A model generated the notes under the pieces. It was not told the origin of the DNA and searched no databases. It saw only the letters and a list, made by a program, of their open reading frames with translations. A DNA stretch of 64,000 bases from a virus, in the IMG/VR virus record IMGVR_UViG_3300023296_001674. The stretch is one strand, 5' to 3'. Both the position numbers and the translations under genes were made by a program. Each line of letters begins with the position of its first letter. Within the stretch, counting starts at the first letter, position 1. This document shows positions 1 to 64,000 of this stretch, piece by piece.

Positions 1-1
1 T

Positions 2-214
2 GTTATTGGGTATGGTCGAATGATGCAACTAGCAGAACAACTGTGGCGTAAAAAACTTGAAGAAGATGATATGGGGGGTGGCGAGTTTGTATCTGGACCA
101 TGCAAAGCATTGACTGTCCCATGTGGATGTAAATCAGGATGTGATTGGTGCGAGGGTGCTGAATGGTTAACTAAAAAAGTTAAAGATATCAAAAATGAAA
201 TGACGAGGGTTTAA
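2..214 (+). CDS. Hypothetical phage protein, Cys-rich C-terminus (probably 5'-truncated by window edge)
   Basis: Frame is open from position 2 (VIGYGRMMQLAEQLW...); ends in a CGCxxxCDWC motif; stop abuts next ATG at 215. Confidence 0.6.
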   Translation, partial: VIGYGRMMQLAEQLWRKKLEEDDMGGGEFVSGPCKALTVPCGCKSGCDWCEGAEWLTKKVKDIKNEMTRV

Positions 215-481
215 ATGACTAAAAATACTGAAATTCGTGCGGTAATAGATGAACGTTATCTATTCGAGTTACAAAAAAAATTAGACATACCAAATATAAC
301 CAATTTGGTTAAAGTGGCATTTACTATATTAGATTGGGCTGCGGGTGAAGCAATAAATGGACGAAAAATCATGTCTGCCGATATTGATGGCTATGATGCT
401 AAAATATTGAAAATTCGTGAACTTGACGAAATTAATAACACATACGATTCTACTGAAAAACCAAGAAATGACGTTCCATGA
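215..481 (+). CDS. Small hypothetical protein, possibly ribbon-helix-helix-like
   Basis: 88 aa, tightly packed between neighbours; strand-helix-helix pattern judged by eye only. Confidence 0.55.
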   Translation: MTKNTEIRAVIDERYLFELQKKLDIPNITNLVKVAFTILDWAAGEAINGRKIMSADIDGYDAKILKIRELDEINNTYDSTEKPRNDVP

Positions 482-651
482 ATTTTTCACGGTTGTGTTC
501 AGAATATCTTGACAGACAGCCCACACAAAACCAAAAAACAGATAAATTAGACCAATACTTTCGAAATCATCCTATTAAATTTTGCTGTGGTATTATTGCT
601 CTTTTGGCAATAGAAACGTTTTGCTTGTTTTATTTTGGAGGTGTGGTATAA
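478..651 (+). CDS. Small membrane protein, 57 aa (not in ORF track)
   Basis: ATGA overlap with upstream stop; MNFSRLCSEYLDRQ...FCCGIIALLAIETFCLFYFGGVV* with hydrophobic C-terminal segment. Confidence 0.5.
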   Translation: MNFSRLCSEYLDRQPTQNQKTDKLDQYFRNHPIKFCCGIIALLAIETFCLFYFGGVV

Positions 652-652
652 T
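644..652 (+). promoter_or_regulatory. Extended -10 sigma70-type promoter upstream of LysRS
   Basis: TGG-TATAAT at 644-652, TTGTTT at 625-630. Confidence 0.4.
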
Positions 653-684
653 ACACTAACTTATAACTGTAGAAAGTAAATAAA

Positions 685-2364
685 ATGGAAAACCTAAATG
701 ATTTAAAGTCGTGGCCTTTTGTTGAGGCGCGGCGTCTTGTAGAGCATACACAAGATAAGGAAGTGGTTGTTTTTTCCACTGGATATGGTCCGTCTGGTCC
801 GCCACACATTGGAACCTTTGGTGAAGTTGCACGAACTGTAATGGTTATGAATGCATTTCGACAATTATCCGATAAGCCAATGCGTCTTATTGTATTTTCA
901 GATGATATGGACGCTTTGCGTGCCATTCCAGAAAATGTACCCAATCCAGATAACATGCTTGATGATTTTATCGGCATTCCACTGTCTTGGATTCCTGATC
1001 CATATGAAACACATGATAGTTATTCTGCACATAATAATGCAGCACTTTGTGATTTTTTAGATTTACACGGTTATGATTATGAATTTATAATGTCATCGGA
1101 TTGCTATGAAGGTGGTGTATTTAATGAGACATTGCGATTATTTGCGTCACGAGTTGATGAGATCAGCAACATTATTACGCATGATTATGGTATCAATGGC
1201 GGAAATCGTAAGGACACTTATTGTCCATTTCTTCCAATTAACACAATCGAGGGAACAGTTTTCGAGTTGGATGAATGGGAAATTATTGAGGTTGAAAATA
1301 TGTCAATTGGTTCTTATGGAAATGGCGAGATTGCACCGTCGCCATTTCTTGCATTGCGATATACGAATGCAAGCGGTGGGGTAGGAATGTGCAATATTGA
1401 TAACGGCAAGGTTAAGCTGCAATGGAAGGCAGATTGGCCTATGCGATGGATTGCTCTAGGCATTGATTATGAAATGCATGGCAAGGATTTAATTGGGTCT
1501 GCGCAAGTTGGACAACGTATTTGCAAGTTGCTTGGTAAGAAGGCACCGCTTAACTATATGTATGAACTATTTTTAGATGAAGATGGTGAAAAGATTTCTA
1601 AGTCTAAGGGAAATGGATTGTCATTGACCGATTGGATGAGCTATAGCACCCCTGCGTCTGTGGCATATTATATGTTTCAGAACCCACGCAAGTCGCGTAA
1701 GTTGCACTTTGGTGTTATTCCGCAAATGACAGACGACTATTTGAAGATGTTGGATAAGTATATCCAAGAGCCAAGCATGGATAATCCAGTTTGGCATATC
1801 CATAATGGCGATGTTCCTACGGTTGGTTCACCAGTAATGTTCAGCATGATTCTAAATTTGGTCAGCATTACTGATACCCAAGACCCATATGTATTGATTG
1901 AGTTCATTCGGAACTATGCGCATGGCGCTTCGTTCAAGAATCCAATTCTTCGTGATTTGATCAATGGTGCATTGAACTATTACACAACCGAAGTTCTTCC
2001 TAAGAAGACATATCGTGCTCCAACTGAAATGGAGCGTGTCGCACTTATTTCTTTACATGGGTCATTGCGTATGGTTCAAGCGCAACATAATGCTATGCTT
2101 GAATTCATGAATACAAATATGGTAAAGATGGATGCCATCAATGAAGCAGGTGGCGAGAAGGCTGTATTGGAAGAAGCAATCACTTCGGTAACATATGAAG
2201 TAGGCAAGGTTCATTTCGGCGAAGAAAAGGATTCATTGCGAAAGTATTTCAAGAGTGTATATGAAATAATCATGGGTCAATCAAGTGGACCTAGATTGCC
2301 AGTATTCATTGTGATGTTGGGCATTGATGAATTTTTGAGAATTTTAAAGGAAAAGATTCAATAA
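685..2364 (+). CDS. lysS: Class I lysyl-tRNA synthetase, alphaproteobacterial type
   Basis: WPFVEAR, TGYGPSGPPHIGTFGEVART (HIGH-like), KLQWKADWPMRW, GKDL, EKISKSKGNG (KMSKS-like), C-terminal GQSSGPRL. Confidence 0.95.
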   Translation: MENLNDLKSWPFVEARRLVEHTQDKEVVVFSTGYGPSGPPHIGTFGEVARTVMVMNAFRQLSDKPMRLIVFSDDMDALRAIPENVPNPDNMLDDFIGIPLSWIPDPYETHDSYSAHNNAALCDFLDLHGYDYEFIMSSDCYEGGVFNETLRLFASRVDEISNIITHDYGINGGNRKDTYCPFLPINTIEGTVFELDEWEIIEVENMSIGSYGNGEIAPSPFLALRYTNASGGVGMCNIDNGKVKLQWKADWPMRWIALGIDYEMHGKDLIGSAQVGQRICKLLGKKAPLNYMYELFLDEDGEKISKSKGNGLSLTDWMSYSTPASVAYYMFQNPRKSRKLHFGVIPQMTDDYLKMLDKYIQEPSMDNPVWHIHNGDVPTVGSPVMFSMILNLVSITDTQDPYVLIEFIRNYAHGASFKNPILRDLINGALNYYTTEVLPKKTYRAPTEMERVALISLHGSLRMVQAQHNAMLEFMNTNMVKMDAINEAGGEKAVLEEAITSVTYEVGKVHFGEEKDSLRKYFKSVYEIIMGQSSGPRLPVFIVMLGIDEFLRILKEKIQ

Positions 2365-2365
2365 A

Positions 2366-2821
2366 ATGGAAATATTACAATATTTAATAACACGGTGTAA
2401 TATGGTTGGAAGTCGGGATATATGCCCCGAAACTGCAACCGACAACACCGATCATGATTATTTGATGTTGGCTAATCCGATTGGCGCATTTTTTGTTAGA
2501 ATTGTATTATATTTGAATAGATATAAAAGACGTCATGGCGGTATAACATATTTCAATCCTATACCTGTCATGACGCAAACTGCTGGATTTCAAGTGTGGA
2601 AAAGTATTAAAAATAATATAACAGTAGATGTTTTATTGACTACCGATAAAGGGTTTTATGATAAATTCATGGAAGCACACAATGAAGCAAAACGTTTGAA
2701 AATATTAGACAAAGCAGAACGATTGGTATTGTTTCAGAAAATAATATATGACCACGTCATAACAGTAGAAGATATGCAAAAATATTTAGATGCAAAAATA
2801 CAAAAACGAAATAATAACTGA
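2366..2821 (+). CDS. Small Pol-beta-family nucleotidyltransferase-like protein
   Basis: VGSR...TDHDYL (GS + DxD) N-terminal signature; 1 bp downstream of lysS stop. Confidence 0.5.
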   Translation: MEILQYLITRCNMVGSRDICPETATDNTDHDYLMLANPIGAFFVRIVLYLNRYKRRHGGITYFNPIPVMTQTAGFQVWKSIKNNITVDVLLTTDKGFYDKFMEAHNEAKRLKILDKAERLVLFQKIIYDHVITVEDMQKYLDAKIQKRNNN

Positions 2822-2830
2822 CGTTTTATA

Positions 2831-2860
2831 TTGCCTTTACTTGGATGGTTGAAGTATAAT
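2831..2860 (+). promoter_or_regulatory. Sigma70-like promoter
   Basis: TTGCCT-N18-TATAAT upstream of 2887. Confidence 0.45.
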
Positions 2861-2886
2861 ACAAAATCATTAATTAGAGAAATATA

Positions 2887-3537
2887 ATGGCAAAAACAGA
2901 GTTAAGACGAAAACATCCATATTTTGGAAAGTTTAAATTCAAAATAAATGTATATAATAAAGATTGGGTTAAAGATTATAAATTGGCATATCCTACTTTT
3001 TTAACTGATATTACAGATATAGAAAAAGAACAATACATAAAAGTAAAAGATTATTTAACTAAATATTGGAAAGTCGAAAAAGATTTTAGATGGAATGATA
3101 ATTGGAATGTGTATTTAAGAGATGCTGATGTATATGATCATGTTCTATCAAGATTTCCGACGTTTTTATCAAAAGTTATTAGACCAGCACCAGGTTATGA
3201 GGATTTAGAAGGAAGGGGGGCGCTTAATGAACATATATTATGGTATGGAAAATTTTCATATAAAATATCATTGAGAAATGTCGATAGCACAACAAATCAT
3301 TTATATAAAAAATGGTGTATGGAAAATTTAGAAAGCGATATAAAATACTCAACCGGTTATAGTGATACAAGTTTTTATTTTATGAATTCATTTGACGCGA
3401 TGGCATTTAAATTAAGATTTGGTGATTATGTTAAAGATACGTTTATTGCCGATAAAGACGAAGCTGCTATACAATTAAGAAATCGAATGGATCAAGCTAT
3501 TCAAGAATATAACAACTACATGGAAGGTGAATCATGA
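2887..3537 (+). CDS. Hypothetical phage protein
   Basis: 216 aa; C-terminal [16 protein letters not shown] motif; ATGA overlap with prs. Confidence 0.7.
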
Positions 3538-4496
3538 CAAAACACAATAAAAATGAAATAATTTTAATATCTGGAAATAGCAACAGACCACTATCCGAAG
3601 AAATATCGGATATACTTGATATCCCATTATCAAAAGTTGAAATATCTTCATTTTCGGATGAAGAAACTAAAATAGAAATAAGTGACAATGTGCGTGGTGA
3701 AGATGTATATGTTATACAACCAACATCACAACCGGCGAACCAAAACCTAATGGAACTACTAATCACCATAGATGCCCTTAAGCGTTCATCTGCGCGGCGT
3801 ATAACGGCTGTAATACCATATTATGGATATGCACGCCAAGATGCAAAACCAGCCCCCAGAACACCAATAACGGCAAAATTGGTAGCCGATTTGATTACTA
3901 CTGCTGGTGCTGACAGAGTTCTAACGATGGATTTTCACTCACGCCAAGCACAAGGGTTTTTTAATATTCCAACAGATAACCTTTTCGCACAACCATTTTT
4001 CGTCACGGACATTAAAAAACAATTCAAAAAATTAGATAATGTTATTATCGTATCACCAGATGTTGGTGGCGTGGTCAGAGCAAGAGCGCTTGCTAAGAAA
4101 ATAAATGCCGATCTTGCCATTATCGACAAGCGTCGTGAAAAAGCAAACGTTAGTGAAGTTATGAATATCATTGGCGATATAGACGGTCATGATTGTATCA
4201 TTATTGACGATATGGTAGATACCGCAGGAACATTATGCAATGCTGCTGATGCGTTGATAGAAAAGGGCGCTAAATCAGTTCACGCATATGCAACACATGG
4301 CGTATTGAGTGGACCGGCAACTGAAAGACTTAACGCATCAGAATCATTATCATCTTTAACTATCACAAATAGCGTACAATATCCATACAATGGCGAAGCA
4401 TCCGATAAAGTTAGAATAGTATCCATTGCTCCATTGCTTGCAAGGGCGATAAGTAGAATAGCCAAAGAATCTTCAGTTAGTGAGTTATTTGAATAA
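3534..4496 (+). CDS. prs: Ribose-phosphate pyrophosphokinase
   Basis: [55 protein letters not shown]. Confidence 0.96.
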
Positions 4497-4509
4497 AAAG
4501 GACTAAATT

Positions 4510-5562
4510 ATGAAACAATTATTAATAAGTATGTTTATAATTTTTTTGACGATAGGAACAGCAAACGCGGATTATATATTTGTTGTCCCACAAAAACCCG
4601 GTGCAGGGACGTCGCAGTGGGCACAAATAGTAGCCAAAGAATTAGAAAAATATTTAGGTGAAAAAATAAAAATAAAACATATTCCTGGTGCTCGTGATCG
4701 TGCTGGATTTAAAAAATTTCACGATACATTAAGGTTTGATGATAAGACAGTTATGGTATCGCATGGCGGTAACGCAATTAGTTATCTAACTGAACCAGTT
4801 GGATACGATTATAAAGAATATGATTCTATTGCAATCATGAATTTTAATATCGCGGTAGCGCATCGTTCAGATTTGGATTGGCGGGGTAATGATAAAGTGT
4901 CGTTTGCTGCTGGTTCGGGTATGGTTCCAGAGGCACTTGCTATAGCGATGCTATTATGTGGCGCAGATGCACCCGCGTGTTGGAATGACCGTGTGATATG
5001 GGTTCGCGGTATGTCGGGTTCCGAACGTCGGTTGGCATTTCGACGTGGTGAAATTTCAGGAACAAGAGAGAATGTTGCTGCTTATAAAAAACATGTAGTC
5101 CCCATTGTAAAATCTGGTGATGCAAAGCATTGGTTCAATCATGGTATGTTGAATCCTGCTACGGGTGAATTTGGTGCAGATACCAATCTTTCTTTTCCGC
5201 ACATGGAAGCATTGTATGAAGAACTATGGGGTGAAAAACCATCTGGTGGTTTTTATGATGCGTATAAGTTAGCCAAGGCTTGGAGAGATAGTGTTCAAAA
5301 AGCGTTGTGGGTTAATAAAGGAAATCCTAATCGTGATATATTAGTGCAAGCAGTTAACGATATGTTGAATGATCCTGCATCTATGGCGAACCTTCATAAA
5401 AAAATGGGTTCTTATCCATGGAGAGTTGGTGATGCAGGGAATGATTTTATGGACGTTTTATACAACATGATTTCAAGCGACGCACTTAAAACATTAGTCG
5501 ATTTTGAAAAAGATGTATTAAGGTTGGATGCTGTGTTTAATGAGAAACGTGTAGAGAAATAA
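4510..5562 (+). CDS. Divergent TctC/Bug-family tripartite tricarboxylate transporter substrate-binding protein
   Basis: Signal peptide ending ANA; FVVPQKPGAGTSQWA and HIPGA match the Bug-family N-terminus; adjacent to TctA. Confidence 0.7.
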   Translation: MKQLLISMFIIFLTIGTANADYIFVVPQKPGAGTSQWAQIVAKELEKYLGEKIKIKHIPGARDRAGFKKFHDTLRFDDKTVMVSHGGNAISYLTEPVGYDYKEYDSIAIMNFNIAVAHRSDLDWRGNDKVSFAAGSGMVPEALAIAMLLCGADAPACWNDRVIWVRGMSGSERRLAFRRGEISGTRENVAAYKKHVVPIVKSGDAKHWFNHGMLNPATGEFGADTNLSFPHMEALYEELWGEKPSGGFYDAYKLAKAWRDSVQKALWVNKGNPNRDILVQAVNDMLNDPASMANLHKKMGSYPWRVGDAGNDFMDVLYNMISSDALKTLVDFEKDVLRLDAVFNEKRVEK

Positions 5563-5573
5563 TATCATACGTA

Positions 5574-7013
5574 TTATGAATATTCTAACCGATTTTTATT
5601 CTTGATGCCTATATACAAAATAACTATTGCCATAATTGCAATACCTATAAACATCGGTCTACCAAGAAGCATATCCAAAGTATATAACGACGACATTTGA
5701 TAACTTAAATTTACTATTTTATCGGATAATATAAAACCTATTAACAATGATGGTCGACTAAAATTAAACTTTTTAGCGAGTAACCCAACCACCGAAAAAC
5801 CACATAACATAATGATATCTTCCCATCCACCAGTATACTGTAATGTTGCCCACATAATAATAATTATAAGAAATGGAAAATAATATTTATATGGGACATA
5901 TGCAATATAAGTTATATATTTCACTGCCCACAAACAAATCAATCCTGTGATTAATGTTCCTAAAATGAATCCTAAACTCATCATTCCAAAAAACATCGAA
6001 TCTGCTGCTAGAGCCAATGTTCCCATTTCAAAATTCAAATACATAAACAACGCCATAAGTATCGCAGCGAATGGCGCACCGGGAATTCCAAATAAAACAG
6101 TCGGAATAAATGATGACGCTTTTTGTGCATTATTTGCACCCTCGCATCCGATCACGCCTTTGATATTTCCATCACCAAATTTTTCATTGGGGTTACTAGC
6201 TACTGCTTGACCATATGCTAACCAATCCGCAACCGCGCCACCCAAACCCGGAAGAATGCCAATAAATGAACCAATGATTCCACCTTTGGCACCCAATTTC
6301 CATTCCTTGAAAGCAATTTTTATGCCATCAATTCTTTGTTGTGTGTGATCAATTTTGTTGTCTTTAATAGCGGTATATTTTGACTTCAGACCAGCAAGCA
6401 GTTCTGGTATTGCAAATAAACCTGCTACTACCGGAATTATTTGTATTCCATCCTCTAAATACGCCCAACCAAACGTAAATAATGGCGATGCATTGGCATC
6501 CAATCCTATAACTCCAAACCACACTCCAATGGATAACGCAATCAATGATCTGAGCCAATACTTAGATGAAATAAAACTAACAGTAAAAAATGCTAAAATT
6601 GTAAATGCCCATAGTTCTGGAATACCTAAAATTAAAATTATTTTTGCATAATATGGCATCAATAGGAACGCCATACAGCCCCATACAAGCCCGTTTATAG
6701 TGCTGGTAACGATTGCTGCCGATAATGCATAAGTAGCCTTCCCTTGGCGTGCTAATGGAAATCCATCCACCATTGTAGCGGCGGCAGAGTTTGCCCCAGG
6801 TATTCCCAATAAAACAGACGTGAAGGTATCACCAATTGTAGATGATGCCACAACCGCGACGCAAAAAAGAACACCAAGATATGGATTTGCTGCGAATATA
6901 TGTATAAACGAAAAAACTGCAACCAAGCCTGTTGTTGCGCCAACAGACGGAATAATACCAATAACCAATCCATAGGCTATACCCATTAACAATGTAATAA
7001 TTATTTCAATCAT
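5574..7013 (-). CDS. TctA-family tripartite tricarboxylate transporter permease (start revised to ATG 7013)
   Basis: Polytopic; SVLLGIPG, TMVDGFPLARQG, GILPGLGG, EGANNA, FGIPG. Confidence 0.9.
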   Translation of the reverse strand: MIEIIITLLMGIAYGLVIGIIPSVGATTGLVAVFSFIHIFAANPYLGVLFCVAVVASSTIGDTFTSVLLGIPGANSAAATMVDGFPLARQGKATYALSAAIVTSTINGLVWGCMAFLLMPYYAKIILILGIPELWAFTILAFFTVSFISSKYWLRSLIALSIGVWFGVIGLDANASPLFTFGWAYLEDGIQIIPVVAGLFAIPELLAGLKSKYTAIKDNKIDHTQQRIDGIKIAFKEWKLGAKGGIIGSFIGILPGLGGAVADWLAYGQAVASNPNEKFGDGNIKGVIGCEGANNAQKASSFIPTVLFGIPGAPFAAILMALFMYLNFEMGTLALAADSMFFGMMSLGFILGTLITGLICLWAVKYITYIAYVPYKYYFPFLIIIIMWATLQYTGGWEDIIMLCGFSVVGLLAKKFNFSRPSLLIGFILSDKIVNLSYQMSSLYTLDMLLGRPMFIGIAIMAIVILYIGIKNKNRLEYS

Positions 7014-7045
7014 ATATTTTCCAATAATAAATAAATCTATAGATT

Positions 7046-7053
7046 TATTTATA
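7046..7053 (-). promoter_or_regulatory. T4-type late promoter TATAAATA upstream of TctA gene
   Basis: Forward tatttata, ~33 nt upstream of ATG. Confidence 0.45.
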
Positions 7054-7087
7054 TTATACAAAAAATAAAAAATAATAGGCTGCAAAC

Positions 7088-7855
7088 ATGATTAAAAACC
7101 GAAAAATTTACAATAACTTAGTCGAAAAAATAACTGAATATTTCGGAACCAAATGGTTAAACGAAAACAATATCACCATGACGCATACCACCAAATTCAA
7201 TAAAGATTTAAATTTTGATATATTAAATGAAGTAGCAATAACATCATATGTGGAAGAGACATTTAATATAGTATTGCCGCATAACCAAAACAAATGGTTT
7301 GAAACGATGAATGACATGGTTGATTATATAAGTGATATCATAATCACGCGACACTTTGAAGACGTATGGCAACCAAATATAATACATTTTCAGCACAGTG
7401 GCGATAATTTGATAGAAACGATCAATGATGATGCGCCAAATAAAGTCCTCGATGTTGGATGTGGGACCAATTACTTCAAAGGAAAAATACATAATCTTTT
7501 GGGCATTGATCCAATTCGAACTGAAGCCGATATTACTACAACCATATTAGATTATGAAACAACAGAAACATATGATGTGATATTAATACTTGGCAGTATA
7601 AATTTCGGTTCAGAAGAGTATATACTGCAACAATTGAAGAAAGTGATTTCTCTTTTATCCGACGATGGAAAAATATATGCACGGGTTAATCCCGGCATAG
7701 AAGATTCAGAAAGCCCATGGATGGATTTTTTCGAATGGAATGAAGCATTGATTGCCAAATATGCAAATGATTTCGATTTGACTATATCTACTGATATACA
7801 AAAAGATTATAACGGAAGATTGATGTTTGTGTATAGTAAGAAAAAAATACAATGA
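7088..7855 (+). CDS. Degenerate acyl-carrier-protein-like domain fused to class I SAM methyltransferase
   Basis: DLNFDILNEVAITSYVEETFNIVLP...FETMNDMVDYI resembles ACP; VLDVGCG, GIDP, YDVILILGSINFG methyltransferase motifs. Confidence 0.7.
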   Translation: MIKNRKIYNNLVEKITEYFGTKWLNENNITMTHTTKFNKDLNFDILNEVAITSYVEETFNIVLPHNQNKWFETMNDMVDYISDIIITRHFEDVWQPNIIHFQHSGDNLIETINDDAPNKVLDVGCGTNYFKGKIHNLLGIDPIRTEADITTTILDYETTETYDVILILGSINFGSEEYILQQLKKVISLLSDDGKIYARVNPGIEDSESPWMDFFEWNEALIAKYANDFDLTISTDIQKDYNGRLMFVYSKKKIQ

Positions 7856-8445
7856 AAAATTGGATATTTTTTACTGGAGTTCCCGGATCAAGATGGAGTG
7901 GTGTAGCAAAGACTTTATGCGAAGCACCAATTGTTAATAATTCAGACCGCAACGAAACTAGAACTTATAATGATATGCACCAAGGAAATTATTTTGGGCC
8001 GAATATGGAGCATGGAAAATTATTTGAACAACTGAATAAATTGCCATCATCTATTATCAATGCAGAATTAGAATCCCCATTCGAAGAGAAAAATGACACA
8101 CAACTACGATTTTTAAAAAGTCATACATTTGCTTATCATTTGGATTTTATAAAAACACAATACCCAACCAGTAAAATAATGATGGTATATCGCGATGACG
8201 AAACGGCATTGAAATGGTGGTTGGACGCTGGTGGTTTTAATATAACCTATCCAAAATATGATTGGTACAAAGATGAAAAAACGATGTTTGAACGAATAAA
8301 ATTAGAAAACAATAATATATTAACGTTTTGTAAAAAACATAATACAGAGTTGGTTCCATTCACTGATGTGTGGATAAAACAAAATTTCGATTGGGATATG
8401 GAAGTAGATACTTATTTCGACGACATAACGGTAGCAATCATATAA
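7852..8445 (+). CDS. Sulfotransferase-fold / P-loop-like protein
   Basis: IFFTGVPGSRWSG at N-terminus, LKSH, IMMVYR; ATGA overlap. Confidence 0.5.
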   Translation: MKNWIFFTGVPGSRWSGVAKTLCEAPIVNNSDRNETRTYNDMHQGNYFGPNMEHGKLFEQLNKLPSSIINAELESPFEEKNDTQLRFLKSHTFAYHLDFIKTQYPTSKIMMVYRDDETALKWWLDAGGFNITYPKYDWYKDEKTMFERIKLENNNILTFCKKHNTELVPFTDVWIKQNFDWDMEVDTYFDDITVAII

Positions 8446-8448
8446 CGC

Positions 8449-8476
8449 TTGACATTTCTAACACTTATGCTAATAT
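8449..8476 (+). promoter_or_regulatory. Sigma70-like promoter upstream of RNA ligase
   Basis: TTGACA-N16-TAATAT with a TG before the -10. Confidence 0.4.
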
Positions 8477-8511
8477 AACACAAATATTAATAGGGTATAA
8501 GGATTAAGACG

Positions 8512-9735
8512 ATGTTTTACAAATTTCCAATAATTGAACACGTGGATCAGGTGCGCGAAGCAATCAAGGGTCGCACCGAATTTATCGTCGCTGAACGCGA
8601 ATGGGGTTTTGTTGCCAATTATTTGGTCAATTTGATCGATTCATTTCCGTATCCAGACACCAAAGATGAAAAACTCAATGAAATGTATAAAATACGACGC
8701 GAATGCCGTGGTATCAAATTTGACTTGAACGGATTGCCATTAGCACGTCCATTCCATAAGTTTCACAATCTTGGCGAACGTCCAGAAACTGCTGCTGATC
8801 GGGTTGATTTCTCTCGTTCATTTATCACTCTAGATAAATTGGATGGGTCAATGATTCACCCAATCATAATTGATGATAAAGTTATGTTATGTACCAAGAT
8901 GGGTCTTACCGATGTTGCTACCCCAGTTCAGGTATATGCCGAGCGCGGTTTATCATTCGTTAATGATAAAAAGGCAAAGACTTGGTATGTCGACTTTATG
9001 TATGATTTAGCAAAGAGTGGAATGACTCCAATATTTGAATGGTGCTCACGTCAACAACGCATCGTTATTGACTATGGCGATAAAGACCATTTGGTATTGA
9101 CTGCTGTTCGTGAAACCATTAGCGGCAAGTATAAATCATATGATCAAATGGTTGCATTGGCTGAAGCATATAAAATTCCGGTTGTTGATCATTGGGAAGG
9201 GACTTTTGAAGGAATTCAAGAGTTCGTTGAAAAAGTTCAGGAAAAGGAAGGCGAAGAAGGATGTATTATCCGATTTGATAATGGACATATGCTCAAGATC
9301 AAAAATCCTTGGTATTTGCAATTGCATAAAACCAAAGAACTTCTTCAGTTCGAAAAAGATGTTTGGGCGTTAGTTCTTGATGAAAAGCAGGACGATGCAA
9401 AAGCATTTATGGAACAGGAAGATAAGGATCGCATCGATGCATTCGCTGATGATTTATATGGCGCACTCGATGCTATAGCAGAACGTCTTAAATGGGAAGT
9501 GATTGCATGGGTAGATAACCATGGCGACAGTCAAAAGAAGTTTGCTGTTGAGTTCATTAACGGAAAAGATAGTGTGTTTGATCATCATGAAAAAACATTG
9601 CTATATAAAATCAAACTCGATATAGACAATGCACGAACTTTTGTGCACGACTATGTTCGTAACAATGTTAGCACTAGCACGAAAGTAGAAAGCATTCGTG
9701 GATTTGTTAACGACATCAATTGGGAGGATTACTAA
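8512..9735 (+). CDS. rnlA: T4 Rnl1-family RNA ligase
   Basis: RECRGIKF, RPFHKFHNLGE, motif I KLDGS, FEW, EGCII, KIKNPWYLQLH. Confidence 0.92.
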   Translation: MFYKFPIIEHVDQVREAIKGRTEFIVAEREWGFVANYLVNLIDSFPYPDTKDEKLNEMYKIRRECRGIKFDLNGLPLARPFHKFHNLGERPETAADRVDFSRSFITLDKLDGSMIHPIIIDDKVMLCTKMGLTDVATPVQVYAERGLSFVNDKKAKTWYVDFMYDLAKSGMTPIFEWCSRQQRIVIDYGDKDHLVLTAVRETISGKYKSYDQMVALAEAYKIPVVDHWEGTFEGIQEFVEKVQEKEGEEGCIIRFDNGHMLKIKNPWYLQLHKTKELLQFEKDVWALVLDEKQDDAKAFMEQEDKDRIDAFADDLYGALDAIAERLKWEVIAWVDNHGDSQKKFAVEFINGKDSVFDHHEKTLLYKIKLDIDNARTFVHDYVRNNVSTSTKVESIRGFVNDINWEDY

Positions 9736-10085
9736 TGAGTAATTCTCCCTTATGTCCATCAATCAAACATATAATTCTTCCAGACATTGAACATAATGAT
9801 TGGTTCATGACGCATCAATTTAAAAAAGACATCGAGGACAGTGAAGAAAATCGAAAAAAAATCTTTAATAATAACAATCCATGCTCAGAAGTAATGTTGG
9901 TAAAATCAAAAAATGAACATTGCCTTTGCTGCCAAGAACACGTTGGTGCCGAAGATGCAGATGTTATTACCACTCAATTAAAAAATTGTGAAAAGCAATG
10001 CACGTGGTGTGGTGATGATTTTGATATACCCGACGGGGAACTTGAATATATATTAGAAGAGGAAAACAACGATGGACGATTTTAA
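9735..10085 (+). CDS. Hypothetical protein with Cys/His metal-binding module (start revised)
   Basis: TAATG overlap with ligase stop; CLCCQEH...CEKQCTWC. Confidence 0.6.
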   Translation: MSNSPLCPSIKHIILPDIEHNDWFMTHQFKKDIEDSEENRKKIFNNNNPCSEVMLVKSKNEHCLCCQEHVGAEDADVITTQLKNCEKQCTWCGDDFDIPDGELEYILEEENNDGRF

Positions 10086-10203
10086 AGATCACGAATATTG
10101 TGGATGTTGCCAAGTGCATGTTGGTGCCGAAGATGCATTGGTTATCATTAAACAACTTAAAAATTGTGAAAAACAATGCACTTGGTGTGGCGATGATTTC
10201 AAT
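9914..10203 (+). repeat. ~110 bp imperfect direct repeat (about 9914-10025 and 10092-10203, offset 178 bp)
   Basis: Both copies encode CxCCQxHVGAEDAxVIxxQLKNCEKQCTWCGDDF. Confidence 0.9.
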
Positions 10204-10878
10204 CTTAATGTGACTGATGCTGCCACTATTGTAGAAAGTTACGAGACTACACCCAAAACAACACTCGAATTATTACGTGATATAATACACAAAAAAAACA
10301 AAGACACGGTTTTTACATCCACTTATGGAGCGATGCAAACAATGTATAGCCTCGACTCTAATTTAAATCAAAAACAAACACAAACTAGGGCATACTCAAA
10401 AGAAGACACCCCCGAATGGAAAGCCGCACGAAAAGAAGCAATATTAAACACGTTCGGTGTGGATACCGATAAAGAAACGTTTGACCCAGGATATGCAGAT
10501 AAAAATGGCGATCCACACGATAGAATGTTTGATGGCGACCCATATTATCAAGTAGATAGAAATATGTTGCCGCATCGTATGTTGAGAATTGTATCAGATA
10601 ATCCGGGTTGTATAACAAATCATTTGATGAAAAAATCATACACATCAAGACCACAACGCAAAAAACGATTAAATCATTCATGTATTGCGAGATTGGCTGC
10701 ATCAAAATTAATCAAGTTTACTAGTGATTTTATGTGTTTTTATTCGACATCAAATCCATCATGCGCTAGTATGTATTTGGGTAAAATACCAAGATTTAAA
10801 CGAAAATTCACAATAACCCCAAAGGGTTCTGAATTTTTAAAAAAATTAGACACTGACAAAAAAAGGATGTATGTATGA
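10072..10878 (+). CDS. Hypothetical protein: N-terminal Cys module, basic C-terminal region possibly winged-helix
   Basis: Second repeat copy; LRIVSDNPG...FTITPKGSEFL is wHTH-like. Confidence 0.65.
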   Translation: MDDFKDHEYCGCCQVHVGAEDALVIIKQLKNCEKQCTWCGDDFNLNVTDAATIVESYETTPKTTLELLRDIIHKKNKDTVFTSTYGAMQTMYSLDSNLNQKQTQTRAYSKEDTPEWKAARKEAILNTFGVDTDKETFDPGYADKNGDPHDRMFDGDPYYQVDRNMLPHRMLRIVSDNPGCITNHLMKKSYTSRPQRKKRLNHSCIARLAASKLIKFTSDFMCFYSTSNPSCASMYLGKIPRFKRKFTITPKGSEFLKKLDTDKKRMYV

Positions 10879-11249
10879 TTGATGCAATAAAGAAATTAAA
10901 AATATCATGGGACGCCGCAAAAGAAGAAGTGAGTTTATATAAAAACGAAAGCAACGATATACATATTGCCATTAATGCAATAGATGCCGATATAGCAAAA
11001 TTGATGCGCGAATTCACCAAATATTCCATAACTGATACATGGGACGGTGACGCTATCAAATCCATTTCAACAAACATACGTGTATTAACAGAACGAAAAA
11101 CTATATTATATGGAGTATATAAAATATCACGCGCAAAATACAATGCCGCATGGCCCAAAGTAGTGAAAATAGAAACCAACATCAAACGCCAACAAGAACG
11201 ATATTGGTTAGACCTTGATTTGTCTATATTACCAATGTGGGAACATTAA
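10875..11249 (+). CDS. Hypothetical helical/coiled-coil protein
   Basis: 124 aa, ATGA overlap. Confidence 0.6.
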   Translation: MIDAIKKLKISWDAAKEEVSLYKNESNDIHIAINAIDADIAKLMREFTKYSITDTWDGDAIKSISTNIRVLTERKTILYGVYKISRAKYNAAWPKVVKIETNIKRQQERYWLDLDLSILPMWEH

Positions 11250-11253
11250 AGTC

Positions 11254-11294
11254 TTGACATAATATGGTTAATGATATAAAATACAATATAAATA
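11254..11294 (+). promoter_or_regulatory. Tandem early (sigma70) and late-type promoter upstream of Pnkp gene
   Basis: TTGACA-N17-TAAAAT (11254-11282) and TATAAATA (11287-11294). Confidence 0.55.
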
Positions 11295-11313
11295 TTATGA
11301 AAGGTTTAGTAAC

Positions 11314-12543
11314 ATGTTAAAAATACCCCTACACGCATTAATAGTAATGGTCGGACCATCCGGCGCAGGAAAGACGGATATCGCTATTAACGCGTTCGAC
11401 GATCACGAAATTGTATCACTTGATAACATTCGAGAAGAACTTACTGGCGATGTGAACAACTATCACCACGAAGACATAGTGAATGAAGAGTTTTATCGAC
11501 GCATAAAACTCAAACTATCAATTGGTGAACGTGTGGTTGCTGATGCGTCACACGTAAAGAAAAAAGAACGTCTATTAACCACAATGATTGGTATGGATAT
11601 GCATGTTCCAATTTATTATATTGTGGTAGATCGTCCACTTGATGAGAAACTAACAAGCAATCAAATAGGTGATGGAACTTTAATTAATAAAGAAGACGCG
11701 ACATTTAAAAGCAATGAAAAAGACATTGTTAAAGGTGATAGTATGGCTACGGTAATTGATTCACGTGAGGTTGAGGTTCCATGCAATATCATTCGCAGTT
11801 TCAACTACGAGGGAATTATCGACGATATTAAAATTCGTGGATTTAATAATATCACAGCAATTGGTGATGTTCATGGTATGACTGAAGATTTTGTTCAGCA
11901 CATAAATGCGGCACGTGCGGTTAACAATTTTATCGTACAGTTAGGTGATATCGTAGATTATGGACCAGACTCGGTTGGATGTGTTGATTTGATGTATCGG
12001 TTGGTGGTTAATGGTGATGCTATTTTCATCATCGGAAATCATGAAGCAAAATTGGAAAAATATATCAAGCAAGCAAAAGCTGGTGATATCCGTATCAAAC
12101 TTAAAGGTGGTATCGTCAAGACTGTTGAACAGCTTGATAAATTAAGTGATTCAAAGCGTGCGTTGTTTGAGTTAAAGTTTGCGACACTTATGAACTATGC
12201 ACGTCATCACGTAAGAATAGGCAATAATGTTTTTGTACATGCATCATCAACTAAAATGATGAGGGATGTGATTACTAATAGGTTACATGGTTTTAACTCA
12301 AACCGTGCCATTTATGGGGAAATAGATCAAAATAATTCCACAGATGAAAATGGATTTCCGAATCGACAATATAATTGGGTTGATGAAATACCTGAAGGTC
12401 ATACATCATATGTCGGTCATGCCTATCTCGACTTACATAATCCAATAACCAAAATTGGTAAGCTTGGCGGGAAAGCAATATTCGTCGATACCGGCTCTGG
12501 AAAAGAAGGAACTCTAAGTTCAGTAGATATCCCATTAAAATAA
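11314..12543 (+). CDS. Polynucleotide kinase-phosphatase (P-loop kinase + calcineurin-like metallophosphoesterase; no ligase domain)
   Basis: VMVGPSGAGKT, VSLDNIREEL; IGDVHG, GDIVDYGPDS, GNHE, FVHA, VGH, DTGSG. Confidence 0.88.
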   Translation: MLKIPLHALIVMVGPSGAGKTDIAINAFDDHEIVSLDNIREELTGDVNNYHHEDIVNEEFYRRIKLKLSIGERVVADASHVKKKERLLTTMIGMDMHVPIYYIVVDRPLDEKLTSNQIGDGTLINKEDATFKSNEKDIVKGDSMATVIDSREVEVPCNIIRSFNYEGIIDDIKIRGFNNITAIGDVHGMTEDFVQHINAARAVNNFIVQLGDIVDYGPDSVGCVDLMYRLVVNGDAIFIIGNHEAKLEKYIKQAKAGDIRIKLKGGIVKTVEQLDKLSDSKRALFELKFATLMNYARHHVRIGNNVFVHASSTKMMRDVITNRLHGFNSNRAIYGEIDQNNSTDENGFPNRQYNWVDEIPEGHTSYVGHAYLDLHNPITKIGKLGGKAIFVDTGSGKEGTLSSVDIPLK

Positions 12544-12569
12544 AAATTATTGGGATATCTATTTTTCAC

Positions 12570-12600
12570 TTGACAAAACATTATATTCATTGTATAAATA
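12570..12600 (+). promoter_or_regulatory. Promoter: TTGACA-N17-TATAAATA (sigma70 -10 coincides with late motif)
   Basis: TTGACA 12570-12575, TATAAATA 12593-12600. Confidence 0.55.
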
Positions 12601-12663
12601 ATATCATATAAGCCATATTTTACAGGTGTGGCAAACACCCCAATAGGAAATATGGAGATTATC

Positions 12664-13260
12664 ATGAGTGGTGGAACATTAGTTTTGAATGCAGACGCAC
12701 AACCAGTAAGTGTTGTCCCATTGTCTACAGTTAATTGGCAAGATGCAATCAGAATCATCTACCTAGATCGGGCAACCGTTTTGGGTGAATACAATCGTTG
12801 GGTTGTTCGCAGCCCATCTGTGCAGATGCGCATGCCTTCTGTTATCATGTTGAAAAACTATCAGCAGCATAACGGCAAAGTCGAGTTCTCGCGATACAAT
12901 ATTATTTTGCGAGATAACTACAAATGTTTGTATTGTGGTGAAAAGTTCGAGTTCAATCAGTTAACCTACGACCACGTTATTCCTAGACGTGATGGTGGAA
13001 AAACTGAATGGAAAAATATCGTATCAGCGTGTGCTCCTTGTAATCAGGAAAAAGCGCATCATCATAAGATGAAGCCGAAACGACAGCCACACATTCCAAC
13101 ATATTGGGAATTGGCGGGTATTATAAAAACAATGCCAATAACTGTTCCACACCAAACGTGGAAAGAGTTTATGATTTGGGATTCGGAAATTATTGTTGAT
13201 GATTCTCTTCAAACAGAAAACGTCGATGAAGATAACATATTGGCAAGTAAAATAATTTAG
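12664..13260 (+). CDS. HNH endonuclease (McrA/HNH_5-like; start revised)
   Basis: LVLNAD, PSVIML, FSRYNIILRDNYKCLYCG, TYDHVIPRRDGG, WKNIVSACAPCN; GGAG 6 nt upstream of ATG. Confidence 0.9.
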   Translation: MSGGTLVLNADAQPVSVVPLSTVNWQDAIRIIYLDRATVLGEYNRWVVRSPSVQMRMPSVIMLKNYQQHNGKVEFSRYNIILRDNYKCLYCGEKFEFNQLTYDHVIPRRDGGKTEWKNIVSACAPCNQEKAHHHKMKPKRQPHIPTYWELAGIIKTMPITVPHQTWKEFMIWDSEIIVDDSLQTENVDEDNILASKII

Positions 13261-13291
13261 AAATAATTATTTTAATATTGACAATTTAACC

Positions 13292-13328
13292 AAAATAGCA
13301 GTAGAATGCAAGTTCTATTGCTATTTTT
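13292..13328 (+). terminator. Intrinsic terminator-like hairpin
   Basis: AAAATAGCAGTAGAA-tgcaag-TTCTATTGCTATTTTT. Confidence 0.6.
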
Positions 13329-13390
13329 CGTCGTATAATAGGATTATGTTCATAAAACAATGCATATAAACCTATTAAGTCCGTATTTAA

Positions 13391-13396
13391 TAAATA
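13391..13396 (+). promoter_or_regulatory. Late-type promoter TAAATA
   Basis: aTAAATA ~35 nt upstream of ATG 13431, which has an AAGGA SD. Confidence 0.4.
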
Positions 13397-13430
13397 GTAA
13401 TATCCGGTTTTTATTAAAAGGAAAACAAAT

Positions 13431-13784
13431 ATGACTGAAGAAACAAACACTGCACAAGAACCAATGGCAAGACCTGAATCTATGAATGTAGGAGATTTGC
13501 AATTACTAACTAAATTAGTTGATGCTGGCTCCGAACGTGGAGCGTGGAAAGGTGAAGAATTGTCAGTAATTGGTGCGGTAAGAACTAAAATGATTGCGAA
13601 TATACAATACGCAACACCTACACCAATTGCTCCCACTGAAGAGACTACAACTACAACAAAAACAATTGAGCGCGATGAAAACGATTTGATTAAAACAATC
13701 ACTGAAACAAAAACGCCGTCGAAACAAACTAAAGCAAAAGCTAAACCAAAACGCAAGCGTGCTGCTAAACCAACTGCTGCGTAA
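13431..13784 (+). CDS. Hypothetical phage protein with basic C-terminal tail
   Basis: DLxxxxxxVDxxxxRGAWKGEELxxIG core motif typical of large myophage proteins; KAKAKPKRKRAAK tail. Confidence 0.75.
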   Translation: MTEETNTAQEPMARPESMNVGDLQLLTKLVDAGSERGAWKGEELSVIGAVRTKMIANIQYATPTPIAPTEETTTTTKTIERDENDLIKTITETKTPSKQTKAKAKPKRKRAAKPTAA

Positions 13785-13804
13785 ATAGACAAGAGGTATA
13801 ACAA

Positions 13805-14713
13805 ATGTCAATACACAATCAAAATACATCTACTGCTACGCGCCACGTTGGAACATGTGGTGACAAACGCGTCGCTGTGATAATACAAGACCCTAATGCT
13901 ACACACGAAGTTCATGTTGTAGATACTGATTCATTACCTGATGTATATCATCAAAATTTGATGGATATGTTAATGCGTGCTGAAGCACAATCATCTAAAT
14001 GGTTCGGCGAATATATGCACCGTCAAATGTTATTTGATGGCACCAATGCGTTACGAACTTTCTATGAAAAAAATTGGATACTACAAGTTCCAGTAACGAG
14101 TGTTTACTTAACACCAAGACCTAATACAAGTGTTTCACTTGCTGAAGAATTAGGTATCATGGTTAATCACCAACAACCACAACAACAAGTTAATCAACCA
14201 CAACAATTTAACCCGTTGGCAAATAATCAACAACCGCAACCGCAACCACAACCGCAGCAAATTCAAGAATCCAATTATGACAATATAATTGCTCAAGAAC
14301 AAGCCAAATTGAATCAGGTTAATAATCCAAATATGCCGCCAGCGTCTGATGCATATAACCAACACGTTCAGAACTTTCAAGGCGATGCTAATGAACAAAA
14401 TAGATTGGTAGCCGCCAACCTATTACAAGAAGCGAAAATGTTAGAGATGGATGCCGCTAATAAACGTGCACAAGCAGTTCAATACGATCCTTCTACTGCT
14501 CAACAAGCAGCAACATTTACGCCACAACCGCAACCGCAACCAACTAACACGTTTAATCCATTAACTGAAACTACTAAGGTTCCAGTTGTTGATAGTGTTC
14601 CTGCACAGTCTTTTTCAGATTCAGTAACAGGTAAAACGTATTCTTCTGCTAGCGCACTTAAAGGTGCAATAACCAGAAGAGAGAATGCAGCAAAGAAAAC
14701 CGGAAATGGATAA
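13805..14713 (+). CDS. Hypothetical phage protein with Q/P-rich linker
   Basis: RHVG...VVDTDSLPDVYHQNLM N-domain; QPQPQP tracts; GAGG SD. Confidence 0.8.
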   Translation: MSIHNQNTSTATRHVGTCGDKRVAVIIQDPNATHEVHVVDTDSLPDVYHQNLMDMLMRAEAQSSKWFGEYMHRQMLFDGTNALRTFYEKNWILQVPVTSVYLTPRPNTSVSLAEELGIMVNHQQPQQQVNQPQQFNPLANNQQPQPQPQPQQIQESNYDNIIAQEQAKLNQVNNPNMPPASDAYNQHVQNFQGDANEQNRLVAANLLQEAKMLEMDAANKRAQAVQYDPSTAQQAATFTPQPQPQPTNTFNPLTETTKVPVVDSVPAQSFSDSVTGKTYSSASALKGAITRRENAAKKTGNG

Positions 14714-14741
14714 TAAATCATCTATGATTTTTTGTTGAATG

Positions 14742-14775
14742 AAAAGCCCAATACTTTAAAGTGTTGGGCTTTTTT
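14742..14775 (+). terminator. Rho-independent terminator
   Basis: AAAAGCCCAATAC-tttaaa-GTGTTGGGCTTTTTT. Confidence 0.8.
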
Positions 14776-14783
14776 AATATAAA

Positions 14784-14812
14784 TTGACTTTATACTTAGA
14801 TAATACTATAAT
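14784..14812 (+). promoter_or_regulatory. Near-consensus sigma70 promoter for the DHFR-ThyA operon
   Basis: TTGACT-N17-TATAAT. Confidence 0.7.
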
Positions 14813-14841
14813 AATTAAAATAAACAATTAACTGAATAATA

Positions 14842-15189
14842 ATGAATAATAAAAAAACAACAACGATTGGCGATTACATTGCTGATATCAAACTTTCAAC
14901 CCTTGATGTATCATCATCCAGCGAAACGTTAACAATAGTAGATATAAGTGACGTATCATGTGCGGGTGGATTAACGTTTGTTACACACGATGGAACACTT
15001 AAAAAACCTGACCCATACCAAGAACTGGAAGATATAACATTAGAGCGCGAGCGCGATGAACAATTAAGAGATGAATATCCAGTGCTTCAAGAAGCGCACG
15101 AAAATTACGAATTAATAAAAAAATTACTTGAAGATCACAATATAGATAAAACATTTGACACCAGATATAGAGATTTTATAAAAAAATGA
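14842..15189 (+). CDS. Hypothetical protein
   Basis: 115 aa, ATGA overlap with DHFR. Confidence 0.65.
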   Translation: MNNKKTTTIGDYIADIKLSTLDVSSSSETLTIVDISDVSCAGGLTFVTHDGTLKKPDPYQELEDITLERERDEQLRDEYPVLQEAHENYELIKKLLEDHNIDKTFDTRYRDFIKK

Positions 15190-15689
15190 TAACAGCGATA
15201 GTAGCAGTAGCAGATAATAATTTAATTGGTTCAAATAACGACTTACCTTGGCCTAGAATTTCAGAAGACATGAATTGGTTTAAATCATTAACAACTGGAA
15301 ATGTTGTAGTGATGGGAAGAAACACGTGGGAAAGTTTAGGGGATTATAAACCACTACCGAACAGAATAAATGTAGTAGTTTCCAGCGATGAAGCAGATGG
15401 CGCAGACTTAACTATAACTGAAAATACATTGGTTAATATAAAAAACTTAGAAACTGAATATCCAGAAAAAGAAATTTTTATAATAGGCGGCGCAAGACTA
15501 TATGAAACCACTGAATCAATTATCGATAAAGTGCAAATGACACGTATCAGAAATTATTACGAAGGCGACACTTTTTTAAATACTGATTTGTTATTACAGC
15601 ATTCCGTGGTGGAAAGAAGTGAGACGATGGTCACCAAAAAGGATCGATTGAGTATAGAATTTAATACATATAGAAAATTGAAGCGTTAA
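15186..15689 (+). CDS. folA: Dihydrofolate reductase
   Basis: IGSNNDLPW, VVMGRNTWESL, PLPNRINVVVS, IIGGARLY, EGDTF. Confidence 0.95.
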   Translation: MITAIVAVADNNLIGSNNDLPWPRISEDMNWFKSLTTGNVVVMGRNTWESLGDYKPLPNRINVVVSSDEADGADLTITENTLVNIKNLETEYPEKEIFIIGGARLYETTESIIDKVQMTRIRNYYEGDTFLNTDLLLQHSVVERSETMVTKKDRLSIEFNTYRKLKR

Positions 15690-15690
15690 T

Positions 15691-16137
15691 ATGCTATTAG
15701 AAATAGAACTCGTTCCACAAACATCACATTTTAAAAATCTTCGTTCAGAATTAAAATCATCTGAATGGGATTTGCTACGCAAAGATTCATACAAACAAGC
15801 AAATCATTGCTGCGAGATATGTGGCGGCAAAGGTCGTAAATGGCCTGTTGAATGTCATGAAATATGGAATTATCAAAATGGCACACAAACATTATTAGGA
15901 TTGATATCATTATGTCCATCTTGCCACGAAGTGAAACATTTTGGCTTGGCGCAAATAAAGGGCCGCGATGGCATAGCAATGAAACATTTGATGAAAGTAA
16001 ATGAATGGTCTATTCGCCAAGCAAGTGCTCATATACAAGAAGCATTTACGATATGGGATAAACGTTCTAAGCAACCATGGACACTTGATATATCATGGGC
16101 ACTTGAAAAACTGGAGGCACTCAAAATAGGAAAATAA
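15691..16137 (+). CDS. HNH-like Zn-binding protein
   Basis: CEICGG, VECHEIW, LCPSCHEVKH. Confidence 0.75.
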   Translation: MLLEIELVPQTSHFKNLRSELKSSEWDLLRKDSYKQANHCCEICGGKGRKWPVECHEIWNYQNGTQTLLGLISLCPSCHEVKHFGLAQIKGRDGIAMKHLMKVNEWSIRQASAHIQEAFTIWDKRSKQPWTLDISWALEKLEALKIGK

Positions 16138-16226
16138 CATGCATCAATTTACAAAACAAACCCAAATAATTTTCAACCCATGATATCATTTTTAACAAGA
16201 TGTTATTCAACAAACAGAGAAGAAAC

Positions 16227-17090
16227 ATGAAAAAATATTTAGAAGCATTACAAGACATAATGGATAACGGCGTAGACCGAAATGACCGCACAGGCGTTGG
16301 CACACGTTCAGTATTTACACAACAGTTACGATTTAACCTAAATGATGGATTTCCCGCTGTAACAACCAAAAAACTGGCTTGGAAGGGCGTTGTGTCAGAA
16401 TTGCTATGGATGATAGAAGGTTCTGGTGATGAACGTAGATTAGCGGAGATACGTTATGGTAAAGACCGTTCAGAACTTGATGGTAAAACTACTATTTGGA
16501 CTGCGAATGCACAAGCAGATTATTGGAAAGATAAAGCAAAGTATGATGGTGATTTGGGCAGAGTGTACGGAGTGCAATGGAGAAATTGGAAATCGCCACA
16601 ATTTGATTCAGTTGAAACGACAGACCAGCTAGCTGATGTCATTCAACGTATAAAAGATAAGCCATGGGATAGACGACATGTTATAACAGCATGGAATCCT
16701 GGTGAAACCGACCAAATGGCATTACCGCCATGTCATATGATATTTCAATTTTATGTAGCAGATGGTAAACTTTCATGCCATATGTTCCAGAGAAGTTGTG
16801 ACATGCTGCTCGGAATCCCATTTAATATCGCATCCTATGCCCTTTTAACACATTTAGTGGCACAAGTATGTGATCTCGGCGTGGGTGAAGTTGTGTTAAC
16901 ATTAGGCGATGCGCATATTTATAATAATCATTTCGACCAAGTCAAAGAACAACTTAGTAGAACACCAGGACATTTACCTTCGTTGGTGTTGAACGAAACA
17001 ATTAAAAACATCGACGATTTTACAATGGAAGATATACATTTAGAAAATTACAATCCACAAGAAGCAATAAAAGCACCTATGGCTGTTTAG
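16227..17090 (+). CDS. thyA: Thymidylate synthase, uninterrupted (start revised)
   Basis: DRTGVGT, VYGVQWR, ALPPCH, QRSCD..LGIPFNIASY, GDAHIYNNH. Confidence 0.96.
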   Translation: MKKYLEALQDIMDNGVDRNDRTGVGTRSVFTQQLRFNLNDGFPAVTTKKLAWKGVVSELLWMIEGSGDERRLAEIRYGKDRSELDGKTTIWTANAQADYWKDKAKYDGDLGRVYGVQWRNWKSPQFDSVETTDQLADVIQRIKDKPWDRRHVITAWNPGETDQMALPPCHMIFQFYVADGKLSCHMFQRSCDMLLGIPFNIASYALLTHLVAQVCDLGVGEVVLTLGDAHIYNNHFDQVKEQLSRTPGHLPSLVLNETIKNIDDFTMEDIHLENYNPQEAIKAPMAV

Positions 17091-17961
17091 GTTCAAACCA
17101 AAAACCAAGGTCGCGATATGATTTACCTATATTATCACGACCTTGGTTTTCTTTCAAATAGCGAGATTTACTCGTTGCTTGTTTTACTATAATATTATCA
17201 CAATTCAAACACCACCTATGAATAGTAGCAGATAACATATATTCATGTGCTTGTTGTGCTTGGCTTGATGAAGGAAAAACACCCCAAGGTGTATAATAAT
17301 ATCCCATAAATCTATAAGAATTTTCACCAGTTACTTTTTCAATAGATTCTTTTGATTTGATAACACCAGTGCTTAATGCTCGCAATTTATGCAATGTTTT
17401 TTTTGTATGTTTCTTGCCATAAAATGGATTATTTTTACCTGTTCTATCGCGACATTCGCCACATACATTACTACAAGTCTGTATGCTGTTTTTATTGCAA
17501 GATGGGCATATTTTATAACTAATACCACCATCACGCCAGTTGGGATTATTTTTCCCATATCTCGCCCATCGTTCTTGTTTTTCTTCATCAGACATTGCAT
17601 CCAATATTTTTTGTTGCGCAACAACTCTGCGTTTAATAATATTTTCTCTATCAGGATGATTAGTTAGATTATCACCACCACCGGCTGCTCCAATATTATA
17701 TCCACCAATATTTTCATCTATATATTTTTGTTCGATTTCAAATAACATTTCTTCATCACATTCTTCAATATATTCAAATATGAATACATTAGAACCATTT
17801 TTATTCCATGACCGCTGTAAATATATATTATGATGATTATTATTTTTCAAACGATTTTTATGACTAACCCAACGCTTATAAATATTGACAGATGACCCAT
17901 AATAAGCTTTACCATTGACGTTATTTCTGATACGATAAATACCACAGTTAAAAGATTTCAT
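17077..17961 (-). CDS. Free-standing GIY-YIG homing endonuclease with NUMOD3-type repeats and Cys finger
   Basis: GIYRIRN...YYGSS...KRW, EQKYI, YNI; GKNNPFYGKKHT; CPSC...CGEC. Confidence 0.9.
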   Translation of the reverse strand: MKSFNCGIYRIRNNVNGKAYYGSSVNIYKRWVSHKNRLKNNNHHNIYLQRSWNKNGSNVFIFEYIEECDEEMLFEIEQKYIDENIGGYNIGAAGGGDNLTNHPDRENIIKRRVVAQQKILDAMSDEEKQERWARYGKNNPNWRDGGISYKICPSCNKNSIQTCSNVCGECRDRTGKNNPFYGKKHTKKTLHKLRALSTGVIKSKESIEKVTGENSYRFMGYYYTPWGVFPSSSQAQQAHEYMLSATIHRWCLNCDNIIVKQATSKSRYLKENQGRDNIGKSYRDLGFWFEPKQP

Positions 17962-17975
17962 GCTGTAACTCCCTT

Positions 17976-18028
17976 ATAGTTATAGATTAGGTGGGGATTG
18001 CCGTCCCGCGACCTATATAACTATTTAT
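17976..18028 (-). promoter_or_regulatory. Late promoter (TAAATA) overlapping a ~49-nt leader hairpin directly upstream of the endonuclease SD
   Basis: ATAGTTATA/TATAACTAT, TAGGT/ACCTA, GGGA/TCCC stems, then AAGGGAG-N7-ATG. Confidence 0.65.
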
Positions 18029-18058
18029 CAGATTGGGCTGACTTTTAACATCGCTATA

Positions 18059-18087
18059 TTGACAATATATGATCGATGCTGTAAACT
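18059..18087 (+). promoter_or_regulatory. Sigma70-like promoter for the desaturase operon
   Basis: TTGACA-N17-TAAACT. Confidence 0.6.
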
Positions 18088-18113
18088 TAACTATAAAAAA
18101 ATGAGACTAAACT

Positions 18114-18827
18114 ATGACAAATACTACAAAGTTATTAATGATACATGTATTAGCGCACATAATGCTAATACCAATGTTTTTATATGGCGAAATGTGGATG
18201 TTTATTGCGGCGTTTTTTTGGTGGCAGTTTATAGCAGCATCCTCTATTACTTCTGGATATCATAGATATTTTTCACATAAAAATTTTAAAACTGGAAAAT
18301 GGTATGAGTGGTATAGTCAGTATTTGGGTATATTTTCTAATGCTGGACCTGTTCTTACATGGGCATCGGTTCATAGAATGCATCATGCCAATAGCGACAA
18401 TGAACTCGACCCACATAGCCCAAAACATAAAGGATTTTGGTATGCATTTTTTAATTTGTGGGGATATGATGTTCATATACCAAGAAAATATCTAAAAGGT
18501 TTGATACAAAACAAAAGTGTCAGAGTTTTTCACAAATATTATTTTTTAATCGTCGCAGCAACTATTATGATGTTGGGTATAATTAATTTTAATTTGTTAT
18601 TATTTGGTTTTTTCTTTCCTGTTATATGTGGATTTTGGGGTTTTGGTATGGTTAATGCGTACACACATAGAAAAGGTTATGCTACAAATAGTGCACTTGC
18701 TAATATATTAACTGCTGGTGAAGGATGGCATTTAAACCACCACAACGATGGTAGCAATTGGCGTATCGGAAAGAAATGGTGGGAAATAGATACAGGAGCA
18801 TGGTTTATATGGGCAATAAAGTATTAA
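18114..18827 (+). CDS. Membrane fatty acid desaturase (delta-9-like)
   Basis: His boxes GYHRYFSH, HRMHH, GEGWHLNHH; DPHSP; hydrophobic segments. Confidence 0.92.
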   Translation: MTNTTKLLMIHVLAHIMLIPMFLYGEMWMFIAAFFWWQFIAASSITSGYHRYFSHKNFKTGKWYEWYSQYLGIFSNAGPVLTWASVHRMHHANSDNELDPHSPKHKGFWYAFFNLWGYDVHIPRKYLKGLIQNKSVRVFHKYYFLIVAATIMMLGIINFNLLLFGFFFPVICGFWGFGMVNAYTHRKGYATNSALANILTAGEGWHLNHHNDGSNWRIGKKWWEIDTGAWFIWAIKY

Positions 18828-20695
18828 TATCAGTCCCGCCGTTATTGCATAAGTCTGTATATTTGCCATACATATGGGGCAGACTTAAAACATATGCTGA
18901 TTGTGATTATGAAAATGATTTATCCGATATAGATTGGCTCGATCCATTATTTTTACACGAAACACCGGACCAATTACCAGAATGCGACATTCTTGGTTTA
19001 AGTTGTTATGTATGGAACTGGGATAAAAATTTAGAAATAGCAAAAACAATTAAAGAAAATAATCCAAATTGTTTTATAATCGCCAGTGGTCCACATGTTC
19101 CATATAAAAATTCAAATTTCTTTGAAGAATTTCCTCAAATAGATGCAATATGCTACAGCGAAGGCGAACGAGTATTTTCAGAATTTTTATATAATTACAC
19201 AAACGATATAGATTACGACATAGATGGTTTGTTATTAAAAACTAATCCTACCAAATCATTACCTAATGTTCCAAAATTGTCATTAGATGATTTAACTTCG
19301 CCATGGATTCATTGCGATGAATCATTCAGAAGATTTGATGCAGAATTAAGAATATTGGATAAGCGCGTCAATATCATCATTGAAACAAATCGTGGGTGTC
19401 CATACAAGTGTGCGTTTTGTGATTGGGGATCAGCCACAAATTCTAAAATTAAAAAATTCAACAAACGCAACATATTCGACGAAATTGATTTATTATGCAA
19501 ATATGACCCAGAAATAGTGTTTATAGCAGATGCAAATTTTGGTATATTGGAAGTTGATTTAGAATATATAAAACGATTTGTTGAAAATAAAACCCGTTTC
19601 GATATGAGACGCATGCAAGTCAATGTATGTATCGCAAAAAACAAAAAAGATATAGCCAATGAATGTTTGAAATTACTGTATGAAAATGAAATGCTGGTTA
19701 ATGCACAAATTTCATTTCAACACACAGACGACGAAGTATTGGATATAATGGATAGAAGTAACATAAAAGTGTTAAGTTCAATCGAAGAAGTCAAAGAAAA
19801 TTATAAAAATGGCATACCGAGTGCAGGAGTATTGATATTAGGAAATCCTGGTGATACTATGGTTAAACTGAAAAAAGCATTCAATGATTTATTGTGTTTA
19901 GGATTTCATGATGAAATCAGATTGCACGATTTTATGTTACTGCCAAATGCACCTGCTAGCGATCCGGCATATATTGAAAAATGGAAAATTGGATATATTG
20001 AAAAAATGTATCAAGAAACGCCAGACAGAACGCCGTTTAAAACTAAATTTTTATGCGAATCTTTTAGTTACACAAAAAAAGATTACATAGAAATGCAATT
20101 ATATAGTTCATTTATTCAAAGCATGCATAATTTATCGATATTCAAATTCGTTGCAATGTTCGCGCATCATTCACACAACGTCGATTATAATACATTTTAT
20201 GATCAAGTAATTAAAATACCTGCAATACGAAAAATATTGGATGTAGTCGAAGATGACTTGAATGAATATATGTATGGCGATAAACAGACTAAATTTATAA
20301 CATATAACAACAGATCATTTTCGTATGAAAATTATATTTTCTTGAAAGCATTGGAAAATATTGATGAAATATATGACAGTTTCGAGTTATATGGTTCCGA
20401 TATTATAAAATTTCAAAAAGAAATATTAGTTAACGGATTACCAAAAAATGATTTCGAATTGGATTTCGATTATAAAGAATATTTCACCAAAATATATAAT
20501 CTTCCAGTAAATGAACGTGGAAATTTTTTTCCTATAAAAAGGAAAACAAAATATAAATTCAAACATTATAATGTAGGACCATATGAAAATATAAACACAA
20601 AAGGGTTCACCATAAAAGATGTGATTAACAAAATTTTAAATAAAACACCAAATTATAGACACAAAATAACATATTATGAGAATATTATAAAATGA
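18809..20695 (+). CDS. Cobalamin-binding radical SAM enzyme (start approximate)
   Basis: LGLSCYVWN, SGPHV, EGERVF; ETNRGCPYKCAFCDWG; ADANFG; AGGAG SD upstream. Confidence 0.88.
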   Translation: MGNKVLISVPPLLHKSVYLPYIWGRLKTYADCDYENDLSDIDWLDPLFLHETPDQLPECDILGLSCYVWNWDKNLEIAKTIKENNPNCFIIASGPHVPYKNSNFFEEFPQIDAICYSEGERVFSEFLYNYTNDIDYDIDGLLLKTNPTKSLPNVPKLSLDDLTSPWIHCDESFRRFDAELRILDKRVNIIIETNRGCPYKCAFCDWGSATNSKIKKFNKRNIFDEIDLLCKYDPEIVFIADANFGILEVDLEYIKRFVENKTRFDMRRMQVNVCIAKNKKDIANECLKLLYENEMLVNAQISFQHTDDEVLDIMDRSNIKVLSSIEEVKENYKNGIPSAGVLILGNPGDTMVKLKKAFNDLLCLGFHDEIRLHDFMLLPNAPASDPAYIEKWKIGYIEKMYQETPDRTPFKTKFLCESFSYTKKDYIEMQLYSSFIQSMHNLSIFKFVAMFAHHSHNVDYNTFYDQVIKIPAIRKILDVVEDDLNEYMYGDKQTKFITYNNRSFSYENYIFLKALENIDEIYDSFELYGSDIIKFQKEILVNGLPKNDFELDFDYKEYFTKIYNLPVNERGNFFPIKRKTKYKFKHYNVGPYENINTKGFTIKDVINKILNKTPNYRHKITYYENIIK

Positions 20696-21330
20696 CATAC
20701 CCAACAAACATCGATATTGTAAATCTAAATGAATTCGGTGTTGATAAGTTTAAAAATATATTATTACAATTATCAACCGAATGCGCCGACAAAAATAGAG
20801 ATTGGTTTGATCCAGATAATAATTGGAGTTTGATACATCAATTCGCTAAATATGATTGGTGTTTTGCATTACACGACGATCAATTAGTGGCGTTTTCTGC
20901 TATACAAAAATATAATTTCGGTGTAAGAGTTTTAACCAGAACATTTTACATGCCGGTTTTTAGAAAATCCAGCTTGAAAGTTAATATGAAATACACAATG
21001 GATGAAATCACTCCAGCGATGAAAATGTTACAATATCAACTTAATTCATTAAAAAATAGCGATGTTTCTTTAGCATTTATCAGCATGGAATATCCAGAAA
21101 GACGGACGGCACTTGAGACATTTCGTGATAAGTTAAATCATCATTATGATAACAATTGGACTATTCCTGAAAATATGTATTTAACATGTCCCGATCCTGA
21201 AAGTTTTTCGTGTTGGCAGAACATATGCTATACCGAATTAAAACCAAATTCATTTTTTAATGATTGGGGTAACATAACAGTAGACGAATGGAGGAATAGA
21301 TATGGAAACGCACGAAAGACACTTGACTGA
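20692..21330 (+). CDS. GNAT-like protein
   Basis: FALHDDQLVAFSAI...RVLTRTFYMPVFR resembles GNAT beta3-beta4. Confidence 0.45.
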   Translation: MTYPTNIDIVNLNEFGVDKFKNILLQLSTECADKNRDWFDPDNNWSLIHQFAKYDWCFALHDDQLVAFSAIQKYNFGVRVLTRTFYMPVFRKSSLKVNMKYTMDEITPAMKMLQYQLNSLKNSDVSLAFISMEYPERRTALETFRDKLNHHYDNNWTIPENMYLTCPDPESFSCWQNICYTELKPNSFFNDWGNITVDEWRNRYGNARKTLD

Positions 21331-21958
21331 TTCTGATGTAATACGTGAACGCGTTAAAGGTGATAATGGGCCACGAAGACATGAAGTGGTCACATTTGAA
21401 AAACTATCAGAAGTTCCCAGAGACGTGATCGATGAAATACATCAAGTATTGAGCAATTATCGAAAAAACGATTTGGTTTCAGATAGGCATCCAATAAGTG
21501 TTAATTGCAAAATAGCACAAGAATTTAAAAAAGAAAACGGATATAAACAAATATTACTACAAGGACATTTAGGTGATGAAGGAATAGAAGAAAGCCAGTA
21601 TACTGAATGGTTTGACATGGGAACTGATAATATACAAAAATATTTAACTGCTACATTTGGAAAGGTGTTTAGAGCAAGAATAAGTGTGTGTCCTGCCGGT
21701 GAAGAACTAAATTGGCATATAGATACAGATACGTCTAAAATGTGTCGAATACAAATATGTGTGCAAGACAAAGAATCTTATTTTGAGTTCAAAGTGCGTG
21801 GCGTGGAATCATCCAATCGCATGGAAGAGAACAACTTGTACTTCATAAATACTGGATGGACACATCGTGTAAGAAATGTATCTGATATAGATCGAATTGT
21901 TCTATTAGCAGGCGTGTATTTTGATGACGTTCCAAATAATGAAAAATTGAGAGTTTAG
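21302..21958 (+). CDS. 2OG-Fe(II) oxygenase (Asp/Asn beta-hydroxylase-like)
   Basis: RARIS...WHID...INTGWTHRVRN...RIVL (HxD...H...R). Confidence 0.8.
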   Translation: METHERHLTDSDVIRERVKGDNGPRRHEVVTFEKLSEVPRDVIDEIHQVLSNYRKNDLVSDRHPISVNCKIAQEFKKENGYKQILLQGHLGDEGIEESQYTEWFDMGTDNIQKYLTATFGKVFRARISVCPAGEELNWHIDTDTSKMCRIQICVQDKESYFEFKVRGVESSNRMEENNLYFINTGWTHRVRNVSDIDRIVLLAGVYFDDVPNNEKLRV

Positions 21959-21959
21959 T

Positions 21960-22658
21960 ATGCACGACTTTATGCCAATAGACGTTGCCTTAAATTACGA
22001 AAAACATCACATGGTCGATTTTTTTAATAAACGATGTGTGCGCGGCTCTATATGGTGGGATATGGTTATAGTTCGATCAGTAGAAAAAATGAGTGATACC
22101 GAATCGGTTAAAGTAAAATGGAATGAATCATATAAGTGGATTTGGGATGAAGAATTTGAAAACAAATTTCCATCATTGATAGATGATTTATATAATAAAT
22201 TACCTTTTAGATTTATAAGCAGTGTGCTATTGCTTAGAAATTTCGACGTTGTTCATCCACATTGTGATATTTCCATCAATGAAAAAGAAAATGACAATAT
22301 TCGTTTGGCTAAAAACGACCTTGGTAGCATGGAATCAAGCATGTATAGAATTGTAATAGATGGTTCTATAAATAATTCATTTTTTTTAAGTGATAAATTG
22401 GTAGGTGATGATACGGGACGCAAATGGGTTGGCATGGATGATATAACCCCCGGTGTCGATTATAACGTCAAATTTGTTAGTATGCCACCAGACACCAATA
22501 TATTCGCCCTAACGGCGTTTAATGCTACACACGGATCAGTAATTCCAGATTCACCAAAAATAATTATGGCAGTGCATGGATTTTTAGATGAAGCACGACA
22601 TTCATCCCTATTAACACAAAGTTATGACAAATATAAATCATATGGAATAACTTATTAA
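21960..22658 (+). CDS. Divergent 2OG-Fe(II) oxygenase-like protein
   Basis: VHPHCD...RIVI...THGS...KIIM. Confidence 0.55.
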   Translation: MHDFMPIDVALNYEKHHMVDFFNKRCVRGSIWWDMVIVRSVEKMSDTESVKVKWNESYKWIWDEEFENKFPSLIDDLYNKLPFRFISSVLLLRNFDVVHPHCDISINEKENDNIRLAKNDLGSMESSMYRIVIDGSINNSFFLSDKLVGDDTGRKWVGMDDITPGVDYNVKFVSMPPDTNIFALTAFNATHGSVIPDSPKIIMAVHGFLDEARHSSLLTQSYDKYKSYGITY

Positions 22659-23494
22659 TGTATACACTTTTTAGCACACCAAGAACAGGAAGCATTTTAG
22701 CATCTGGATTGTTATGGTTATATTTACGGAACAAATACAAATATAATTCATATATAATAGAAATGTTTAATCAAAATCATTATAATGTGTGGCACGATGA
22801 TAATATTAAAGATGGGATATTATTAAGTAGGCATAATCATTCAATCAAAGTGAAAAATTCATATAAATTAAAATTTAAATTATCACATGGTACAATAATT
22901 CAATACAAAGATTATGACGATATTCGATATTTAGACGAATCTGAAATAATTGAAGAAGATTTATACCGTCTCGATATACTTAAGCAAGCCAGCAAAAATA
23001 ATGATTATTTTCTTAATAATCATGCGACGCCGTTGGGTGAAAATGTTTTTAAATATTTAACCACATTAGATGTTATATGTATAGAGCGCAAAGATAAATT
23101 TGAACAAATTATGAGTAATTGTATAGCGCATCACACCAAACAATATTGGTGTAAAGATAACTCGTCTATTATAATACACGAAAAAGATAGCATTCAAGTT
23201 GACGAGAAATTCTTTAAAAATACATTAAAGAGATATGAAACTTACACACATCGAAAAAAAATGTTAATCGACCCTATAACGATATATTATGAAGATATAA
23301 ATGATATGAAATCATATTTAGAGTTTGGTGAATTAGTTGGATTTAAAGACTATGATAAATATGTAACCATCGACGAAATTGATGATATTGTGGGTGTTAA
23401 ACAAAATCCCGATGATAAATTGAAGTATTTTAAAAATAAAAATCAAATGATAAGTTGGTTCGAGGAGTGGAATGAGCACATTACTGTTACCTGA
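22658..23494 (+). CDS. Sulfotransferase-family protein
   Basis: STPRTGS 5'-PSB loop, IERKDKFEQIMS, IYYED. Confidence 0.7.
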   Translation: MYTLFSTPRTGSILASGLLWLYLRNKYKYNSYIIEMFNQNHYNVWHDDNIKDGILLSRHNHSIKVKNSYKLKFKLSHGTIIQYKDYDDIRYLDESEIIEEDLYRLDILKQASKNNDYFLNNHATPLGENVFKYLTTLDVICIERKDKFEQIMSNCIAHHTKQYWCKDNSSIIIHEKDSIQVDEKFFKNTLKRYETYTHRKKMLIDPITIYYEDINDMKSYLEFGELVGFKDYDKYVTIDEIDDIVGVKQNPDDKLKYFKNKNQMISWFEEWNEHITVT

Positions 23495-24014
23495 AATTAA
23501 ATACAATAAACGCGAACTGAAAGAATTTGTAATGCATTGTGTTAAAAATAATAAACCAATAACAAATGTAGATGATTCTTATATCGTATATGACTCAGAT
23601 TTTAATGCTACAGCATATACTGCCATTAGAAATCAAATTTCATTAAAAGGTCATATCAATTTTAAAATTGTTTATCTCAAAAAAGGTATTAATTTTTTAC
23701 CTCATATCGACAACACATCAAACGGATTGACGTGTAAAATAATATTTCCTATAACTGGTGATTTTGAAGTTTCACCAATAGATATATATAATCCCACTAA
23801 AAAAAATAAATCAGGGAAAGCGATCTCTGAAACCGATGCTGGTGAGAAAATAGGAAGTATAGTATATCGTTGTCCTATTTTATTAGACACAACCATTGTT
23901 CATGGTGTTGATAATAGTTCTGGTGGCGATAGAATAGTATTGAGTATGTGTTTTCATAATACAAGTTTTAATGATTTAGCAAAAATGCATTATTCAAACA
24001 ATTTGATTGTTTAA
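23472..24014 (+). CDS. 2OG-Fe(II) oxygenase-like protein
   Basis: LPHID...LLDTTIVHGVDN...RIVLSM. Confidence 0.7.
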   Translation: MSTLLLPEIKYNKRELKEFVMHCVKNNKPITNVDDSYIVYDSDFNATAYTAIRNQISLKGHINFKIVYLKKGINFLPHIDNTSNGLTCKIIFPITGDFEVSPIDIYNPTKKNKSGKAISETDAGEKIGSIVYRCPILLDTTIVHGVDNSSGGDRIVLSMCFHNTSFNDLAKMHYSNNLIV

Positions 24015-24685
24015 TATTCACCAAACGCCCAATATTTCTCTCTACACCACCAACATTTTTTACACGTTTCTGTAAAATTATTTGTTACATCAGAATGACC
24101 TTCACATGATCTCGTTATTGGAAATAGATCATACATGAGATCATATTCATCATATAAATATGCTATAAATTTTTTATCTACATTTCTAAATGGAAAATAT
24201 ATAGGAGTTATATCATTCCATATATACCAATTGTTATGCTTATGTTCACCGACATCGCGTATAAGTTCTCTACCTTTTTTTAATTCTTCTGGTATATCTA
24301 CTGGATTTGCACTTAATCCAGTGATAACCATATCTATCATATCACTATCTAATAATTTCTTTTCAAAATTTCTAAGATACTCTAATTTTTGTGTTTCATG
24401 AAAATATGAAATATGATGTGATATAATATTATTAGGTATCAATTTTTTTATTTTATCAACAACGTCAACTGAACGAAAATATGTCCATCTTCCCTTAAGA
24501 TCATTTACGCATGTAAGAATAACCAATTCAATATCTCGATTGTTTTCAACTATATATTTGGTCAAAATATATAATAAAATCGAACTATCTGCACCACCAC
24601 TCAAATTTACTGCTATTTTTTTATATTTTTCAGGTATGTTGAAATTTATTTCTTGATTGTCGTGTTTTAATATTAATTCTTTCAT
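24011..24685 (-). CDS. PP-loop ATPase, QueC-like
   Basis: LSGGADS; TRSCE...CKKCWWCREK Zn motif. Confidence 0.75.
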   Translation of the reverse strand: MKELILKHDNQEINFNIPEKYKKIAVNLSGGADSSILLYILTKYIVENNRDIELVILTCVNDLKGRWTYFRSVDVVDKIKKLIPNNIISHHISYFHETQKLEYLRNFEKKLLDSDMIDMVITGLSANPVDIPEELKKGRELIRDVGEHKHNNWYIWNDITPIYFPFRNVDKKFIAYLYDEYDLMYDLFPITRSCEGHSDVTNNFTETCKKCWWCREKYWAFGEY

Positions 24686-25231
24686 TTACAATATAGTTCC
24701 AACTATATGTACGCGCTCGACGTCTACGCTACCATTAAATACCGTATGTGGTAATGTTGTATCAACTATAAAAGAATTTCCATCGGAGGGGAGGTGAAAT
24801 GCACGATCTTCTACAACCATTTTACAGTTTTCATCTGTAATAATGGGAAGATGTATTCGTTTATGTGAATCAGCGTGCCACGATAAACATTTTTTTCTAT
24901 TTAATTTCATCAATCTAACCCTTCCCAATGTCAATCCATAGTCATTTATCCAGCAATTGTATATATTATAAAAATATGAATTATGTAAATTTATATTAAA
25001 TTCACTATAGTCGCTTTCTTTATATACGACAGTTTTGGATATTTTTATACCATTTTCAAAATCACCTTCGTAGAATAACGACCCAGTTCCTTCATAATAT
25101 GGATTTGTACATCCTATTTTATTTGTTAAACATATTTGATTGCGAGTATGGAATGGTGCATTCAATAATAAATTGTTTAATGATTTGTTAATTTCAACCA
25201 TATCAAAATTTGTTGGTAGTATATCATACAT
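24686..25231 (-). CDS. 2OG-Fe(II) oxygenase (Asp/Asn beta-hydroxylase-like)
   Basis: RVRLM...WHAD...RIHLPIIT...DTTLPHTVFN...RVHIV. Confidence 0.8.
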   Translation of the reverse strand: MYDILPTNFDMVEINKSLNNLLLNAPFHTRNQICLTNKIGCTNPYYEGTGSLFYEGDFENGIKISKTVVYKESDYSEFNINLHNSYFYNIYNCWINDYGLTLGRVRLMKLNRKKCLSWHADSHKRIHLPIITDENCKMVVEDRAFHLPSDGNSFIVDTTLPHTVFNGSVDVERVHIVGTIL

Positions 25232-25260
25232 TTATAGTTGTCCTATACATATAAAAAGAG

Positions 25261-25288
25261 TTGACATTATTACTATTCGTGATATTAT
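25261..25288 (+). promoter_or_regulatory. Sigma70-like promoter of the lyase gene
   Basis: TTGACA-N16-TATTAT; AAGGA SD before ATG 25333. Confidence 0.5.
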
Positions 25289-25332
25289 ATCACAATACAA
25301 CAATATTTATCAATATTTAAAAGGATTTTAAC

Positions 25333-26106
25333 ATGATTTATAATCGTTTTTTCGCGTCTGTGATCACCATGTTTATGCTTTCTGGGTGCGTCACAAATTC
25401 TGGCGGATTTGGTTCATTCTCAAAAGGGGATTTGAATAAAAAATCATATGGTCATACCGAAGTTCCTGATCCAACAGGGTTTGCTCCAACAAAAATGGTT
25501 CATCGTTTCGAAGTGCGGGATGGTGATTGCGGTGTAAGCAGTAAAGGAAGCAGTGATTGTAATCGTGGGAGTGAACGGGCTGAAATGAAGGAAAACAGTC
25601 CATCCCATTATGGCGAATCTTGGTATGGATGGTCTATTTATTTCCCGAAGGATTATGTAAGTTTGATACATTCTGGTGTCACGGTGGCGCAATTCAAACC
25701 ATACAGCAGAAAGCCATTGCTAACATTTGGTGATCATTTTGAGACGCTTGTAGTAAACAGATATGAAGGCGTTCCTAATGCGGTAAGACAACAAAAATCA
25801 CTTGAGCGCTACGAACTTATTGCCACTGAAGATTTAAGGGGAAAATGGCACAAAATCGAAATGAATATTAAATGGTCATCCGATGATGATGGTTTTTATA
25901 AAATTTGGGTCAATGGGAAACTCAAAGTCGACTACAAAGGTGTCACAAAAGCAGGAAGACCATATCTTAAATATGGAATTTATCGAAACAATTTGCATAA
26001 ATATAAATTTCATGCCGGTGTAAAAATTATACCAACGCAAATTTTGATGTATTCAAATGTCAAAAAAAGTGACACACGGGAAGGTCTGTTGCCTACGGTA
26101 GAATAA
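25333..26106 (+). CDS. Lipoprotein, polysaccharide lyase-like jelly-roll (heparin lyase I / Polysacc_lyase-like)
   Basis: Lipobox LSGC; FEVRDGD, ERAE, WYGWSIYFP, GKWHKI, KIWVNG, YLKYGIYR. Confidence 0.75.
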   Translation: MIYNRFFASVITMFMLSGCVTNSGGFGSFSKGDLNKKSYGHTEVPDPTGFAPTKMVHRFEVRDGDCGVSSKGSSDCNRGSERAEMKENSPSHYGESWYGWSIYFPKDYVSLIHSGVTVAQFKPYSRKPLLTFGDHFETLVVNRYEGVPNAVRQQKSLERYELIATEDLRGKWHKIEMNIKWSSDDDGFYKIWVNGKLKVDYKGVTKAGRPYLKYGIYRNNLHKYKFHAGVKIIPTQILMYSNVKKSDTREGLLPTVE

Positions 26107-26112
26107 TCTTTT

Positions 26113-27081
26113 TTAGTTTGTATAATCCATTAATTTTTTCTGACCATTTGGCAATTTATGATATAATGGCTGTATCTCTAATTGAAAATGTGGAAAATTA
26201 TCATTAATAGATTTTGATATTATAGCAATTTCATCCGTTTTTTCTGGAAGATGCGCAACTTTAATTACAATATATTTAGCATCAGGCGATCTATGCTTGG
26301 ACATATATTCTAATTTTTTATACAATGCATCCCATTTGGTAAATTCAAAATGCACACTTAATCGGAGTCCACATATCTCACTCAATTCAGTCAAATATTC
26401 TTTGTTTTTTGTACCATTGGTATTAACATGCATCATTAAATGTTGCTCCTCACCAATGAATTTATCATGCATTGTTTTAACATATTTTAAAAAATCAGGA
26501 TTTATTGTCGGCTCTCCTCCAGTATAAACAATATCTATATTCATATTTTCTGGTATTTGTGAAAAAAGATTATTTGTGCCATCTATTAATTGATCATATT
26601 TAAAATGTGGGCTAAAGTTATCGTGAACGGTATCTGGGCAATACGAACAATCAAAATTACATCTTTTTCCAATATTCCAATTGATTCGAAAATTATTATC
26701 ATCACTCAATTCATCAACTGACGAGACCGCCACAACATCGTTTATATTAAAATTATCAGTGATATCAGTATTCAATAATGGCATATATTTAACATCTTTG
26801 ACTTTTTCTAAAACAATATCGTCGGTGCAATGACAAACATCAAAATCACATGTTATCCATTCAGTTCTTAATTTAAAATTTGTATATATATTTCCAATTG
26901 ATCCGCCTTGTTTGCATACCGATCCAAACACTGAACCCTTAGAATTGATGCTAATAGTTCTTCTGCCAGCACTACACGACCAACCTTTCCATTTATTATA
27001 ACCGTTATTTTTAATATCATCCAATGATAAAAATTCTGATTTTCCATTACTGTCTATGAATTTTACTCGTTTATGTGCCAT
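26113..27081 (-). CDS. Radical SAM enzyme with N-terminal SPASM/twitch-like domain
   Basis: CSAG...C...CDFDVCHC precedes CNFDCSYC, TGGEPT, NTNG, SVHFE. Confidence 0.85.
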   Translation of the reverse strand: MAHKRVKFIDSNGKSEFLSLDDIKNNGYNKWKGWSCSAGRRTISINSKGSVFGSVCKQGGSIGNIYTNFKLRTEWITCDFDVCHCTDDIVLEKVKDVKYMPLLNTDITDNFNINDVVAVSSVDELSDDNNFRINWNIGKRCNFDCSYCPDTVHDNFSPHFKYDQLIDGTNNLFSQIPENMNIDIVYTGGEPTINPDFLKYVKTMHDKFIGEEQHLMMHVNTNGTKNKEYLTELSEICGLRLSVHFEFTKWDALYKKLEYMSKHRSPDAKYIVIKVAHLPEKTDEIAIISKSINDNFPHFQLEIQPLYHKLPNGQKKLMDYTN

Positions 27082-27935
27082 TATATAATTCCTATTAATT
27101 TTTTATTTTCAGATATAGCGGTTATTATATCGATCATATTTGAGGTATCAAACATTATTGCAACATATACCTGTCCCAATCTACATTTTGGATCGGTTGT
27201 GTCATATCCCAAATTACTATACCATTCATGTATTAATTGTACCCTGTTCGCGTGCCATTCGTTATTATAAGGTCCAAAATCCGCAACAAATGATGCTGAA
27301 TATGTTTCTAACGGTCTTGGTGTTGTTACAACATCTTGTCTTCTATAACACTCTATATAATCTTTGCCGACTTGTGAATAATTTAATTTGATCCCGCCAG
27401 CTATATAAAGCGGCGTAAACATATCATTATAATCATCTATTATATTTTTCTTTTCAAATTGAAATGGTTCATCACCATGCTTTAAAAATCTAACTCTTAT
27501 TCTACTATCTGATTGTTTTCGTGTTTGTGTTATAATGGCATTTTCTAATTCATGTATGAAAATATTTAAATCGTTCATTGCTTGAACTAAATCATGATCT
27601 ATTCGATAATTCTTATCTACTACTATATTTTCATATATAAAATGCAAATTGTTTAAACAATTCTGTGTAAATATATCATCTATATATTCAAACAATACAT
27701 TATCAAATGTTTTAGGTTTTTTACTTTTTATTATATCTATCGCTACAAGTAAATTTTGTTGAATATTTATAATTTTGGCAGGATTATAAAATCCAGAATA
27801 AGTATCTTCGATGAAATAATCATTATTGTATATTCGATTTTCAAGTAAATTAAACCAACTATAAGCAAGTTCATTATCATATAGTAAATATTTTACCTCT
27901 GTTCCATTTTCAAAAATTAAACTAAATTTTTTCAT
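27081..27935 (-). CDS. Hypothetical protein of the modification island
   Basis: 284 aa; LNNLH, IHELE, YSQVGKD; overlaps both neighbours. Confidence 0.7.
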   Translation of the reverse strand: MKKFSLIFENGTEVKYLLYDNELAYSWFNLLENRIYNNDYFIEDTYSGFYNPAKIINIQQNLLVAIDIIKSKKPKTFDNVLFEYIDDIFTQNCLNNLHFIYENIVVDKNYRIDHDLVQAMNDLNIFIHELENAIITQTRKQSDSRIRVRFLKHGDEPFQFEKKNIIDDYNDMFTPLYIAGGIKLNYSQVGKDYIECYRRQDVVTTPRPLETYSASFVADFGPYNNEWHANRVQLIHEWYSNLGYDTTDPKCRLGQVYVAIMFDTSNMIDIITAISENKKLIGII

Positions 27936-29014
27936 ATCTTAACACCGCATTGAAATGTGCATTTTTTAATAGTGTTGTGTGGAGTTTTCCACGATTCTTC
28001 CAATAATTCACATAATTTTATATAATGAGAATACACGTGGTCAAAATCATATTTGGTTGAATCTAAATTGTCTATTCCTATCACGTTATAAATTTCAGTA
28101 AAATCAACAGGTAATGGTTTATTATCATAAATAAATTCCGAAAGTGTAGCCCCATGCCAACAGCATGGTACTATATGACCCGTTGAATTATAAAACATTT
28201 TATCTATTTTCGTTTTTGATATATTATCATATGATTTACAAATTATATCAATATTGTTTTCTTTTTCATAAGTTTCAAGTTGTTTTAAAATAGTATCGGT
28301 ACTTGTCGAGGTTTTATCATCGTGCACATTTATCAAAAATGTTTCTCTTATCGTTCCTTTATTATCATACTTATATTTATAATCACCGTCGGCTATTTCT
28401 AACGTGTATTCTTCATTTTTCCATTCATACGTAAGTGTGGGTGATCGACTAAATCTATCACTATTAAATGATTTAAAATCAAAAAATCCTAATTTTTCAG
28501 CCATCAATTTTGCTTCTTCGAGTTGATGTTGATTGTGTTTAAATATTATAAATTGCCATCTTGCTTTACCGCCAGAACTTATAAATGCTTCTGCATTTTT
28601 TACTATTTTATCAAAATTGCAATTTCTTCTATACATTTCTAATGTTTCTTGTGTAGAACCATCTAATCCAAATGTACAAACACAACCCAATGAACCCAAT
28701 CTCTCCCACCACGATGTAGATCGTAAACTACCATTTGTTGCTATTCTTATTTTAAGTTTGTCATTTAAAGAACGCATGTATTCTACAATTTCTAAAAAAT
28801 CACTTGATGCAACAGGATCGCTAACATTTCCACAAAACAAAACACTTTTCAAATTTTTTAAAAATTCTACAGGATAAAACTCTTTAAATGCTGAAATAGA
28901 CTGGTCGGTTGACGACCATTTTGATGTATCGGTTCTTGCTCTAAAACACTGAGGGCAATATGCATTACATTTATTAGATAATTCAAAATGAATTTCTTTT
29001 ACTGAATATTCCAT
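27932..29014 (-). CDS. Radical SAM enzyme with C-terminal twitch/SPASM-like domain
   Basis: CNAYCPQC, TNGSLR, FGLDG, FKHNQHQ; C...PCCW...CTFQC. Confidence 0.88.
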   Translation of the reverse strand: MEYSVKEIHFELSNKCNAYCPQCFRARTDTSKWSSTDQSISAFKEFYPVEFLKNLKSVLFCGNVSDPVASSDFLEIVEYMRSLNDKLKIRIATNGSLRSTSWWERLGSLGCVCTFGLDGSTQETLEMYRRNCNFDKIVKNAEAFISSGGKARWQFIIFKHNQHQLEEAKLMAEKLGFFDFKSFNSDRFSRSPTLTYEWKNEEYTLEIADGDYKYKYDNKGTIRETFLINVHDDKTSTSTDTILKQLETYEKENNIDIICKSYDNISKTKIDKMFYNSTGHIVPCCWHGATLSEFIYDNKPLPVDFTEIYNVIGIDNLDSTKYDFDHVYSHYIKLCELLEESWKTPHNTIKKCTFQCGVKI

Positions 29015-29704
29015 TTATTTTCTTCCTATTAACATAAATCTATCATATTTTTCAAGATTTAAATGCCCTTCATATAATATATCATCCATTGGCGACTGCT
29101 GCTTAAATGAATACAAGCTATCGACACAATTAATATGCCCTTTACCATCGTAAAAATTATTCGATTGTAATATCAACAACGCGCCATCGGGTATTTTTTC
29201 AAACCATTTATCATAATTGTCAATATGCTCACAACTGGTGTTTATAACACAATCTGGAATATCATATAAATTACAATCACTACCGTCAGCGCGAATTGTG
29301 CTGTAATCCATGCCATTATAATCTATGTCATGCATATCCATAGTGGAAGCCTTAAACGTCCATTCATCCATTACCCATTTTCTATTAATGGTGTCTGCTA
29401 TGTTAGCACACTGCGTATCTATATCAAAAGAGCGTATTTTATTTATTTTCAATTTATTGGATTCAAACATCATGGCGGCTAATGATCCATACCAACCACC
29501 CACTATATATACAACACCAAGGTCTAAATCTAAACTAATCAATTCATCAATTAGCCACAATTTGCTTTTTATTTGTCCTTGCGTAAATACATCATTAAAG
29601 TCTATATCTGGAAAGTTAATTAATGCTCGGCGCAAATGTGCTATAAGATCACTTTCGTATATTGTTTGTAATCCATTTAATATTATATCGATATCATTAT
29701 ACAT
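29015..29704 (-). CDS. Rossmann-fold SAM methyltransferase-like protein
   Basis: VYIVGGWYG, IRSFDID, VINTSCEH, LQSNN, RFMLIG. Confidence 0.65.
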   Translation of the reverse strand: MYNDIDIILNGLQTIYESDLIAHLRRALINFPDIDFNDVFTQGQIKSKLWLIDELISLDLDLGVVYIVGGWYGSLAAMMFESNKLKINKIRSFDIDTQCANIADTINRKWVMDEWTFKASTMDMHDIDYNGMDYSTIRADGSDCNLYDIPDCVINTSCEHIDNYDKWFEKIPDGALLILQSNNFYDGKGHINCVDSLYSFKQQSPMDDILYEGHLNLEKYDRFMLIGRK

Positions 29705-30602
29705 CTTTCCACAGTCCTAAATCTTTAAGATATTGTTCATCTGCCAAGTGTGGCAGCATTAAACCCAATCTAGATGGATTATTCTGTATCTGTCTTGCAA
29801 ACAGGCTTCCATTGTTATCTAATGTGATAACTGGCATATCCAGTTTATCCCTAAGATATGAACCATATATAGAAAACTCCGCGATGGTAAACTTATGCCA
29901 CGTCGATTTCCACATTTTATCAAACCATTCATAATCAGAAATATGCGTGATATCTAAATCATTAACACATGTTTCATAACAACCGACTCTTGCGCCCATC
30001 ATTGTCCAGAATCCATTGTCTATATCAATGCCTATATTCATCCACGACAGCAACCGATTGTAATTTCCTATCCACACATCAGTTCTAGGGTTTTCAACCA
30101 CCACACCATCGTTTAAGCCCATCCTAACACCCTCTCTGAACCCCGTTCTGAATGCTTGTAGCGGCGTGGTGTTAATATGCGTGGTTGAACTAACTGCATT
30201 CATTTGAAAATAAGGAACAGTCCAACAAAAATCAGTTCCGTTGTTTTTTTCATGACTTTTAATATTTAACATTGTATGCTTGGGCCACAATTTTGCACCA
30301 CCATTACCATACTGCAATCCGTTAACTGAATTTATAGCAGACCAACTATGAACATAATTTGGATTTATATCATCCAACTCTTGACCAAAAAATTCATCAT
30401 CTACTTTGGTGTCACCGTCTATTACGAAAAAATGTTCCGAGTATGCAATTTTCGCTGCTTCTTTGTGTGCTTTATCGATACCTTTTACACCATGCACACG
30501 TTTTGCGTGTTTTACTAATGTTAATAAGTGCTCATAATTTTCATCAGCATTTGGTTCATCATATGATATGAATATCACATCAAATTCATAAGCGTTTGTC
30601 AT
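29697..30602 (-). CDS. GT-A-fold glycosyltransferase-like protein (paralog 1)
   Basis: DVIFISYDEPNA, GVKG..AH, VIDGD (DxD), YGNGGAKLW, FRTGFREG. Confidence 0.65.
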   Translation of the reverse strand: MTNAYEFDVIFISYDEPNADENYEHLLTLVKHAKRVHGVKGIDKAHKEAAKIAYSEHFFVIDGDTKVDDEFFGQELDDINPNYVHSWSAINSVNGLQYGNGGAKLWPKHTMLNIKSHEKNNGTDFCWTVPYFQMNAVSSTTHINTTPLQAFRTGFREGVRMGLNDGVVVENPRTDVWIGNYNRLLSWMNIGIDIDNGFWTMMGARVGCYETCVNDLDITHISDYEWFDKMWKSTWHKFTIAEFSIYGSYLRDKLDMPVITLDNNGSLFARQIQNNPSRLGLMLPHLADEQYLKDLGLWKDV

Positions 30603-31435
30603 ATTTTATACATTACCTTTTTTATAAATTCACTTTGTTCTGCGGTAAACAGTGCCGTTTCGATATCAAACATATCAAGCATTTCTTCACCACATGATTG
30701 TATATTGCTCATAATATCATTGTGGTTAAGTTGTAAATCATAATATTCGCGACACACGCTAAAATCATTTATTATATTTAATTCTTCAACTTCTCGTTCA
30801 ATCAACTTATTTGAGTTACACGAACCGTGCATTACGCCCATTCTAGCACCCGCTATAGCATAATCACCAAAATCAACATCCATGCCAACACTTGTCCATA
30901 TTTTAAGACGCGCTAATGTTTCTTCATTTTTTTGATTATCAATGACTGCACTAGATAATTTGGTACATTCTCTAAATCCACTTTTCCATGCATTAAACGG
31001 AGTTGTATTGAAATGGGTAGTGCTGGCTATTTCTTTATGTGATTTAAACCCACTAGATGCAGCCGCAGCACTCGTGCAAAAATCAACAGAATATTCTTTT
31101 ATGTGCTCTACGTGATCAGTTGGAAATAATTTAACACCACCATATCCGTATTGCAATCCATTTACTGGATTATTGCAGCCCCATACATGAACGCGTCTAT
31201 CATTTTGATGAAAATCGACAACATTTTCAAAATCAAAATTGTTATCAACTACATTGTCTGCGTCTACACAGAAAAAATGCGACGTAGATACTTGTTTTGC
31301 TGCTTCGATGTGGGCGTTAGGAATTCCTTTAACACCATCTATGCGAATGGCATATGGAATAAGATCAGTTAATTTTTCCCAATTCTCATCGGCATTTAAC
31401 TCATCATAACTAATAAAAACAACGTCAAAATGCAT
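30599..31435 (-). CDS. GT-A-fold glycosyltransferase-like protein (paralog 2)
   Basis: DVVFISYDE, CVDAD, YGYGGVKLF, WKSGFREC. Confidence 0.65.
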   Translation of the reverse strand: MHFDVVFISYDELNADENWEKLTDLIPYAIRIDGVKGIPNAHIEAAKQVSTSHFFCVDADNVVDNNFDFENVVDFHQNDRRVHVWGCNNPVNGLQYGYGGVKLFPTDHVEHIKEYSVDFCTSAAAASSGFKSHKEIASTTHFNTTPFNAWKSGFRECTKLSSAVIDNQKNEETLARLKIWTSVGMDVDFGDYAIAGARMGVMHGSCNSNKLIEREVEELNIINDFSVCREYYDLQLNHNDIMSNIQSCGEEMLDMFDIETALFTAEQSEFIKKVMYKI

Positions 31436-31496
31436 ATATATTCTCCATTCAAATCAATAATCGATATTATACTATAATACAAAAATAATGTATATA

Positions 31497-31592
31497 TTAA
31501 TATACGTATGGGTCTTGTTTTCTCAATCGTTTAAGTTTTTGCTTTCGCTTCCACCATGATTTTATTTTTTTAATTAATTTGTATATAAACAT
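31497..31592 (-). CDS. 31-aa basic micro-protein (not in ORF track)
   Basis: MFIYKLIKKIKSWWKRKQKLKRLRKQDPYVY*; TAATG overlap with the upstream radical SAM stop. Confidence 0.65.
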   Translation of the reverse strand: MFIYKLIKKIKSWWKRKQKLKRLRKQDPYVY

Positions 31593-32902
31593 TAAATATA
31601 ATCCTTTATATATTCATATAATTCTGGAAAAACTGTTTCAAATTTTTCATCACGTATTTCATCGAGTTTGGTTGTAATTTTCCAAAATTCTTTAAGTACG
31701 TGTGAATTATCTTCTTCAAACATAAATGCAATATATGGTTCTATTATAAATTTCACCTGTTGTTTCATTGACGGGCCAGAATAAACTTCGACCCATTTAT
31801 AAAGTTCATTATAACGATCACGAATACGATTTTTAGCAGCAATGGGCAAAACTTGAACTGTCATATAATGTGGGCCTTTAAGCAAATGCGGACTTGGTAA
31901 ATGACGCAATCTCTTAAAACCCGTTTCTATTTGCCATTGTATCATATCTGCAAAATGTAGAAAATTATACAAACTAACGGTAGTTGCAAATGTGCCACCG
32001 ATGTTTCCAGTTGTAGTATTTTCTAAAGCCAATAAATTTTTATGAACTACATCCCATTTGCATGGATGGCGTAAATATTCTGCAACTGCGCCCATTCCAT
32101 CAATGCTACAACCAACACTAACTTGTTGAAATTTCTCCCACATACGAATCAATCGTTCTGGTAATTTTGCCATATTGGTGTTATATTCTAGATGAATATT
32201 TTTAGCCACATCTATTTCTATACACATTTCTAAAAGATTCATATGTTCTTGAATAATAGTTGGTTCACCGCCAGTAAAATATAATCTTTTTATATGTGGC
32301 AAATTTTTCATTAATTCAGTCATAACTGCGGAACTTTCATACCAATCATATGTATCATCAACAGTATTCCATTTACCACGTGCATCTTTTTCTAAAAATG
32401 TAATACCTATTTTATCATTTCCGAAATTACTTTTACCATGTAACTCTACCCAATCATCATACCATTGTGTCGAATCAGCAGGTCCACAACTTCTACATTT
32501 AAGATTGCATTTATTTCCAAATCGTAAATCATAATATGCTATAGGGCGTTCTGAGGCTTGTATGGTGCCATCTTCAGTAGTTATGGCGTTAGCCTCGTCT
32601 TTTGTAATTAACCCCATTTGGTTGGCGTGCTGACGTTTTGAATTAGCACCAGATGCTTCTTCATCCCAACATAATTTACATGCTTCATGTTTTTCATCAT
32701 TTAACATACTTTTTCTAATATCTTTAGCAATAGATGCATTACGCGCTTCTTCTACGGTATGGGTATTTCCGTTAAATATAGTTCCATCATCTTTTTTTAG
32801 TATTGCTTGGTCACCATATATGCACTGACAACATACCCGCATATCGCCATTCGCTTTTAGTGAAACATGATCCCATGGTATAGGGCAATAAGTGTTAGAC
32901 AT
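31592..32902 (-). CDS. Radical SAM enzyme with N-terminal twitch-like domain (start revised)
   Basis: CPIPW...GDMRVCC...CKLCW; CNLKCRSC; FTGGEP; YNTN; SIDG. Confidence 0.88.
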   Translation of the reverse strand: MSNTYCPIPWDHVSLKANGDMRVCCQCIYGDQAILKKDDGTIFNGNTHTVEEARNASIAKDIRKSMLNDEKHEACKLCWDEEASGANSKRQHANQMGLITKDEANAITTEDGTIQASERPIAYYDLRFGNKCNLKCRSCGPADSTQWYDDWVELHGKSNFGNDKIGITFLEKDARGKWNTVDDTYDWYESSAVMTELMKNLPHIKRLYFTGGEPTIIQEHMNLLEMCIEIDVAKNIHLEYNTNMAKLPERLIRMWEKFQQVSVGCSIDGMGAVAEYLRHPCKWDVVHKNLLALENTTTGNIGGTFATTVSLYNFLHFADMIQWQIETGFKRLRHLPSPHLLKGPHYMTVQVLPIAAKNRIRDRYNELYKWVEVYSGPSMKQQVKFIIEPYIAFMFEEDNSHVLKEFWKITTKLDEIRDEKFETVFPELYEYIKDYI

Positions 32903-32906
32903 ATTT

Positions 32907-33857
32907 TTAATCCTTTGATTTACTTGCCATGATATCGAAGTTACAATGACAATAATTTTTATCACATATCACTTGTTCTGTTGGTAGGTTTAAATTTTCG
33001 TCATTGATATGACCTAAGCCACCACCAACTTTGCACCAGCCGCGATATATAGACCCGTCCATATCGATAACTATTTGTTCTGTACCAGCACCACATTTCC
33101 AACCAACCCAACTATTTTCACCTTGAGATATAAATCTATGTGGTGCCCAATTTTCCATTGTGTTTCCGTCAGAATCGATTAATGACATTGCTCCACGATA
33201 ACTTTCAAATGTTTTATCTCTAACGATCAACGCGCCGGTTAATGCGAACTGTCTATTTAATATATCTTGTTGATAGTCGGTGTATTCATATAACTCATCG
33301 CCAAAATCCACAATAAGTGGTTGCATTGCCATACTTATATTTTTAATGTCTTTCACTTTTAACGCCACGTCATAACAATCGTCAAAATGTTCAGGTGACA
33401 TCATAATATTAGCGTGAACTCTGATATCATCACTTAGATATTCAATAAATTCTAAAAAGGTGTCCACTTTTGAAAATTCAGGATGATAGCTAGTGCATAC
33501 GTGATTTATGTATGGCTTCAATTCGCTCCAATAACGCATAGTTCTTGACCCGTTCGTTATAAGTCCCACTTTAGCATTCGATTCGCTTAGAAACTTACAC
33601 AACTCCTTAAAATGCTTCCAAAGGGTTACTTCACCACCAGTGAATTCAAAATATACAATTTTAGGTGCATAATGTTCTATAACGCGGGTGCAAAATGATT
33701 TAACGTCATCAACGTCATACCAACCTACAGTGCCATCATGCAGTCCGGTGGGACAATACGAACATGCAAAATTACATGTGTTACCCATGCACCAATTAAC
33801 TACCACATAATCACCGTGTTTTTTATTTTCGTGTTCTAATTTTACATAATCTATCAT
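32907..33857 (-). CDS. Radical SAM enzyme with C-terminal SPASM/twitch-like domain
   Basis: CNFACSYC, TGGEVT, TNGSR, SYHPEF; GWKCGAG...WC...CDKNYCHC. Confidence 0.88.
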   Translation of the reverse strand: MIDYVKLEHENKKHGDYVVVNWCMGNTCNFACSYCPTGLHDGTVGWYDVDDVKSFCTRVIEHYAPKIVYFEFTGGEVTLWKHFKELCKFLSESNAKVGLITNGSRTMRYWSELKPYINHVCTSYHPEFSKVDTFLEFIEYLSDDIRVHANIMMSPEHFDDCYDVALKVKDIKNISMAMQPLIVDFGDELYEYTDYQQDILNRQFALTGALIVRDKTFESYRGAMSLIDSDGNTMENWAPHRFISQGENSWVGWKCGAGTEQIVIDMDGSIYRGWCKVGGGLGHINDENLNLPTEQVICDKNYCHCNFDIMASKSKD

Positions 33858-34885
33858 ATGTTTTTATCCTTAAATTTGAATTTTGCATTGCGACCAGTAG
33901 CGGCAGTTTCTGAAACAATTAATCCCATTTTGGCGGGATTCTCAATAGTGGATTTAAAAAATTTACTTTGTTGTTTTCCAAGATTGACAATATCTAAACC
34001 AATTTCGTTACGAATATCGTCAACAAGTCTATTATAGTCTTTCTTAAACGCCTCTTGATCTTCTATGATTTTAACCCATTTTTCACGCCATGTTTTATCA
34101 AACCATTCATAATCGGCAATTTGACTAATATCAAAATCCGTAACGTTAGTTAGGTAGCAACCAAGTCTAGCGCCATATATTGCGTATATTCCATTTTTTA
34201 CATCCGCGCCCACCGACATCCATATTTTTAATCTTTTTAAATTTCCATGCCATACAGTGGAAGTCATATCTTCTACTTGTTTTCCTTCATGTAAACTAAG
34301 TTTTACGCCCTCACGAAAACCGACACGAAATGCTTGAAATGGTGTAGTGTTATTATATGAAACAGAATACCAATCATTCATTTGAAAATATGGCAACTTC
34401 CAACAAAATTCAATAGCTTCATCGTCATCGGTATGCTCATGAGTATTCATATGTAAAACTAATCCTTTGGGCCACAATTTTATTCCACCATTGCCGTAAA
34501 TTAATCCATTTATATGATTTTTTCCTGCCCAACTATAAACATAATTGGGATTATATGTTATACTTTGATTAAAAAAATCCTCATCTATTTTATTATCACC
34601 ATCAATAGTAATAAAATTCATAGTATCTGATTGTCTTGCGGCATGTTTGTGTGCTTCATCGAATCCTTTGATTCCATGTATGCGTTTTGCCCATGGTATT
34701 TTACTAATTAAATTTGACCAATTTTCTTCTGCATTAGGTTCGTCATAACTTATATAAAATACATCAAAATCATTAGTTGAGGCATCTTTAATAATTTCAT
34801 CATTTGGTGTAATCGCAGGATATAAATTTTTTAATTCATCATCACGATTTTTCCATTTTTGTTGTTCTTTGGTTAACTTAGTCAT
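33854..34885 (-). CDS. GT-A-fold glycosyltransferase-like protein (paralog 3)
   Basis: DVFYISYDEPNA, TIDGD, YGNGGIKLW, FRVGFREG. Confidence 0.65.
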   Translation of the reverse strand: MTKLTKEQQKWKNRDDELKNLYPAITPNDEIIKDASTNDFDVFYISYDEPNAEENWSNLISKIPWAKRIHGIKGFDEAHKHAARQSDTMNFITIDGDNKIDEDFFNQSITYNPNYVYSWAGKNHINGLIYGNGGIKLWPKGLVLHMNTHEHTDDDEAIEFCWKLPYFQMNDWYSVSYNNTTPFQAFRVGFREGVKLSLHEGKQVEDMTSTVWHGNLKRLKIWMSVGADVKNGIYAIYGARLGCYLTNVTDFDISQIADYEWFDKTWREKWVKIIEDQEAFKKDYNRLVDDIRNEIGLDIVNLGKQQSKFFKSTIENPAKMGLIVSETAATGRNAKFKFKDKNI

Positions 34886-35651
34886 TATTATCAGTCCTAA
34901 TAAATTTCATTATTTTATTGTGTGTCGATATAATCATACTATTGTGTGGCAACATTAATTCAGTATATATTGTTCTATTATCAGTAAAATTAAATGTAAA
35001 CGAATAATATAATATTGATTTATCTATGCTATCCACTACAAAAAACTGATATTCAGTGCCGTGTGTAAACATATGATGATTGGTGTCGCGTTCAACCACT
35101 GTAGATATAGTTAATGATGACCCAATGTATGATATATCAATAATACTCTCATTGTTTATTTCACTTACTATATAATCCCCAATCAATGGAATCATCATAT
35201 AAAAATTTACATCATCGCCATATAACTGAATTAATTCCATTACTAATAACGAGTTATCGTCGTTGATTTTATAGTTTAACATATTTTTTGTGCCATTAAT
35301 GAATTCTGTTATCAATTCATCAACAATCACCAGTCCGCATTTTAATGTATCATCATCGTCTTGAATTTGTTGTTTTCTTGGTACAATACTACTTATGGTT
35401 TTTTCTTTGAAATGATAATACACATAGAATGTTTTTTTGATATTATATATTCCATCTTCATCATATAAAACGAATTTATTTTTTTTGATATTAGCGTTTC
35501 GTTTCCATAAATTGTAAAGTTTTATTACTTCGGGTGCTTTTGATGGCACAATCATGTACAATTCACACTGAAGCAAATAGTCGCACGGTTCCATACTTAT
35601 TTCATGTATAATTCTATTCTCGTCGGTATATACATATATTAAATCACTCAT
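34878..35651 (-). CDS. Hypothetical protein (start revised)
   Basis: Operonic ORF overlapping both neighbours; GGAG SD. Confidence 0.65.
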   Translation of the reverse strand: MSDLIYVYTDENRIIHEISMEPCDYLLQCELYMIVPSKAPEVIKLYNLWKRNANIKKNKFVLYDEDGIYNIKKTFYVYYHFKEKTISSIVPRKQQIQDDDDTLKCGLVIVDELITEFINGTKNMLNYKINDDNSLLVMELIQLYGDDVNFYMMIPLIGDYIVSEINNESIIDISYIGSSLTISTVVERDTNHHMFTHGTEYQFFVVDSIDKSILYYSFTFNFTDNRTIYTELMLPHNSMIISTHNKIMKFIRTDNND

Positions 35652-36507
35652 AATTATTCTCCAATATATCAATCATTCCATCTTTCAAAAACTTTTTGAC
35701 ATGATAATGAAATATTCCAGTTTGTCGTAATGTACCAATTTTAATACCAAGAGAATCATTAAATTCGTCAAATGATATATCGACACATCTCGTCCAATCG
35801 CCATCAAAACTTTTGCTTGGTAGAACCCAATTCATATTTTGTAATTTCATATGTGTAAAATAAGGAAAAGACACTTCGTTGAATATTGCATCGTTTTTCA
35901 TGCCAATCAATTTCAACGAAAGACCAAACGCCACATCAGTACTGAATACTTTAGGGCGTTTTTTATATAAATGTTTTTTGACATAATCGTCCCAATTTTC
36001 GCATATATCTTTCATTGTATCGAACAGTTCTTTGTTATCTTCGTGTTTTTTAAAATAGAAAAATGCATTATACACATTCGGTAGTTTATTTTTTATAAAT
36101 TCTTCACGATAAATTGTATGTGGCGGCACAATTTCACTTTTGTAATTTTTAATGGTTGATGTGAACCAAGTGTTTCTAAGTGACATATAATCCCACCAAT
36201 GACTAATATCTGTTAAAAATAGCATATCACTATCTAACATAACTGTTTCATCATATGGAGTATAATCATATAAGTCTACAATATTATGCAATTTCCAATC
36301 TGCATCTTTGGCGCGATCATTGTCCATTATTATAATTTGGTCAAATGCTTTGATATAGTGATTTGGTATATATTCAATATCAGTGACAATAGACAATTTA
36401 TTGACTCCGCTTTGGGTATTTTTTATACTCAACGCCAACGCATAAGCAAGTCTCAAATAATCAACATCTGGTGTATTTTGAACTATACATATATATCCTT
36501 TATTCAT
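35644..36507 (-). CDS. GT8-like glycosyltransferase
   Basis: YLRLAYALALSIK, TPYDETVMLDSDML, NVYNAFFYF, STDVAF, HYH. Confidence 0.75.
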   Translation of the reverse strand: MNKGYICIVQNTPDVDYLRLAYALALSIKNTQSGVNKLSIVTDIEYIPNHYIKAFDQIIIMDNDRAKDADWKLHNIVDLYDYTPYDETVMLDSDMLFLTDISHWWDYMSLRNTWFTSTIKNYKSEIVPPHTIYREEFIKNKLPNVYNAFFYFKKHEDNKELFDTMKDICENWDDYVKKHLYKKRPKVFSTDVAFGLSLKLIGMKNDAIFNEVSFPYFTHMKLQNMNWVLPSKSFDGDWTRCVDISFDEFNDSLGIKIGTLRQTGIFHYHVKKFLKDGMIDILENNYE

Positions 36508-37415
36508 GAATATATCTCCACGAATGTATCATAATGATGTGTCATACTTACTTTATTCATACAATGCAATGATATATTCTCAACATTGAAAAGTTGTTTT
36601 GGATTCTTCCATTGATGTGTGTGTATCATTAATTTTATTTGTTGTTTATCCACCCTATATACAACATCATTATTAGTTGAGAGAACAAATTTAAATGGTA
36701 TTTCCCATTCAGTTGATGGGATATGATTTCCATTAGCGATATATAATGCAATGCTGAATGAATAATCATTTCTATATGAATTATCACTAACTTGATATAA
36801 TCGTTGAAAATAAAAATAATTTTCTTTAATATGATTAACCACATCAAAATAATTTTTACTAAACTCACTTCTGTCAAAATATACAACCGTAGCCCAATAC
36901 ATCGGAATAGAAAAACTTCCCATTTTTTCTGTTGGATGAAAGTGTGTGTTTTTAGAGTGCGCTTTGTTAATAATAGGAATAATTATTCTATTCATCATAA
37001 TCGATGAATTCGAACCCCAAAGTTTGTCAAGATTTTTATCTTGAAAAATAAAATCCACATCGATCATGATTGTTTCATCATATATAGAATCTGTATATGC
37101 ATTAGAGCGCGAGTGATTAATCCACGTATTTGTTCCGTAGTATATTTCACCATCAGTCGTTTTTCTATAATTTTTTATTTTCTGCTTTACGTCATCAACT
37201 TTTACAAGATCGAATAACTCATTGAGCAATGCAGTTTCATTATCATTCAATGACGCCAATGATTCACTATTGGTAACTACCATTGCGTTAAATTTTGATA
37301 ATTGATATCTACCAGTTAATGCGCTACTTATTGCCAGTTTTAAATAGTTTATAATTTCATTATTATATGCGTAATATAAAAATCCGCATGTTTTTTCATT
37401 AGATTTCAACATCAT
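36504..37415 (-). CDS. GT8-like glycosyltransferase
   Basis: AYNNEIINY, YDETIMIDVDF, WATVVYF, YRNDYSFSIA, HCMNK. Confidence 0.72.
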   Translation of the reverse strand: MMLKSNEKTCGFLYYAYNNEIINYLKLAISSALTGRYQLSKFNAMVVTNSESLASLNDNETALLNELFDLVKVDDVKQKIKNYRKTTDGEIYYGTNTWINHSRSNAYTDSIYDETIMIDVDFIFQDKNLDKLWGSNSSIMMNRIIIPIINKAHSKNTHFHPTEKMGSFSIPMYWATVVYFDRSEFSKNYFDVVNHIKENYFYFQRLYQVSDNSYRNDYSFSIALYIANGNHIPSTEWEIPFKFVLSTNNDVVYRVDKQQIKLMIHTHQWKNPKQLFNVENISLHCMNKVSMTHHYDTFVEIYS

Positions 37416-37773
37416 CTTCCAATTCATGCATTTTTGTTAATGTTGGCACATTTCTTGATTTTTTTAATCGTGCTAAACTCATGGCATACTTATTCAATGA
37501 TTCGGTATAACATGAACGAACTTCTTTTTTGAATTCTACTAAATTTTCTATTTTAATAGGCATGTTATGTATATCTAAAATAAATGCTGATATTTTACCT
37601 TCGTCAATGTACATAGTTAAATCAAAGAATAGAGCAGAACCCAATAAAAAATATCCACCGCTATGTGGATATATTAAATCGCCCTCGAATACTTCCATTA
37701 TTTTTTCTTTTTGATTCTCAAATATTGCCCTAAAATTAGCTTGATCTGACGCTTCTTTATATAATGTTTCCAT
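37399..37773 (-). CDS. Hypothetical protein heading the GT/radical SAM operon
   Basis: 124 aa; GGYF, ILDIHNMPIKI; AAGGA SD. Confidence 0.7.
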   Translation of the reverse strand: METLYKEASDQANFRAIFENQKEKIMEVFEGDLIYPHSGGYFLLGSALFFDLTMYIDEGKISAFILDIHNMPIKIENLVEFKKEVRSCYTESLNKYAMSLARLKKSRNVPTLTKMHELEDDVEI

Positions 37774-37803
37774 ATAATATCCTTAATGTATTAATTATAA
37801 AAC

Positions 37804-37832
37804 ATTATAATATAACTAGAATATTAAGTCAA
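37804..37832 (-). promoter_or_regulatory. Near-consensus sigma70 promoter for the GT/radical SAM operon
   Basis: TTGACT-N17-TATAAT on minus strand. Confidence 0.7.
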
Positions 37833-37838
37833 TTTGTT

Positions 37839-38750
37839 TTAATTTCCATTTGATAAACTTATATTTGTAGTATATGTAGGGGAATCTATATCAAAAGATA
37901 ATGCATATTTACTTTCAACTATTGAGCTAGTAAATGTCCCGTCAACTATGTCTGGTGGATTTGTATGCCCATCTAAAAAATTGGATTGTATTTTAATTTC
38001 TAATCCATTGCCGCCATTTGGTCCTTCTATTCCAACGCGTTGACCTAAAATAGTCCACACGCTTCCAGTAGAACCACCGGTACTACCATATGGTCCACTT
38101 AATGGTGTTATTTGTGATCTCACCAATTCTAACGAGCCGGTTAATGCATAATATTCATCACGACCAAATATTAAATCATTGCCATCAACAACTGAATCCC
38201 ATGCAGCATTTTGTGTATTAACCGCGCCGCCAGTTCTTGTAGTTGCTATACGAAATGTGCTTCCTGTATTAAAGAAATATCGTGCATGATCAACGCTTGT
38301 GAATTTTATTGTAAACACATGCTGTATATATGTACTCCAATCCAAAACTCTTGAATCAGTCAATACCGAACTTGTCGACGGTAAATTAAATGTTGGATCA
38401 GTAAGGAACCGATTTGTAGTAATATCAAACAAATTTTGTGAAGAATTTAATTTTAGAAAGAATGAAGCAACGTCGCCATCTTCCATATCTGCAACTGATG
38501 GCAAAACATCCATCAATGTAGTTCCTTGGTGATCAGCGCAATCCTCGATTGCGTTCCTCAAATTAATCCACGCTTCATTAGTCAATCCACCTCCAGGTAT
38601 TATATCTGGTATGTTACCATCAATTAATACATTAGTGGAATTTCCACCATATCCATAATCACCATTGCCAATACCAAATATTAAATTTAATTCATTAATT
38701 AAATTATTATAATCAGATGCTTCGATTTCACCACCAGTAGAATAAACCAT
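37839..38750 (-). CDS. Virion structural protein (paralog family A)
   Basis: DYN...G.G..GYG N-motif, HQGTTL, F.S.DHARYFFNTG, R.GG...QN..W. Confidence 0.75.
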   Translation of the reverse strand: MVYSTGGEIEASDYNNLINELNLIFGIGNGDYGYGGNSTNVLIDGNIPDIIPGGGLTNEAWINLRNAIEDCADHQGTTLMDVLPSVADMEDGDVASFFLKLNSSQNLFDITTNRFLTDPTFNLPSTSSVLTDSRVLDWSTYIQHVFTIKFTSVDHARYFFNTGSTFRIATTRTGGAVNTQNAAWDSVVDGNDLIFGRDEYYALTGSLELVRSQITPLSGPYGSTGGSTGSVWTILGQRVGIEGPNGGNGLEIKIQSNFLDGHTNPPDIVDGTFTSSIVESKYALSFDIDSPTYTTNISLSNGN

Positions 38751-38776
38751 TATTAATCCTCTATATTCTTACCATG

Positions 38777-38784
38777 TATTTATA
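38777..38784 (-). promoter_or_regulatory. Late promoter TATAAATA
   Basis: Overlaps upstream stop codon, ~27 nt upstream of ATG 38750. Confidence 0.5.
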
Positions 38785-39769
38785 GTTCTACGATATTTAC
38801 AAATACAGCAGAGGTTATGTTAAATATGCCTATTGATCGTTTTTGTGATATTGCACTTGTAAGTATGCCATCAACGCCATCAGCCAAACCACCAACAGGA
38901 TTTCCAGGCAGTCCTAATGCATCTTGCGTTGGTCCTGTAAAACCATCGATAAATTCACATTTGATTCTAATAATAGAACCATTTCCGCCATTAATTCCTG
39001 CCGCATCGTCACGACGGGCGCTAATAACCCATTTATTTTTTTCCGCATCAATAGCAGCAGGATTGGCATAAGTAGTTGTGGTTGCGGCATATACCGTTGA
39101 TTTTATAACATACGATCCGGTTAAGCTAAAATAATCGGTGCCAGCAAATACAATAGGCGAACTACCACTTAACAAATTAGTCCATGATTGATTTTGTGCA
39201 CTGGCTGCACCACCCGTTCTCGATCCAGTTATTCGAAATTCACCACCAGTATTAAAAAAGAATCTAGCATGATCAGAATCATCAAACGTGGCAGTAAACT
39301 CGTGTGTTATTCCAGCACCAGTTCCCCATGCGGTTGACCGAACACTTGATAGTATGGTAGTAGTTGAGAAATTTGAAATATCAGAATTCAATTTATTTGT
39401 TGTTAGTTCAGTGACATTATTTGGCGGCGTTCCATTTAAACTTTCAAATAACGGTGCTGCGTTTGTGCCAAATCCAACTTCGTCGCCATCTTCTAAATTA
39501 GTAAGGAGCGGCAATGTGTTGGGTAGTGTTGTATCTTGGTGTAATGCACAATCATTAAATGCATTAGTTAAATCTAACCACTCTTCATTATTCACTATTT
39601 CACCTAATGCAAAGCTTGGTAAATCAACAGCAGCCGAAACAACATTTGCTGAATTTCCACCATAACCAGAATCGCCAGTTCCAGTACCATATATTGTATT
39701 GATATCATCTATCAAATCACTATAATTCATCGCAGTTATGGGTTTTTCTGACTCGAAATCTGTAACCAT
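38780..39769 (-). CDS. Virion structural protein (paralog family A)
   Basis: Same N- and C-motifs (GTGTGDSGYGG, HEFTATFDDSDHARFFFNTGG). Confidence 0.75.
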   Translation of the reverse strand: MVTDFESEKPITAMNYSDLIDDINTIYGTGTGDSGYGGNSANVVSAAVDLPSFALGEIVNNEEWLDLTNAFNDCALHQDTTLPNTLPLLTNLEDGDEVGFGTNAAPLFESLNGTPPNNVTELTTNKLNSDISNFSTTTILSSVRSTAWGTGAGITHEFTATFDDSDHARFFFNTGGEFRITGSRTGGAASAQNQSWTNLLSGSSPIVFAGTDYFSLTGSYVIKSTVYAATTTTYANPAAIDAEKNKWVISARRDDAAGINGGNGSIIRIKCEFIDGFTGPTQDALGLPGNPVGGLADGVDGILTSAISQKRSIGIFNITSAVFVNIVEL

Positions 39770-39787
39770 TATATTATTCCTCTTATT

Positions 39788-41878
39788 TTAAACACCAGCA
39801 GTTATTTCTACTATAACATCATATACCGGTAACGGCTTTACAAATATATCAGTGGAATGACTGCCAGATACTGTACTAACAAATGTTCCATCAACTTCAT
39901 CGGTTGCACCCGTATGTTGATCTAGATATTGCATTTGTATTGTCACTATATTACCATTTCCGCCATTTGGTCCACCAATTGCATCAGTTTTTGCTGATAT
40001 AGTCCATTTAATAGGATTTGGTGTGTCGTATGGTCCACCTGAAATATCTTCAATTGCGTAAAATTCTACATATGATGTAGTCAATGCAAAATAATCAGAA
40101 CTTACAAATGGTGGTGGCACCGAAGTTAATAATGCATCCCATGCTGTATTTTGGGTGGTTGCAGAGCCACCACTTCTGTTAGCACTGAAACGTATATCGC
40201 TACCAGTGTTAAAATAAGCACGTGCTTCATCGTCATCGGTGAATGTTAAACTAAATTCATGAAACAGCGCAGCACTCCATGCGGTAGTTCTAGTGCTAGT
40301 ATCAATTACTTCAATAGAAAAACCTTCACCGGAGCTATTTGCGGAATTTGCTAATAATACATCATCATTTCTTCTTAAATCTTGCTCTAATGCAGGCAAT
40401 AAATCATCACCCGGTTCATTATCTTTATCGTGAGGAATTAATTCAGTGAAAAATGACACAATATCATTAACATCATCTATGCTTGATCCGAGTGGTAATG
40501 CACGTCGTGTTATTGCCACAAATCCTAAATCAGCTAATGTGGTTCCAGTTCCCTCTGCCAATGTAAGTACGGGATTTGCGTTGTCTTCTTTGACTGATAC
40601 GTTGTCTACACTTGAAGTGCCAACAGTTGTATTAAATACTTTAAGGTAGGTTGTTGTGCTTTCAGCGTAAAAAACCGCCGTTGTACTAACGCTGCCATTT
40701 GAACTATCTATTAGATCACTACCCGTAAAGAAAGTTGCTAAATGATAACCCCACACTCCCCCCACATGCTCTATTACAATACGATATTTTGTACCAATAA
40801 CAGTAGGAAAATCTGTGTAAGCGCGATTTGTATCAGTCACCTTGGTCATATCCAAATAACCACCAGCATTCCATGATATAACGTTACCTGATCCAGTATC
40901 GGTTGACCCTTCAGCCCACCCAGTCAGGTCGCTATCAAACGACCCATTAGTAACTAATTCTGAACCAAGCGCCTCGCCTTCCATTATAATTTTTATTTTA
41001 GTGTCGCCGTCATCTATAGCAGTTAATTCCGCTCCGGTTTGTGCGGTTATATCTGTTATTGCGTCATCATGATCTGATGTACGAGGGAAAGTCCCTGCGG
41101 TAAATCCTAAATCAACTAACGACGTACCAGAACCCTCTAATAATACTATATCAACCACTGTGCTACTCATTACCAATTCATTGCTTCCAGTTTCACTAAA
41201 ATTCATATTTGGTATGGCAGCAGCATTGAGATCAACCAATGCATCGCTTGCGGTAGATGTTCTCATAAATGTGCCTGCGATAAATCCTAAATCCGCCAGT
41301 GCAGTGCCAGAGCCTTCAGCCAATACTAAATCAACCGACGATGAACCAGTGGATGTCATATTTAACCTTCCGCCAATATCTGACACCGTAACATTAGGAA
41401 TAGCTTCGGCAGTTATGTCTGTTACTGCATTAGAAACTGTTGCTATTCTATCATAAGTGTCAGCGGTAAATCCAAATGGAGTAACGCCTGTTCCTGCTAA
41501 TACCAAATCATTCGTAACTGACGTAAGTTCTAGATAACTACCAACATCGAGTGCAGTTAGCCCAGGAATACTTTCATTATCAATATCTATAACTGCTTGT
41601 GCCAAATCGGCAATAGACAATGATGAAACTCCAGCAACAAATCCTAAATCAACCAGTGCGGTTCCAGTGCCTTCTGCTAATGTTATAGCAGTTAAATTTG
41701 ACGTTAGTGTTATTATATCAGTATTACTAATAGATGCTGTTACATTAGCAACACTGGCAGTGTTTATATCATCAGTTGCATCCTGCATTGATGTTCCCGT
41801 CATAGTTATAGAATCGCCATTTATTACTATGGTTTCACTTGTGGTATATTTGGGGGTATTAACGTATGCAATAGCCAT
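39788..41878 (-). CDS. Virion structural protein: repeat C-halves + CBM-like insert + family A C-domain (no family A N-motif)
   Basis: LAEGxGTALxDLGF repeats; ELVTNGSFD...DNVSVKE; HEFSLTFTDDDEARAYFNTG. Confidence 0.75.
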   Translation of the reverse strand: MAIAYVNTPKYTTSETIVINGDSITMTGTSMQDATDDINTASVANVTASISNTDIITLTSNLTAITLAEGTGTALVDLGFVAGVSSLSIADLAQAVIDIDNESIPGLTALDVGSYLELTSVTNDLVLAGTGVTPFGFTADTYDRIATVSNAVTDITAEAIPNVTVSDIGGRLNMTSTGSSSVDLVLAEGSGTALADLGFIAGTFMRTSTASDALVDLNAAAIPNMNFSETGSNELVMSSTVVDIVLLEGSGTSLVDLGFTAGTFPRTSDHDDAITDITAQTGAELTAIDDGDTKIKIIMEGEALGSELVTNGSFDSDLTGWAEGSTDTGSGNVISWNAGGYLDMTKVTDTNRAYTDFPTVIGTKYRIVIEHVGGVWGYHLATFFTGSDLIDSSNGSVSTTAVFYAESTTTYLKVFNTTVGTSSVDNVSVKEDNANPVLTLAEGTGTTLADLGFVAITRRALPLGSSIDDVNDIVSFFTELIPHDKDNEPGDDLLPALEQDLRRNDDVLLANSANSSGEGFSIEVIDTSTRTTAWSAALFHEFSLTFTDDDEARAYFNTGSDIRFSANRSGGSATTQNTAWDALLTSVPPPFVSSDYFALTTSYVEFYAIEDISGGPYDTPNPIKWTISAKTDAIGGPNGGNGNIVTIQMQYLDQHTGATDEVDGTFVSTVSGSHSTDIFVKPLPVYDVIVEITAGV

Positions 41879-43707
41879 TATAATGTCACCGTTGTTGCGA
41901 ATGTTGGGGCAGTAATTGTTAAGAACGTGCCATCTACATTTCTCATTGATATATCAGAAGTTAGCGTTCCATCTACGCTGTCTGGACCGCCGCCAGTACC
42001 AACGTGATCGTCATTATATTGCGATCTAAATGTTAAAATATTTCCTTTGCCACCACGCCCAGTGCCATCAGTTACCGTGTTGGTTTTAGCCGCGATATCC
42101 CAATCATTTGCTGAATATACACCAGTTCCGACAAAATTGGCTACACTAACAAAAGATGTCGTTAAGGCAAAATAGTCATCGCCGTCATATAGAACTGTTC
42201 CAGCAGTGGATAATAATGTTGTCCAATTTGTGTTTTGATTGGTTGCAGAGCCACCTGATCGAGAACCCGCGAGTCTTATTTGCCCACCAGCATTAAAGAA
42301 TGCTCTCGCATGATCTTGGTCTGTAAATGTAACAGTAAATTCATGACTTACGGTTGAAACCCACGCCGATCCTCTTGATTGACTTATCGAGTTAGGGTCA
42401 ACCGTAATAGCCGTACTTGCAACAGAGTCTACTAATGTTGGGTCGAGTTCTAGTTGATTTAAATTCGTAACCAATGTATCAAAATATACTTCAGCGGTCC
42501 ACGGCTTTGGGTCTTGTATTATAGAATCTAAAGGCAATGTCGGTGATAATGTAATACCTTGATGTTGTTCCAAATCTGATATTATATCTTTCCATGCATC
42601 CAACGTTACTTCACTCATACATACATCTACCGTTGGACTTGTGACGGCAGTTTGACCATACCCAGTTGCACCGGTACCCAATGCATATATCAAATTTATA
42701 TCGGTCACAAATGTAGATGTATCTACCTTAGTTCTACCGGTTGCGGATGTACCCGATCCATTTACAAATGTTGCACAATTTACATGTATGATAAAAACTT
42801 GCTGAACGGTTGAAGTACCACCATCATCTGCTTCTGTATTAAAACTGTAAACGGTATCTGTGGTTATCGAAGCAACCGTTACCGTTCCAGTTATATCACC
42901 TGATACTGCACCCAACGAAAGCCCTGTGGGCAACGTACCTAATAGCGTATACCCAGGTGTTATAGGTGCTTCAGCATCATCAACTGCCGAGATTGAAAAC
43001 CCAACAGCAGCCTCGCCTTCGCCTACAGTTCCTACAAAATCATTAAACGCCGATGCAACATTAACGGTTGGTAGGTGTAGAACTACATCTGTTCCGTTTA
43101 TTGTCAATGTTTCACCAAATGTGGTAGGATTGATAGTAGAACCGGTCTCAGTTATTGTACCAAGGGTAAAATTCATTTGAACCCCATTTATAAACATATC
43201 ATTATTTGTGGTATATGTTATAGGGAGACCGCCAATTGATCCTGTTTCTGAAACCGTGCCGGTTGCAAAATTCACAGGAACCGTATTGACTACGATACCA
43301 TCATTTGTGATATATTCAGGATCGGGTGGTACTGTACCACCCGTCAATGTTATACCACCAGTGGTAAATGTTACGGTGTCGGCATTAACAATTATTGTAT
43401 CACCTGGAAAATAGGTAGCTGCTAAAACAGTACCTTTTTGCCTCACAGATAACAATGTGCCTTGATGTCTTGCGCAGTCTTCATACGCATTTCTCAAATC
43501 CAGCCAATCACGCAATGTGATCACATCACCTAATATTTTACTAGGCAATTCCGTTATACTATTAATCCCTGGCTCCACTGATCCCGGACCTGTCGCCAAT
43601 CCACCATAACCCGATGTTCCGGTTCCTGTGCCATATGTTACATTAATGTTAGTGATTAGTGTATTATAATCAGCAAAACTTATTAATCCAGTTTGTTCGT
43701 ATGCCAT
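41878..43707 (-). CDS. Virion structural protein: family A N-motif + repeat N-halves + Ig-like domain + second family A unit
   Basis: Two GTG..GYG/HQG motifs; GTLPTGLSL...GDITGT (He_PIG-like); one C-domain. Confidence 0.75.
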   Translation of the reverse strand: MAYEQTGLISFADYNTLITNINVTYGTGTGTSGYGGLATGPGSVEPGINSITELPSKILGDVITLRDWLDLRNAYEDCARHQGTLLSVRQKGTVLAATYFPGDTIIVNADTVTFTTGGITLTGGTVPPDPEYITNDGIVVNTVPVNFATGTVSETGSIGGLPITYTTNNDMFINGVQMNFTLGTITETGSTINPTTFGETLTINGTDVVLHLPTVNVASAFNDFVGTVGEGEAAVGFSISAVDDAEAPITPGYTLLGTLPTGLSLGAVSGDITGTVTVASITTDTVYSFNTEADDGGTSTVQQVFIIHVNCATFVNGSGTSATGRTKVDTSTFVTDINLIYALGTGATGYGQTAVTSPTVDVCMSEVTLDAWKDIISDLEQHQGITLSPTLPLDSIIQDPKPWTAEVYFDTLVTNLNQLELDPTLVDSVASTAITVDPNSISQSRGSAWVSTVSHEFTVTFTDQDHARAFFNAGGQIRLAGSRSGGSATNQNTNWTTLLSTAGTVLYDGDDYFALTTSFVSVANFVGTGVYSANDWDIAAKTNTVTDGTGRGGKGNILTFRSQYNDDHVGTGGGPDSVDGTLTSDISMRNVDGTFLTITAPTFATTVTL

Positions 43708-43738
43708 TTAGATATCCCACATTAAAACGTATTATTAA

Positions 43739-43744
43739 TATTTA
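43739..43744 (-). promoter_or_regulatory. Late-type promoter TAAATA
   Basis: ~32 nt upstream of ATG 43707, just after a terminator. Confidence 0.5.
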
Positions 43745-43772
43745 TTAATATCATGCAAGGTAGTGATTGGTC

Positions 43773-43799
43773 AATAAAAAACGCCACCGAAGTGACGTT
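43773..43799 (-). terminator. Intrinsic terminator with C(UUCG)G tetraloop
   Basis: AACGTCAC-TTCG-GTGGCGTT-TTTTATT. Confidence 0.85.
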
Positions 43800-43822
43800 G
43801 TTTATTATAATTGCATCCATAT

Positions 43823-44869
43823 TTAAGAATATAATGCTTTTGTCGATGTTCCGTGTAGAACGGTAGGTTCTGTATCTACACCCAATATTGGTGATAGATT
43901 TAATCCACGTTCTATCTTTAAATCGTCGCCCGTGTCGGTAATATTATTAAAGTGCCATTGTCTAGCTGGCCCTACAACCGTGTCAGGAACACCAATCGTA
44001 ACTGTTCCAGTTCCAGATGCAACCAACTCTCTAATAGGTGCTGCTGGAATGAAATCAATTCCTGACCATATACCAACAATTGCATCATCAATAACAACAG
44101 CCATTAACGCGTTTCCGTCAATATCTATAGGATATGACCCAGTTTCCAATCCAGCACCAATAACCGATGGGCTAAATCCAGAAGGGGTTGATGGGCCTAT
44201 TAATCGATAAGAAGCACCAACTGCATCATAAATTTTTAACTGTTTATTTTCTGAATCCCACCACTCGTCGCCATCTTTCGGGCCTGTTGGCGCGGTTGGT
44301 CCTTGATATCTCGATGGGCCAACTATATCCCAACCAGTTGCAGCGGTTCCGTGCAAATCAGGACTTAATACTTTTAACTCTAATGTGTCTTCATCGTAAA
44401 ATAAATCACCTATGTCAGATTCACCGATTGGCGGCTCGCCACCAGTTGCTGATTTATTAGTTTTAACTGTAATCCATGTTGTTCCATCAACTGATATATT
44501 AAGCAAGCTATTTGCGGTATCATACCATAAACCACCTACGTCATAGCTATGGGTGCCAGTAGTAGGTTCCACACCGCTAATAATTGTTTGGGTTAATTCA
44601 GTCCATGATGGTGTGCCAATAATATCACTGGTATTAACTTTTAATCTACCAATTACTGTATCAAACCACAACTGACCTCTCATTGCATTACTAGGCGCGG
44701 TAGGGCTAGAAAAATGCTCCATCATATGAATCCAATCTTCTGCTACAATTTCACCATAATTGTTGAATCCTTTGCCCAATAATGTGATAGTAGTACTCGT
44801 TGTATCGATAGTACCATCAGCTATTGTAGCTATTACTGTACCAATCGAATTATTAACAATATATGCCAT
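43823..44869 (-). CDS. Virion structural / tail-fibre-like protein
   Basis: MAY...IADGTIDT...LLGK...YGE; four G.(L/E)(W/F).D....L.(V/I) repeats. Confidence 0.75.
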   Translation of the reverse strand: MAYIVNNSIGTVIATIADGTIDTTSTTITLLGKGFNNYGEIVAEDWIHMMEHFSSPTAPSNAMRGQLWFDTVIGRLKVNTSDIIGTPSWTELTQTIISGVEPTTGTHSYDVGGLWYDTANSLLNISVDGTTWITVKTNKSATGGEPPIGESDIGDLFYDEDTLELKVLSPDLHGTAATGWDIVGPSRYQGPTAPTGPKDGDEWWDSENKQLKIYDAVGASYRLIGPSTPSGFSPSVIGAGLETGSYPIDIDGNALMAVVIDDAIVGIWSGIDFIPAAPIRELVASGTGTVTIGVPDTVVGPARQWHFNNITDTGDDLKIERGLNLSPILGVDTEPTVLHGTSTKALYS

Positions 44870-44889
44870 TTTTTATTTCTCCGTATGCA

Positions 44890-45474
44890 TTAAGCAAGTT
44901 GAATTCGCACTGTGTATACAACTTCAATGCTTCTGTTTAAACTTTTTTGTATTGGGTGGAATATAACATGCGTAAGTAATGGTCCTGCATTAATATCTGT
45001 ATTAAATCCCTTTAATCCGATTTCATCGAATACGTATTCTTGTTCCATGTCAGTAGCGTCATCAAAACTGCTTTGTCCTGCTGGCTCGCCAAATCCTAAA
45101 ACTGCGGTTACAACAATATCACTAAACAATGCATTTTGTGTATGCCTCACCGTTAGATTATTTGCTGCGGGTGCCAATCTATTTTCATCAACTATTGTGT
45201 GATATGTCGGACTATATAGATTTGACGCCGCACCCAACGTATTAGGTGGTAAATATGTGACAATACCAAGCCCGTTAACTGTGGCACCACCGTTACCAAA
45301 TGCCATGGAATATATAGGCCCATCGCTTTTATTTGCTAGAGAACTAGCAAGCGCAAAAGACATATTTTCATGATGTATGCTATTATATTTATTAAGCAAT
45401 ACTTCACCTGTATCAACATCGCGTATCAATACATGACCAGTTATGGTTCCTCTTACATCATCCTTCATTATCAT
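44890..45474 (-). CDS. Virion structural protein (start revised)
   Basis: GHVLIRD, MAFGNGG, GEPAGQ, FDEIGL, LLTHVIFHPIQKSLNR. Confidence 0.75.
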   Translation of the reverse strand: MIMKDDVRGTITGHVLIRDVDTGEVLLNKYNSIHHENMSFALASSLANKSDGPIYSMAFGNGGATVNGLGIVTYLPPNTLGAASNLYSPTYHTIVDENRLAPAANNLTVRHTQNALFSDIVVTAVLGFGEPAGQSSFDDATDMEQEYVFDEIGLKGFNTDINAGPLLTHVIFHPIQKSLNRSIEVVYTVRIQLA

Positions 45475-45598
45475 CTTTACCTTTTTTATCAATCAGCGAA
45501 CTTTCGCTTTTATTTAACAATATTTTACCAGTTTCGGTGTCACGTATAATAATGTGTCCTGAAACTATAACATTGCCTTTTTCTATTAATTTATCCAT
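45458..45598 (-). CDS. 46-aa micro-paralog of the downstream gene's N-terminus (not in ORF track)
   Basis: MDKLIEKGNVIVSGHIIIRDTETGKILLNKSE...*; AGGA SD; TAAATA at 45624-45629. Confidence 0.7.
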   Translation of the reverse strand: MDKLIEKGNVIVSGHIIIRDTETGKILLNKSESSLIDKKGKDDNEG

Positions 45599-45650
45599 AT
45601 TATAAGTCCTAATAGTCAAGTATTATTTATCAAAATTAAAAACCACGGTT

Positions 45651-48600
45651 TTAACATGATCCTGATCCATTCTTTAAGAAGGTAGATAGCGTGCTATCCA
45701 ATGATTGCAATCCGGCAGGTGATGCTTCCCATGAATAACCACCCGGTATAGCTTGTTTTTGTGTTCCATCTATAATTCTTGTACCACTAGGATATATAAC
45801 ATCTCCTACATTAACGTCTAAATAGTTACTTATTAGATCGCCACCAGAATCATATATACTATCCAAACCTGCACTTGTTCCACCGGTTCCACGACGAATA
45901 TATCGCAATGTGGTTCCATCACGCCTATGATATTCTATTCGTTCACCACCAATCCAAATGACACCGGGTATTTTCATTAAATCTTCATCTACTTTTTGTT
46001 TGGGCAATCCAACAACGCTAGTTATTTCCATTTCTATATCGCCAAGATTAAAGTCGGCGGCTAATGTGGTTGTTGCAGCATCGTTTATTCTATAAAATTC
46101 CCAATCTGCCACTGTAAATTCATCTACGTTTAATACTAATACAATACCACTATTATGTGTTATTGGATTGGGTCTCGTTAACCCTGAAATAGTATTATCC
46201 ACAACAGAAGTATAAGTAATAAATTCATAAGCAGGTATACCATCTACAAATGAACCAACAATTAATGCTCCTGTGGATTGCAATCCTGTGGTTTTTGTAA
46301 CAAATATATCAGTATCAGTATCAGTAAATATAGCATCCAATGTAGTCAAGAAGAATGGGCTAATGCTCTGCGATTCTCTCGCTTTTGTGCTATTTAACCA
46401 ATGTTTAAATGCGGTATTGGGTGCACCAGAAACACTTTGTGATGCTACATTGGCTGTAAATCCTAAATCAACTAATGCGGTTCCAGAACCTTCTACTAAT
46501 ATTATACTATCTACAGATGACAATATTTTCATATTTGTTCCATCAAATGATACAGATATAGGTTTTATCGCCGATCCTTCTGCTGCATTAATTACAGCAT
46601 CAGTGATATCAATTACAGCATCAGCAGGGAATACACCCGAACTTAATGTTATTATTACACCATTTATATCTATGGTTTCGCCATTATTATATGTTCCACC
46701 ATGAATATCAGTTCCTATTACTTCAAACATTTCTAACGAGTTAACACAAATGCTAATAGATTCACCAATAATGGATAATACTAATTCTTCTGGATGATTG
46801 CTTTCACTGCTTGGTTGAATAAACAGGTTGCCATCTACTATAATATCATCGGGATTTATTGGTGCGCCAGGATTTAACATTGCTCCACCATCTAAAAAGT
46901 TATCTATGTCGTCTATGTCAATAACCATTCCCGCACCGTCAACAATAGTTCCTTTGAACCCACATCCACTAATAAGTGATGCAATATCTTTCGATTCAGA
47001 CACATCGTTCGCTGGATTAATAGTTGCGGGATCGACGTCTGTTATACTAAATGGTTGTGGTGCATATAATCTTATAATACGATCCGCCGCCGTTTCATTG
47101 AGTGCGAATGTAGACAAATCCCAATTTTCATTAACACCAGAATCCCATCCAAATAAATTATCCCAACCACCACTTGCATCACAACTAACGCGATCAAACA
47201 AAATTTGAACATTGCCTTGGCGTATATTATCTGAATCTGCTATATAATTATTAAACCAATCGTTTTGTAACGAACTAGAATCAGATAAAATCGCAACATC
47301 TGCTGGGATATCTAAACTCAACACGCGTGTAATATTAGTATCTGGATCGGTATATACAGGTTTATCAAAATCAGTGACGTGAGTTATATAGTCGTCTATG
47401 CCAAAATTTTCTTTTGTTGTAAAATCACGAAGTTTTGTATGATACGGCTTTGCTTCATTTATAAACTCGATTATATTATCAGTAGTATCAGTTGTTAATA
47501 CTGGATTTTGATTAGCAGCTTGATTTAATCCAACCGCTAAAATATATGATGTTTTGAAAACCCAATCAACCAAATGTTGTTCACTGAATACATATCGTAT
47601 CATAACATAGAACATTTGATTTTGTTCTAAATTGGTTAAAATATCATTTCTTAATGCATCAATTATCACACGCAACGCTTGATCGCGACCAGATTGATCC
47701 GTGAGTGTATCAACATTTCCATATGTGCTATCAGTTATAACATCTATAAGAAATTCTATTGTACATCCTTCTTTTGCTTTTAATGCCCAAGGATTGAACG
47801 CGTCTACTGGTTGATATTGATATATCGCCCACACATTGGTTCCGTCGCTATTAGAATCACGAACGCGAACAATCATATCATCAAATGGATCAATTAACGC
47901 GTTCATTTCTGGTATAGTATCTACCGTTAATGAAGCTTCCGTGTCTTCATCGAAACCTATTTCAAAATAATCTATAATATTCCACAAATCCGCAACTTTA
48001 TATGCTTCACTATGTATTTCAGTATATATCGGTTTTTGTGTAGTAATATCTATGCCATCATAAACATAAACTTTCCAAAAACTTAATGTTTCTGTAATTC
48101 CATCTACCCATACTTGTTCACCAATGCTAATGATAGCACTAGTAGCCAAGGTATCACGTTCGGTATTATCACCAACATGATAATCATACATATTAACAGC
48201 TTTTGTGCCACTTACATACAAAACTGGTTCAACTGATGTGTTATTCAAGTTATCAAACATCGTAGGGCGATCATCGACAATACATTGATGTAACAATTCA
48301 ATGTTTATTGCATTGAATAAAATACGAATAGCCTCTTCGCGATGAACAAACCACGTTTGTCTTGGACGAATAAAGTTACCATATTTTCTACTTTGTTCAA
48401 GATTTGGGTCTGGAACGATGTCATTGTTTACATCATATCCAACCAAACTATCACGCATTTTATTCCAGAATCTATCAGTTGGTACATCACTATCATCACC
48501 ATCTCTACTTAATGCCCATTCACGATGATGATTAATGTCAGTATGTGTAATATTATAATTTAACTGATATACAGAATCGGTATTAGTTAATAGATGCTCG

Positions 48601-51600
48601 ATGCCACTAATAATGATCGCATCATTAGAAATAGGTGCAAACCAAGGAATACCAGCAAGTGTGGGATTAGTCATTGAACGTGCAATTTGTGCCACCGATT
48701 GATTTCGAGTTTTAACATTAGGAACAGTTTCACTATTTTTAACCCAGAAATAATATGATGTAACATCAAGTTTTGTTGTTCTATCTGTTATAGTCTTTTT
48801 TGTATATGGTGGATTTTCTGAAACATCAGCCATAAATGCGTCACCAGATGGTTTATATTCAAAACTTTCTTCTGGTTGATCTGCATTTTCTTCAACATAA
48901 TTTGCCCATTCCAATGGTGGAACTGGTGATTTAACCCAATCATAAACATCTATGGATTTGCCATTAATAATTGTGCCCCAGTTATTACGACGCTGTCTAT
49001 TAGAACCTTGATCATATATTGTATATTCAACCGCAGATACATCCCACCATGCTTTTCCAACATATGAATCATTCCATGACATTGTTGGATCGATTTGAAA
49101 TACCGTTTCGTCACCATCGGTGTATTTAGCTGGATCATATTCGATGCGATATGATAAATCCCCAGTAACTTGTGATGGAAATAATCCTTTAGCTGGATCG
49201 AATACACTCATTCTTGCATCGGTTATATCTTCTATATTATTATATAATATAGATTGTGAAAATAAATCAACATCTATTCTCGATGATTGTGTTCTTTCGA
49301 CATTGTCATATTCTGCTATGTCCCAACTTGCGCCATTATATACATAAACTTCCCATAATGGAACTATTTCCGAAATAGTGGTTCGAGTGTCAACATATAC
49401 ATAATCATCTGCAACGAATGTTATACTACCAAGAACGGCATTTATTGTAGCAGCATCACGTGCGGCAATATCAACAAATCTCGATTCTGTAAATACACCC
49501 AAAGTTCCATGGTGAACACCAATATTGGTATCATTTGATATAGTGTTTTGTATCACAAAACTATCACTTGATAATGCGACGAATGTTCCAGCAGTTAACC
49601 CAATTTCATTTAATACATTTTCATATGTACCAGCAACAATCCCAAGATCGGCAAATGCGGTGTCACCACCATCATCTGCAACAACCAATGATGTTGTAGT
49701 ATTCGATATTCTCAATGCAGCGCCTTCATTTACTGCAACGATATCTGTTATAAGTGCAGCAGTAATATCAGTCACTGCGTCATCAATGGTGGATACCAGA
49801 TCATATGTTAAAACACTTAATCCTAAATCTGCCAATGCGGTTCCGCCGCCTTCGGCTAATATAAATGCACTTTCACCTTCGATTACTAAACCACCAGAAC
49901 GTTTATATGCAGTAATTCCAGATACTGAAGCCAAGTTAATATCTATTATCGCAGAATCTACATCAGTTCCAGTAGAAAGTGTGATTATTGTTGCGTCAAT
50001 ATCTATTGTTTGACTATTAGTATATGTGGCATTGGCGGTTCCTAGCGCTGTGGCGGTTCCAGTTGAAAGTGTAACAGGTGTGCCACTAATACTTATTATA
50101 TGTCCATTCGTGTATGTAGCCCCAACGTCACCAATAACAGATGCATCTGAGCCAACTGTAAGAACTATGTCGGCAGTTTCTATATCAACTAATGTTATTG
50201 CGTCACCGGAGTTGTATGCACTAACATGTGGAACCAACGCGTCATTGATTAATGCTATTATTTCATCCACGGTGTCGCATATTATATCGATGCGTTGTCC
50301 GTTGATGGTTATATACATTCCCTCTATTAACTCACCCAACGATGTAAATGTCGTGCCTGTAACTTCAGTTGGTACAGTTATAACATATGAACCATTAATA
50401 TCAGGGCTAGTTCCTTCATCACTATCAATCATAACTATTTGACTGGTTATAAATCCATGATCTGCCGACGATAACACTAATGTTCCGCCATTATCCGATG
50501 GTAACACTGGTAAACTAAAGGTTAATCCAGTATCAGTATAACGATATACCATAAAACTGTTATTATATCTTACCATAGGATCGTCGTCATTTATATCATT
50601 TGGGTCATTAATATCATAATAATTGCTTATATCATCAACCCAAATTAAATCACCAAACGCTAAATCTATTGCGGTTAATGTTATTTTTTGCGTATCGAAT
50701 ATTTCATCGCGTTCTTCTATTGTATTCACGTGATAAGTTACTTCATCATCTAACACATAACCACCAACAGAAACGTCTGTTCTAAATAAATATGAAGAAT
50801 TTTTAGATCGAATTTCTGCTGTTGGTGTTCTATAAGGAAAACGAGCAAGACCATCAAACGGAGGTCTAGTTATCCAACGATCATCATCGGTAGTCATTTC
50901 TATTATATCATCAAATTTACTATCAGGATTTTCCGCAGTTGTAAAATCTATGAAATTAATCATTTGTGGTTCTGCACGCCATTCTTCTTCGAATAACGAG
51001 AAACCTATTTGTGCAAAATCTTGAACAGCACCATATTCTCCCAATCGCAACGCCCATTCTTCAAATATGGTAATATCACCAGAATCATCGTCGCTATTAC
51101 GGAATAATTTATCAATAACTAATCTAGTTCCTTTTTCGCGAATGAAACCTTGATAGAATTGGAATTGGGTGTCACCACTCATTCCCAAACCAGTGAGATA
51201 ATCACGCTCTTGGAATCCTATCAAACGCCTTGCGGATGATTCTAATACAGTTCTATCTACGCTATTTTCAATAGAAAAATACTTTCTAATATCATTTACT
51301 GATTTTTCAAAGTTTGGTGTTAGCGTATTTCCAGTTATTATATATCCAGGAGCATCATATTTACCATCCCATCCACCCGCACGCGTAGTGAATACTTTAA
51401 GCCTATATTGGCGAAGGTTGAGTAATGGATTGTATATCAAATCATTAAATATAGTGCTATTACTAAATGTTATTATGTGTTCATATTCGGTGACAAACAA
51501 TCTAGCAGAAAATATATATCTACCATTAATTGGAACCACTAATATGGTATTATCATCATCGCGTGATATAAATGTATCTTCTGGTTGAATCACTCTACCA

Positions 51601-54600
51601 TCACGGTCTAATAAACTATAAACGCCGTTTATTATTTGTTCCATATTCGCAACAATTCCATGATCACTTTTAAACTTAACACGTTCCGCAAGTGGACTAA
51701 CAACCATTAATGAACCATCGTCCCAATTACCTTGTGACCAAAATAAGAATTGCTTACCAGATAAACTCCAATCGTTTTGTTCATTTTGATCATAATCAAA
51801 TCCATCAAATATCCATCCTTTTGATTCAAGATATATACCATATCCTATAAGAAAATCATAAAGACTTTGTCTCGAATTGAATATAGTGCCATAAGGAATT
51901 GTATTAACGGTGTCTTTATAATCAGACGATTTCAAAACACGAATAGTTCCCACCTCGATGGCTATTTGACGCGAGCTTTTAATAGGAATATTCATTGTAA
52001 ATACTGGATTTAATGCATCGTATCCATTTACAGTCCATCCTGTGCCCACACGTTCTATAATAACGCCACTATATAGCTCTTCGCGTATACTAGGTGAATT
52101 GTATAGCAAAGTAGTTACATCTTCCTGTGGAACAACGCCGAAGTTATCTGCCACCACTCTAGTTGAATTGGTATTGATAAATCCACCCATTTTATGAGCT
52201 AATCTAACATCAATATTACGAATAACATCACCAAATTTACCAGTTATAGATTGCCCATTAAATGTAACGTAATTGGTAATCCATTGTTGGATGCCATCAG
52301 ATAGAACAACTTCGCCGCTATCCAATGTTTCACCATGAACATATAGTTCACTTAGACGTAATCTATCACGAGTTTCGTCGCTGATCCATTGTTTATTCGT
52401 TTGTGTACCATGTGCATAACTATATACATTAGAGTTCCAACCCAATTCGATAAATCTGGATGGTTTCATCAAGTAACTTATTTGAGCTATCGCAAACGAC
52501 CATCCCTCGCTGCGTCTAAACACCGATTCAGCAGGCCCATGATCACCAATTTCCCAATCTGCGCGTGCATCATTTACGCCGGGCTGTGAAACTATTCCAA
52601 GAGCAACAGGGTCTAACAACATACCAGAACCATTAACAGGTATGGTCACATCCGGTCTTTCATATTTGGCATATATTCCAGCACGTGAACCCCCCGCAAT
52701 ACGCCCAGCTTTCATATCATTCCATAAAAATGTATTGCTGCTTGTATATGGTGCAACACCATATCTATCGTTCCACCATTCTGGTGTTTGGCTAAATCCG
52801 AACATTTCCCAAGGGTGTGTGTTAGGACGATCCGTGTCATAACAAAATTTATATATGCCGCGCCAATAACCAGGAACGCCTTGTTTACTATAGTTCCATG
52901 TAAATGGGTCAGTGGGTGAATATATAGAATTTTCAGATAGATTTATATCATTAAATACCGCCCATCGCTGTATTATAGGAGTTAATAATTTATTGAATTC
53001 TACTACCGAATATTCGCCGACATTATGATTAGTTGTATTATATATAGTCCAATCAAAATCTGGTAGATTTTCGGTTTTGTAATCATCAGGTATGGTGTTA
53101 TATATATTGTTTTCAAAATCCAAAATAACATCATCACGAAAATCGTTATACGCTATAACTATACTGCCGTCATGCATTTGTAATACATTCTTGGCTGGTG
53201 AATAAGTGGAATCAAGATATATACCGGGTTTGTATACTTGATATATACCCAATCTACTCGGACTTGATGGATGATATGTAGACTCATCGTTTGCGCGGAT
53301 ACCCATTCCACTCAATGAAAATGGAAAATCATTTATTTTTCCTAAATTAATAGAATCTAATGCATCTTCAACCCATTCAGAAGGAGCTTGTGTATCAGAA
53401 TGTATACCATCGTTGTTATATTCAGTTATCTTACGTAAAAATTTATTTCTAAATCTGATGTACTCACGTTCTACATAACGCACCGATAACATAAAATCGA
53501 TAGCTCTATCACTCCCTAATGCTAAAGTTTTCAATAGCGGTGTGCGGTGTTGTAATATCCATTCACCCACTGAACGATCCTGTGTGGTATCTCTCCAGTT
53601 ATTAGCACCATTTGGTGTGCCTATCAATCCTACTTGATTATTAATAACACTTGTAAAATGAGCAAAATAATCACTATTAGCAATGTAATCAACTTCAATA
53701 TTGTCTGGGTTGGCAGTCAAGTTTATTGGTATTTCATATGTTACGTCTTCGATATTATTATTACTGTAGTAATATATTTTTATTATATCAGACTTAATCA
53801 ATGCGTTATCGAAAATAATATTTTTACCACCCACTGTCCAATTGTCAAATTGTTGGATGCCATTAATATACACATCAATTAAATTCAAATCGGTAGGTTC
53901 GGTTGATAATGTTACAATATTAGTTGTTATATTAGAAAAATTCTCAATAATACGTTGATTGCTTTCCTCAATCCTAACATTCCAACCATTATTATAATTA
54001 TTCATGACATCATCAATATTCCGAATATTGTAATAATAATACCCAACTTCTTCTTCTTGTGGTGTATTGAATGAATATCTATCAGTTACAAGATGATTTT
54101 CAAATATAATTTCACTAAAATCATTGAAAGTAAGTGGAATATTTAATACATCATCCAATGGTTGTCGAGGGTCATCATTTAATTGATATCCGAACACTTT
54201 GCCACCCACGAAATTACTTAATGGGTATTCACCAGGGTCTTGTAATTTAATAGCATTTGTATCGTATAATTGAAACAATGGATATTGATTGGTTGTTAAT
54301 TTGCTTTGAGATTCCACCCAAAAATCTTCACTATCACTCCAATAATATGTTATACCTTGATGTGTAACACCCAATAATATGTTTATTTGATCTCCGTCTA
54401 TGGGTGAGCCATCCTCGCTTTGACCGTCTGCAACCAACGTCAATGTTATACCACCGCCTACACCAACGCCATTTATTTCAAATACTCTATTCTGAAAAAC
54501 AGTCGTTAATTGTATAAACGTAACATTACCAGTACCAAGTTCGCCAACGTCAACCAATGGTTCTACAAATGTCATTATTTTTCCTGACAAATCAATATCT

Positions 54601-55991
54601 TGAATTGTGTATATTCCATCATTTGCTGTTGTTCCACTCATTGATATTCTCATACCAGTAGAAAATCCTAATGTAAAGAAATTTTCAGCTAATGTGATAG
54701 CTACTGCACTACCAGTAACCTCAGTTAATGATATATCACCTATTGGTGCGGAGTATGACACATTATAAAATGGATCAAATGTTCCAGTTGCCCATTCGAA
54801 TCCATCTTGACCTAATTGTGGGTGTGGTGCAGACAATGCAGTTACGTTAAATTCGCTAGGGTCTTCAAAATCCCAGCCTTGTTCGTCCCATAAACCCTGT
54901 AAGGATGGCGTATTCGTGAATAATACTGTATCACCATCCCTCATATCTATGCCATCAATAGTATAAGATTGTTGACCTAATATTTGAACTGCTGGATCAG
55001 TAGTAACATCATCACGAACAGTTGCTGCACCTCGACCATGTGTTCCATGATTATAAAGTTCCATATCTTTTTGAAATTCGATAATAGGTCTTGTTGCTTG
55101 TCGAGTTAATGCAATAGTAAGTTGTGATTGCGTTAGTTCATCGCGATGATACCAACGATTTCCTTTACTCCATGCATTATTATCAGAAGCGCCTCGTTCC
55201 ATTACTATATAATCTGGATTATCGGCAGAAATTATCACTTCAAAGTCTGTTCCATCCCATGGATTATCATCCCATCCTGAAATAACATCATCCCATCCCG
55301 CTTGATCTAATTCTGAATCAGTTTCTAATGCAAATGCAACTCCGACTCCACTTATTACAAATACGCGATCATTATATAATGTTGAGATGTCTTCTTTAAA
55401 TAATACTCTCATGCCATCTTCTAATTCTACACCTTGAATCGTAACAGGGTCGGCAGTTCCTATTTTATTACCAATATCGGTAATTTCGAGAAATATATTT
55501 ATATCTGGTCCTGATGGGAACCAAAAATAATTGGTAAAATTCATTATTTTATCAGGATTGATTGGTGGGAGCCATGAATAAATCTCGGATTTAAATAATC
55601 TATCTTGATTATAAGTTAATCCACCTTGAAATCTTATTAAATCCAATAAATCATCATATACCATAACGTTGGTTATTTCTGTTGTGTCTGGATCAACGCT
55701 AATCATTGATGGCTCAAGTTGATGCTCTTGGCGTTCTTTTGATTGCTCATTAATATAAAAATCAGTAGTCAAATCAGTATGAGTGGGTGTTCTTCCTATA
55801 AAGCCAGATATTTTTTCAGATATTTCTGGTTGAAATAGATTGTCGGCGGTCCCTGCAAAAAACTTTCTCAATAAATCAGTATTAAATACATCAGGAAGTT
55901 GCTTTATTATCCTTCGACGTTCAATTATATTGGCGCTTTTTTCAACATCAATTGCATCAACTGGTGTTGGTTTACCGTTATTTTCTTCCAT
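45651..55991 (-). CDS. Giant (3446 aa) virion structural protein, probably baseplate-associated
   Basis: Follows the gp6-like gene with TAATG overlap; EEWALRLGEYG, EAKPYHTKLR, PEELV, GWD repeats; acidic composition. Confidence 0.8.
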   Translation of the reverse strand: MEENNGKPTPVDAIDVEKSANIIERRRIIKQLPDVFNTDLLRKFFAGTADNLFQPEISEKISGFIGRTPTHTDLTTDFYINEQSKERQEHQLEPSMISVDPDTTEITNVMVYDDLLDLIRFQGGLTYNQDRLFKSEIYSWLPPINPDKIMNFTNYFWFPSGPDINIFLEITDIGNKIGTADPVTIQGVELEDGMRVLFKEDISTLYNDRVFVISGVGVAFALETDSELDQAGWDDVISGWDDNPWDGTDFEVIISADNPDYIVMERGASDNNAWSKGNRWYHRDELTQSQLTIALTRQATRPIIEFQKDMELYNHGTHGRGAATVRDDVTTDPAVQILGQQSYTIDGIDMRDGDTVLFTNTPSLQGLWDEQGWDFEDPSEFNVTALSAPHPQLGQDGFEWATGTFDPFYNVSYSAPIGDISLTEVTGSAVAITLAENFFTLGFSTGMRISMSGTTANDGIYTIQDIDLSGKIMTFVEPLVDVGELGTGNVTFIQLTTVFQNRVFEINGVGVGGGITLTLVADGQSEDGSPIDGDQINILLGVTHQGITYYWSDSEDFWVESQSKLTTNQYPLFQLYDTNAIKLQDPGEYPLSNFVGGKVFGYQLNDDPRQPLDDVLNIPLTFNDFSEIIFENHLVTDRYSFNTPQEEEVGYYYYNIRNIDDVMNNYNNGWNVRIEESNQRIIENFSNITTNIVTLSTEPTDLNLIDVYINGIQQFDNWTVGGKNIIFDNALIKSDIIKIYYYSNNNIEDVTYEIPINLTANPDNIEVDYIANSDYFAHFTSVINNQVGLIGTPNGANNWRDTTQDRSVGEWILQHRTPLLKTLALGSDRAIDFMLSVRYVEREYIRFRNKFLRKITEYNNDGIHSDTQAPSEWVEDALDSINLGKINDFPFSLSGMGIRANDESTYHPSSPSRLGIYQVYKPGIYLDSTYSPAKNVLQMHDGSIVIAYNDFRDDVILDFENNIYNTIPDDYKTENLPDFDWTIYNTTNHNVGEYSVVEFNKLLTPIIQRWAVFNDINLSENSIYSPTDPFTWNYSKQGVPGYWRGIYKFCYDTDRPNTHPWEMFGFSQTPEWWNDRYGVAPYTSSNTFLWNDMKAGRIAGGSRAGIYAKYERPDVTIPVNGSGMLLDPVALGIVSQPGVNDARADWEIGDHGPAESVFRRSEGWSFAIAQISYLMKPSRFIELGWNSNVYSYAHGTQTNKQWISDETRDRLRLSELYVHGETLDSGEVVLSDGIQQWITNYVTFNGQSITGKFGDVIRNIDVRLAHKMGGFINTNSTRVVADNFGVVPQEDVTTLLYNSPSIREELYSGVIIERVGTGWTVNGYDALNPVFTMNIPIKSSRQIAIEVGTIRVLKSSDYKDTVNTIPYGTIFNSRQSLYDFLIGYGIYLESKGWIFDGFDYDQNEQNDWSLSGKQFLFWSQGNWDDGSLMVVSPLAERVKFKSDHGIVANMEQIINGVYSLLDRDGRVIQPEDTFISRDDDNTILVVPINGRYIFSARLFVTEYEHIITFSNSTIFNDLIYNPLLNLRQYRLKVFTTRAGGWDGKYDAPGYIITGNTLTPNFEKSVNDIRKYFSIENSVDRTVLESSARRLIGFQERDYLTGLGMSGDTQFQFYQGFIREKGTRLVIDKLFRNSDDDSGDITIFEEWALRLGEYGAVQDFAQIGFSLFEEEWRAEPQMINFIDFTTAENPDSKFDDIIEMTTDDDRWITRPPFDGLARFPYRTPTAEIRSKNSSYLFRTDVSVGGYVLDDEVTYHVNTIEERDEIFDTQKITLTAIDLAFGDLIWVDDISNYYDINDPNDINDDDPMVRYNNSFMVYRYTDTGLTFSLPVLPSDNGGTLVLSSADHGFITSQIVMIDSDEGTSPDINGSYVITVPTEVTGTTFTSLGELIEGMYITINGQRIDIICDTVDEIIALINDALVPHVSAYNSGDAITLVDIETADIVLTVGSDASVIGDVGATYTNGHIISISGTPVTLSTGTATALGTANATYTNSQTIDIDATIITLSTGTDVDSAIIDINLASVSGITAYKRSGGLVIEGESAFILAEGGGTALADLGLSVLTYDLVSTIDDAVTDITAALITDIVAVNEGAALRISNTTTSLVVADDGGDTAFADLGIVAGTYENVLNEIGLTAGTFVALSSDSFVIQNTISNDTNIGVHHGTLGVFTESRFVDIAARDAATINAVLGSITFVADDYVYVDTRTTISEIVPLWEVYVYNGASWDIAEYDNVERTQSSRIDVDLFSQSILYNNIEDITDARMSVFDPAKGLFPSQVTGDLSYRIEYDPAKYTDGDETVFQIDPTMSWNDSYVGKAWWDVSAVEYTIYDQGSNRQRRNNWGTIINGKSIDVYDWVKSPVPPLEWANYVEENADQPEESFEYKPSGDAFMADVSENPPYTKKTITDRTTKLDVTSYYFWVKNSETVPNVKTRNQSVAQIARSMTNPTLAGIPWFAPISNDAIIISGIEHLLTNTDSVYQLNYNITHTDINHHREWALSRDGDDSDVPTDRFWNKMRDSLVGYDVNNDIVPDPNLEQSRKYGNFIRPRQTWFVHREEAIRILFNAINIELLHQCIVDDRPTMFDNLNNTSVEPVLYVSGTKAVNMYDYHVGDNTERDTLATSAIISIGEQVWVDGITETLSFWKVYVYDGIDITTQKPIYTEIHSEAYKVADLWNIIDYFEIGFDEDTEASLTVDTIPEMNALIDPFDDMIVRVRDSNSDGTNVWAIYQYQPVDAFNPWALKAKEGCTIEFLIDVITDSTYGNVDTLTDQSGRDQALRVIIDALRNDILTNLEQNQMFYVMIRYVFSEQHLVDWVFKTSYILAVGLNQAANQNPVLTTDTTDNIIEFINEAKPYHTKLRDFTTKENFGIDDYITHVTDFDKPVYTDPDTNITRVLSLDIPADVAILSDSSSLQNDWFNNYIADSDNIRQGNVQILFDRVSCDASGGWDNLFGWDSGVNENWDLSTFALNETAADRIIRLYAPQPFSITDVDPATINPANDVSESKDIASLISGCGFKGTIVDGAGMVIDIDDIDNFLDGGAMLNPGAPINPDDIIVDGNLFIQPSSESNHPEELVLSIIGESISICVNSLEMFEVIGTDIHGGTYNNGETIDINGVIITLSSGVFPADAVIDITDAVINAAEGSAIKPISVSFDGTNMKILSSVDSIILVEGSGTALVDLGFTANVASQSVSGAPNTAFKHWLNSTKARESQSISPFFLTTLDAIFTDTDTDIFVTKTTGLQSTGALIVGSFVDGIPAYEFITYTSVVDNTISGLTRPNPITHNSGIVLVLNVDEFTVADWEFYRINDAATTTLAADFNLGDIEMEITSVVGLPKQKVDEDLMKIPGVIWIGGERIEYHRRDGTTLRYIRRGTGGTSAGLDSIYDSGGDLISNYLDVNVGDVIYPSGTRIIDGTQKQAIPGGYSWEASPAGLQSLDSTLSTFLKNGSGSC

Positions 55992-58900
55992 TATTTACCA
56001 ATCCTTAGTATGTTATCATTAAACGATGTAACTATTTGTATATCAGACACCTTGGCGGAGCTTATAAACACTTCATTAGCAGCAGAACGAACTTGAAATA
56101 AATCGCCAAATTTTTGTTCTGCGTCCAATGGTACCAACACAATAGAACTTATTTGTGTAGCTAATCGTTGATGTATAAATGCAGACAATTCAGTGTAATA
56201 AAATGTCTCACCAAAATCAAAATTATTTATACCAAAATATTCATTCATAGTACTTATAATATCAGATTTTATTTGACCATCACTACTTGATGTGCCATCA
56301 ATTTTTGTTACCTTAAATCTTGCACGCAAAGATTCGTCTGCTTGATCACCAAATAGTAATTTATATTTTATAGGATGCCATGATATTTCATCACTAATCA
56401 TTTTATTTTGCACTTCTTCTGAAAATAAATTACTCAAATCTTCATTCGTTTGTGGTGTTGGGCGTGTATCGGCAGTGGAGCCAACATCAATCCATTTACG
56501 TATTTCTGTATCATACGCTATAGTCATAACATATATATCTATGACGTTTGTTATAGCAGGGTCTATTCTATTTTGAATTGCCGAATAATGTTTCCATTGA
56601 AAATAAAGACTATTTCTACCACGTTTATATAAATATAATCCAGTAACCAACACAAATTCATCCAATCCTTCACCTATTACTGATTGATAGAAATCTTCTG
56701 TATCGCGGAAATATATAACATCACCTTGTAATATAGCAGCATCAAACAATGATGGTTTATTTGACGATGATGCTGGTGTTGGTTCTAATAAATCACCAGG
56801 ATCAACATTATATGCAGACGCCACCGCATCAGATGGTCTAAACTCGATAAATCCATCACTGTTTGTAAATGATTCCCAGTATAATTCGGAGGCATCCAAT
56901 GTATTATCTATTAATGGCAAATTTATTGTGTTATCAGCATCATCAGTTCCGTCACCAAATCCGGTTATTTTAGTAATAATCTCAAATAATGTTGGATCAT
57001 CAGGTATACCATCTTCGTCTGTATCGGGATATGTTATTTTAATTCTTCTTGGATCAATATATCCATCACTCTCTGTAAATACAGATTCTATATTAAATGA
57101 ATAATCTATACCCAAACCATCACATGGTGTGATTTCATTAAATATTACACTATCTGGAGTAGTCAACAAATCAGCTTCGAATTGTGGATTAATCTTAAGT
57201 GTTTTAACGAAATCGCTTACAGACCTACCCGTATTTGGGTCAATGATGTTATTATTTTCCGAGAAATAAAATCTCATATCAATATCGCTTTCGTATATAT
57301 AATCCATACCACGCGAGGTAAAACGCCAATTCGTTGGGCTAAAATCCGCCCTAATCAACCAACTAGAATCCAATGGCAATCCCAATTCACTTCCTGCATC
57401 ATCAAATGAAAAATCAGTATCGATGTCCGCTATATTATCACCAGTAACGACAATCCATGTTTCGGTTGTGACATCATATCTAATACCGAATGTGTTATGT
57501 TGTGATAACTGCGATTTTATAGATGCGTGTTCGATATCACTAAATTGCGTTTTTAGACGCATAATAATCAACTCAACATAATCTTCTTCATCAACACTTT
57601 CTGACAATCCAACTGAGCCATCACCATTGGTCAATATAGTATCACCATCACCTATGATGCTAACAATAGAAACCCATCCGGCTTTATTAAATTTAACCAA
57701 TGATCCTTCACCCATGTGAAATTCAGGCGTAGCAGGTGTAGCGTTTTCGCCTATTTTAATAGGTGCTTCACTAACATAATTCTGTTGGTCTACATCTGTA
57801 AAAAATCTACCTGTGCTGCTATTAACTGCATTTGTTGCAGATCGCCAATATGTTCCATACACGCGTGCAGGATACGTAGTTGGTGCAGCGGTAATTCCAA
57901 AATCCGCAAATACAATTCCAATGTCTTCTAATATTAACGAGCCGCCACCAGTTTTTTCTATATTAAGACGATCATTGTCGATATCCGCAGTAACATTTGT
58001 TATAGCTGCGCCGTTAATATCATCAACTATTGATTGTAGGTCGATTTGTGTGCTAGAACCCGCAGTTAAAACAACTGTATTGCCATCTATTATTATACTT
58101 TGTGGTAATGCATCGGTATTAACTTGAACACCCAACACAACCGCATCACCCGTCACACCTGCTATCGCTGCTACTATTGCTTCCGTTGGTTCAAATCTAG
58201 GATAATTAAAATAGAAAAAATGTTTACGTTCAATTTTAGTTACTAATGGTAATATAATTTGATTTATTATAGTATCATCACTTAAATCTGATATACCATC
58301 AACGAGCGCCAATTCCTCAAGGGTATTATTAATATCAAAATATAACAATCCATCTTCGCCAAATAAATTAACGTTTTGTGTTTTTCCGGTGGGATCATTA
58401 ATATCTATATAACGATTAAATCCACTATAAATTCTATTCACTGCTTTTATTTTCGCCGCTTCTGGATTGCGCAATGGAAACACGTTATAATCTTCACCAT
58501 TGACCATTCGATTTTGAACATAAAACCCTTGCTGTGCTATTTGTTTTATATTTTCAGTTTGTTGCGTAGGCGCGGAATTACTCACCTGTTCTTGTAGGGA
58601 GAAAGTTAAGCTAACAAAAAATGTGCTATTATCTATACTGCTTTTATAAGGTATATCAAGACGATTATTTCTCATATTTTCTGGCTTGATTGTATATCGT
58701 TTGTTCGCCGATTCTCTATACCATGTTCTAAATATTCCAACAGGAACATTGCCATAACGTCCATCAGCAAATTTGATATCTATTTTGTCATCTGGTTGTG
58801 TTATCACACTAAAAATATTGCGTATATCTTTTTCAACGCTATTGAATATGATATTACTACCAGTTACAGATGGAACCTTTTCCCACTTGTTTATAATAAA

Positions 58901-59800
58901 TCCACTTTCGTCAATTTCTTGAACGAATACATCTGAATTATTGATATTCGTTCCACTTATGTTTAATATTCTATTCTCAATAGGAACATCTATCAAAAAA
59001 TCTTCTTTTATTAAGGAACCTTGTTTAAAGTATAAGAAAAATCCTGTATTGGTACTAGCATTACCTTCGCCATCATTTCTATAAATGATATTCAATGGAT
59101 CGGTAGGATCGGGATCGCGCTCAAAGAAAAATTCATTGGTTGTAAAGTCTGGATTGACTATTTCAAAACCCAATGTTTCATTATTAATCACTGCGCTAAA
59201 CGGAAAAGCTCTATTTGCAGATGAATCATTATTCAATGTATATAATTGTGTTTTTATACCACTAACTGTGCCATCTTTTACCGGTTTACCAAAGGGAGCG
59301 GTAGATATAAATACCGCATTCAATACTAATACAAATTGTTCAAACCAATCAGGATTGTTCGCATCATTCCATCGTATTGTTCTATTCGCTAAATTGGTTC
59401 CGTTACTATCAGTTACTGGTTGTGTTGTTGATATTTGCTCAACTTTCAATAAACCATTGGCGGCTATGTTGCGACTTGCATTAAACGATATCATACGAGC
59501 GAGTTTTAATACAGATTCACGACGTTCTGCGGTATCTAAAAAGTTTTCACGTGTATTCAAATCAACTCTGAATGCCAATGATTGCCCTAAATATGCCAAT
59601 AATTCAATTATTGAAATAAATTCAGAACTTTCAACCCAATCATTAAAATCTTCAGGAAAATTAATTCTAATATAATCAACCATTGATGCACGGATTGTAT
59701 CAAAATCATATGCTGAAAAGTTAACTTCAGTAAATGCTCTGTATATTACTTTCCAATCTTCTGCGACAAATAATCCACTCTGTCTTGTTGCTGTAGCCAT
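55991..59800 (-). CDS. Baseplate wedge subunit (T4 gp6-like)
   Basis: YDFDTIR, FNDWVESSE, ENFLDTAERRESV, IKFADG, QNRMVNGEDY, FDFGETFY. Confidence 0.85.
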   Translation of the reverse strand: MATATRQSGLFVAEDWKVIYRAFTEVNFSAYDFDTIRASMVDYIRINFPEDFNDWVESSEFISIIELLAYLGQSLAFRVDLNTRENFLDTAERRESVLKLARMISFNASRNIAANGLLKVEQISTTQPVTDSNGTNLANRTIRWNDANNPDWFEQFVLVLNAVFISTAPFGKPVKDGTVSGIKTQLYTLNNDSSANRAFPFSAVINNETLGFEIVNPDFTTNEFFFERDPDPTDPLNIIYRNDGEGNASTNTGFFLYFKQGSLIKEDFLIDVPIENRILNISGTNINNSDVFVQEIDESGFIINKWEKVPSVTGSNIIFNSVEKDIRNIFSVITQPDDKIDIKFADGRYGNVPVGIFRTWYRESANKRYTIKPENMRNNRLDIPYKSSIDNSTFFVSLTFSLQEQVSNSAPTQQTENIKQIAQQGFYVQNRMVNGEDYNVFPLRNPEAAKIKAVNRIYSGFNRYIDINDPTGKTQNVNLFGEDGLLYFDINNTLEELALVDGISDLSDDTIINQIILPLVTKIERKHFFYFNYPRFEPTEAIVAAIAGVTGDAVVLGVQVNTDALPQSIIIDGNTVVLTAGSSTQIDLQSIVDDINGAAITNVTADIDNDRLNIEKTGGGSLILEDIGIVFADFGITAAPTTYPARVYGTYWRSATNAVNSSTGRFFTDVDQQNYVSEAPIKIGENATPATPEFHMGEGSLVKFNKAGWVSIVSIIGDGDTILTNGDGSVGLSESVDEEDYVELIIMRLKTQFSDIEHASIKSQLSQHNTFGIRYDVTTETWIVVTGDNIADIDTDFSFDDAGSELGLPLDSSWLIRADFSPTNWRFTSRGMDYIYESDIDMRFYFSENNNIIDPNTGRSVSDFVKTLKINPQFEADLLTTPDSVIFNEITPCDGLGIDYSFNIESVFTESDGYIDPRRIKITYPDTDEDGIPDDPTLFEIITKITGFGDGTDDADNTINLPLIDNTLDASELYWESFTNSDGFIEFRPSDAVASAYNVDPGDLLEPTPASSSNKPSLFDAAILQGDVIYFRDTEDFYQSVIGEGLDEFVLVTGLYLYKRGRNSLYFQWKHYSAIQNRIDPAITNVIDIYVMTIAYDTEIRKWIDVGSTADTRPTPQTNEDLSNLFSEEVQNKMISDEISWHPIKYKLLFGDQADESLRARFKVTKIDGTSSSDGQIKSDIISTMNEYFGINNFDFGETFYYTELSAFIHQRLATQISSIVLVPLDAEQKFGDLFQVRSAANEVFISSAKVSDIQIVTSFNDNILRIGK

Positions 59801-59813
59801 CTTATATCCTCAA

Positions 59814-60224
59814 TTAACCATTTATCTGTTCTGATGTTCCAATATAATTTCTTCTATCGAAATTTACTTCTAATGTATCGACTGCGTTAAATGGTGTATA
59901 TAATAAATCAATATCTATTCTTATGCCATGTTCAAATTCAAACACTTCGATATTTTGCCGTTCAACTCTTGGTTCTTGTGCAATAATATCCTGTGCATCA
60001 GATACAATAGCATCACGCACATCACTATCAAATGGCTCAAATAACAAATCCCAAATAATGCTACCAAAGTCAGGACGCATAACGCGTTCACCTTTAATAG
60101 TGTGAAAATGATTTAACAAATCTCTCTTAATTAGTTCGATATCAACAATTTCAGTTTTGGGGTTTATTCTTCCATAAGAACTAAACCCCCTAAAAAGTTG
60201 TTTTTTGTTTATTTTTTGAGCCAT
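59814..60224 (-). CDS. Baseplate wedge subunit (gp25-like)
   Basis: DLLNHFHTIKGERVMRPDFGSIIWDLLFEP, EPRV. Confidence 0.9.
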   Translation of the reverse strand: MAQKINKKQLFRGFSSYGRINPKTEIVDIELIKRDLLNHFHTIKGERVMRPDFGSIIWDLLFEPFDSDVRDAIVSDAQDIIAQEPRVERQNIEVFEFEHGIRIDIDLLYTPFNAVDTLEVNFDRRNYIGTSEQING

Positions 60225-60260
60225 TATATACCATCACAAATAACATTTATATTACTATGT

Positions 60261-60268
60261 TATTTATA
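60261..60268 (-). promoter_or_regulatory. Late promoter TATAAATA
   Basis: ~37 nt upstream of the gp25-like ATG. Confidence 0.55.
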
Positions 60269-60290
60269 TATTTGATTATATATGGTTTTA

Positions 60291-62351
60291 TCAACAAGGA
60301 GCGGGTGCTTTTGCAAATATATTAGCTTCAGCCCGTCTACGATTAGTCAATCCATCACTAACCACTGCACCACCATTAACTCTTATTTTATTCCAACGCA
60401 ACATTTGATTTGGCACTTCTTGGTATTCACCGGCATTTATTTTTTTAACCAATGTGCTATTACAAAATCCACTATTTCCGATGTTAAATGCCAATGAAAC
60501 CATTGAATCGTATTGTTCTTGTGTAACCGGTTGCTTAACACAACCTCTAACACTTTTTTGCGTAGATGCCAAATCGTTTAATAATATAGTATTCATTTCA
60601 TCATCAGTTATAACACCAGACGAAAATGTTCCATCTGCTTTTTCTTGTTTTGTTATAAGATGACCAACACCAATTGTATCTAATCCAGCTTGATCTTTAT
60701 AAACCGTGTTATCAGAACCTTCTGCTTGTTTTATAAAATCTAATCCTGCATCACTAATTTGACGTTGTGTAATAGTGGCTAATGCGCAATCTGGAACATT
60801 TTCTATTTGTATATATTCTGGCTGTTTTGTTACTGATATAGATTTACCCTCAAATCTTCTAGCATCAGGCAATGTAATATCAATAGGTTTTTTAGCCGTT
60901 TCAGATGTTGCACCTTTTGGTATCTTGGTGTTTACCGGACCTTCTTCGACATTATTATTAGTTCCTTTGGTGGTTAATTGATGCTCCAACCACGGCTCAT
61001 GTTGTGGCACACGTGGTACAATATTCACACCAGTTGCATATGGTTCACCAGATTCCCAAGACGAATCGGTGCCACCAGTTTCTGTTGTTGGACCCGATGT
61101 CGGATGTGAAGCGGGTGCTACAGTGCCATTGGCTTGTGGTCCGGGTGCAGTGTTAAGTTCGATAATTGGACCACCCTGTAACGACATTTTGGCTCCAGAT
61201 GTTAAACCCATTTCCGCGCCCGATGTTATACCTATTTGCCCAAGGGCATCTATGCTAGTTTTTCCTACACTGTTTCCTGTATAATCACCATCACATTTAA
61301 CATCAATATCACCGCCGACTTCTAGTATATAATCGCCGCCAATTTTCATGTTTAAATTTCTTGCCGCTTGAACATTAATATCTTGCCCTGATTTTACATT
61401 TACGTTTGCTTTTTCGGCATGTATGGATATATTTTCAGACCCATAAACATCGATGTTTCCATCATTACCTAACTCTATCCATGATTTTCCATCACGACTA
61501 ATCGCATAAATCATACCTTCGGTTTGATGCACGAGTATTTGAGCACCACTTTTTGTTCGCATTCTTATAAATTCTTGTTCTTGTTTATCATCCATGACAA
61601 ATTGATTGCCATCGGGTGTTAAAACACCAAATACTTCACTGGGGGATTCACGTCTGGCTGAACTCGTACTTTGACCACGAACATCGTCTTTATCAAGACC
61701 TTGTTTGTTTTTTAACCCATCACGCAATGGTGTATATGCTTTTTTAAGAGGTTCTAACGCTCCAATATCACCCGGTGTGTGCATATAATCGGGTTCAATA
61801 ACTGGACCAACTTCATCACTCGTTCCACCATTATAAATATCACCTTTCGCAATACCTGGAATCATATGATTCATATCTTGTTGAAATAAAACACCAAACC
61901 AAACACCAAAGTTGATATCACCATTCACGAATGTAATCATGACTTGGTTTCCTATATCTGGTGGTGGAAGCCATAACCCATATGATTGTCTGCCTCCATA
62001 CACTGTATCTTCGTGCTCTGGAGTTCTATGACTATATAAACCATTATTGGAACCATCACCGTAGTAATCTGATATAATAGGTGTTGTATCATCAGTATAA
62101 TAGTTATTGCGGGGGAATGTTGCGCCACCGAACGGTGAACAATAATGACATATAATCCAATTTTTTTCTTTATTTGCATCACCAGTTAGTTCTGGTATCC
62201 ACACTAACAACCTACCCATATTTTGTGGGTCGGCGCTATTTCTGACAAAACCCAAATATGTTTTAGTTAATAAACTTCCATCAATGGCTGGATTTTCATC
62301 ATACCATCGTGATGTAGTTGCTGTTCTCCGGTCTTCGTTATATGTATTCAT
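60291..62351 (-). CDS. Baseplate hub/spike (gp5/VgrG-like) with C-terminal GH24 lysozyme
   Basis: DPQNMGRLLVWIP, PPDIGNQV OB-fold; beta-helix repeats; EG...YKDQAGLDTIGVGH, SLAFNIG, GLTNRRRAE. Confidence 0.88.
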   Translation of the reverse strand: MNTYNEDRRTATTSRWYDENPAIDGSLLTKTYLGFVRNSADPQNMGRLLVWIPELTGDANKEKNWIICHYCSPFGGATFPRNNYYTDDTTPIISDYYGDGSNNGLYSHRTPEHEDTVYGGRQSYGLWLPPPDIGNQVMITFVNGDINFGVWFGVLFQQDMNHMIPGIAKGDIYNGGTSDEVGPVIEPDYMHTPGDIGALEPLKKAYTPLRDGLKNKQGLDKDDVRGQSTSSARRESPSEVFGVLTPDGNQFVMDDKQEQEFIRMRTKSGAQILVHQTEGMIYAISRDGKSWIELGNDGNIDVYGSENISIHAEKANVNVKSGQDINVQAARNLNMKIGGDYILEVGGDIDVKCDGDYTGNSVGKTSIDALGQIGITSGAEMGLTSGAKMSLQGGPIIELNTAPGPQANGTVAPASHPTSGPTTETGGTDSSWESGEPYATGVNIVPRVPQHEPWLEHQLTTKGTNNNVEEGPVNTKIPKGATSETAKKPIDITLPDARRFEGKSISVTKQPEYIQIENVPDCALATITQRQISDAGLDFIKQAEGSDNTVYKDQAGLDTIGVGHLITKQEKADGTFSSGVITDDEMNTILLNDLASTQKSVRGCVKQPVTQEQYDSMVSLAFNIGNSGFCNSTLVKKINAGEYQEVPNQMLRWNKIRVNGGAVVSDGLTNRRRAEANIFAKAPAPC

Positions 62352-62352
62352 A

Positions 62353-63999
62353 TTAATCCAATTTATTTAATAGTTTAATTATATCTTGCTCTTTTGTAAG
62401 TGGGTCAATATGTCCAACTAAATGCTGTGTAAATTTGCCACCAGAAAAATTATTTTCAACCGTTGTTACTCTATATAATCCATTAAATCCGTTTTCTTTT
62501 CGACGTAAATTATATAATCCTGAGCCGCTATATGATTCATCACGACGTTCATTGCCGCCATCATCAATAGAAACTGGAAATTTAAACGATAATAATAATA
62601 ACGAATCAGAACCAGTCAAGTCAATATATCCTTGTGATTGTGTTAATCGTTTATTTATGTTTGGCTCACCCAACCAATATGGATCACCACGAATTTCTAA
62701 CGACAAATTTGTCATTTGACCTTTGAATCCATATATTTGGTTCATCGCGGATGAGAAAAATGCTCTATCAGGATCGTCAGTTCCTTCAATGTTGGTTTCA
62801 CCCGTTGCCGATGTTGGTGATATTTGTGCTCCAATATCATTTACTTCACTGTTTGTTTTTATCTCGACATTGAGGTCTGGGTCTATAATATCTTCGGCAA
62901 AAAATATTGATCCCGTATTATTTTTATTTTCAATTCTTCTTGCCGATGTATTACTTATAGATGATATATTACTGGTTGTTGTATTGTCATTATCAATGCT
63001 AATTCTTCTGAGTTTTTCTTCCGCGCCCCATTGGCTTGAATTTAATGTGGTTTGACTATCACTAAGCGCGACCTCGACTTCTAATTTTATTTTTCTGTCA
63101 ACTTCTGCCAGTCTTTCTGCTGTAGTTTTGATTAGTTCATCTGACGTCTGTATATCACCATCACCAAGGAATATGGATTTATCAGATTTTTGAATATCTT
63201 GCAATGTTGCAAGTTTTTTCTTAAGATCGTCCCTTGATTGAAGCAACGTGGTAGTAGCCGTTTCAGTGACTTGGCTATTTTTTGTGTTTACATTTCCATT
63301 TAAACTGGGTGAGGGATTTGCCGATCTTCCTTGACCTTTAAATAACGGCAAACTGACAAACCATGCCGAGTTTAATTCTACTTTATAATCCAATACTTCA
63401 GTGTTTTCACCCGTAAACATATAATCATATTTCTTTATTAAATTAGAAATCTTTAATTTTGCAGTTAATAATTCTTCACTATTTTGAGTTGATTTTGATT
63501 TTATTATTTGATTTCTTGAAGAAATTGGAATAAATGTTTTATAATCCTTAATAATATATTCTATATCTATATTATATGCCCTTGCAATTTTATTGTAACT
63601 TGTTATCGTTACTTTTGGGTCGATAACAAAAGCAATTGACGGTTTTAATAAATCACGTTCGGTGTCGCCACTCAATCTTCTTCCTATTTCACCAAATAAT
63701 AATAACGACTGCCCTTCTTTGGTGCACCCAATGACTTGTTGTATTATCGTATCAATGGATGTTCCAGCTTTAAATGTTAGAACCCATTTAAGGTCTTTAT
63801 CAAAATCGTTATATGCCTGCGATTTTATATTAAAGCGGTCATCTTCGCGCAATTTCCATGTAGACATCGACGGGAAAGATACCGGATTGCGTTTAGAATC
63901 CCCCACATTAACAAGAGGATGATCTGGTAATGTTATTTTATAATTTCGCAAATTTTCGATTTTATCTTTGTCGAGATATGTGTCATATTTACTAAAACC
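62353..63999 (-). CDS. Baseplate hub/tail protein (5'-truncated by window edge)
   Basis: Frame open to window end; YDYMFTGENTEV, LEIRGDPYWL, FNGLYRVTTVENNFSGGKFTQ. Confidence 0.7.
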   Translation of the reverse strand, partial: GFSKYDTYLDKDKIENLRNYKITLPDHPLVNVGDSKRNPVSFPSMSTWKLREDDRFNIKSQAYNDFDKDLKWVLTFKAGTSIDTIIQQVIGCTKEGQSLLLFGEIGRRLSGDTERDLLKPSIAFVIDPKVTITSYNKIARAYNIDIEYIIKDYKTFIPISSRNQIIKSKSTQNSEELLTAKLKISNLIKKYDYMFTGENTEVLDYKVELNSAWFVSLPLFKGQGRSANPSPSLNGNVNTKNSQVTETATTTLLQSRDDLKKKLATLQDIQKSDKSIFLGDGDIQTSDELIKTTAERLAEVDRKIKLEVEVALSDSQTTLNSSQWGAEEKLRRISIDNDNTTTSNISSISNTSARRIENKNNTGSIFFAEDIIDPDLNVEIKTNSEVNDIGAQISPTSATGETNIEGTDDPDRAFFSSAMNQIYGFKGQMTNLSLEIRGDPYWLGEPNINKRLTQSQGYIDLTGSDSLLLLSFKFPVSIDDGGNERRDESYSGSGLYNLRRKENGFNGLYRVTTVENNFSGGKFTQHLVGHIDPLTKEQDIIKLLNKLD

Positions 64000-64000
64000 A

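Follow-up and report, generated by a model that had tools for sequence, protein, structure and literature searches.

A class I lysyl-tRNA synthetase near predicted RNA repair genes in a T4-like megaphage

Introduction

In phage T4, the kinase-phosphatase Pnkp (PseT), comprising a 5′-kinase and a HAD-type (DxDxT) 3′-phosphatase, and the Rnl1-family ligase gp63, with its KxDG lysine, repair PrrC-cut tRNA-Lys; an Rnl2-family ligase is also present. In the Pnkp/Hen1 repair system, Clostridium thermocellum Pnkp carries its own ligase domain (profile positions 403–851). Suites of tRNA repair genes have already been described in jumbo phages (PMC7824862). Nucleases repeatedly attack tRNA-Lys(UUU), and a phage T5 variant of this tRNA escapes PARIS AriB, which also targets tRNA-Thr and tRNA-Asn (PMC11464382, PMC12409363).

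Aminoacyl-tRNA synthetases are known from huge phages, where they were proposed to charge phage tRNA variants (Al-Shayeb et al. 2020, PMC7162821); the term ‘RNA ligase’ has 0 occurrences in that article. Among 50,697 deposited phage records, the only other gene resembling a class I lysyl-tRNA synthetase (LysRS) was gene 197 of Halogranum tailed virus 1, an archaeal virus. The match covers 19% of the query at 32% identity, the gene is truncated, its product having about 375 aa, and no RNA ligase was found near it. The closest cultured relatives of the phage studied here are Agrobacterium phage Atu_ph07 (NC_042013) and Sinorhizobium phage Phosso (PV764938), with large sets of 31 and 59 tRNAs, respectively. 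Here we compare a LysRS-containing locus of an uncultivated megaphage with these systems.

Genomic setting of the locus

The analyzed 64-kb stretch of DNA, hereafter the window, originates from a 570,549-bp contig of a T4-like megaphage, identified by baseplate wedge and gp5-like hub genes. Enzyme activities and tRNA substrates discussed below are predictions from sequence, as is the host, which is probably an alphaproteobacterium. GC content across the window is 0.30–0.40, a tRNA gene search over its 64 kb found none and many tailoring enzymes are encoded at other positions. In the source-contig gene table, genes resembling NadE, NMNAT and isochorismatase precede the locus, and NAD-salvage genes are likewise found nearby in Atu_ph07 and Phosso. 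The locus (Table 1) probably belongs to a conserved auxiliary-gene region in which NAD-salvage and tRNA-maintenance genes are grouped. The phosphoribosyl pyrophosphate (PRPP) synthetase, supported by NF002320 (472 bits; cut-off, 297) and Pfam Pribosyltran_N (E = 8e-52), groups with the upstream NAD-salvage genes rather than with tRNA repair.

Table 1. Features of the analyzed locus (window coordinates unless stated otherwise)
Feature	Position	Strand	Basis
3′ end of Cys-rich 156-aa ORF (L001 9060–9530)	1–214	+	Source-contig gene table
Class I lysyl-tRNA synthetase (LysRS), full length, 559 aa	685–2364	+	PF01921, NF001968, TIGR00467, intact catalytic motifs
Minimal Pol-β-fold nucleotidyltransferase, 151 aa	2366–2821	+	Fold model, GS...DxD motif
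Sigma-70-like promoter match TTGCCT-18-TATAAT, gap before 216-aa ORF	2831–2860	+	Consensus only
216-aa protein, conserved follower of LysRS, DAMAFKL motif of phage-only family	2887–3537	+	
Ribose-phosphate diphosphokinase (PRPP synthetase)	3534–4496	+	NF002320, Pfam Pribosyltran_N
Variable inserted block: 350-aa ORF, TctA (minus strand), 255-aa and 197-aa ORFs	4510–8445	.	
Sigma-70-like promoter match TTGACA-16-TAATAT, TG-extended, upstream of Rnl1	8449–8476	+	Consensus only
Rnl1-type ATP-dependent RNA ligase, 407 aa	8512–9735	+	PF09511, phrog_562, 2c5u
Three ORFs separating Rnl1 from Pnkp (116, 268 and 124 aa)	9735–11249	+	
Sigma-70-like promoter match TTGACA-17-TAAAAT, 11/12, upstream of Pnkp	11254–11282	+	Consensus only
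Polynucleotide kinase fused to calcineurin-type 3′-phosphatase (Pnkp), 409 aa	11314–12543	+	TIGR04075, AAA_33, Metallophos
HNH endonuclease	12628–13260	+	PF14279 and PF01844 at E = 1e-14

The initial annotation had remarked that the candidate repair genes are not contiguous, and the PRPP synthetase and a TctA-containing block indeed separate LysRS from Rnl1 in this phage. This block (TctA versus PF01970, E = 3e-91) was found only here and in a 248-kb relative. It is missing from relatives L002, L003, L004 and L013, in which Rnl1 follows the PRPP synthetase; in relatives without the block, LysRS and Rnl1 are only 1.7–2.4 kb apart. The block is, therefore, not part of the repair set. The 216-aa protein has homologues (32–48% identity) directly after LysRS in L002, L004 and L013 and no family match in Pfam, NCBIfam or PADLOC. 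Promoter matches in the region do not exceed shuffled controls in total number.

The predicted heal-and-seal pair

Rnl1 and the kinase-phosphatase, both named in the initial annotation, were confirmed by family searches. Rnl1 matched PF09511 (E = 5e-31, 108.8 bits; cut-off, 28.3), phrog_562 (E = 5e-62) and the T4 Rnl1 structure 2c5u (E = 5e-23), with the alignment ending at T4 residue 301; the tRNA-specificity domain of T4 Rnl1 is C-terminal. Like its T4 counterpart, it features the KxDG lysine, as KLDG (motif I) at K109, and a KIK sequence (motif V, KxK) at residues 262–264. It scored under the TIGR02308 equivalog cut-off (120 versus 242 bits), aligning up to profile position 329 of 373.

Pnkp aligned with the bacterial Pnkp profile TIGR04075 (E = 3e-30) over positions 3–402 of 851 and comprises Pfam domains AAA_33 and Metallophos (PF00149), with the motifs GPSGAGKT (Walker A) at residue 14, GDVHG at 184, GDIVDYG at 211 and GNHE at 241. 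The best solved structures for its two domains were the kinase (4jst) and phosphatase (4j6o) domains of C. thermocellum Pnkp. Whereas the T4 PseT phosphatase belongs to the HAD type, the domain in this phage is a calcineurin-type metallophosphoesterase; no HAD family match was detected in it, and a PseT-type (HAD, DxDxT) identity was ruled out by the PF00149 assignment. Unlike C. thermocellum Pnkp, the phage protein ends at residue 409 with no match to profile positions 403–851 and, thus, lacks the C-terminal adenylyltransferase/ligase domain, so that ligation would fall to the separate Rnl1. Pfam scans of the ORFs at 215–14713 revealed no Hen1 family member.

Linkage of Rnl1 and Pnkp is conserved in relatives at 36–41% identity. 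In Atu_ph07 and Phosso, Pnkp (41–42% identity) and Rnl1 (36–38%) are spaced by 3 kb and 9 kb, respectively. Both proteins also match phrog_8238, a profile of 737 aa in which kinase, phosphatase and ligase are combined. Homology, conserved linkage and the existence of phage proteins fusing both enzyme types support well the prediction that the two form a heal-and-seal tRNA repair pair of a kind ordinary in phages. The phosphatase would strip 2′,3′-cyclic or 3′-phosphate ends, the kinase would phosphorylate 5′-OH ends and Rnl1 would reseal tRNAs cleaved by host anticodon nucleases.

The three ORFs between Rnl1 and Pnkp gave tblastn matches (27–59% identity) in L002–L004 and none in Atu_ph07 or Phosso, indicating conservation only in close relatives, and no match in family searches including Pfam, NCBIfam and PADLOC. 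For the 268-aa protein, the Atlas model is poor and displays a weak winged-helix likeness at the C terminus. The HNH endonuclease gene is likely a selfish element; in Atu_ph07, Phosso and L002, too, Pnkp is succeeded by an HNH gene.

The class I lysyl-tRNA synthetase and adjacent genes

The annotated class I LysRS was corroborated by a match to PF01921 (E = 1e-102) across profile positions 1–359 of 360. Alignment with NF001968 spans positions 9–523 of 528, including the C-terminal anticodon-binding region, at 587 bits, below the equivalog cut-off of 648; the TIGR00467 score of 153.8 exceeds its cut-off of 147.55. The protein also matched the structure of Pyrococcus horikoshii LysRS (1irx, E = 2e-41). 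Motifs of the HIGH type (HIG at residue 41) and the KMSKS type (KISKS at 303) are present, with H41, G43, K303, S305 and K306 invariant among 28 aligned sequences. Phylogenetic analysis placed the protein in a 26-sequence clade (support 1.0) separate from alphaproteobacterial sequences, which represent the nearest cellular relatives at 43–45% identity, and all 11 inspected clade members reside on virus-like contigs. These data identify LysRS as a predicted catalytically intact gene kept for a long time in a phage lineage. As in the huge phages of Al-Shayeb et al., this >500-kb genome encodes a synthetase that is host-related but distinct; here it is a class I LysRS with its own phage clade, located beside RNA ligases.

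Codon use suggests one explanation for its retention. In 22 window ORFs, AAA accounts for 82% of Lys codons (AAA:AAG 465:105), and Lys constitutes 7–11% of most early-region proteins. LysRS might, therefore, provide capacity rather than defense, adding Lys-tRNA(UUU) charging for an AT-rich, AAA-using phage (about 35% GC) in a presumably GC-richer alphaproteobacterial host, with the linkage to repair genes being incidental. The host-type enzyme with alphaproteobacterial affinity and the GC content of the window are in line with this idea. However, overall Lys use in the 22 ORFs is only 4.7%, and Atu_ph07 and Phosso, which infect alphaproteobacteria and would presumably face a similar composition mismatch, lack LysRS. 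We, therefore, regard this explanation as improbable.

A non-translational role is conceivable as well, with LysRS generating Ap4A-type dinucleotides that are turned over by an ApaH/PrpE-like phosphatase or providing Lys-tRNA as donor for a tailoring reaction. The phosphatase domain of Pnkp also matches PrpE/ApaH tetraphosphatases (NF010148, E = 7e-13; 2qjc), Pnkp of one close relative has been reduced to the phosphatase domain, without the kinase domain, and the window is rich in tailoring enzymes. The bacterial Pnkp profile, however, is by far the better fit to both domains, the genes beside LysRS include no aminoacyl-transferase and the synthetase keeps a complete anticodon-binding domain, rendering such a role highly improbable.

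Two further genes lie close to LysRS. The 151-aa ORF begins 1 nt past the LysRS stop codon and, consistent with its previous description as a coupled nucleotidyltransferase-like gene, exhibits a Pol-β fold and the GS...DxD motif. Its AlphaFold model (pLDDT 89) had GrpB as the top fold match (Z = 8.4), the remaining top matches all being Pol-β nucleotidyltransferases, and G15, S16, D29 and D31 were invariant in 233 family representatives. RlaP, an RNA-ligase-associated Pol-β nucleotidyltransferase, was rejected as its identity since neither the ORF nor 50 tested family members matched PF10127 at E = 0.01. In none of the relatives examined was the gene found after LysRS. This predicted enzyme is, therefore, a strain-specific addition, and its absence from relatives weakens the case for a lysine-specific kit.

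On the other side of LysRS, 0.9 kb upstream and outside the window, lies an Rnl2-family ligase (L001 8050–9060), a gene type that T4 also has in addition to Rnl1. The protein matched PF09414 (36.5 bits; cut-off, 27) and, over its full length, phrog_548 (E = 6e-51); the TIGR02307 match was partial and under cut-off (E = 7e-10). Its KLHGTN sequence aligned with motif I of T4 Rnl2 (KxHGxN). In Atu_ph07 and Phosso, no homologue resembling Rnl2 was detected. The Cys-rich 156-aa ORF, for which the fold model has low confidence (pLDDT 67), starts immediately at the stop codon of this ligase.

Neighborhood across relatives

We inspected ten genomic contexts from the LysRS clade. Seven contain an RNA ligase of the Rnl2 or Rnl1 family within about 6 kb of LysRS, on either side of it and including rearranged surroundings, while L009, L010 and L014 have LysRS without a ligase within 10 kb. 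An Rnl2-family ligase is directly or almost directly adjacent to LysRS in the phage studied here, L002–L004, L008 and L011, and L007 features an HNH–Rnl2 fusion. The persistence of a ligase near LysRS in these seven contexts hints at more than passive synteny, but the positive contexts are not all independent because five of the seven share one ancestral gene block.

The isoacceptor that decodes AAA, tRNA-Lys(UUU), is the one attacked by PrrC and AriB. The initial annotation had envisaged a candidate tRNA-Lys counter-defense kit, in which Pnkp and Rnl1 mend PrrC-like or PARIS-like cuts and LysRS recharges the product or charges a nuclease-resistant phage tRNA-Lys; in such a dedicated kit, Rnl2 could join or replace Rnl1. 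The ligase proximity in seven of ten contexts, the dependence on tRNA-Lys(UUU) created by AAA-rich coding and the repeated targeting of this tRNA by nucleases (PMC11464382, PMC12409363) favor such a system. Heavy AAA use also parallels the T5 countermeasure centered on tRNA-Lys(UUU), although T5 replaces the tRNA without a synthetase, whereas this phage encodes LysRS. Several observations argue against the kit. Atu_ph07 and Phosso retain Rnl1 and Pnkp, yet neither encodes a LysRS of class I. Phosso has four tRNA-Lys genes without LysRS, and its Rnl1–Pnkp interval is instead occupied by CysRS, a tRNA with a CUA anticodon, a core resembling class II synthetases and a peptidyl-tRNA hydrolase. The three ligase-free contexts, the shared ancestry of the positive ones and the loss of the Pnkp kinase domain in one close relative also weigh against it, and a repaired tRNA should be recharged by the host LysRS anyway. 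The heal-and-seal part of the proposal is supported by homology, Rnl1–Pnkp linkage and phrog_8238, whereas tRNA-Lys recharging is suggested by neighborhood only, and the lysine-specific kit appears unlikely. Given the CysRS, tRNA and peptidyl-tRNA hydrolase genes of Phosso, the neighborhood is one of general tRNA maintenance, and the closeness of LysRS and ligases reflects this common setting rather than a demonstrated lysine-specific pathway.

Discussion

The recurrence of Rnl2 beside LysRS raises a further scenario. AriB nicks the anticodon stem of tRNA-Lys(UUU) between positions 40 and 41, leaving 3′-OH and 5′-phosphate ends (PMC12409363). Such a nick in duplex RNA would require no end-healing. 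Nicked duplex RNA is the preferred type of substrate of Rnl2 enzymes such as T4 Rnl2. LysRS and Rnl2 could, therefore, work as a module of two genes that counters tRNA-Lys nicking by Toprim-type nucleases, with the Rnl2-family ligase rather than Rnl1 as the constant LysRS partner and PrrC-type loop cuts left to Pnkp and Rnl1. We consider this scenario quite improbable; if correct, the role of the synthetase would be to shield tRNA-Lys, to present it or to recharge it at once.

Our preferred interpretation, which we hold to be reasonably probable, is a conserved auxiliary region in which a predicted heal-and-seal pair and a long-kept LysRS share a general tRNA-maintenance neighborhood and do not constitute a lysine-specific pathway. 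In this region, LysRS would most likely maintain the charging of tRNA-Lys, be it from the host and/or the phage, while infection proceeds, a role also proposed for the synthetases of other huge phages.

Origin of the window and its relatives

Among the proteins encoded in the window, which is phage DNA, are virion proteins, a gp5-like hub bearing lysozyme and a baseplate wedge protein of T4 type (phrog_10646). Its lysyl-tRNA synthetase (LysRS) is identical, letter for letter, to a protein on a 570,549-bp metagenome contig (ENA ERZ27315719, k141_202852), from which the gene order upstream of the window was read (section L001; see table). Megablast of the whole stretch gave no DNA-level match to deposited phages. 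By protein, two cultured phages come closest: Atu_ph07, a 490-kb jumbo phage of Agrobacterium, and Phosso, a 469-kb phage of Sinorhizobium. ARAGORN detected no tRNA genes in the 64-kb window. A PADLOC scan of ten proteins returned no defense-system family beyond one weak Cas1b match on a 124-aa ORF (E 5e-4), taken as chance. For a 268-aa ORF between the RNA ligase Rnl1 and the kinase-phosphatase Pnkp, family searches gave no hit, and its Atlas model reached a pLDDT of 0.48. Promoter-like sites lie in the gaps 5' of the 216-aa ORF, Rnl1 and Pnkp, with matches no commoner than in shuffled sequence; because both promoter and terminator counts stayed within shuffled controls, operon boundaries are suggestions only. 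Enzyme activities, substrates and host are those we infer.

Features of the LysRS locus (upstream genes in 5' to 3' order toward LysRS) and of related loci
Feature	Location	Description
Upstream gene 1	L001	NUDIX hydrolase
Upstream gene 2	L001	NadE-like NAD synthase
Upstream gene 3	L001	Radical SAM enzyme
Upstream gene 4	L001	NMNAT-like transferase
Upstream gene 5	L001	Isochorismatase-like protein
Upstream gene 6	L001 5304-6215 (4.0-3.1 kb before window start)	303-aa GlyRS-like class II synthetase catalytic core, without anticodon-binding domain
Upstream gene 7	L001	ClpP
Upstream gene 8	L001	Homing endonuclease
Upstream gene 9	L001 8050-9060	Rnl2-family ligase; KLHGTN motif I, full-length phrog_548 match
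Upstream gene 10	L001 9060-9530	156-aa Cys-rich ORF; model (pLDDT 67, pTM 0.39) too poor for fold search
Upstream genes 11-12		Two small ORFs (88 and 57 aa), followed by LysRS
LysRS	window 685-2364 (+)	Class I, 559 aa
Nucleotidyltransferase	window 2366-2821 (+)	Pol-beta fold predicted
216-aa ORF	window 2887-3537	Constant follower of LysRS; contains a 16-residue segment, with DAMAFKL motif
NAD-related genes	L001 130-4119; window 3534-4496	Clustered with RNA-repair genes
NAD-related genes, Atu_ph07	L005 1-5072	Clustered with RNA-repair genes
Variable insertion	window 4510-8445	TctA transporter gene and neighbors, between PRPP synthetase and Rnl1
Rnl1	window 8512-9735 (+)	Rnl1-type ligase
Pnkp	window 11314-12543 (+)	Kinase-phosphatase
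Pnkp homolog, L002/L003 relative	L002 13210-13965; L003 15629-16156	251 aa, phosphatase only
CUA-anticodon tRNA, Phosso	L006 19984-20059 (record 171983-172058)	
CUA-anticodon tRNA, Phosso	L019 6732-6807 (record about 446731-446806)	
Other genes of the LysRS-bearing contig L008	L008 2822-8937	Large and small glutamate synthase subunits, GMP synthase, SAICAR synthase, TnpB
PP-loop enzyme, L014	L014 12973-14566	PF01171 (TilS-like)
PP-loop enzyme, L013	L013 9164-10000	QueC-like

A LysRS clade in phage-like contigs

The initial annotation had named a class I LysRS, a coupled nucleotidyltransferase-like ORF, Rnl1 and a kinase-phosphatase, and all four genes are present as named. LysRS matches PF01921 (E 1e-102), aligns along the whole of NF001968 with its C-terminal anticodon-binding part, and scores above the TIGR00467 cut-off. 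Its HIGH-type (HIG at 41) and KMSKS-type (KISKS at 303) motifs are invariant in 28 aligned sequences. A tree built from the 120 best database hits groups 26 sequences in one clade (support 1.0) that includes the window protein and every homolog with an inspected contig; sequences outside it are cellular-type, the named ones coming from Alphaproteobacteria (43-45% identity). Within the clade, identities drop to 44% with the catalytic motifs still intact, and the clade has so far been seen only in phage-like contigs. This pattern fits one ancient gain of the gene from a host of alphaproteobacterial type and its long upkeep in phages since then. A search of viral_contigs found no LysRS relatives, and the only LysRS-like gene found in deposited phage genomes (50,697 records) is an archaeal-virus homolog, that of Halogranum tailed virus 1, which is uninformative as an independent case because the gene is truncated and no ligase lies nearby.

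T4 answers tRNA-Lys cleavage by tRNA repair, and Rnl2-type ligases seal 3'-OH/5'-phosphate nicks without end-healing. T5 answers the PARIS system by tRNA replacement (PMC11464382, PMC12409363). Bacterial anti-phage nucleases, PrrC and PARIS included, repeatedly target tRNA-Lys(UUU) (PMC11464382, PMC12409363), and AriB cuts it to leave an anticodon-stem nick with 3'-OH and 5'-phosphate ends (PMC12409363). The four window genes had been read in the initial annotation as a candidate counter-defense kit that would heal, seal and recharge tRNA-Lys. Codon usage speaks for such a kit: AAA makes up 82% of Lys codons across 22 window ORFs, so the phage would depend on tRNA-Lys(UUU), the isoacceptor hit by PrrC and AriB.

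The nucleotidyltransferase speaks against it. The gene starts 1 base past the LysRS stop. It was absent behind LysRS in every relative examined, and it gave no match to PF10127, for which reason we rejected an identity as RlaP, a ligase-associated nucleotidyltransferase family. Its predicted structure is confident (pLDDT 89) and matches exclusively Pol-beta-fold nucleotidyltransferases, the best being GrpB (Z 8.4). Its family, with 233 representatives (E up to 0.001), comprises small proteins with invariant G15, S16, D29 and D31. HEPN-MNT antitoxin (9xbd, E 0.11) and MenT-like (MenT1, Foldseek E 2.5e-3, TM 0.39) identities were dropped as weak, non-specific matches. The closest homolog lies on a 2.2-kb contig, and the few deposited-phage matches are annotated hypothetical in 44-68 kb phages; none of these contexts shows a link to ligases or synthetases.

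An ordinary heal-and-seal pair

Rnl1 retains the KLDG lysine, and Pnkp joins a P-loop kinase to a calcineurin-type phosphatase in one protein. Clostridium thermocellum Pnkp is the best solved relative of both domains; the window protein fits the bacterial Pnkp profile up to position 402, whereas that enzyme's ligase domain is missing here. One 737-position PHROG profile (phrog_8238) is matched in its N-terminal part by Pnkp and in its C-terminal part by Rnl1, so fused kinase-phosphatase-ligase proteins exist in other phages. The two genes lie 3 kb apart in Atu_ph07 and 9 kb apart in Phosso, with proteins just 36-42% identical to those of the window. At the sequence level, the Rnl1-Pnkp pairing is thus well supported, and it is an ordinary heal-and-seal pair of known kind: Iyer et al., in surveying jumbo phages, described such repair suites, with a calcineurin-like phosphatase as the rarer option (PMC7824862). 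As the Rnl2-family ligase lies upstream, 0.9 kb from LysRS, the phage carries both Rnl1 and Rnl2, as does T4.

Comparisons with relatives weigh against a lysine-dedicated kit. A relative with 64% LysRS identity (L002/L003) keeps the phosphatase domain of Pnkp alone, with no kinase domain detectable anywhere in 19 kb. Atu_ph07 and Phosso both retain the Rnl1-Pnkp pair but have no LysRS; no Rnl2-like homolog was found in either. The Phosso Rnl1-Pnkp interval instead holds an ATP-grasp protein, CysRS, a CUA-anticodon tRNA and peptidyl-tRNA hydrolase, and tRNA scans, which covered parts of Atu_ph07 and Phosso, revealed four tRNA-Lys genes in Phosso, again without a LysRS.

The Phosso interval also contains a class II core, annotated 'serine-tRNA synthetase', that is 56% identical to the 303-aa core of the window phage and thereby better conserved than Rnl1 or Pnkp. 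The 303-aa core could be a tRNA-independent amino-acid ligase. The two CUA-anticodon tRNAs of Phosso would decode the amber stop, and one of them sits between CysRS and the class II core.

LysRS and ligases across the clade

Co-occurrence across relatives had been proposed as a check in the initial annotation. Among ten LysRS-clade contexts, seven have a ligase within ~6 kb of LysRS, while three (L009, L010 and L014) have none nearby. In the window phage and a 248-kb relative, an Rnl2-like gene lies 0.9 kb upstream of LysRS; downstream, Rnl1 follows at 6 kb and Pnkp at 9 kb. L002/L003 and L004 share the window order minus the TctA block, placing Rnl1 1.7 kb downstream; in L013 this distance is 2.4 kb. 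Rnl2-like genes follow LysRS after 25 bp in L011 and 1.6 kb in L008, and L007 has an HNH-Rnl2 fusion 2.2 kb upstream, with a separate metallophosphoesterase and PNK-like kinase. L014 has a PNK-like kinase and a TilS-like PP-loop enzyme near LysRS. Five lineages (window phage and 248-kb relative, L002/L003, L004, L013 and L011) have the same NAD, synthetase-like-core and ClpP block and are, therefore, not independent. L008 looks less clearly viral because of its glutamate synthase and purine-synthesis genes. The ligase most often abutting LysRS is Rnl2, and an AriB-type nick would suit Rnl2-type sealing, a further argument for the kit. Taken with the comparisons to Atu_ph07, Phosso and L002/L003, we nevertheless consider a dedicated tRNA-Lys kit unlikely.

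Several other neighbors vary across the clade. The TctA insertion recurs in the 248-kb relative with one gene inverted and is missing from four other relatives. In L011 and L013, as on the L008 contig, genes with a Glu_synthase domain occur, and in these two they lie ahead of LysRS. Immediate LysRS neighbors elsewhere include tRNA-modification-type PP-loop enzymes (L013, L014), and L014 additionally has a KTSC-domain ORF 6 kb upstream.

LysRS itself lies between an NAD-salvage group and the RNA-repair genes. We judge the stretch to be probably best read as part of a conserved tRNA-maintenance and NAD-salvage neighborhood of Atu_ph07-like megaphages that joins an ordinary heal-and-seal pair with a phage-clade LysRS. 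The NAD-related cluster comprises NUDIX, NadE-like, NMNAT-like and isochorismatase-like proteins and PRPP synthetase, with nicotinate phosphoribosyltransferase in Atu_ph07; it may be an NAD-replenishing counter-defense set.

In Atu_ph07-like megaphages, translation genes of differing specificity gather between Rnl1 and Pnkp. The long retention of a phage LysRS next to RNA ligases hints that phages may add a third layer to tRNA repair and replacement, one that secures the charging step. Even if the link is one of shared neighborhood only, these data document a class I LysRS clade carried by phage-like contigs.

Follow-up and report, generated by a model that had tools for sequence, protein, structure and literature searches.

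Organization of the locus

We analysed a window of 64,000 nt from the virus record IMGVR_UViG_3300023296_001674, the whole stretch being about 64 kb out of a 570-kb genome. Two adjacent ORFs on the minus strand, of 609 and 696 aa, overlap in a TAATG stop-start, as the preliminary description had stated. The 609-aa ORF (P0001; positions 43707 to 41878) joins the 5′ part of one gene, gene A, to the 3′ part of another, gene B, and the 696-aa ORF (P0002; positions 41878 to 39788) holds the rest of gene A behind a new start. They are flanked on one side by two plain family-A paralogues of 329 and 303 aa (37839 to 39769, minus strand) and on the other by a terminator-like hairpin 3′ of a 348-aa gene (43780 to 43799, minus strand), after which comes, at about 43747-43739, a TAATAAATA motif that is probably late-promoter-like. 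A spacer with the hairpin and this motif also precedes the single unsplit gene of a syntenic phage, L108.

Both ORFs recur unchanged, as identical proteins with the same neighbours, on five contigs from three assembly sources (ENA, JGI, and Logan), and for this reason a misassembly of the two-gene arrangement is unlikely. Since an independent phage also shares the left junction, we give an assembly artefact at the junctions a negligible chance. Locus searches with either ORF as the query returned no match in IMG/VR or JGI. The two-gene split arrangement is known from one phage.

Membership in family A was assigned by profile, with N-motif, middle helix, and jelly-roll all recognized. Of the family-A ORFs in the fetched loci, 143 of 155 combine a single N-motif with a single jelly-roll; a pair of N-motifs was found among these loci only in the 609-aa ORF of the present phage, and also in a relative, P0013. 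The family comprises uncharacterised virion proteins of PA5oct/RaK2/RsoM2USA-like giant myophages, among them PA5oct PQE65_gp360 and RsoM2USA_417, which have the same N-motif, the same jelly-roll, and the same position after a giant baseplate-associated gene. A syntenic family-A protein of PA5oct was found in virions (ESI-MS/MS note), and by analogy the family-A proteins of the present phage would be virion components too. A confident family-A model had no PDB match by Foldseek; its best VIA Z score was 6.8, to generic jelly-rolls, which is not evidence of a new fold, and its matches in BFVD and Atlas were uncharacterised phage proteins only.

Distribution of half-modules over the two ORFs

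We searched both ORFs with HMMs of the N-half and the C-half of the module that were trained on other proteins only, P0001 and P0002 being left out. P0001 opens with a family-A N-motif of two helices (aa 1-86; 43450 to 43707, minus strand, like all features of the two ORFs given below), without a middle helix and jelly-roll of its own. Four N-halves follow: N-half 1 (aa 87-118; 43354 to 43449), N-half 2 (aa 119-151; 43255 to 43353), N-half 3 (aa 152-184; 43156 to 43254), and N-half 4 (aa 185-212; 43072 to 43155). The N-half HMM matched them at aa 89-117, 132-151, 164-184, and 188-210 with 28, 16, 11, and 9 bits, respectively (best of 400 shuffles, 4.1 bits; N-half 3 scores 19 bits in P0013), and the C-half HMM had no match on P0001. 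The remainder is a cassette of gene-B type, consisting of a He_PIG Ig-like domain (aa 213-310; 42778 to 43071; Pfam E value 1e-5, above the cut-off) and a complete family-A unit with its stop codon (aa 311-609; 41878 to 42777; 68-77% to P0024). The preliminary description had read four N-halves without C-halves, an Ig-like domain after them, and a second complete family-A unit from this ORF, and the independently trained HMMs and Pfam bore it out. Within the 64 kb, free N-halves occurred in P0001 only.

P0002 begins with one whole module (aa 1-84; 41627 to 41878), presumably the former innermost domain, in which the HMMs recognized an N-half at aa 7-29 and a C-half at aa 33-84. It continues with orphan C-halves a (aa 92-142; 41453 to 41605), b (aa 149-204; 41267 to 41434), and c (aa 212-264; 41087 to 41245), whose expected partners are N-halves 4, 3, and 2 and which scored 41, 63, and 65 bits (best shuffle, 9.7 bits). 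A last one, C-half d, the expected partner of N-half 1, lies in two pieces (aa 271-301 and 435-457; 40508 to 41068) on either side of a beta-rich domain of ~130 aa (aa 303-433; 40580 to 40972), labelled CBM-like from its motif only. The HMM matches confirmed the earlier count of one whole module and four C-halves and revealed the interruption of the fourth, which had been missed. The inserted domain has many homologues and no Pfam or PDB match by sequence. The ORF ends with a family-A middle region and jelly-roll without an N-motif (aa 460-696; 39788 to 40501), orthologous to the C-terminal part of the unsplit protein P0005. The gaps between the C-halves of P0002 are 4 to 7 residues and the N-half period of P0001 is ~33 residues, which leaves no space for overlooked partner halves, and the missing parts of the two proteins are exactly complementary. 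Among 24 orders ranked by subtype matching of the halves, a weak signal, the nested pairing came 3rd and the parallel order 23rd.

As for the fold of the module, no solved structure related to it by sequence was found, an Atlas search with the N-half block gave nothing usable, and six module-bearing segments had no Pfam hit at E values up to 10, Flagellin_IN (PF07196) included. Its neighbours in the language-model comparison include a cluster in which 22% of the members carry Flagellin_IN, a module search gave a weak FlgL hit (E value of 0.03), and its structure neighbours, which are Atlas leads, are sheath proteins and flagellins (TM 0.38 to 0.45). The module is also present in sheath-like proteins, and its sequence pattern is similar to that of the insert domains of phage tail sheaths and of the Flagellin_IN-like outer domains that flagellins and hook-associated proteins carry. 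Nesting occurs in these sheath and flagellar domains too; in the known examples it stays within one chain, whereas here the module is split over two.

Relatives and origin of the split

Where the P0001/P0002 pair sits, L108 has one plain family-A gene, and its product is the best match for both the N-motif of P0001 (by a small margin) and the jelly-roll of P0002. In P0005, from another phage, the module lies within a single chain, inserted at the same site; P0005 and P0018 were the top matches to aa 460-530 of P0002, with scores of 90 and 114 versus 58 or less. The two ORFs are colinear with one unsplit homologue, as seen in the single gene of L108 and the architecture of P0005. Related phages carry the module nested one, two, and three deep within single chains (three deep in L086), the short linkers that precede the outer C-halves in these nests resemble those of P0002, and nesting in orthologous giant proteins grows by balanced midpoint insertions. 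The inserted cassette corresponds to the last Ig domain and family-A unit, the 3′ part, of gene B, which stands alone elsewhere: it clusters with stand-alone gene B in the tree (support 100/94), and the 609-aa ORF stops at the same position as the stand-alone P0024. The relatives support the proposal of the preliminary description that an ancestral single gene was cut by an Ig-plus-paralogue cassette, and the split history of gene A is well supported; because no five-deep unsplit orthologue was found among the relatives, the exact ancestor is reconstructed rather than seen.

Transposition and inversion switching were rejected as the origin of the cassette, as its ends have neither a target-site duplication nor inverted repeats. 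Its GC3 is not distinct.

Two family-A genes might instead have been truncated independently, or the halves amplified separately after a split, with equal counts arising by chance or by later matching. The failure to see an unsplit five-deep gene would fit such a history, as would the tree, which did not resolve the first N-motif of P0001 as the sister of P0005, and the subtype matching, in which the innermost module as well as the outermost one is similar to the single module of P0005. Set against this are the single gene at the position in L108, the exact complementarity of the missing parts, and the balanced midpoint nesting of the giant proteins, and we consider these independent events highly improbable.

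A relative without the C-half gene

P0013, a 58%-identical relative whose locus was found on six contigs (ENA and Logan), keeps the first N-motif and the four N-halves and has no C-half gene at the locus. The stretch absent there corresponds approximately to positions 40190 to 42270, a deletion between two paralogous jelly-roll genes; the C-half gene was lost through recombination between paralogous domains. The N4/Ig junction of P0013 is identical in kind to that of P0001 and is combined with a P0002-type tail (breakpoint at aa 480-484, P = 0.0008), so the split predates the divergence of P0001 and P0013. Neighbouring orthologues, with 54-74% protein identity, have about one or more substitutions per four-fold site, a divergence at which a neutral block is expected to be closed and about 18% identical; the N-halves of P0001 and P0013 are 44-82% identical (about 60% overall, with N-half 4 at 82%). 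These comparisons indicate that the split is old and that both sets of halves have been kept under selection. They also indicate that the C-half partner is dispensable, given a relative without its gene. P0013 is a derived chimera whose deletion is possibly recent; if the deletion is old, the N-halves would be constrained without a partner. No protein with serial C-halves besides P0002 turned up in protein searches.

The same split could have been followed by a divergence in use, with the four hairpin-type N-halves serving as a self-standing spacer or pairing with other copies of their own chain, the C-halves pairing with one another or swapped onto the single N-half, and the 4:4 count left as a fossil. 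The conservation of the N-halves in P0013 with no adjacent C-half gene is what this would predict, and the orphan N-halves show more drift away from the consensus than their intact counterparts (median of about 15 bits versus 24, P = 0.015), N-halves 2 to 4 of P0001 matching the profile more weakly than intact N-halves. The orphan C-halves, on the other hand, have not drifted from the consensus of partnered halves, the three uninterrupted ones scoring as intact ones do (P = 0.97), and no other serial unpartnered halves were seen among 160 proteins and over 120 loci, a count that is imperfect because divergent sheath modules are detected via the C-half only. With P0013 a derived chimera and its deletion perhaps recent, we regard a divergence in use as rather unlikely.

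We hold it to be quite improbable that the halves are a disappearing relic, reduced to passive linkers whose frames stay open just for the sake of the folded domains downstream, with P0013 as the next step of loss. The C-half block is indeed deleted in that relative, and both blocks lie 5′ of intact domains, which is enough to select against stop codons; but open frames leave unexplained why, at about one neutral substitution per site, the N-halves are still 60% identical and the C-halves still at consensus level.

Translation of the two ORFs

A GGTGA Shine-Dalgarno-like motif (41886 to 41890, minus strand) lies 7 nt 5′ of the 696-aa start, within the end of the 609-aa ORF, and is followed by the TAATG stop-start. 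Both would suit equimolar synthesis of the two chains. The coupling that the preliminary description pointed to is present and is not special here, being shared by the 1269/3446-aa pair.

We also weighed whether both ORFs yield a single chain, by a −1 frameshift close to the 3′ end of the 609-aa ORF (or RNA or protein splicing), of ~1300 aa that would fold in cis with the cassette as its innermost insert. The 696-aa ORF lies in the −1 frame, which stays open over the 25 codons upstream of the ATG, as is true of 3% of such windows in the operon. The overlap, however, has neither the slippery heptamer nor the strong downstream structure of canonical −1 frameshifting, an Rfam search had no match, and no intein family (Pfam, NCBIfam) was detected, the ORF ends matching gene B and the module. 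With the Shine-Dalgarno-like motif before the 696-aa ATG and the 609-aa stop placed as in P0024, a single chain is very unlikely. No nuclease or homing endonuclease was found at the split.

A proposed two-chain assembly

We propose that gene A encoded a family-A virion protein in the baseplate/tail block of a PA5oct/RaK2-like giant myophage, and that a module of ~85 aa was inserted five times at its midpoint, giving a stalk N1 N2 N3 N4 [N5 C5] C4 C3 C2 C1 between the family-A N-motif and the middle helix. Gene B, a paralogue elsewhere in the genome, would then have contributed its last Ig domain, its family-A unit, and its stop codon as an insert at the tip, between N4 and N5, and the rest of gene A would have resumed translation through the TAATG coupling. 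In a nested stalk, each strand that leads out lies paired beside one that leads back, so that all interfaces would survive a break at its tip. The co-translated chains could zip antiparallel into four two-chain domains and a re-formed family-A helical base, yielding a Y-shaped 1:1 heterodimer with the whole module of the 696-aa chain and the Ig domain and second family-A unit of the 609-aa chain at its tip and the CBM-like domain near its base. Such a heterodimer, its four intermolecular domains bearing an Ig and family-A branch, is in our judgment the probable product, with the pairing read from sequence. Its role may be accessory, as an appendage that binds surfaces or provides cross-bracing, rather than essential. 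The anatomy, the source of the cassette, the age of the split, and the selection are established by the comparisons above, and the five-deep ancestor, the trans pairing, the place on the virion, and the role are deduced from them.

Structure prediction was neutral on this point: the complex of P0002 aa 1-462 with P0001 aa 85-214 scored 0.12 and 0.01 against a mark of 0.32, which is no evidence either way, and AlphaFold2 of P0001 with a two-row alignment only was uninformative (pLDDT of 33). Prolonged selection on the N-halves and C-halves alike speaks for co-folding in trans, which the preliminary description had suggested as a natural split-domain assembly system. As a relative keeps the N-halves without a C-half gene, the system is not obligatory or widespread.

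Discussion

The arrangement resembles known systems in part. In phage Aeh1, nrdA is split by mobE into NrdA-a and NrdA-b, a case of genes-in-pieces (PMC3045599), where a phage gene was likewise cut by an insertion and the products of the two resulting ORFs act as one protein without RNA or protein splicing. In Aeh1 a free-standing endonuclease gene did the splitting, the enzyme is assembled through new terminal tails, and assembly was shown biochemically; in the present case the first piece is fused in frame to part of a structural paralogue (He_PIG and the gene-B family-A unit), and assembly would rely on four serial split domains and a split helical base, without tails. Phage and environmental genomes also contain fractured genes with split inteins (PMC2677866), in which inserted DNA likewise separates two adjacent gene pieces, but the present locus has no intein or homing endonuclease, and no covalent joining is expected. 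In the donor-strand complementation of chaperone-usher pili (PMC6615685), a segment of another chain completes a domain, with one strand per subunit, a head-to-tail polymer, and a chaperone; here one partner chain would supply roughly a third of every one of the four domains in an antiparallel zipper, as a closed heterodimer, Pfam does not recognize the split units as Ig domains, and the one He_PIG domain lies outside them. We found no description of the module, family A, or the arrangement in the literature, in a searched collection that is incomplete. The arrangement appears to be a variant of genes-in-pieces, new in that a structural gene was cut by a paralogue.

On balance, we lean slightly toward a natural two-chain zipper that needs no intein, tails, or chaperone, in which two adjacent genes share four nested modules and a helical base half-and-half, and in which a stop-carrying insertion at the tip made a branch point in a virion appendage that has long been under selection. 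The case concerns one phage, an accessory part, and uncharacterised families, and the relative without the second gene offers a natural control. If the proposal is true, a nested out-and-back stalk can be cut at its tip without falling apart, and the gene break there creates two free ends where new domains can hang, a simple route to a branched virion fibre. Genes-in-pieces would then extend beyond enzymes cut by selfish nucleases to structural proteins that a paralogue has interrupted, and the pair would be a natural, length-tunable heterodimer with four register-specific split domains.

Two adjacent tail genes carry complementary orphan halves

The window belongs to a 570-kb phage contig (ENA ERZ27315719), and the genes described here sit in a giant myophage's baseplate/tail block. 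The genes run in the order baseplate hub lysozyme, baseplate wedge (1269 aa), a 3446-aa virion protein, and then genes of 200, 348, 609, 696, 329 and 303 aa. Sequence of family A (N-motif, middle helix and jelly-roll) occurs in the 609-, 696-, 329- and 303-aa genes; the family's predicted fold is a helical N-part plus a beta-sandwich (pLDDT 90.5, confident), and its relatives are uncharacterised phage proteins only. RsoM2USA and PA5oct carry homologues, and because the syntenic PA5oct gene is marked as virion-found by ESI-MS/MS, the proteins of this block are presumably also located in the virion. Directly beyond the family-A genes lies a run of glycosyltransferase-like and radical SAM genes (26113-37773), in an order kept in the relative that encodes P0013. 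Unrelated inserts of 70-180 aa interrupt other family-A proteins at the site used here, which separates the N-motif from the middle helix (L062:10662, L063/L065:10951), and in P0035 a ~245-aa insert interrupts the jelly-roll.

We searched both ORFs with profiles of the two halves of the ~80- to 85-aa module, trained on other proteins only (neither ORF included). In the 609-aa ORF (43707-41878, minus strand), four N-halves scored 28, 16, 11 and 9 bits, against 4.1 for the best shuffle, and no C-half was detected. The 696-aa ORF (41878-39788, minus strand) contained a whole module as well as four C-halves, three of them at 41, 63 and 65 bits and the fourth in two pieces, against 9.7 for the best shuffle, bearing out the preliminary description, which had claimed four orphan halves of each kind. 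Half spacing in both ORFs is too tight to hide missed partners, and nowhere in the window except in the 609-aa ORF did the profile search find free N-halves. The fourth C-half is split by an inserted beta-rich domain of ~130 aa, which has many homologues and is possibly CBM-like, by motif only. Misassembly has a negligible probability: both proteins occur on five contigs with identical neighbours and are present in ENA, JGI and Logan.

Nesting is the normal state of the module

In the fibre-like proteins P0006-P0010, the halves follow one another as N N C C within one chain. In the giant protein, added modules lie at the midpoint of an older module, and at the equivalent site the inner nest has a depth of 1 in locus L087, 2 in the window and 3 in L086. 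This nesting of the module in itself (window 49580-50345, 3446-aa protein; L086; L087) forms a natural length-variation series. Each orphan C-half of the 696-aa ORF is preceded by a short linker, similar to the linkers that lead into the outer C-halves of these single-chain nests.

Elsewhere, in P0011, P0012, P0041, P0065 and P0160, the module is whole or tandem. It has moved among many virion proteins, examples being the 1269-aa baseplate wedge (aa 569-641), sheath-like proteins (P0012, L088-L096, L128), P0160-P0162, P0011 and P0065; its hosts include tail sheaths, 209-aa proteins and one seven-fold tandem array. Its resemblance to flagellin-IN and sheath insert domains is at the level of leads only.

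One gene was cut by part of another

The related locus L108 has a 348-aa orthologue (74%), the same terminator and spacer, one plain family-A gene, and then the 329 and 303 orthologues. Within L108, this single gene is the one that best matches the jelly-roll of the 696-aa ORF and also, by a small margin, the 609-aa ORF's first N-motif. P0005 is a single chain that holds the N-motif, one whole module and a distinctive middle region shared with the 696-aa ORF. The part of the 609-aa ORF that runs from aa 213 to its stop corresponds to the last He_PIG Ig-like domain and the last family-A unit of another gene, gene B: the cassette's N-motif groups with gene B in a tree (support, 100/94), its jelly-roll is 68-77% identical to P0024, and in the L108 metagenome gene B is on a different contig, among unrelated genes. 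It is therefore well supported that the 3' part of gene B interrupted the gene now split, as had been proposed; that the two ORFs arose by independent truncations is very improbable. Searches for relatives of the proteins returned the single gene in L108 and the one-module chain P0005 but no unsplit five-deep gene, so the five-deep ancestor that was part of the same proposal is a reconstruction.

Elsewhere, gene B is spread over overlapping frames of 163 and 462 aa (L107:59-1919), through a frameshift or a sequencing error, and in L106 a family-A C-part fragment (P0018) adjoins an unrelated bacterial-looking ORF on the opposite strand, the contig probably being chimeric.

The split is old, and its halves are conserved

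P0013, a 626-aa protein 58% identical to the 609-aa product, shares with it the first N-motif, all four N-halves, the Ig junction and the gene-B unit, and its syntenic locus (ENA ERZ24794644; Logan ERR13319468) runs directly into the 327- and 301-aa genes with no C-half gene between. Its jelly-roll is chimeric: 74% identical to the 609-aa product before aa 480-484 and, after that point, 62% identical to the 696-aa product versus 42% to the 609-aa product (P = 0.0008). This chimera shows that P0013 descends from the two-gene state via a ~2.1-kb deletion between paralogous domains (repeat D3), and the split therefore predates the divergence of the two phages. Since this phage has no adjacent C-half gene, and none was found elsewhere in the protein collections searched, the partner is dispensable. 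If the deletion is old, the N-halves of P0013 are constrained without a partner. Orphan N-halves also score below intact ones (P = 0.015), a further point against pairing. That the two sets of halves fold independently of each other is unlikely.

Where neighbouring orthologues are 54-74% identical, four-fold sites have each taken about one substitution or more, a divergence calibrated on L108 in place of the P0013 relative, at which a neutral block would be expected to be closed and about 18% identical. The four N-halves are 44, 61, 57 and 82% identical between the 609-aa product and P0013, and the uninterrupted orphan C-halves fit the consensus no worse than C-halves that have partners (P = 0.97). 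Structural selection has acted on both sets ever since the split, and it is improbable that they are relic linkers. The split arrangement is real, old and under selection.

The two chains probably pair in trans

A nested stalk builds every domain from an out-going and a returning segment, and cutting it at the tip therefore costs no interface. The 609-aa chain would give the N-motif helices and four out-going halves, and the 696-aa chain the returning halves, middle helix and jelly-roll. Subtype matching against 30 known pairs, a weak test, placed the nested register 3rd and the parallel register 23rd among 24. The 696-aa ORF starts at a TAATG overlap, and a GGTGA motif lies 7 nt ahead of its start. 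The frame of this ORF, which is the -1 frame relative to the 609-aa ORF, already stays open over the 25 codons that precede the ATG (window 41879-41953), as is true of 3% of such windows, which would suit a -1 frameshift fusing the ORFs, but no slippery site was found in the overlap region and we regard this fusion as quite improbable. The earlier proposal of co-folding in trans into a branched stalk is the reading we consider likely, given selection on both sets of halves, although the pairing is deduced from sequence and the partner is dispensable in the P0013 phage.

Such a pair would work as non-covalent genes-in-pieces, like nrdA of phage Aeh1 (PMC3045599); unlike there, a structural paralogue did the splitting and the pieces carry no added tails. 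An intein-fractured gene (PMC2677866) was rejected, as no intein family was found here, and pilus-type donor-strand exchange (PMC6615685) was also rejected for this arrangement, of which our literature search found no published description. The appendage part is accessory, and the arrangement is known from one phage. The product would be a Y-shaped 1:1 heterodimer with the whole module on one tip and the Ig-like domain and second family-A unit on the other, and its role on the virion may be surface binding or bracing.
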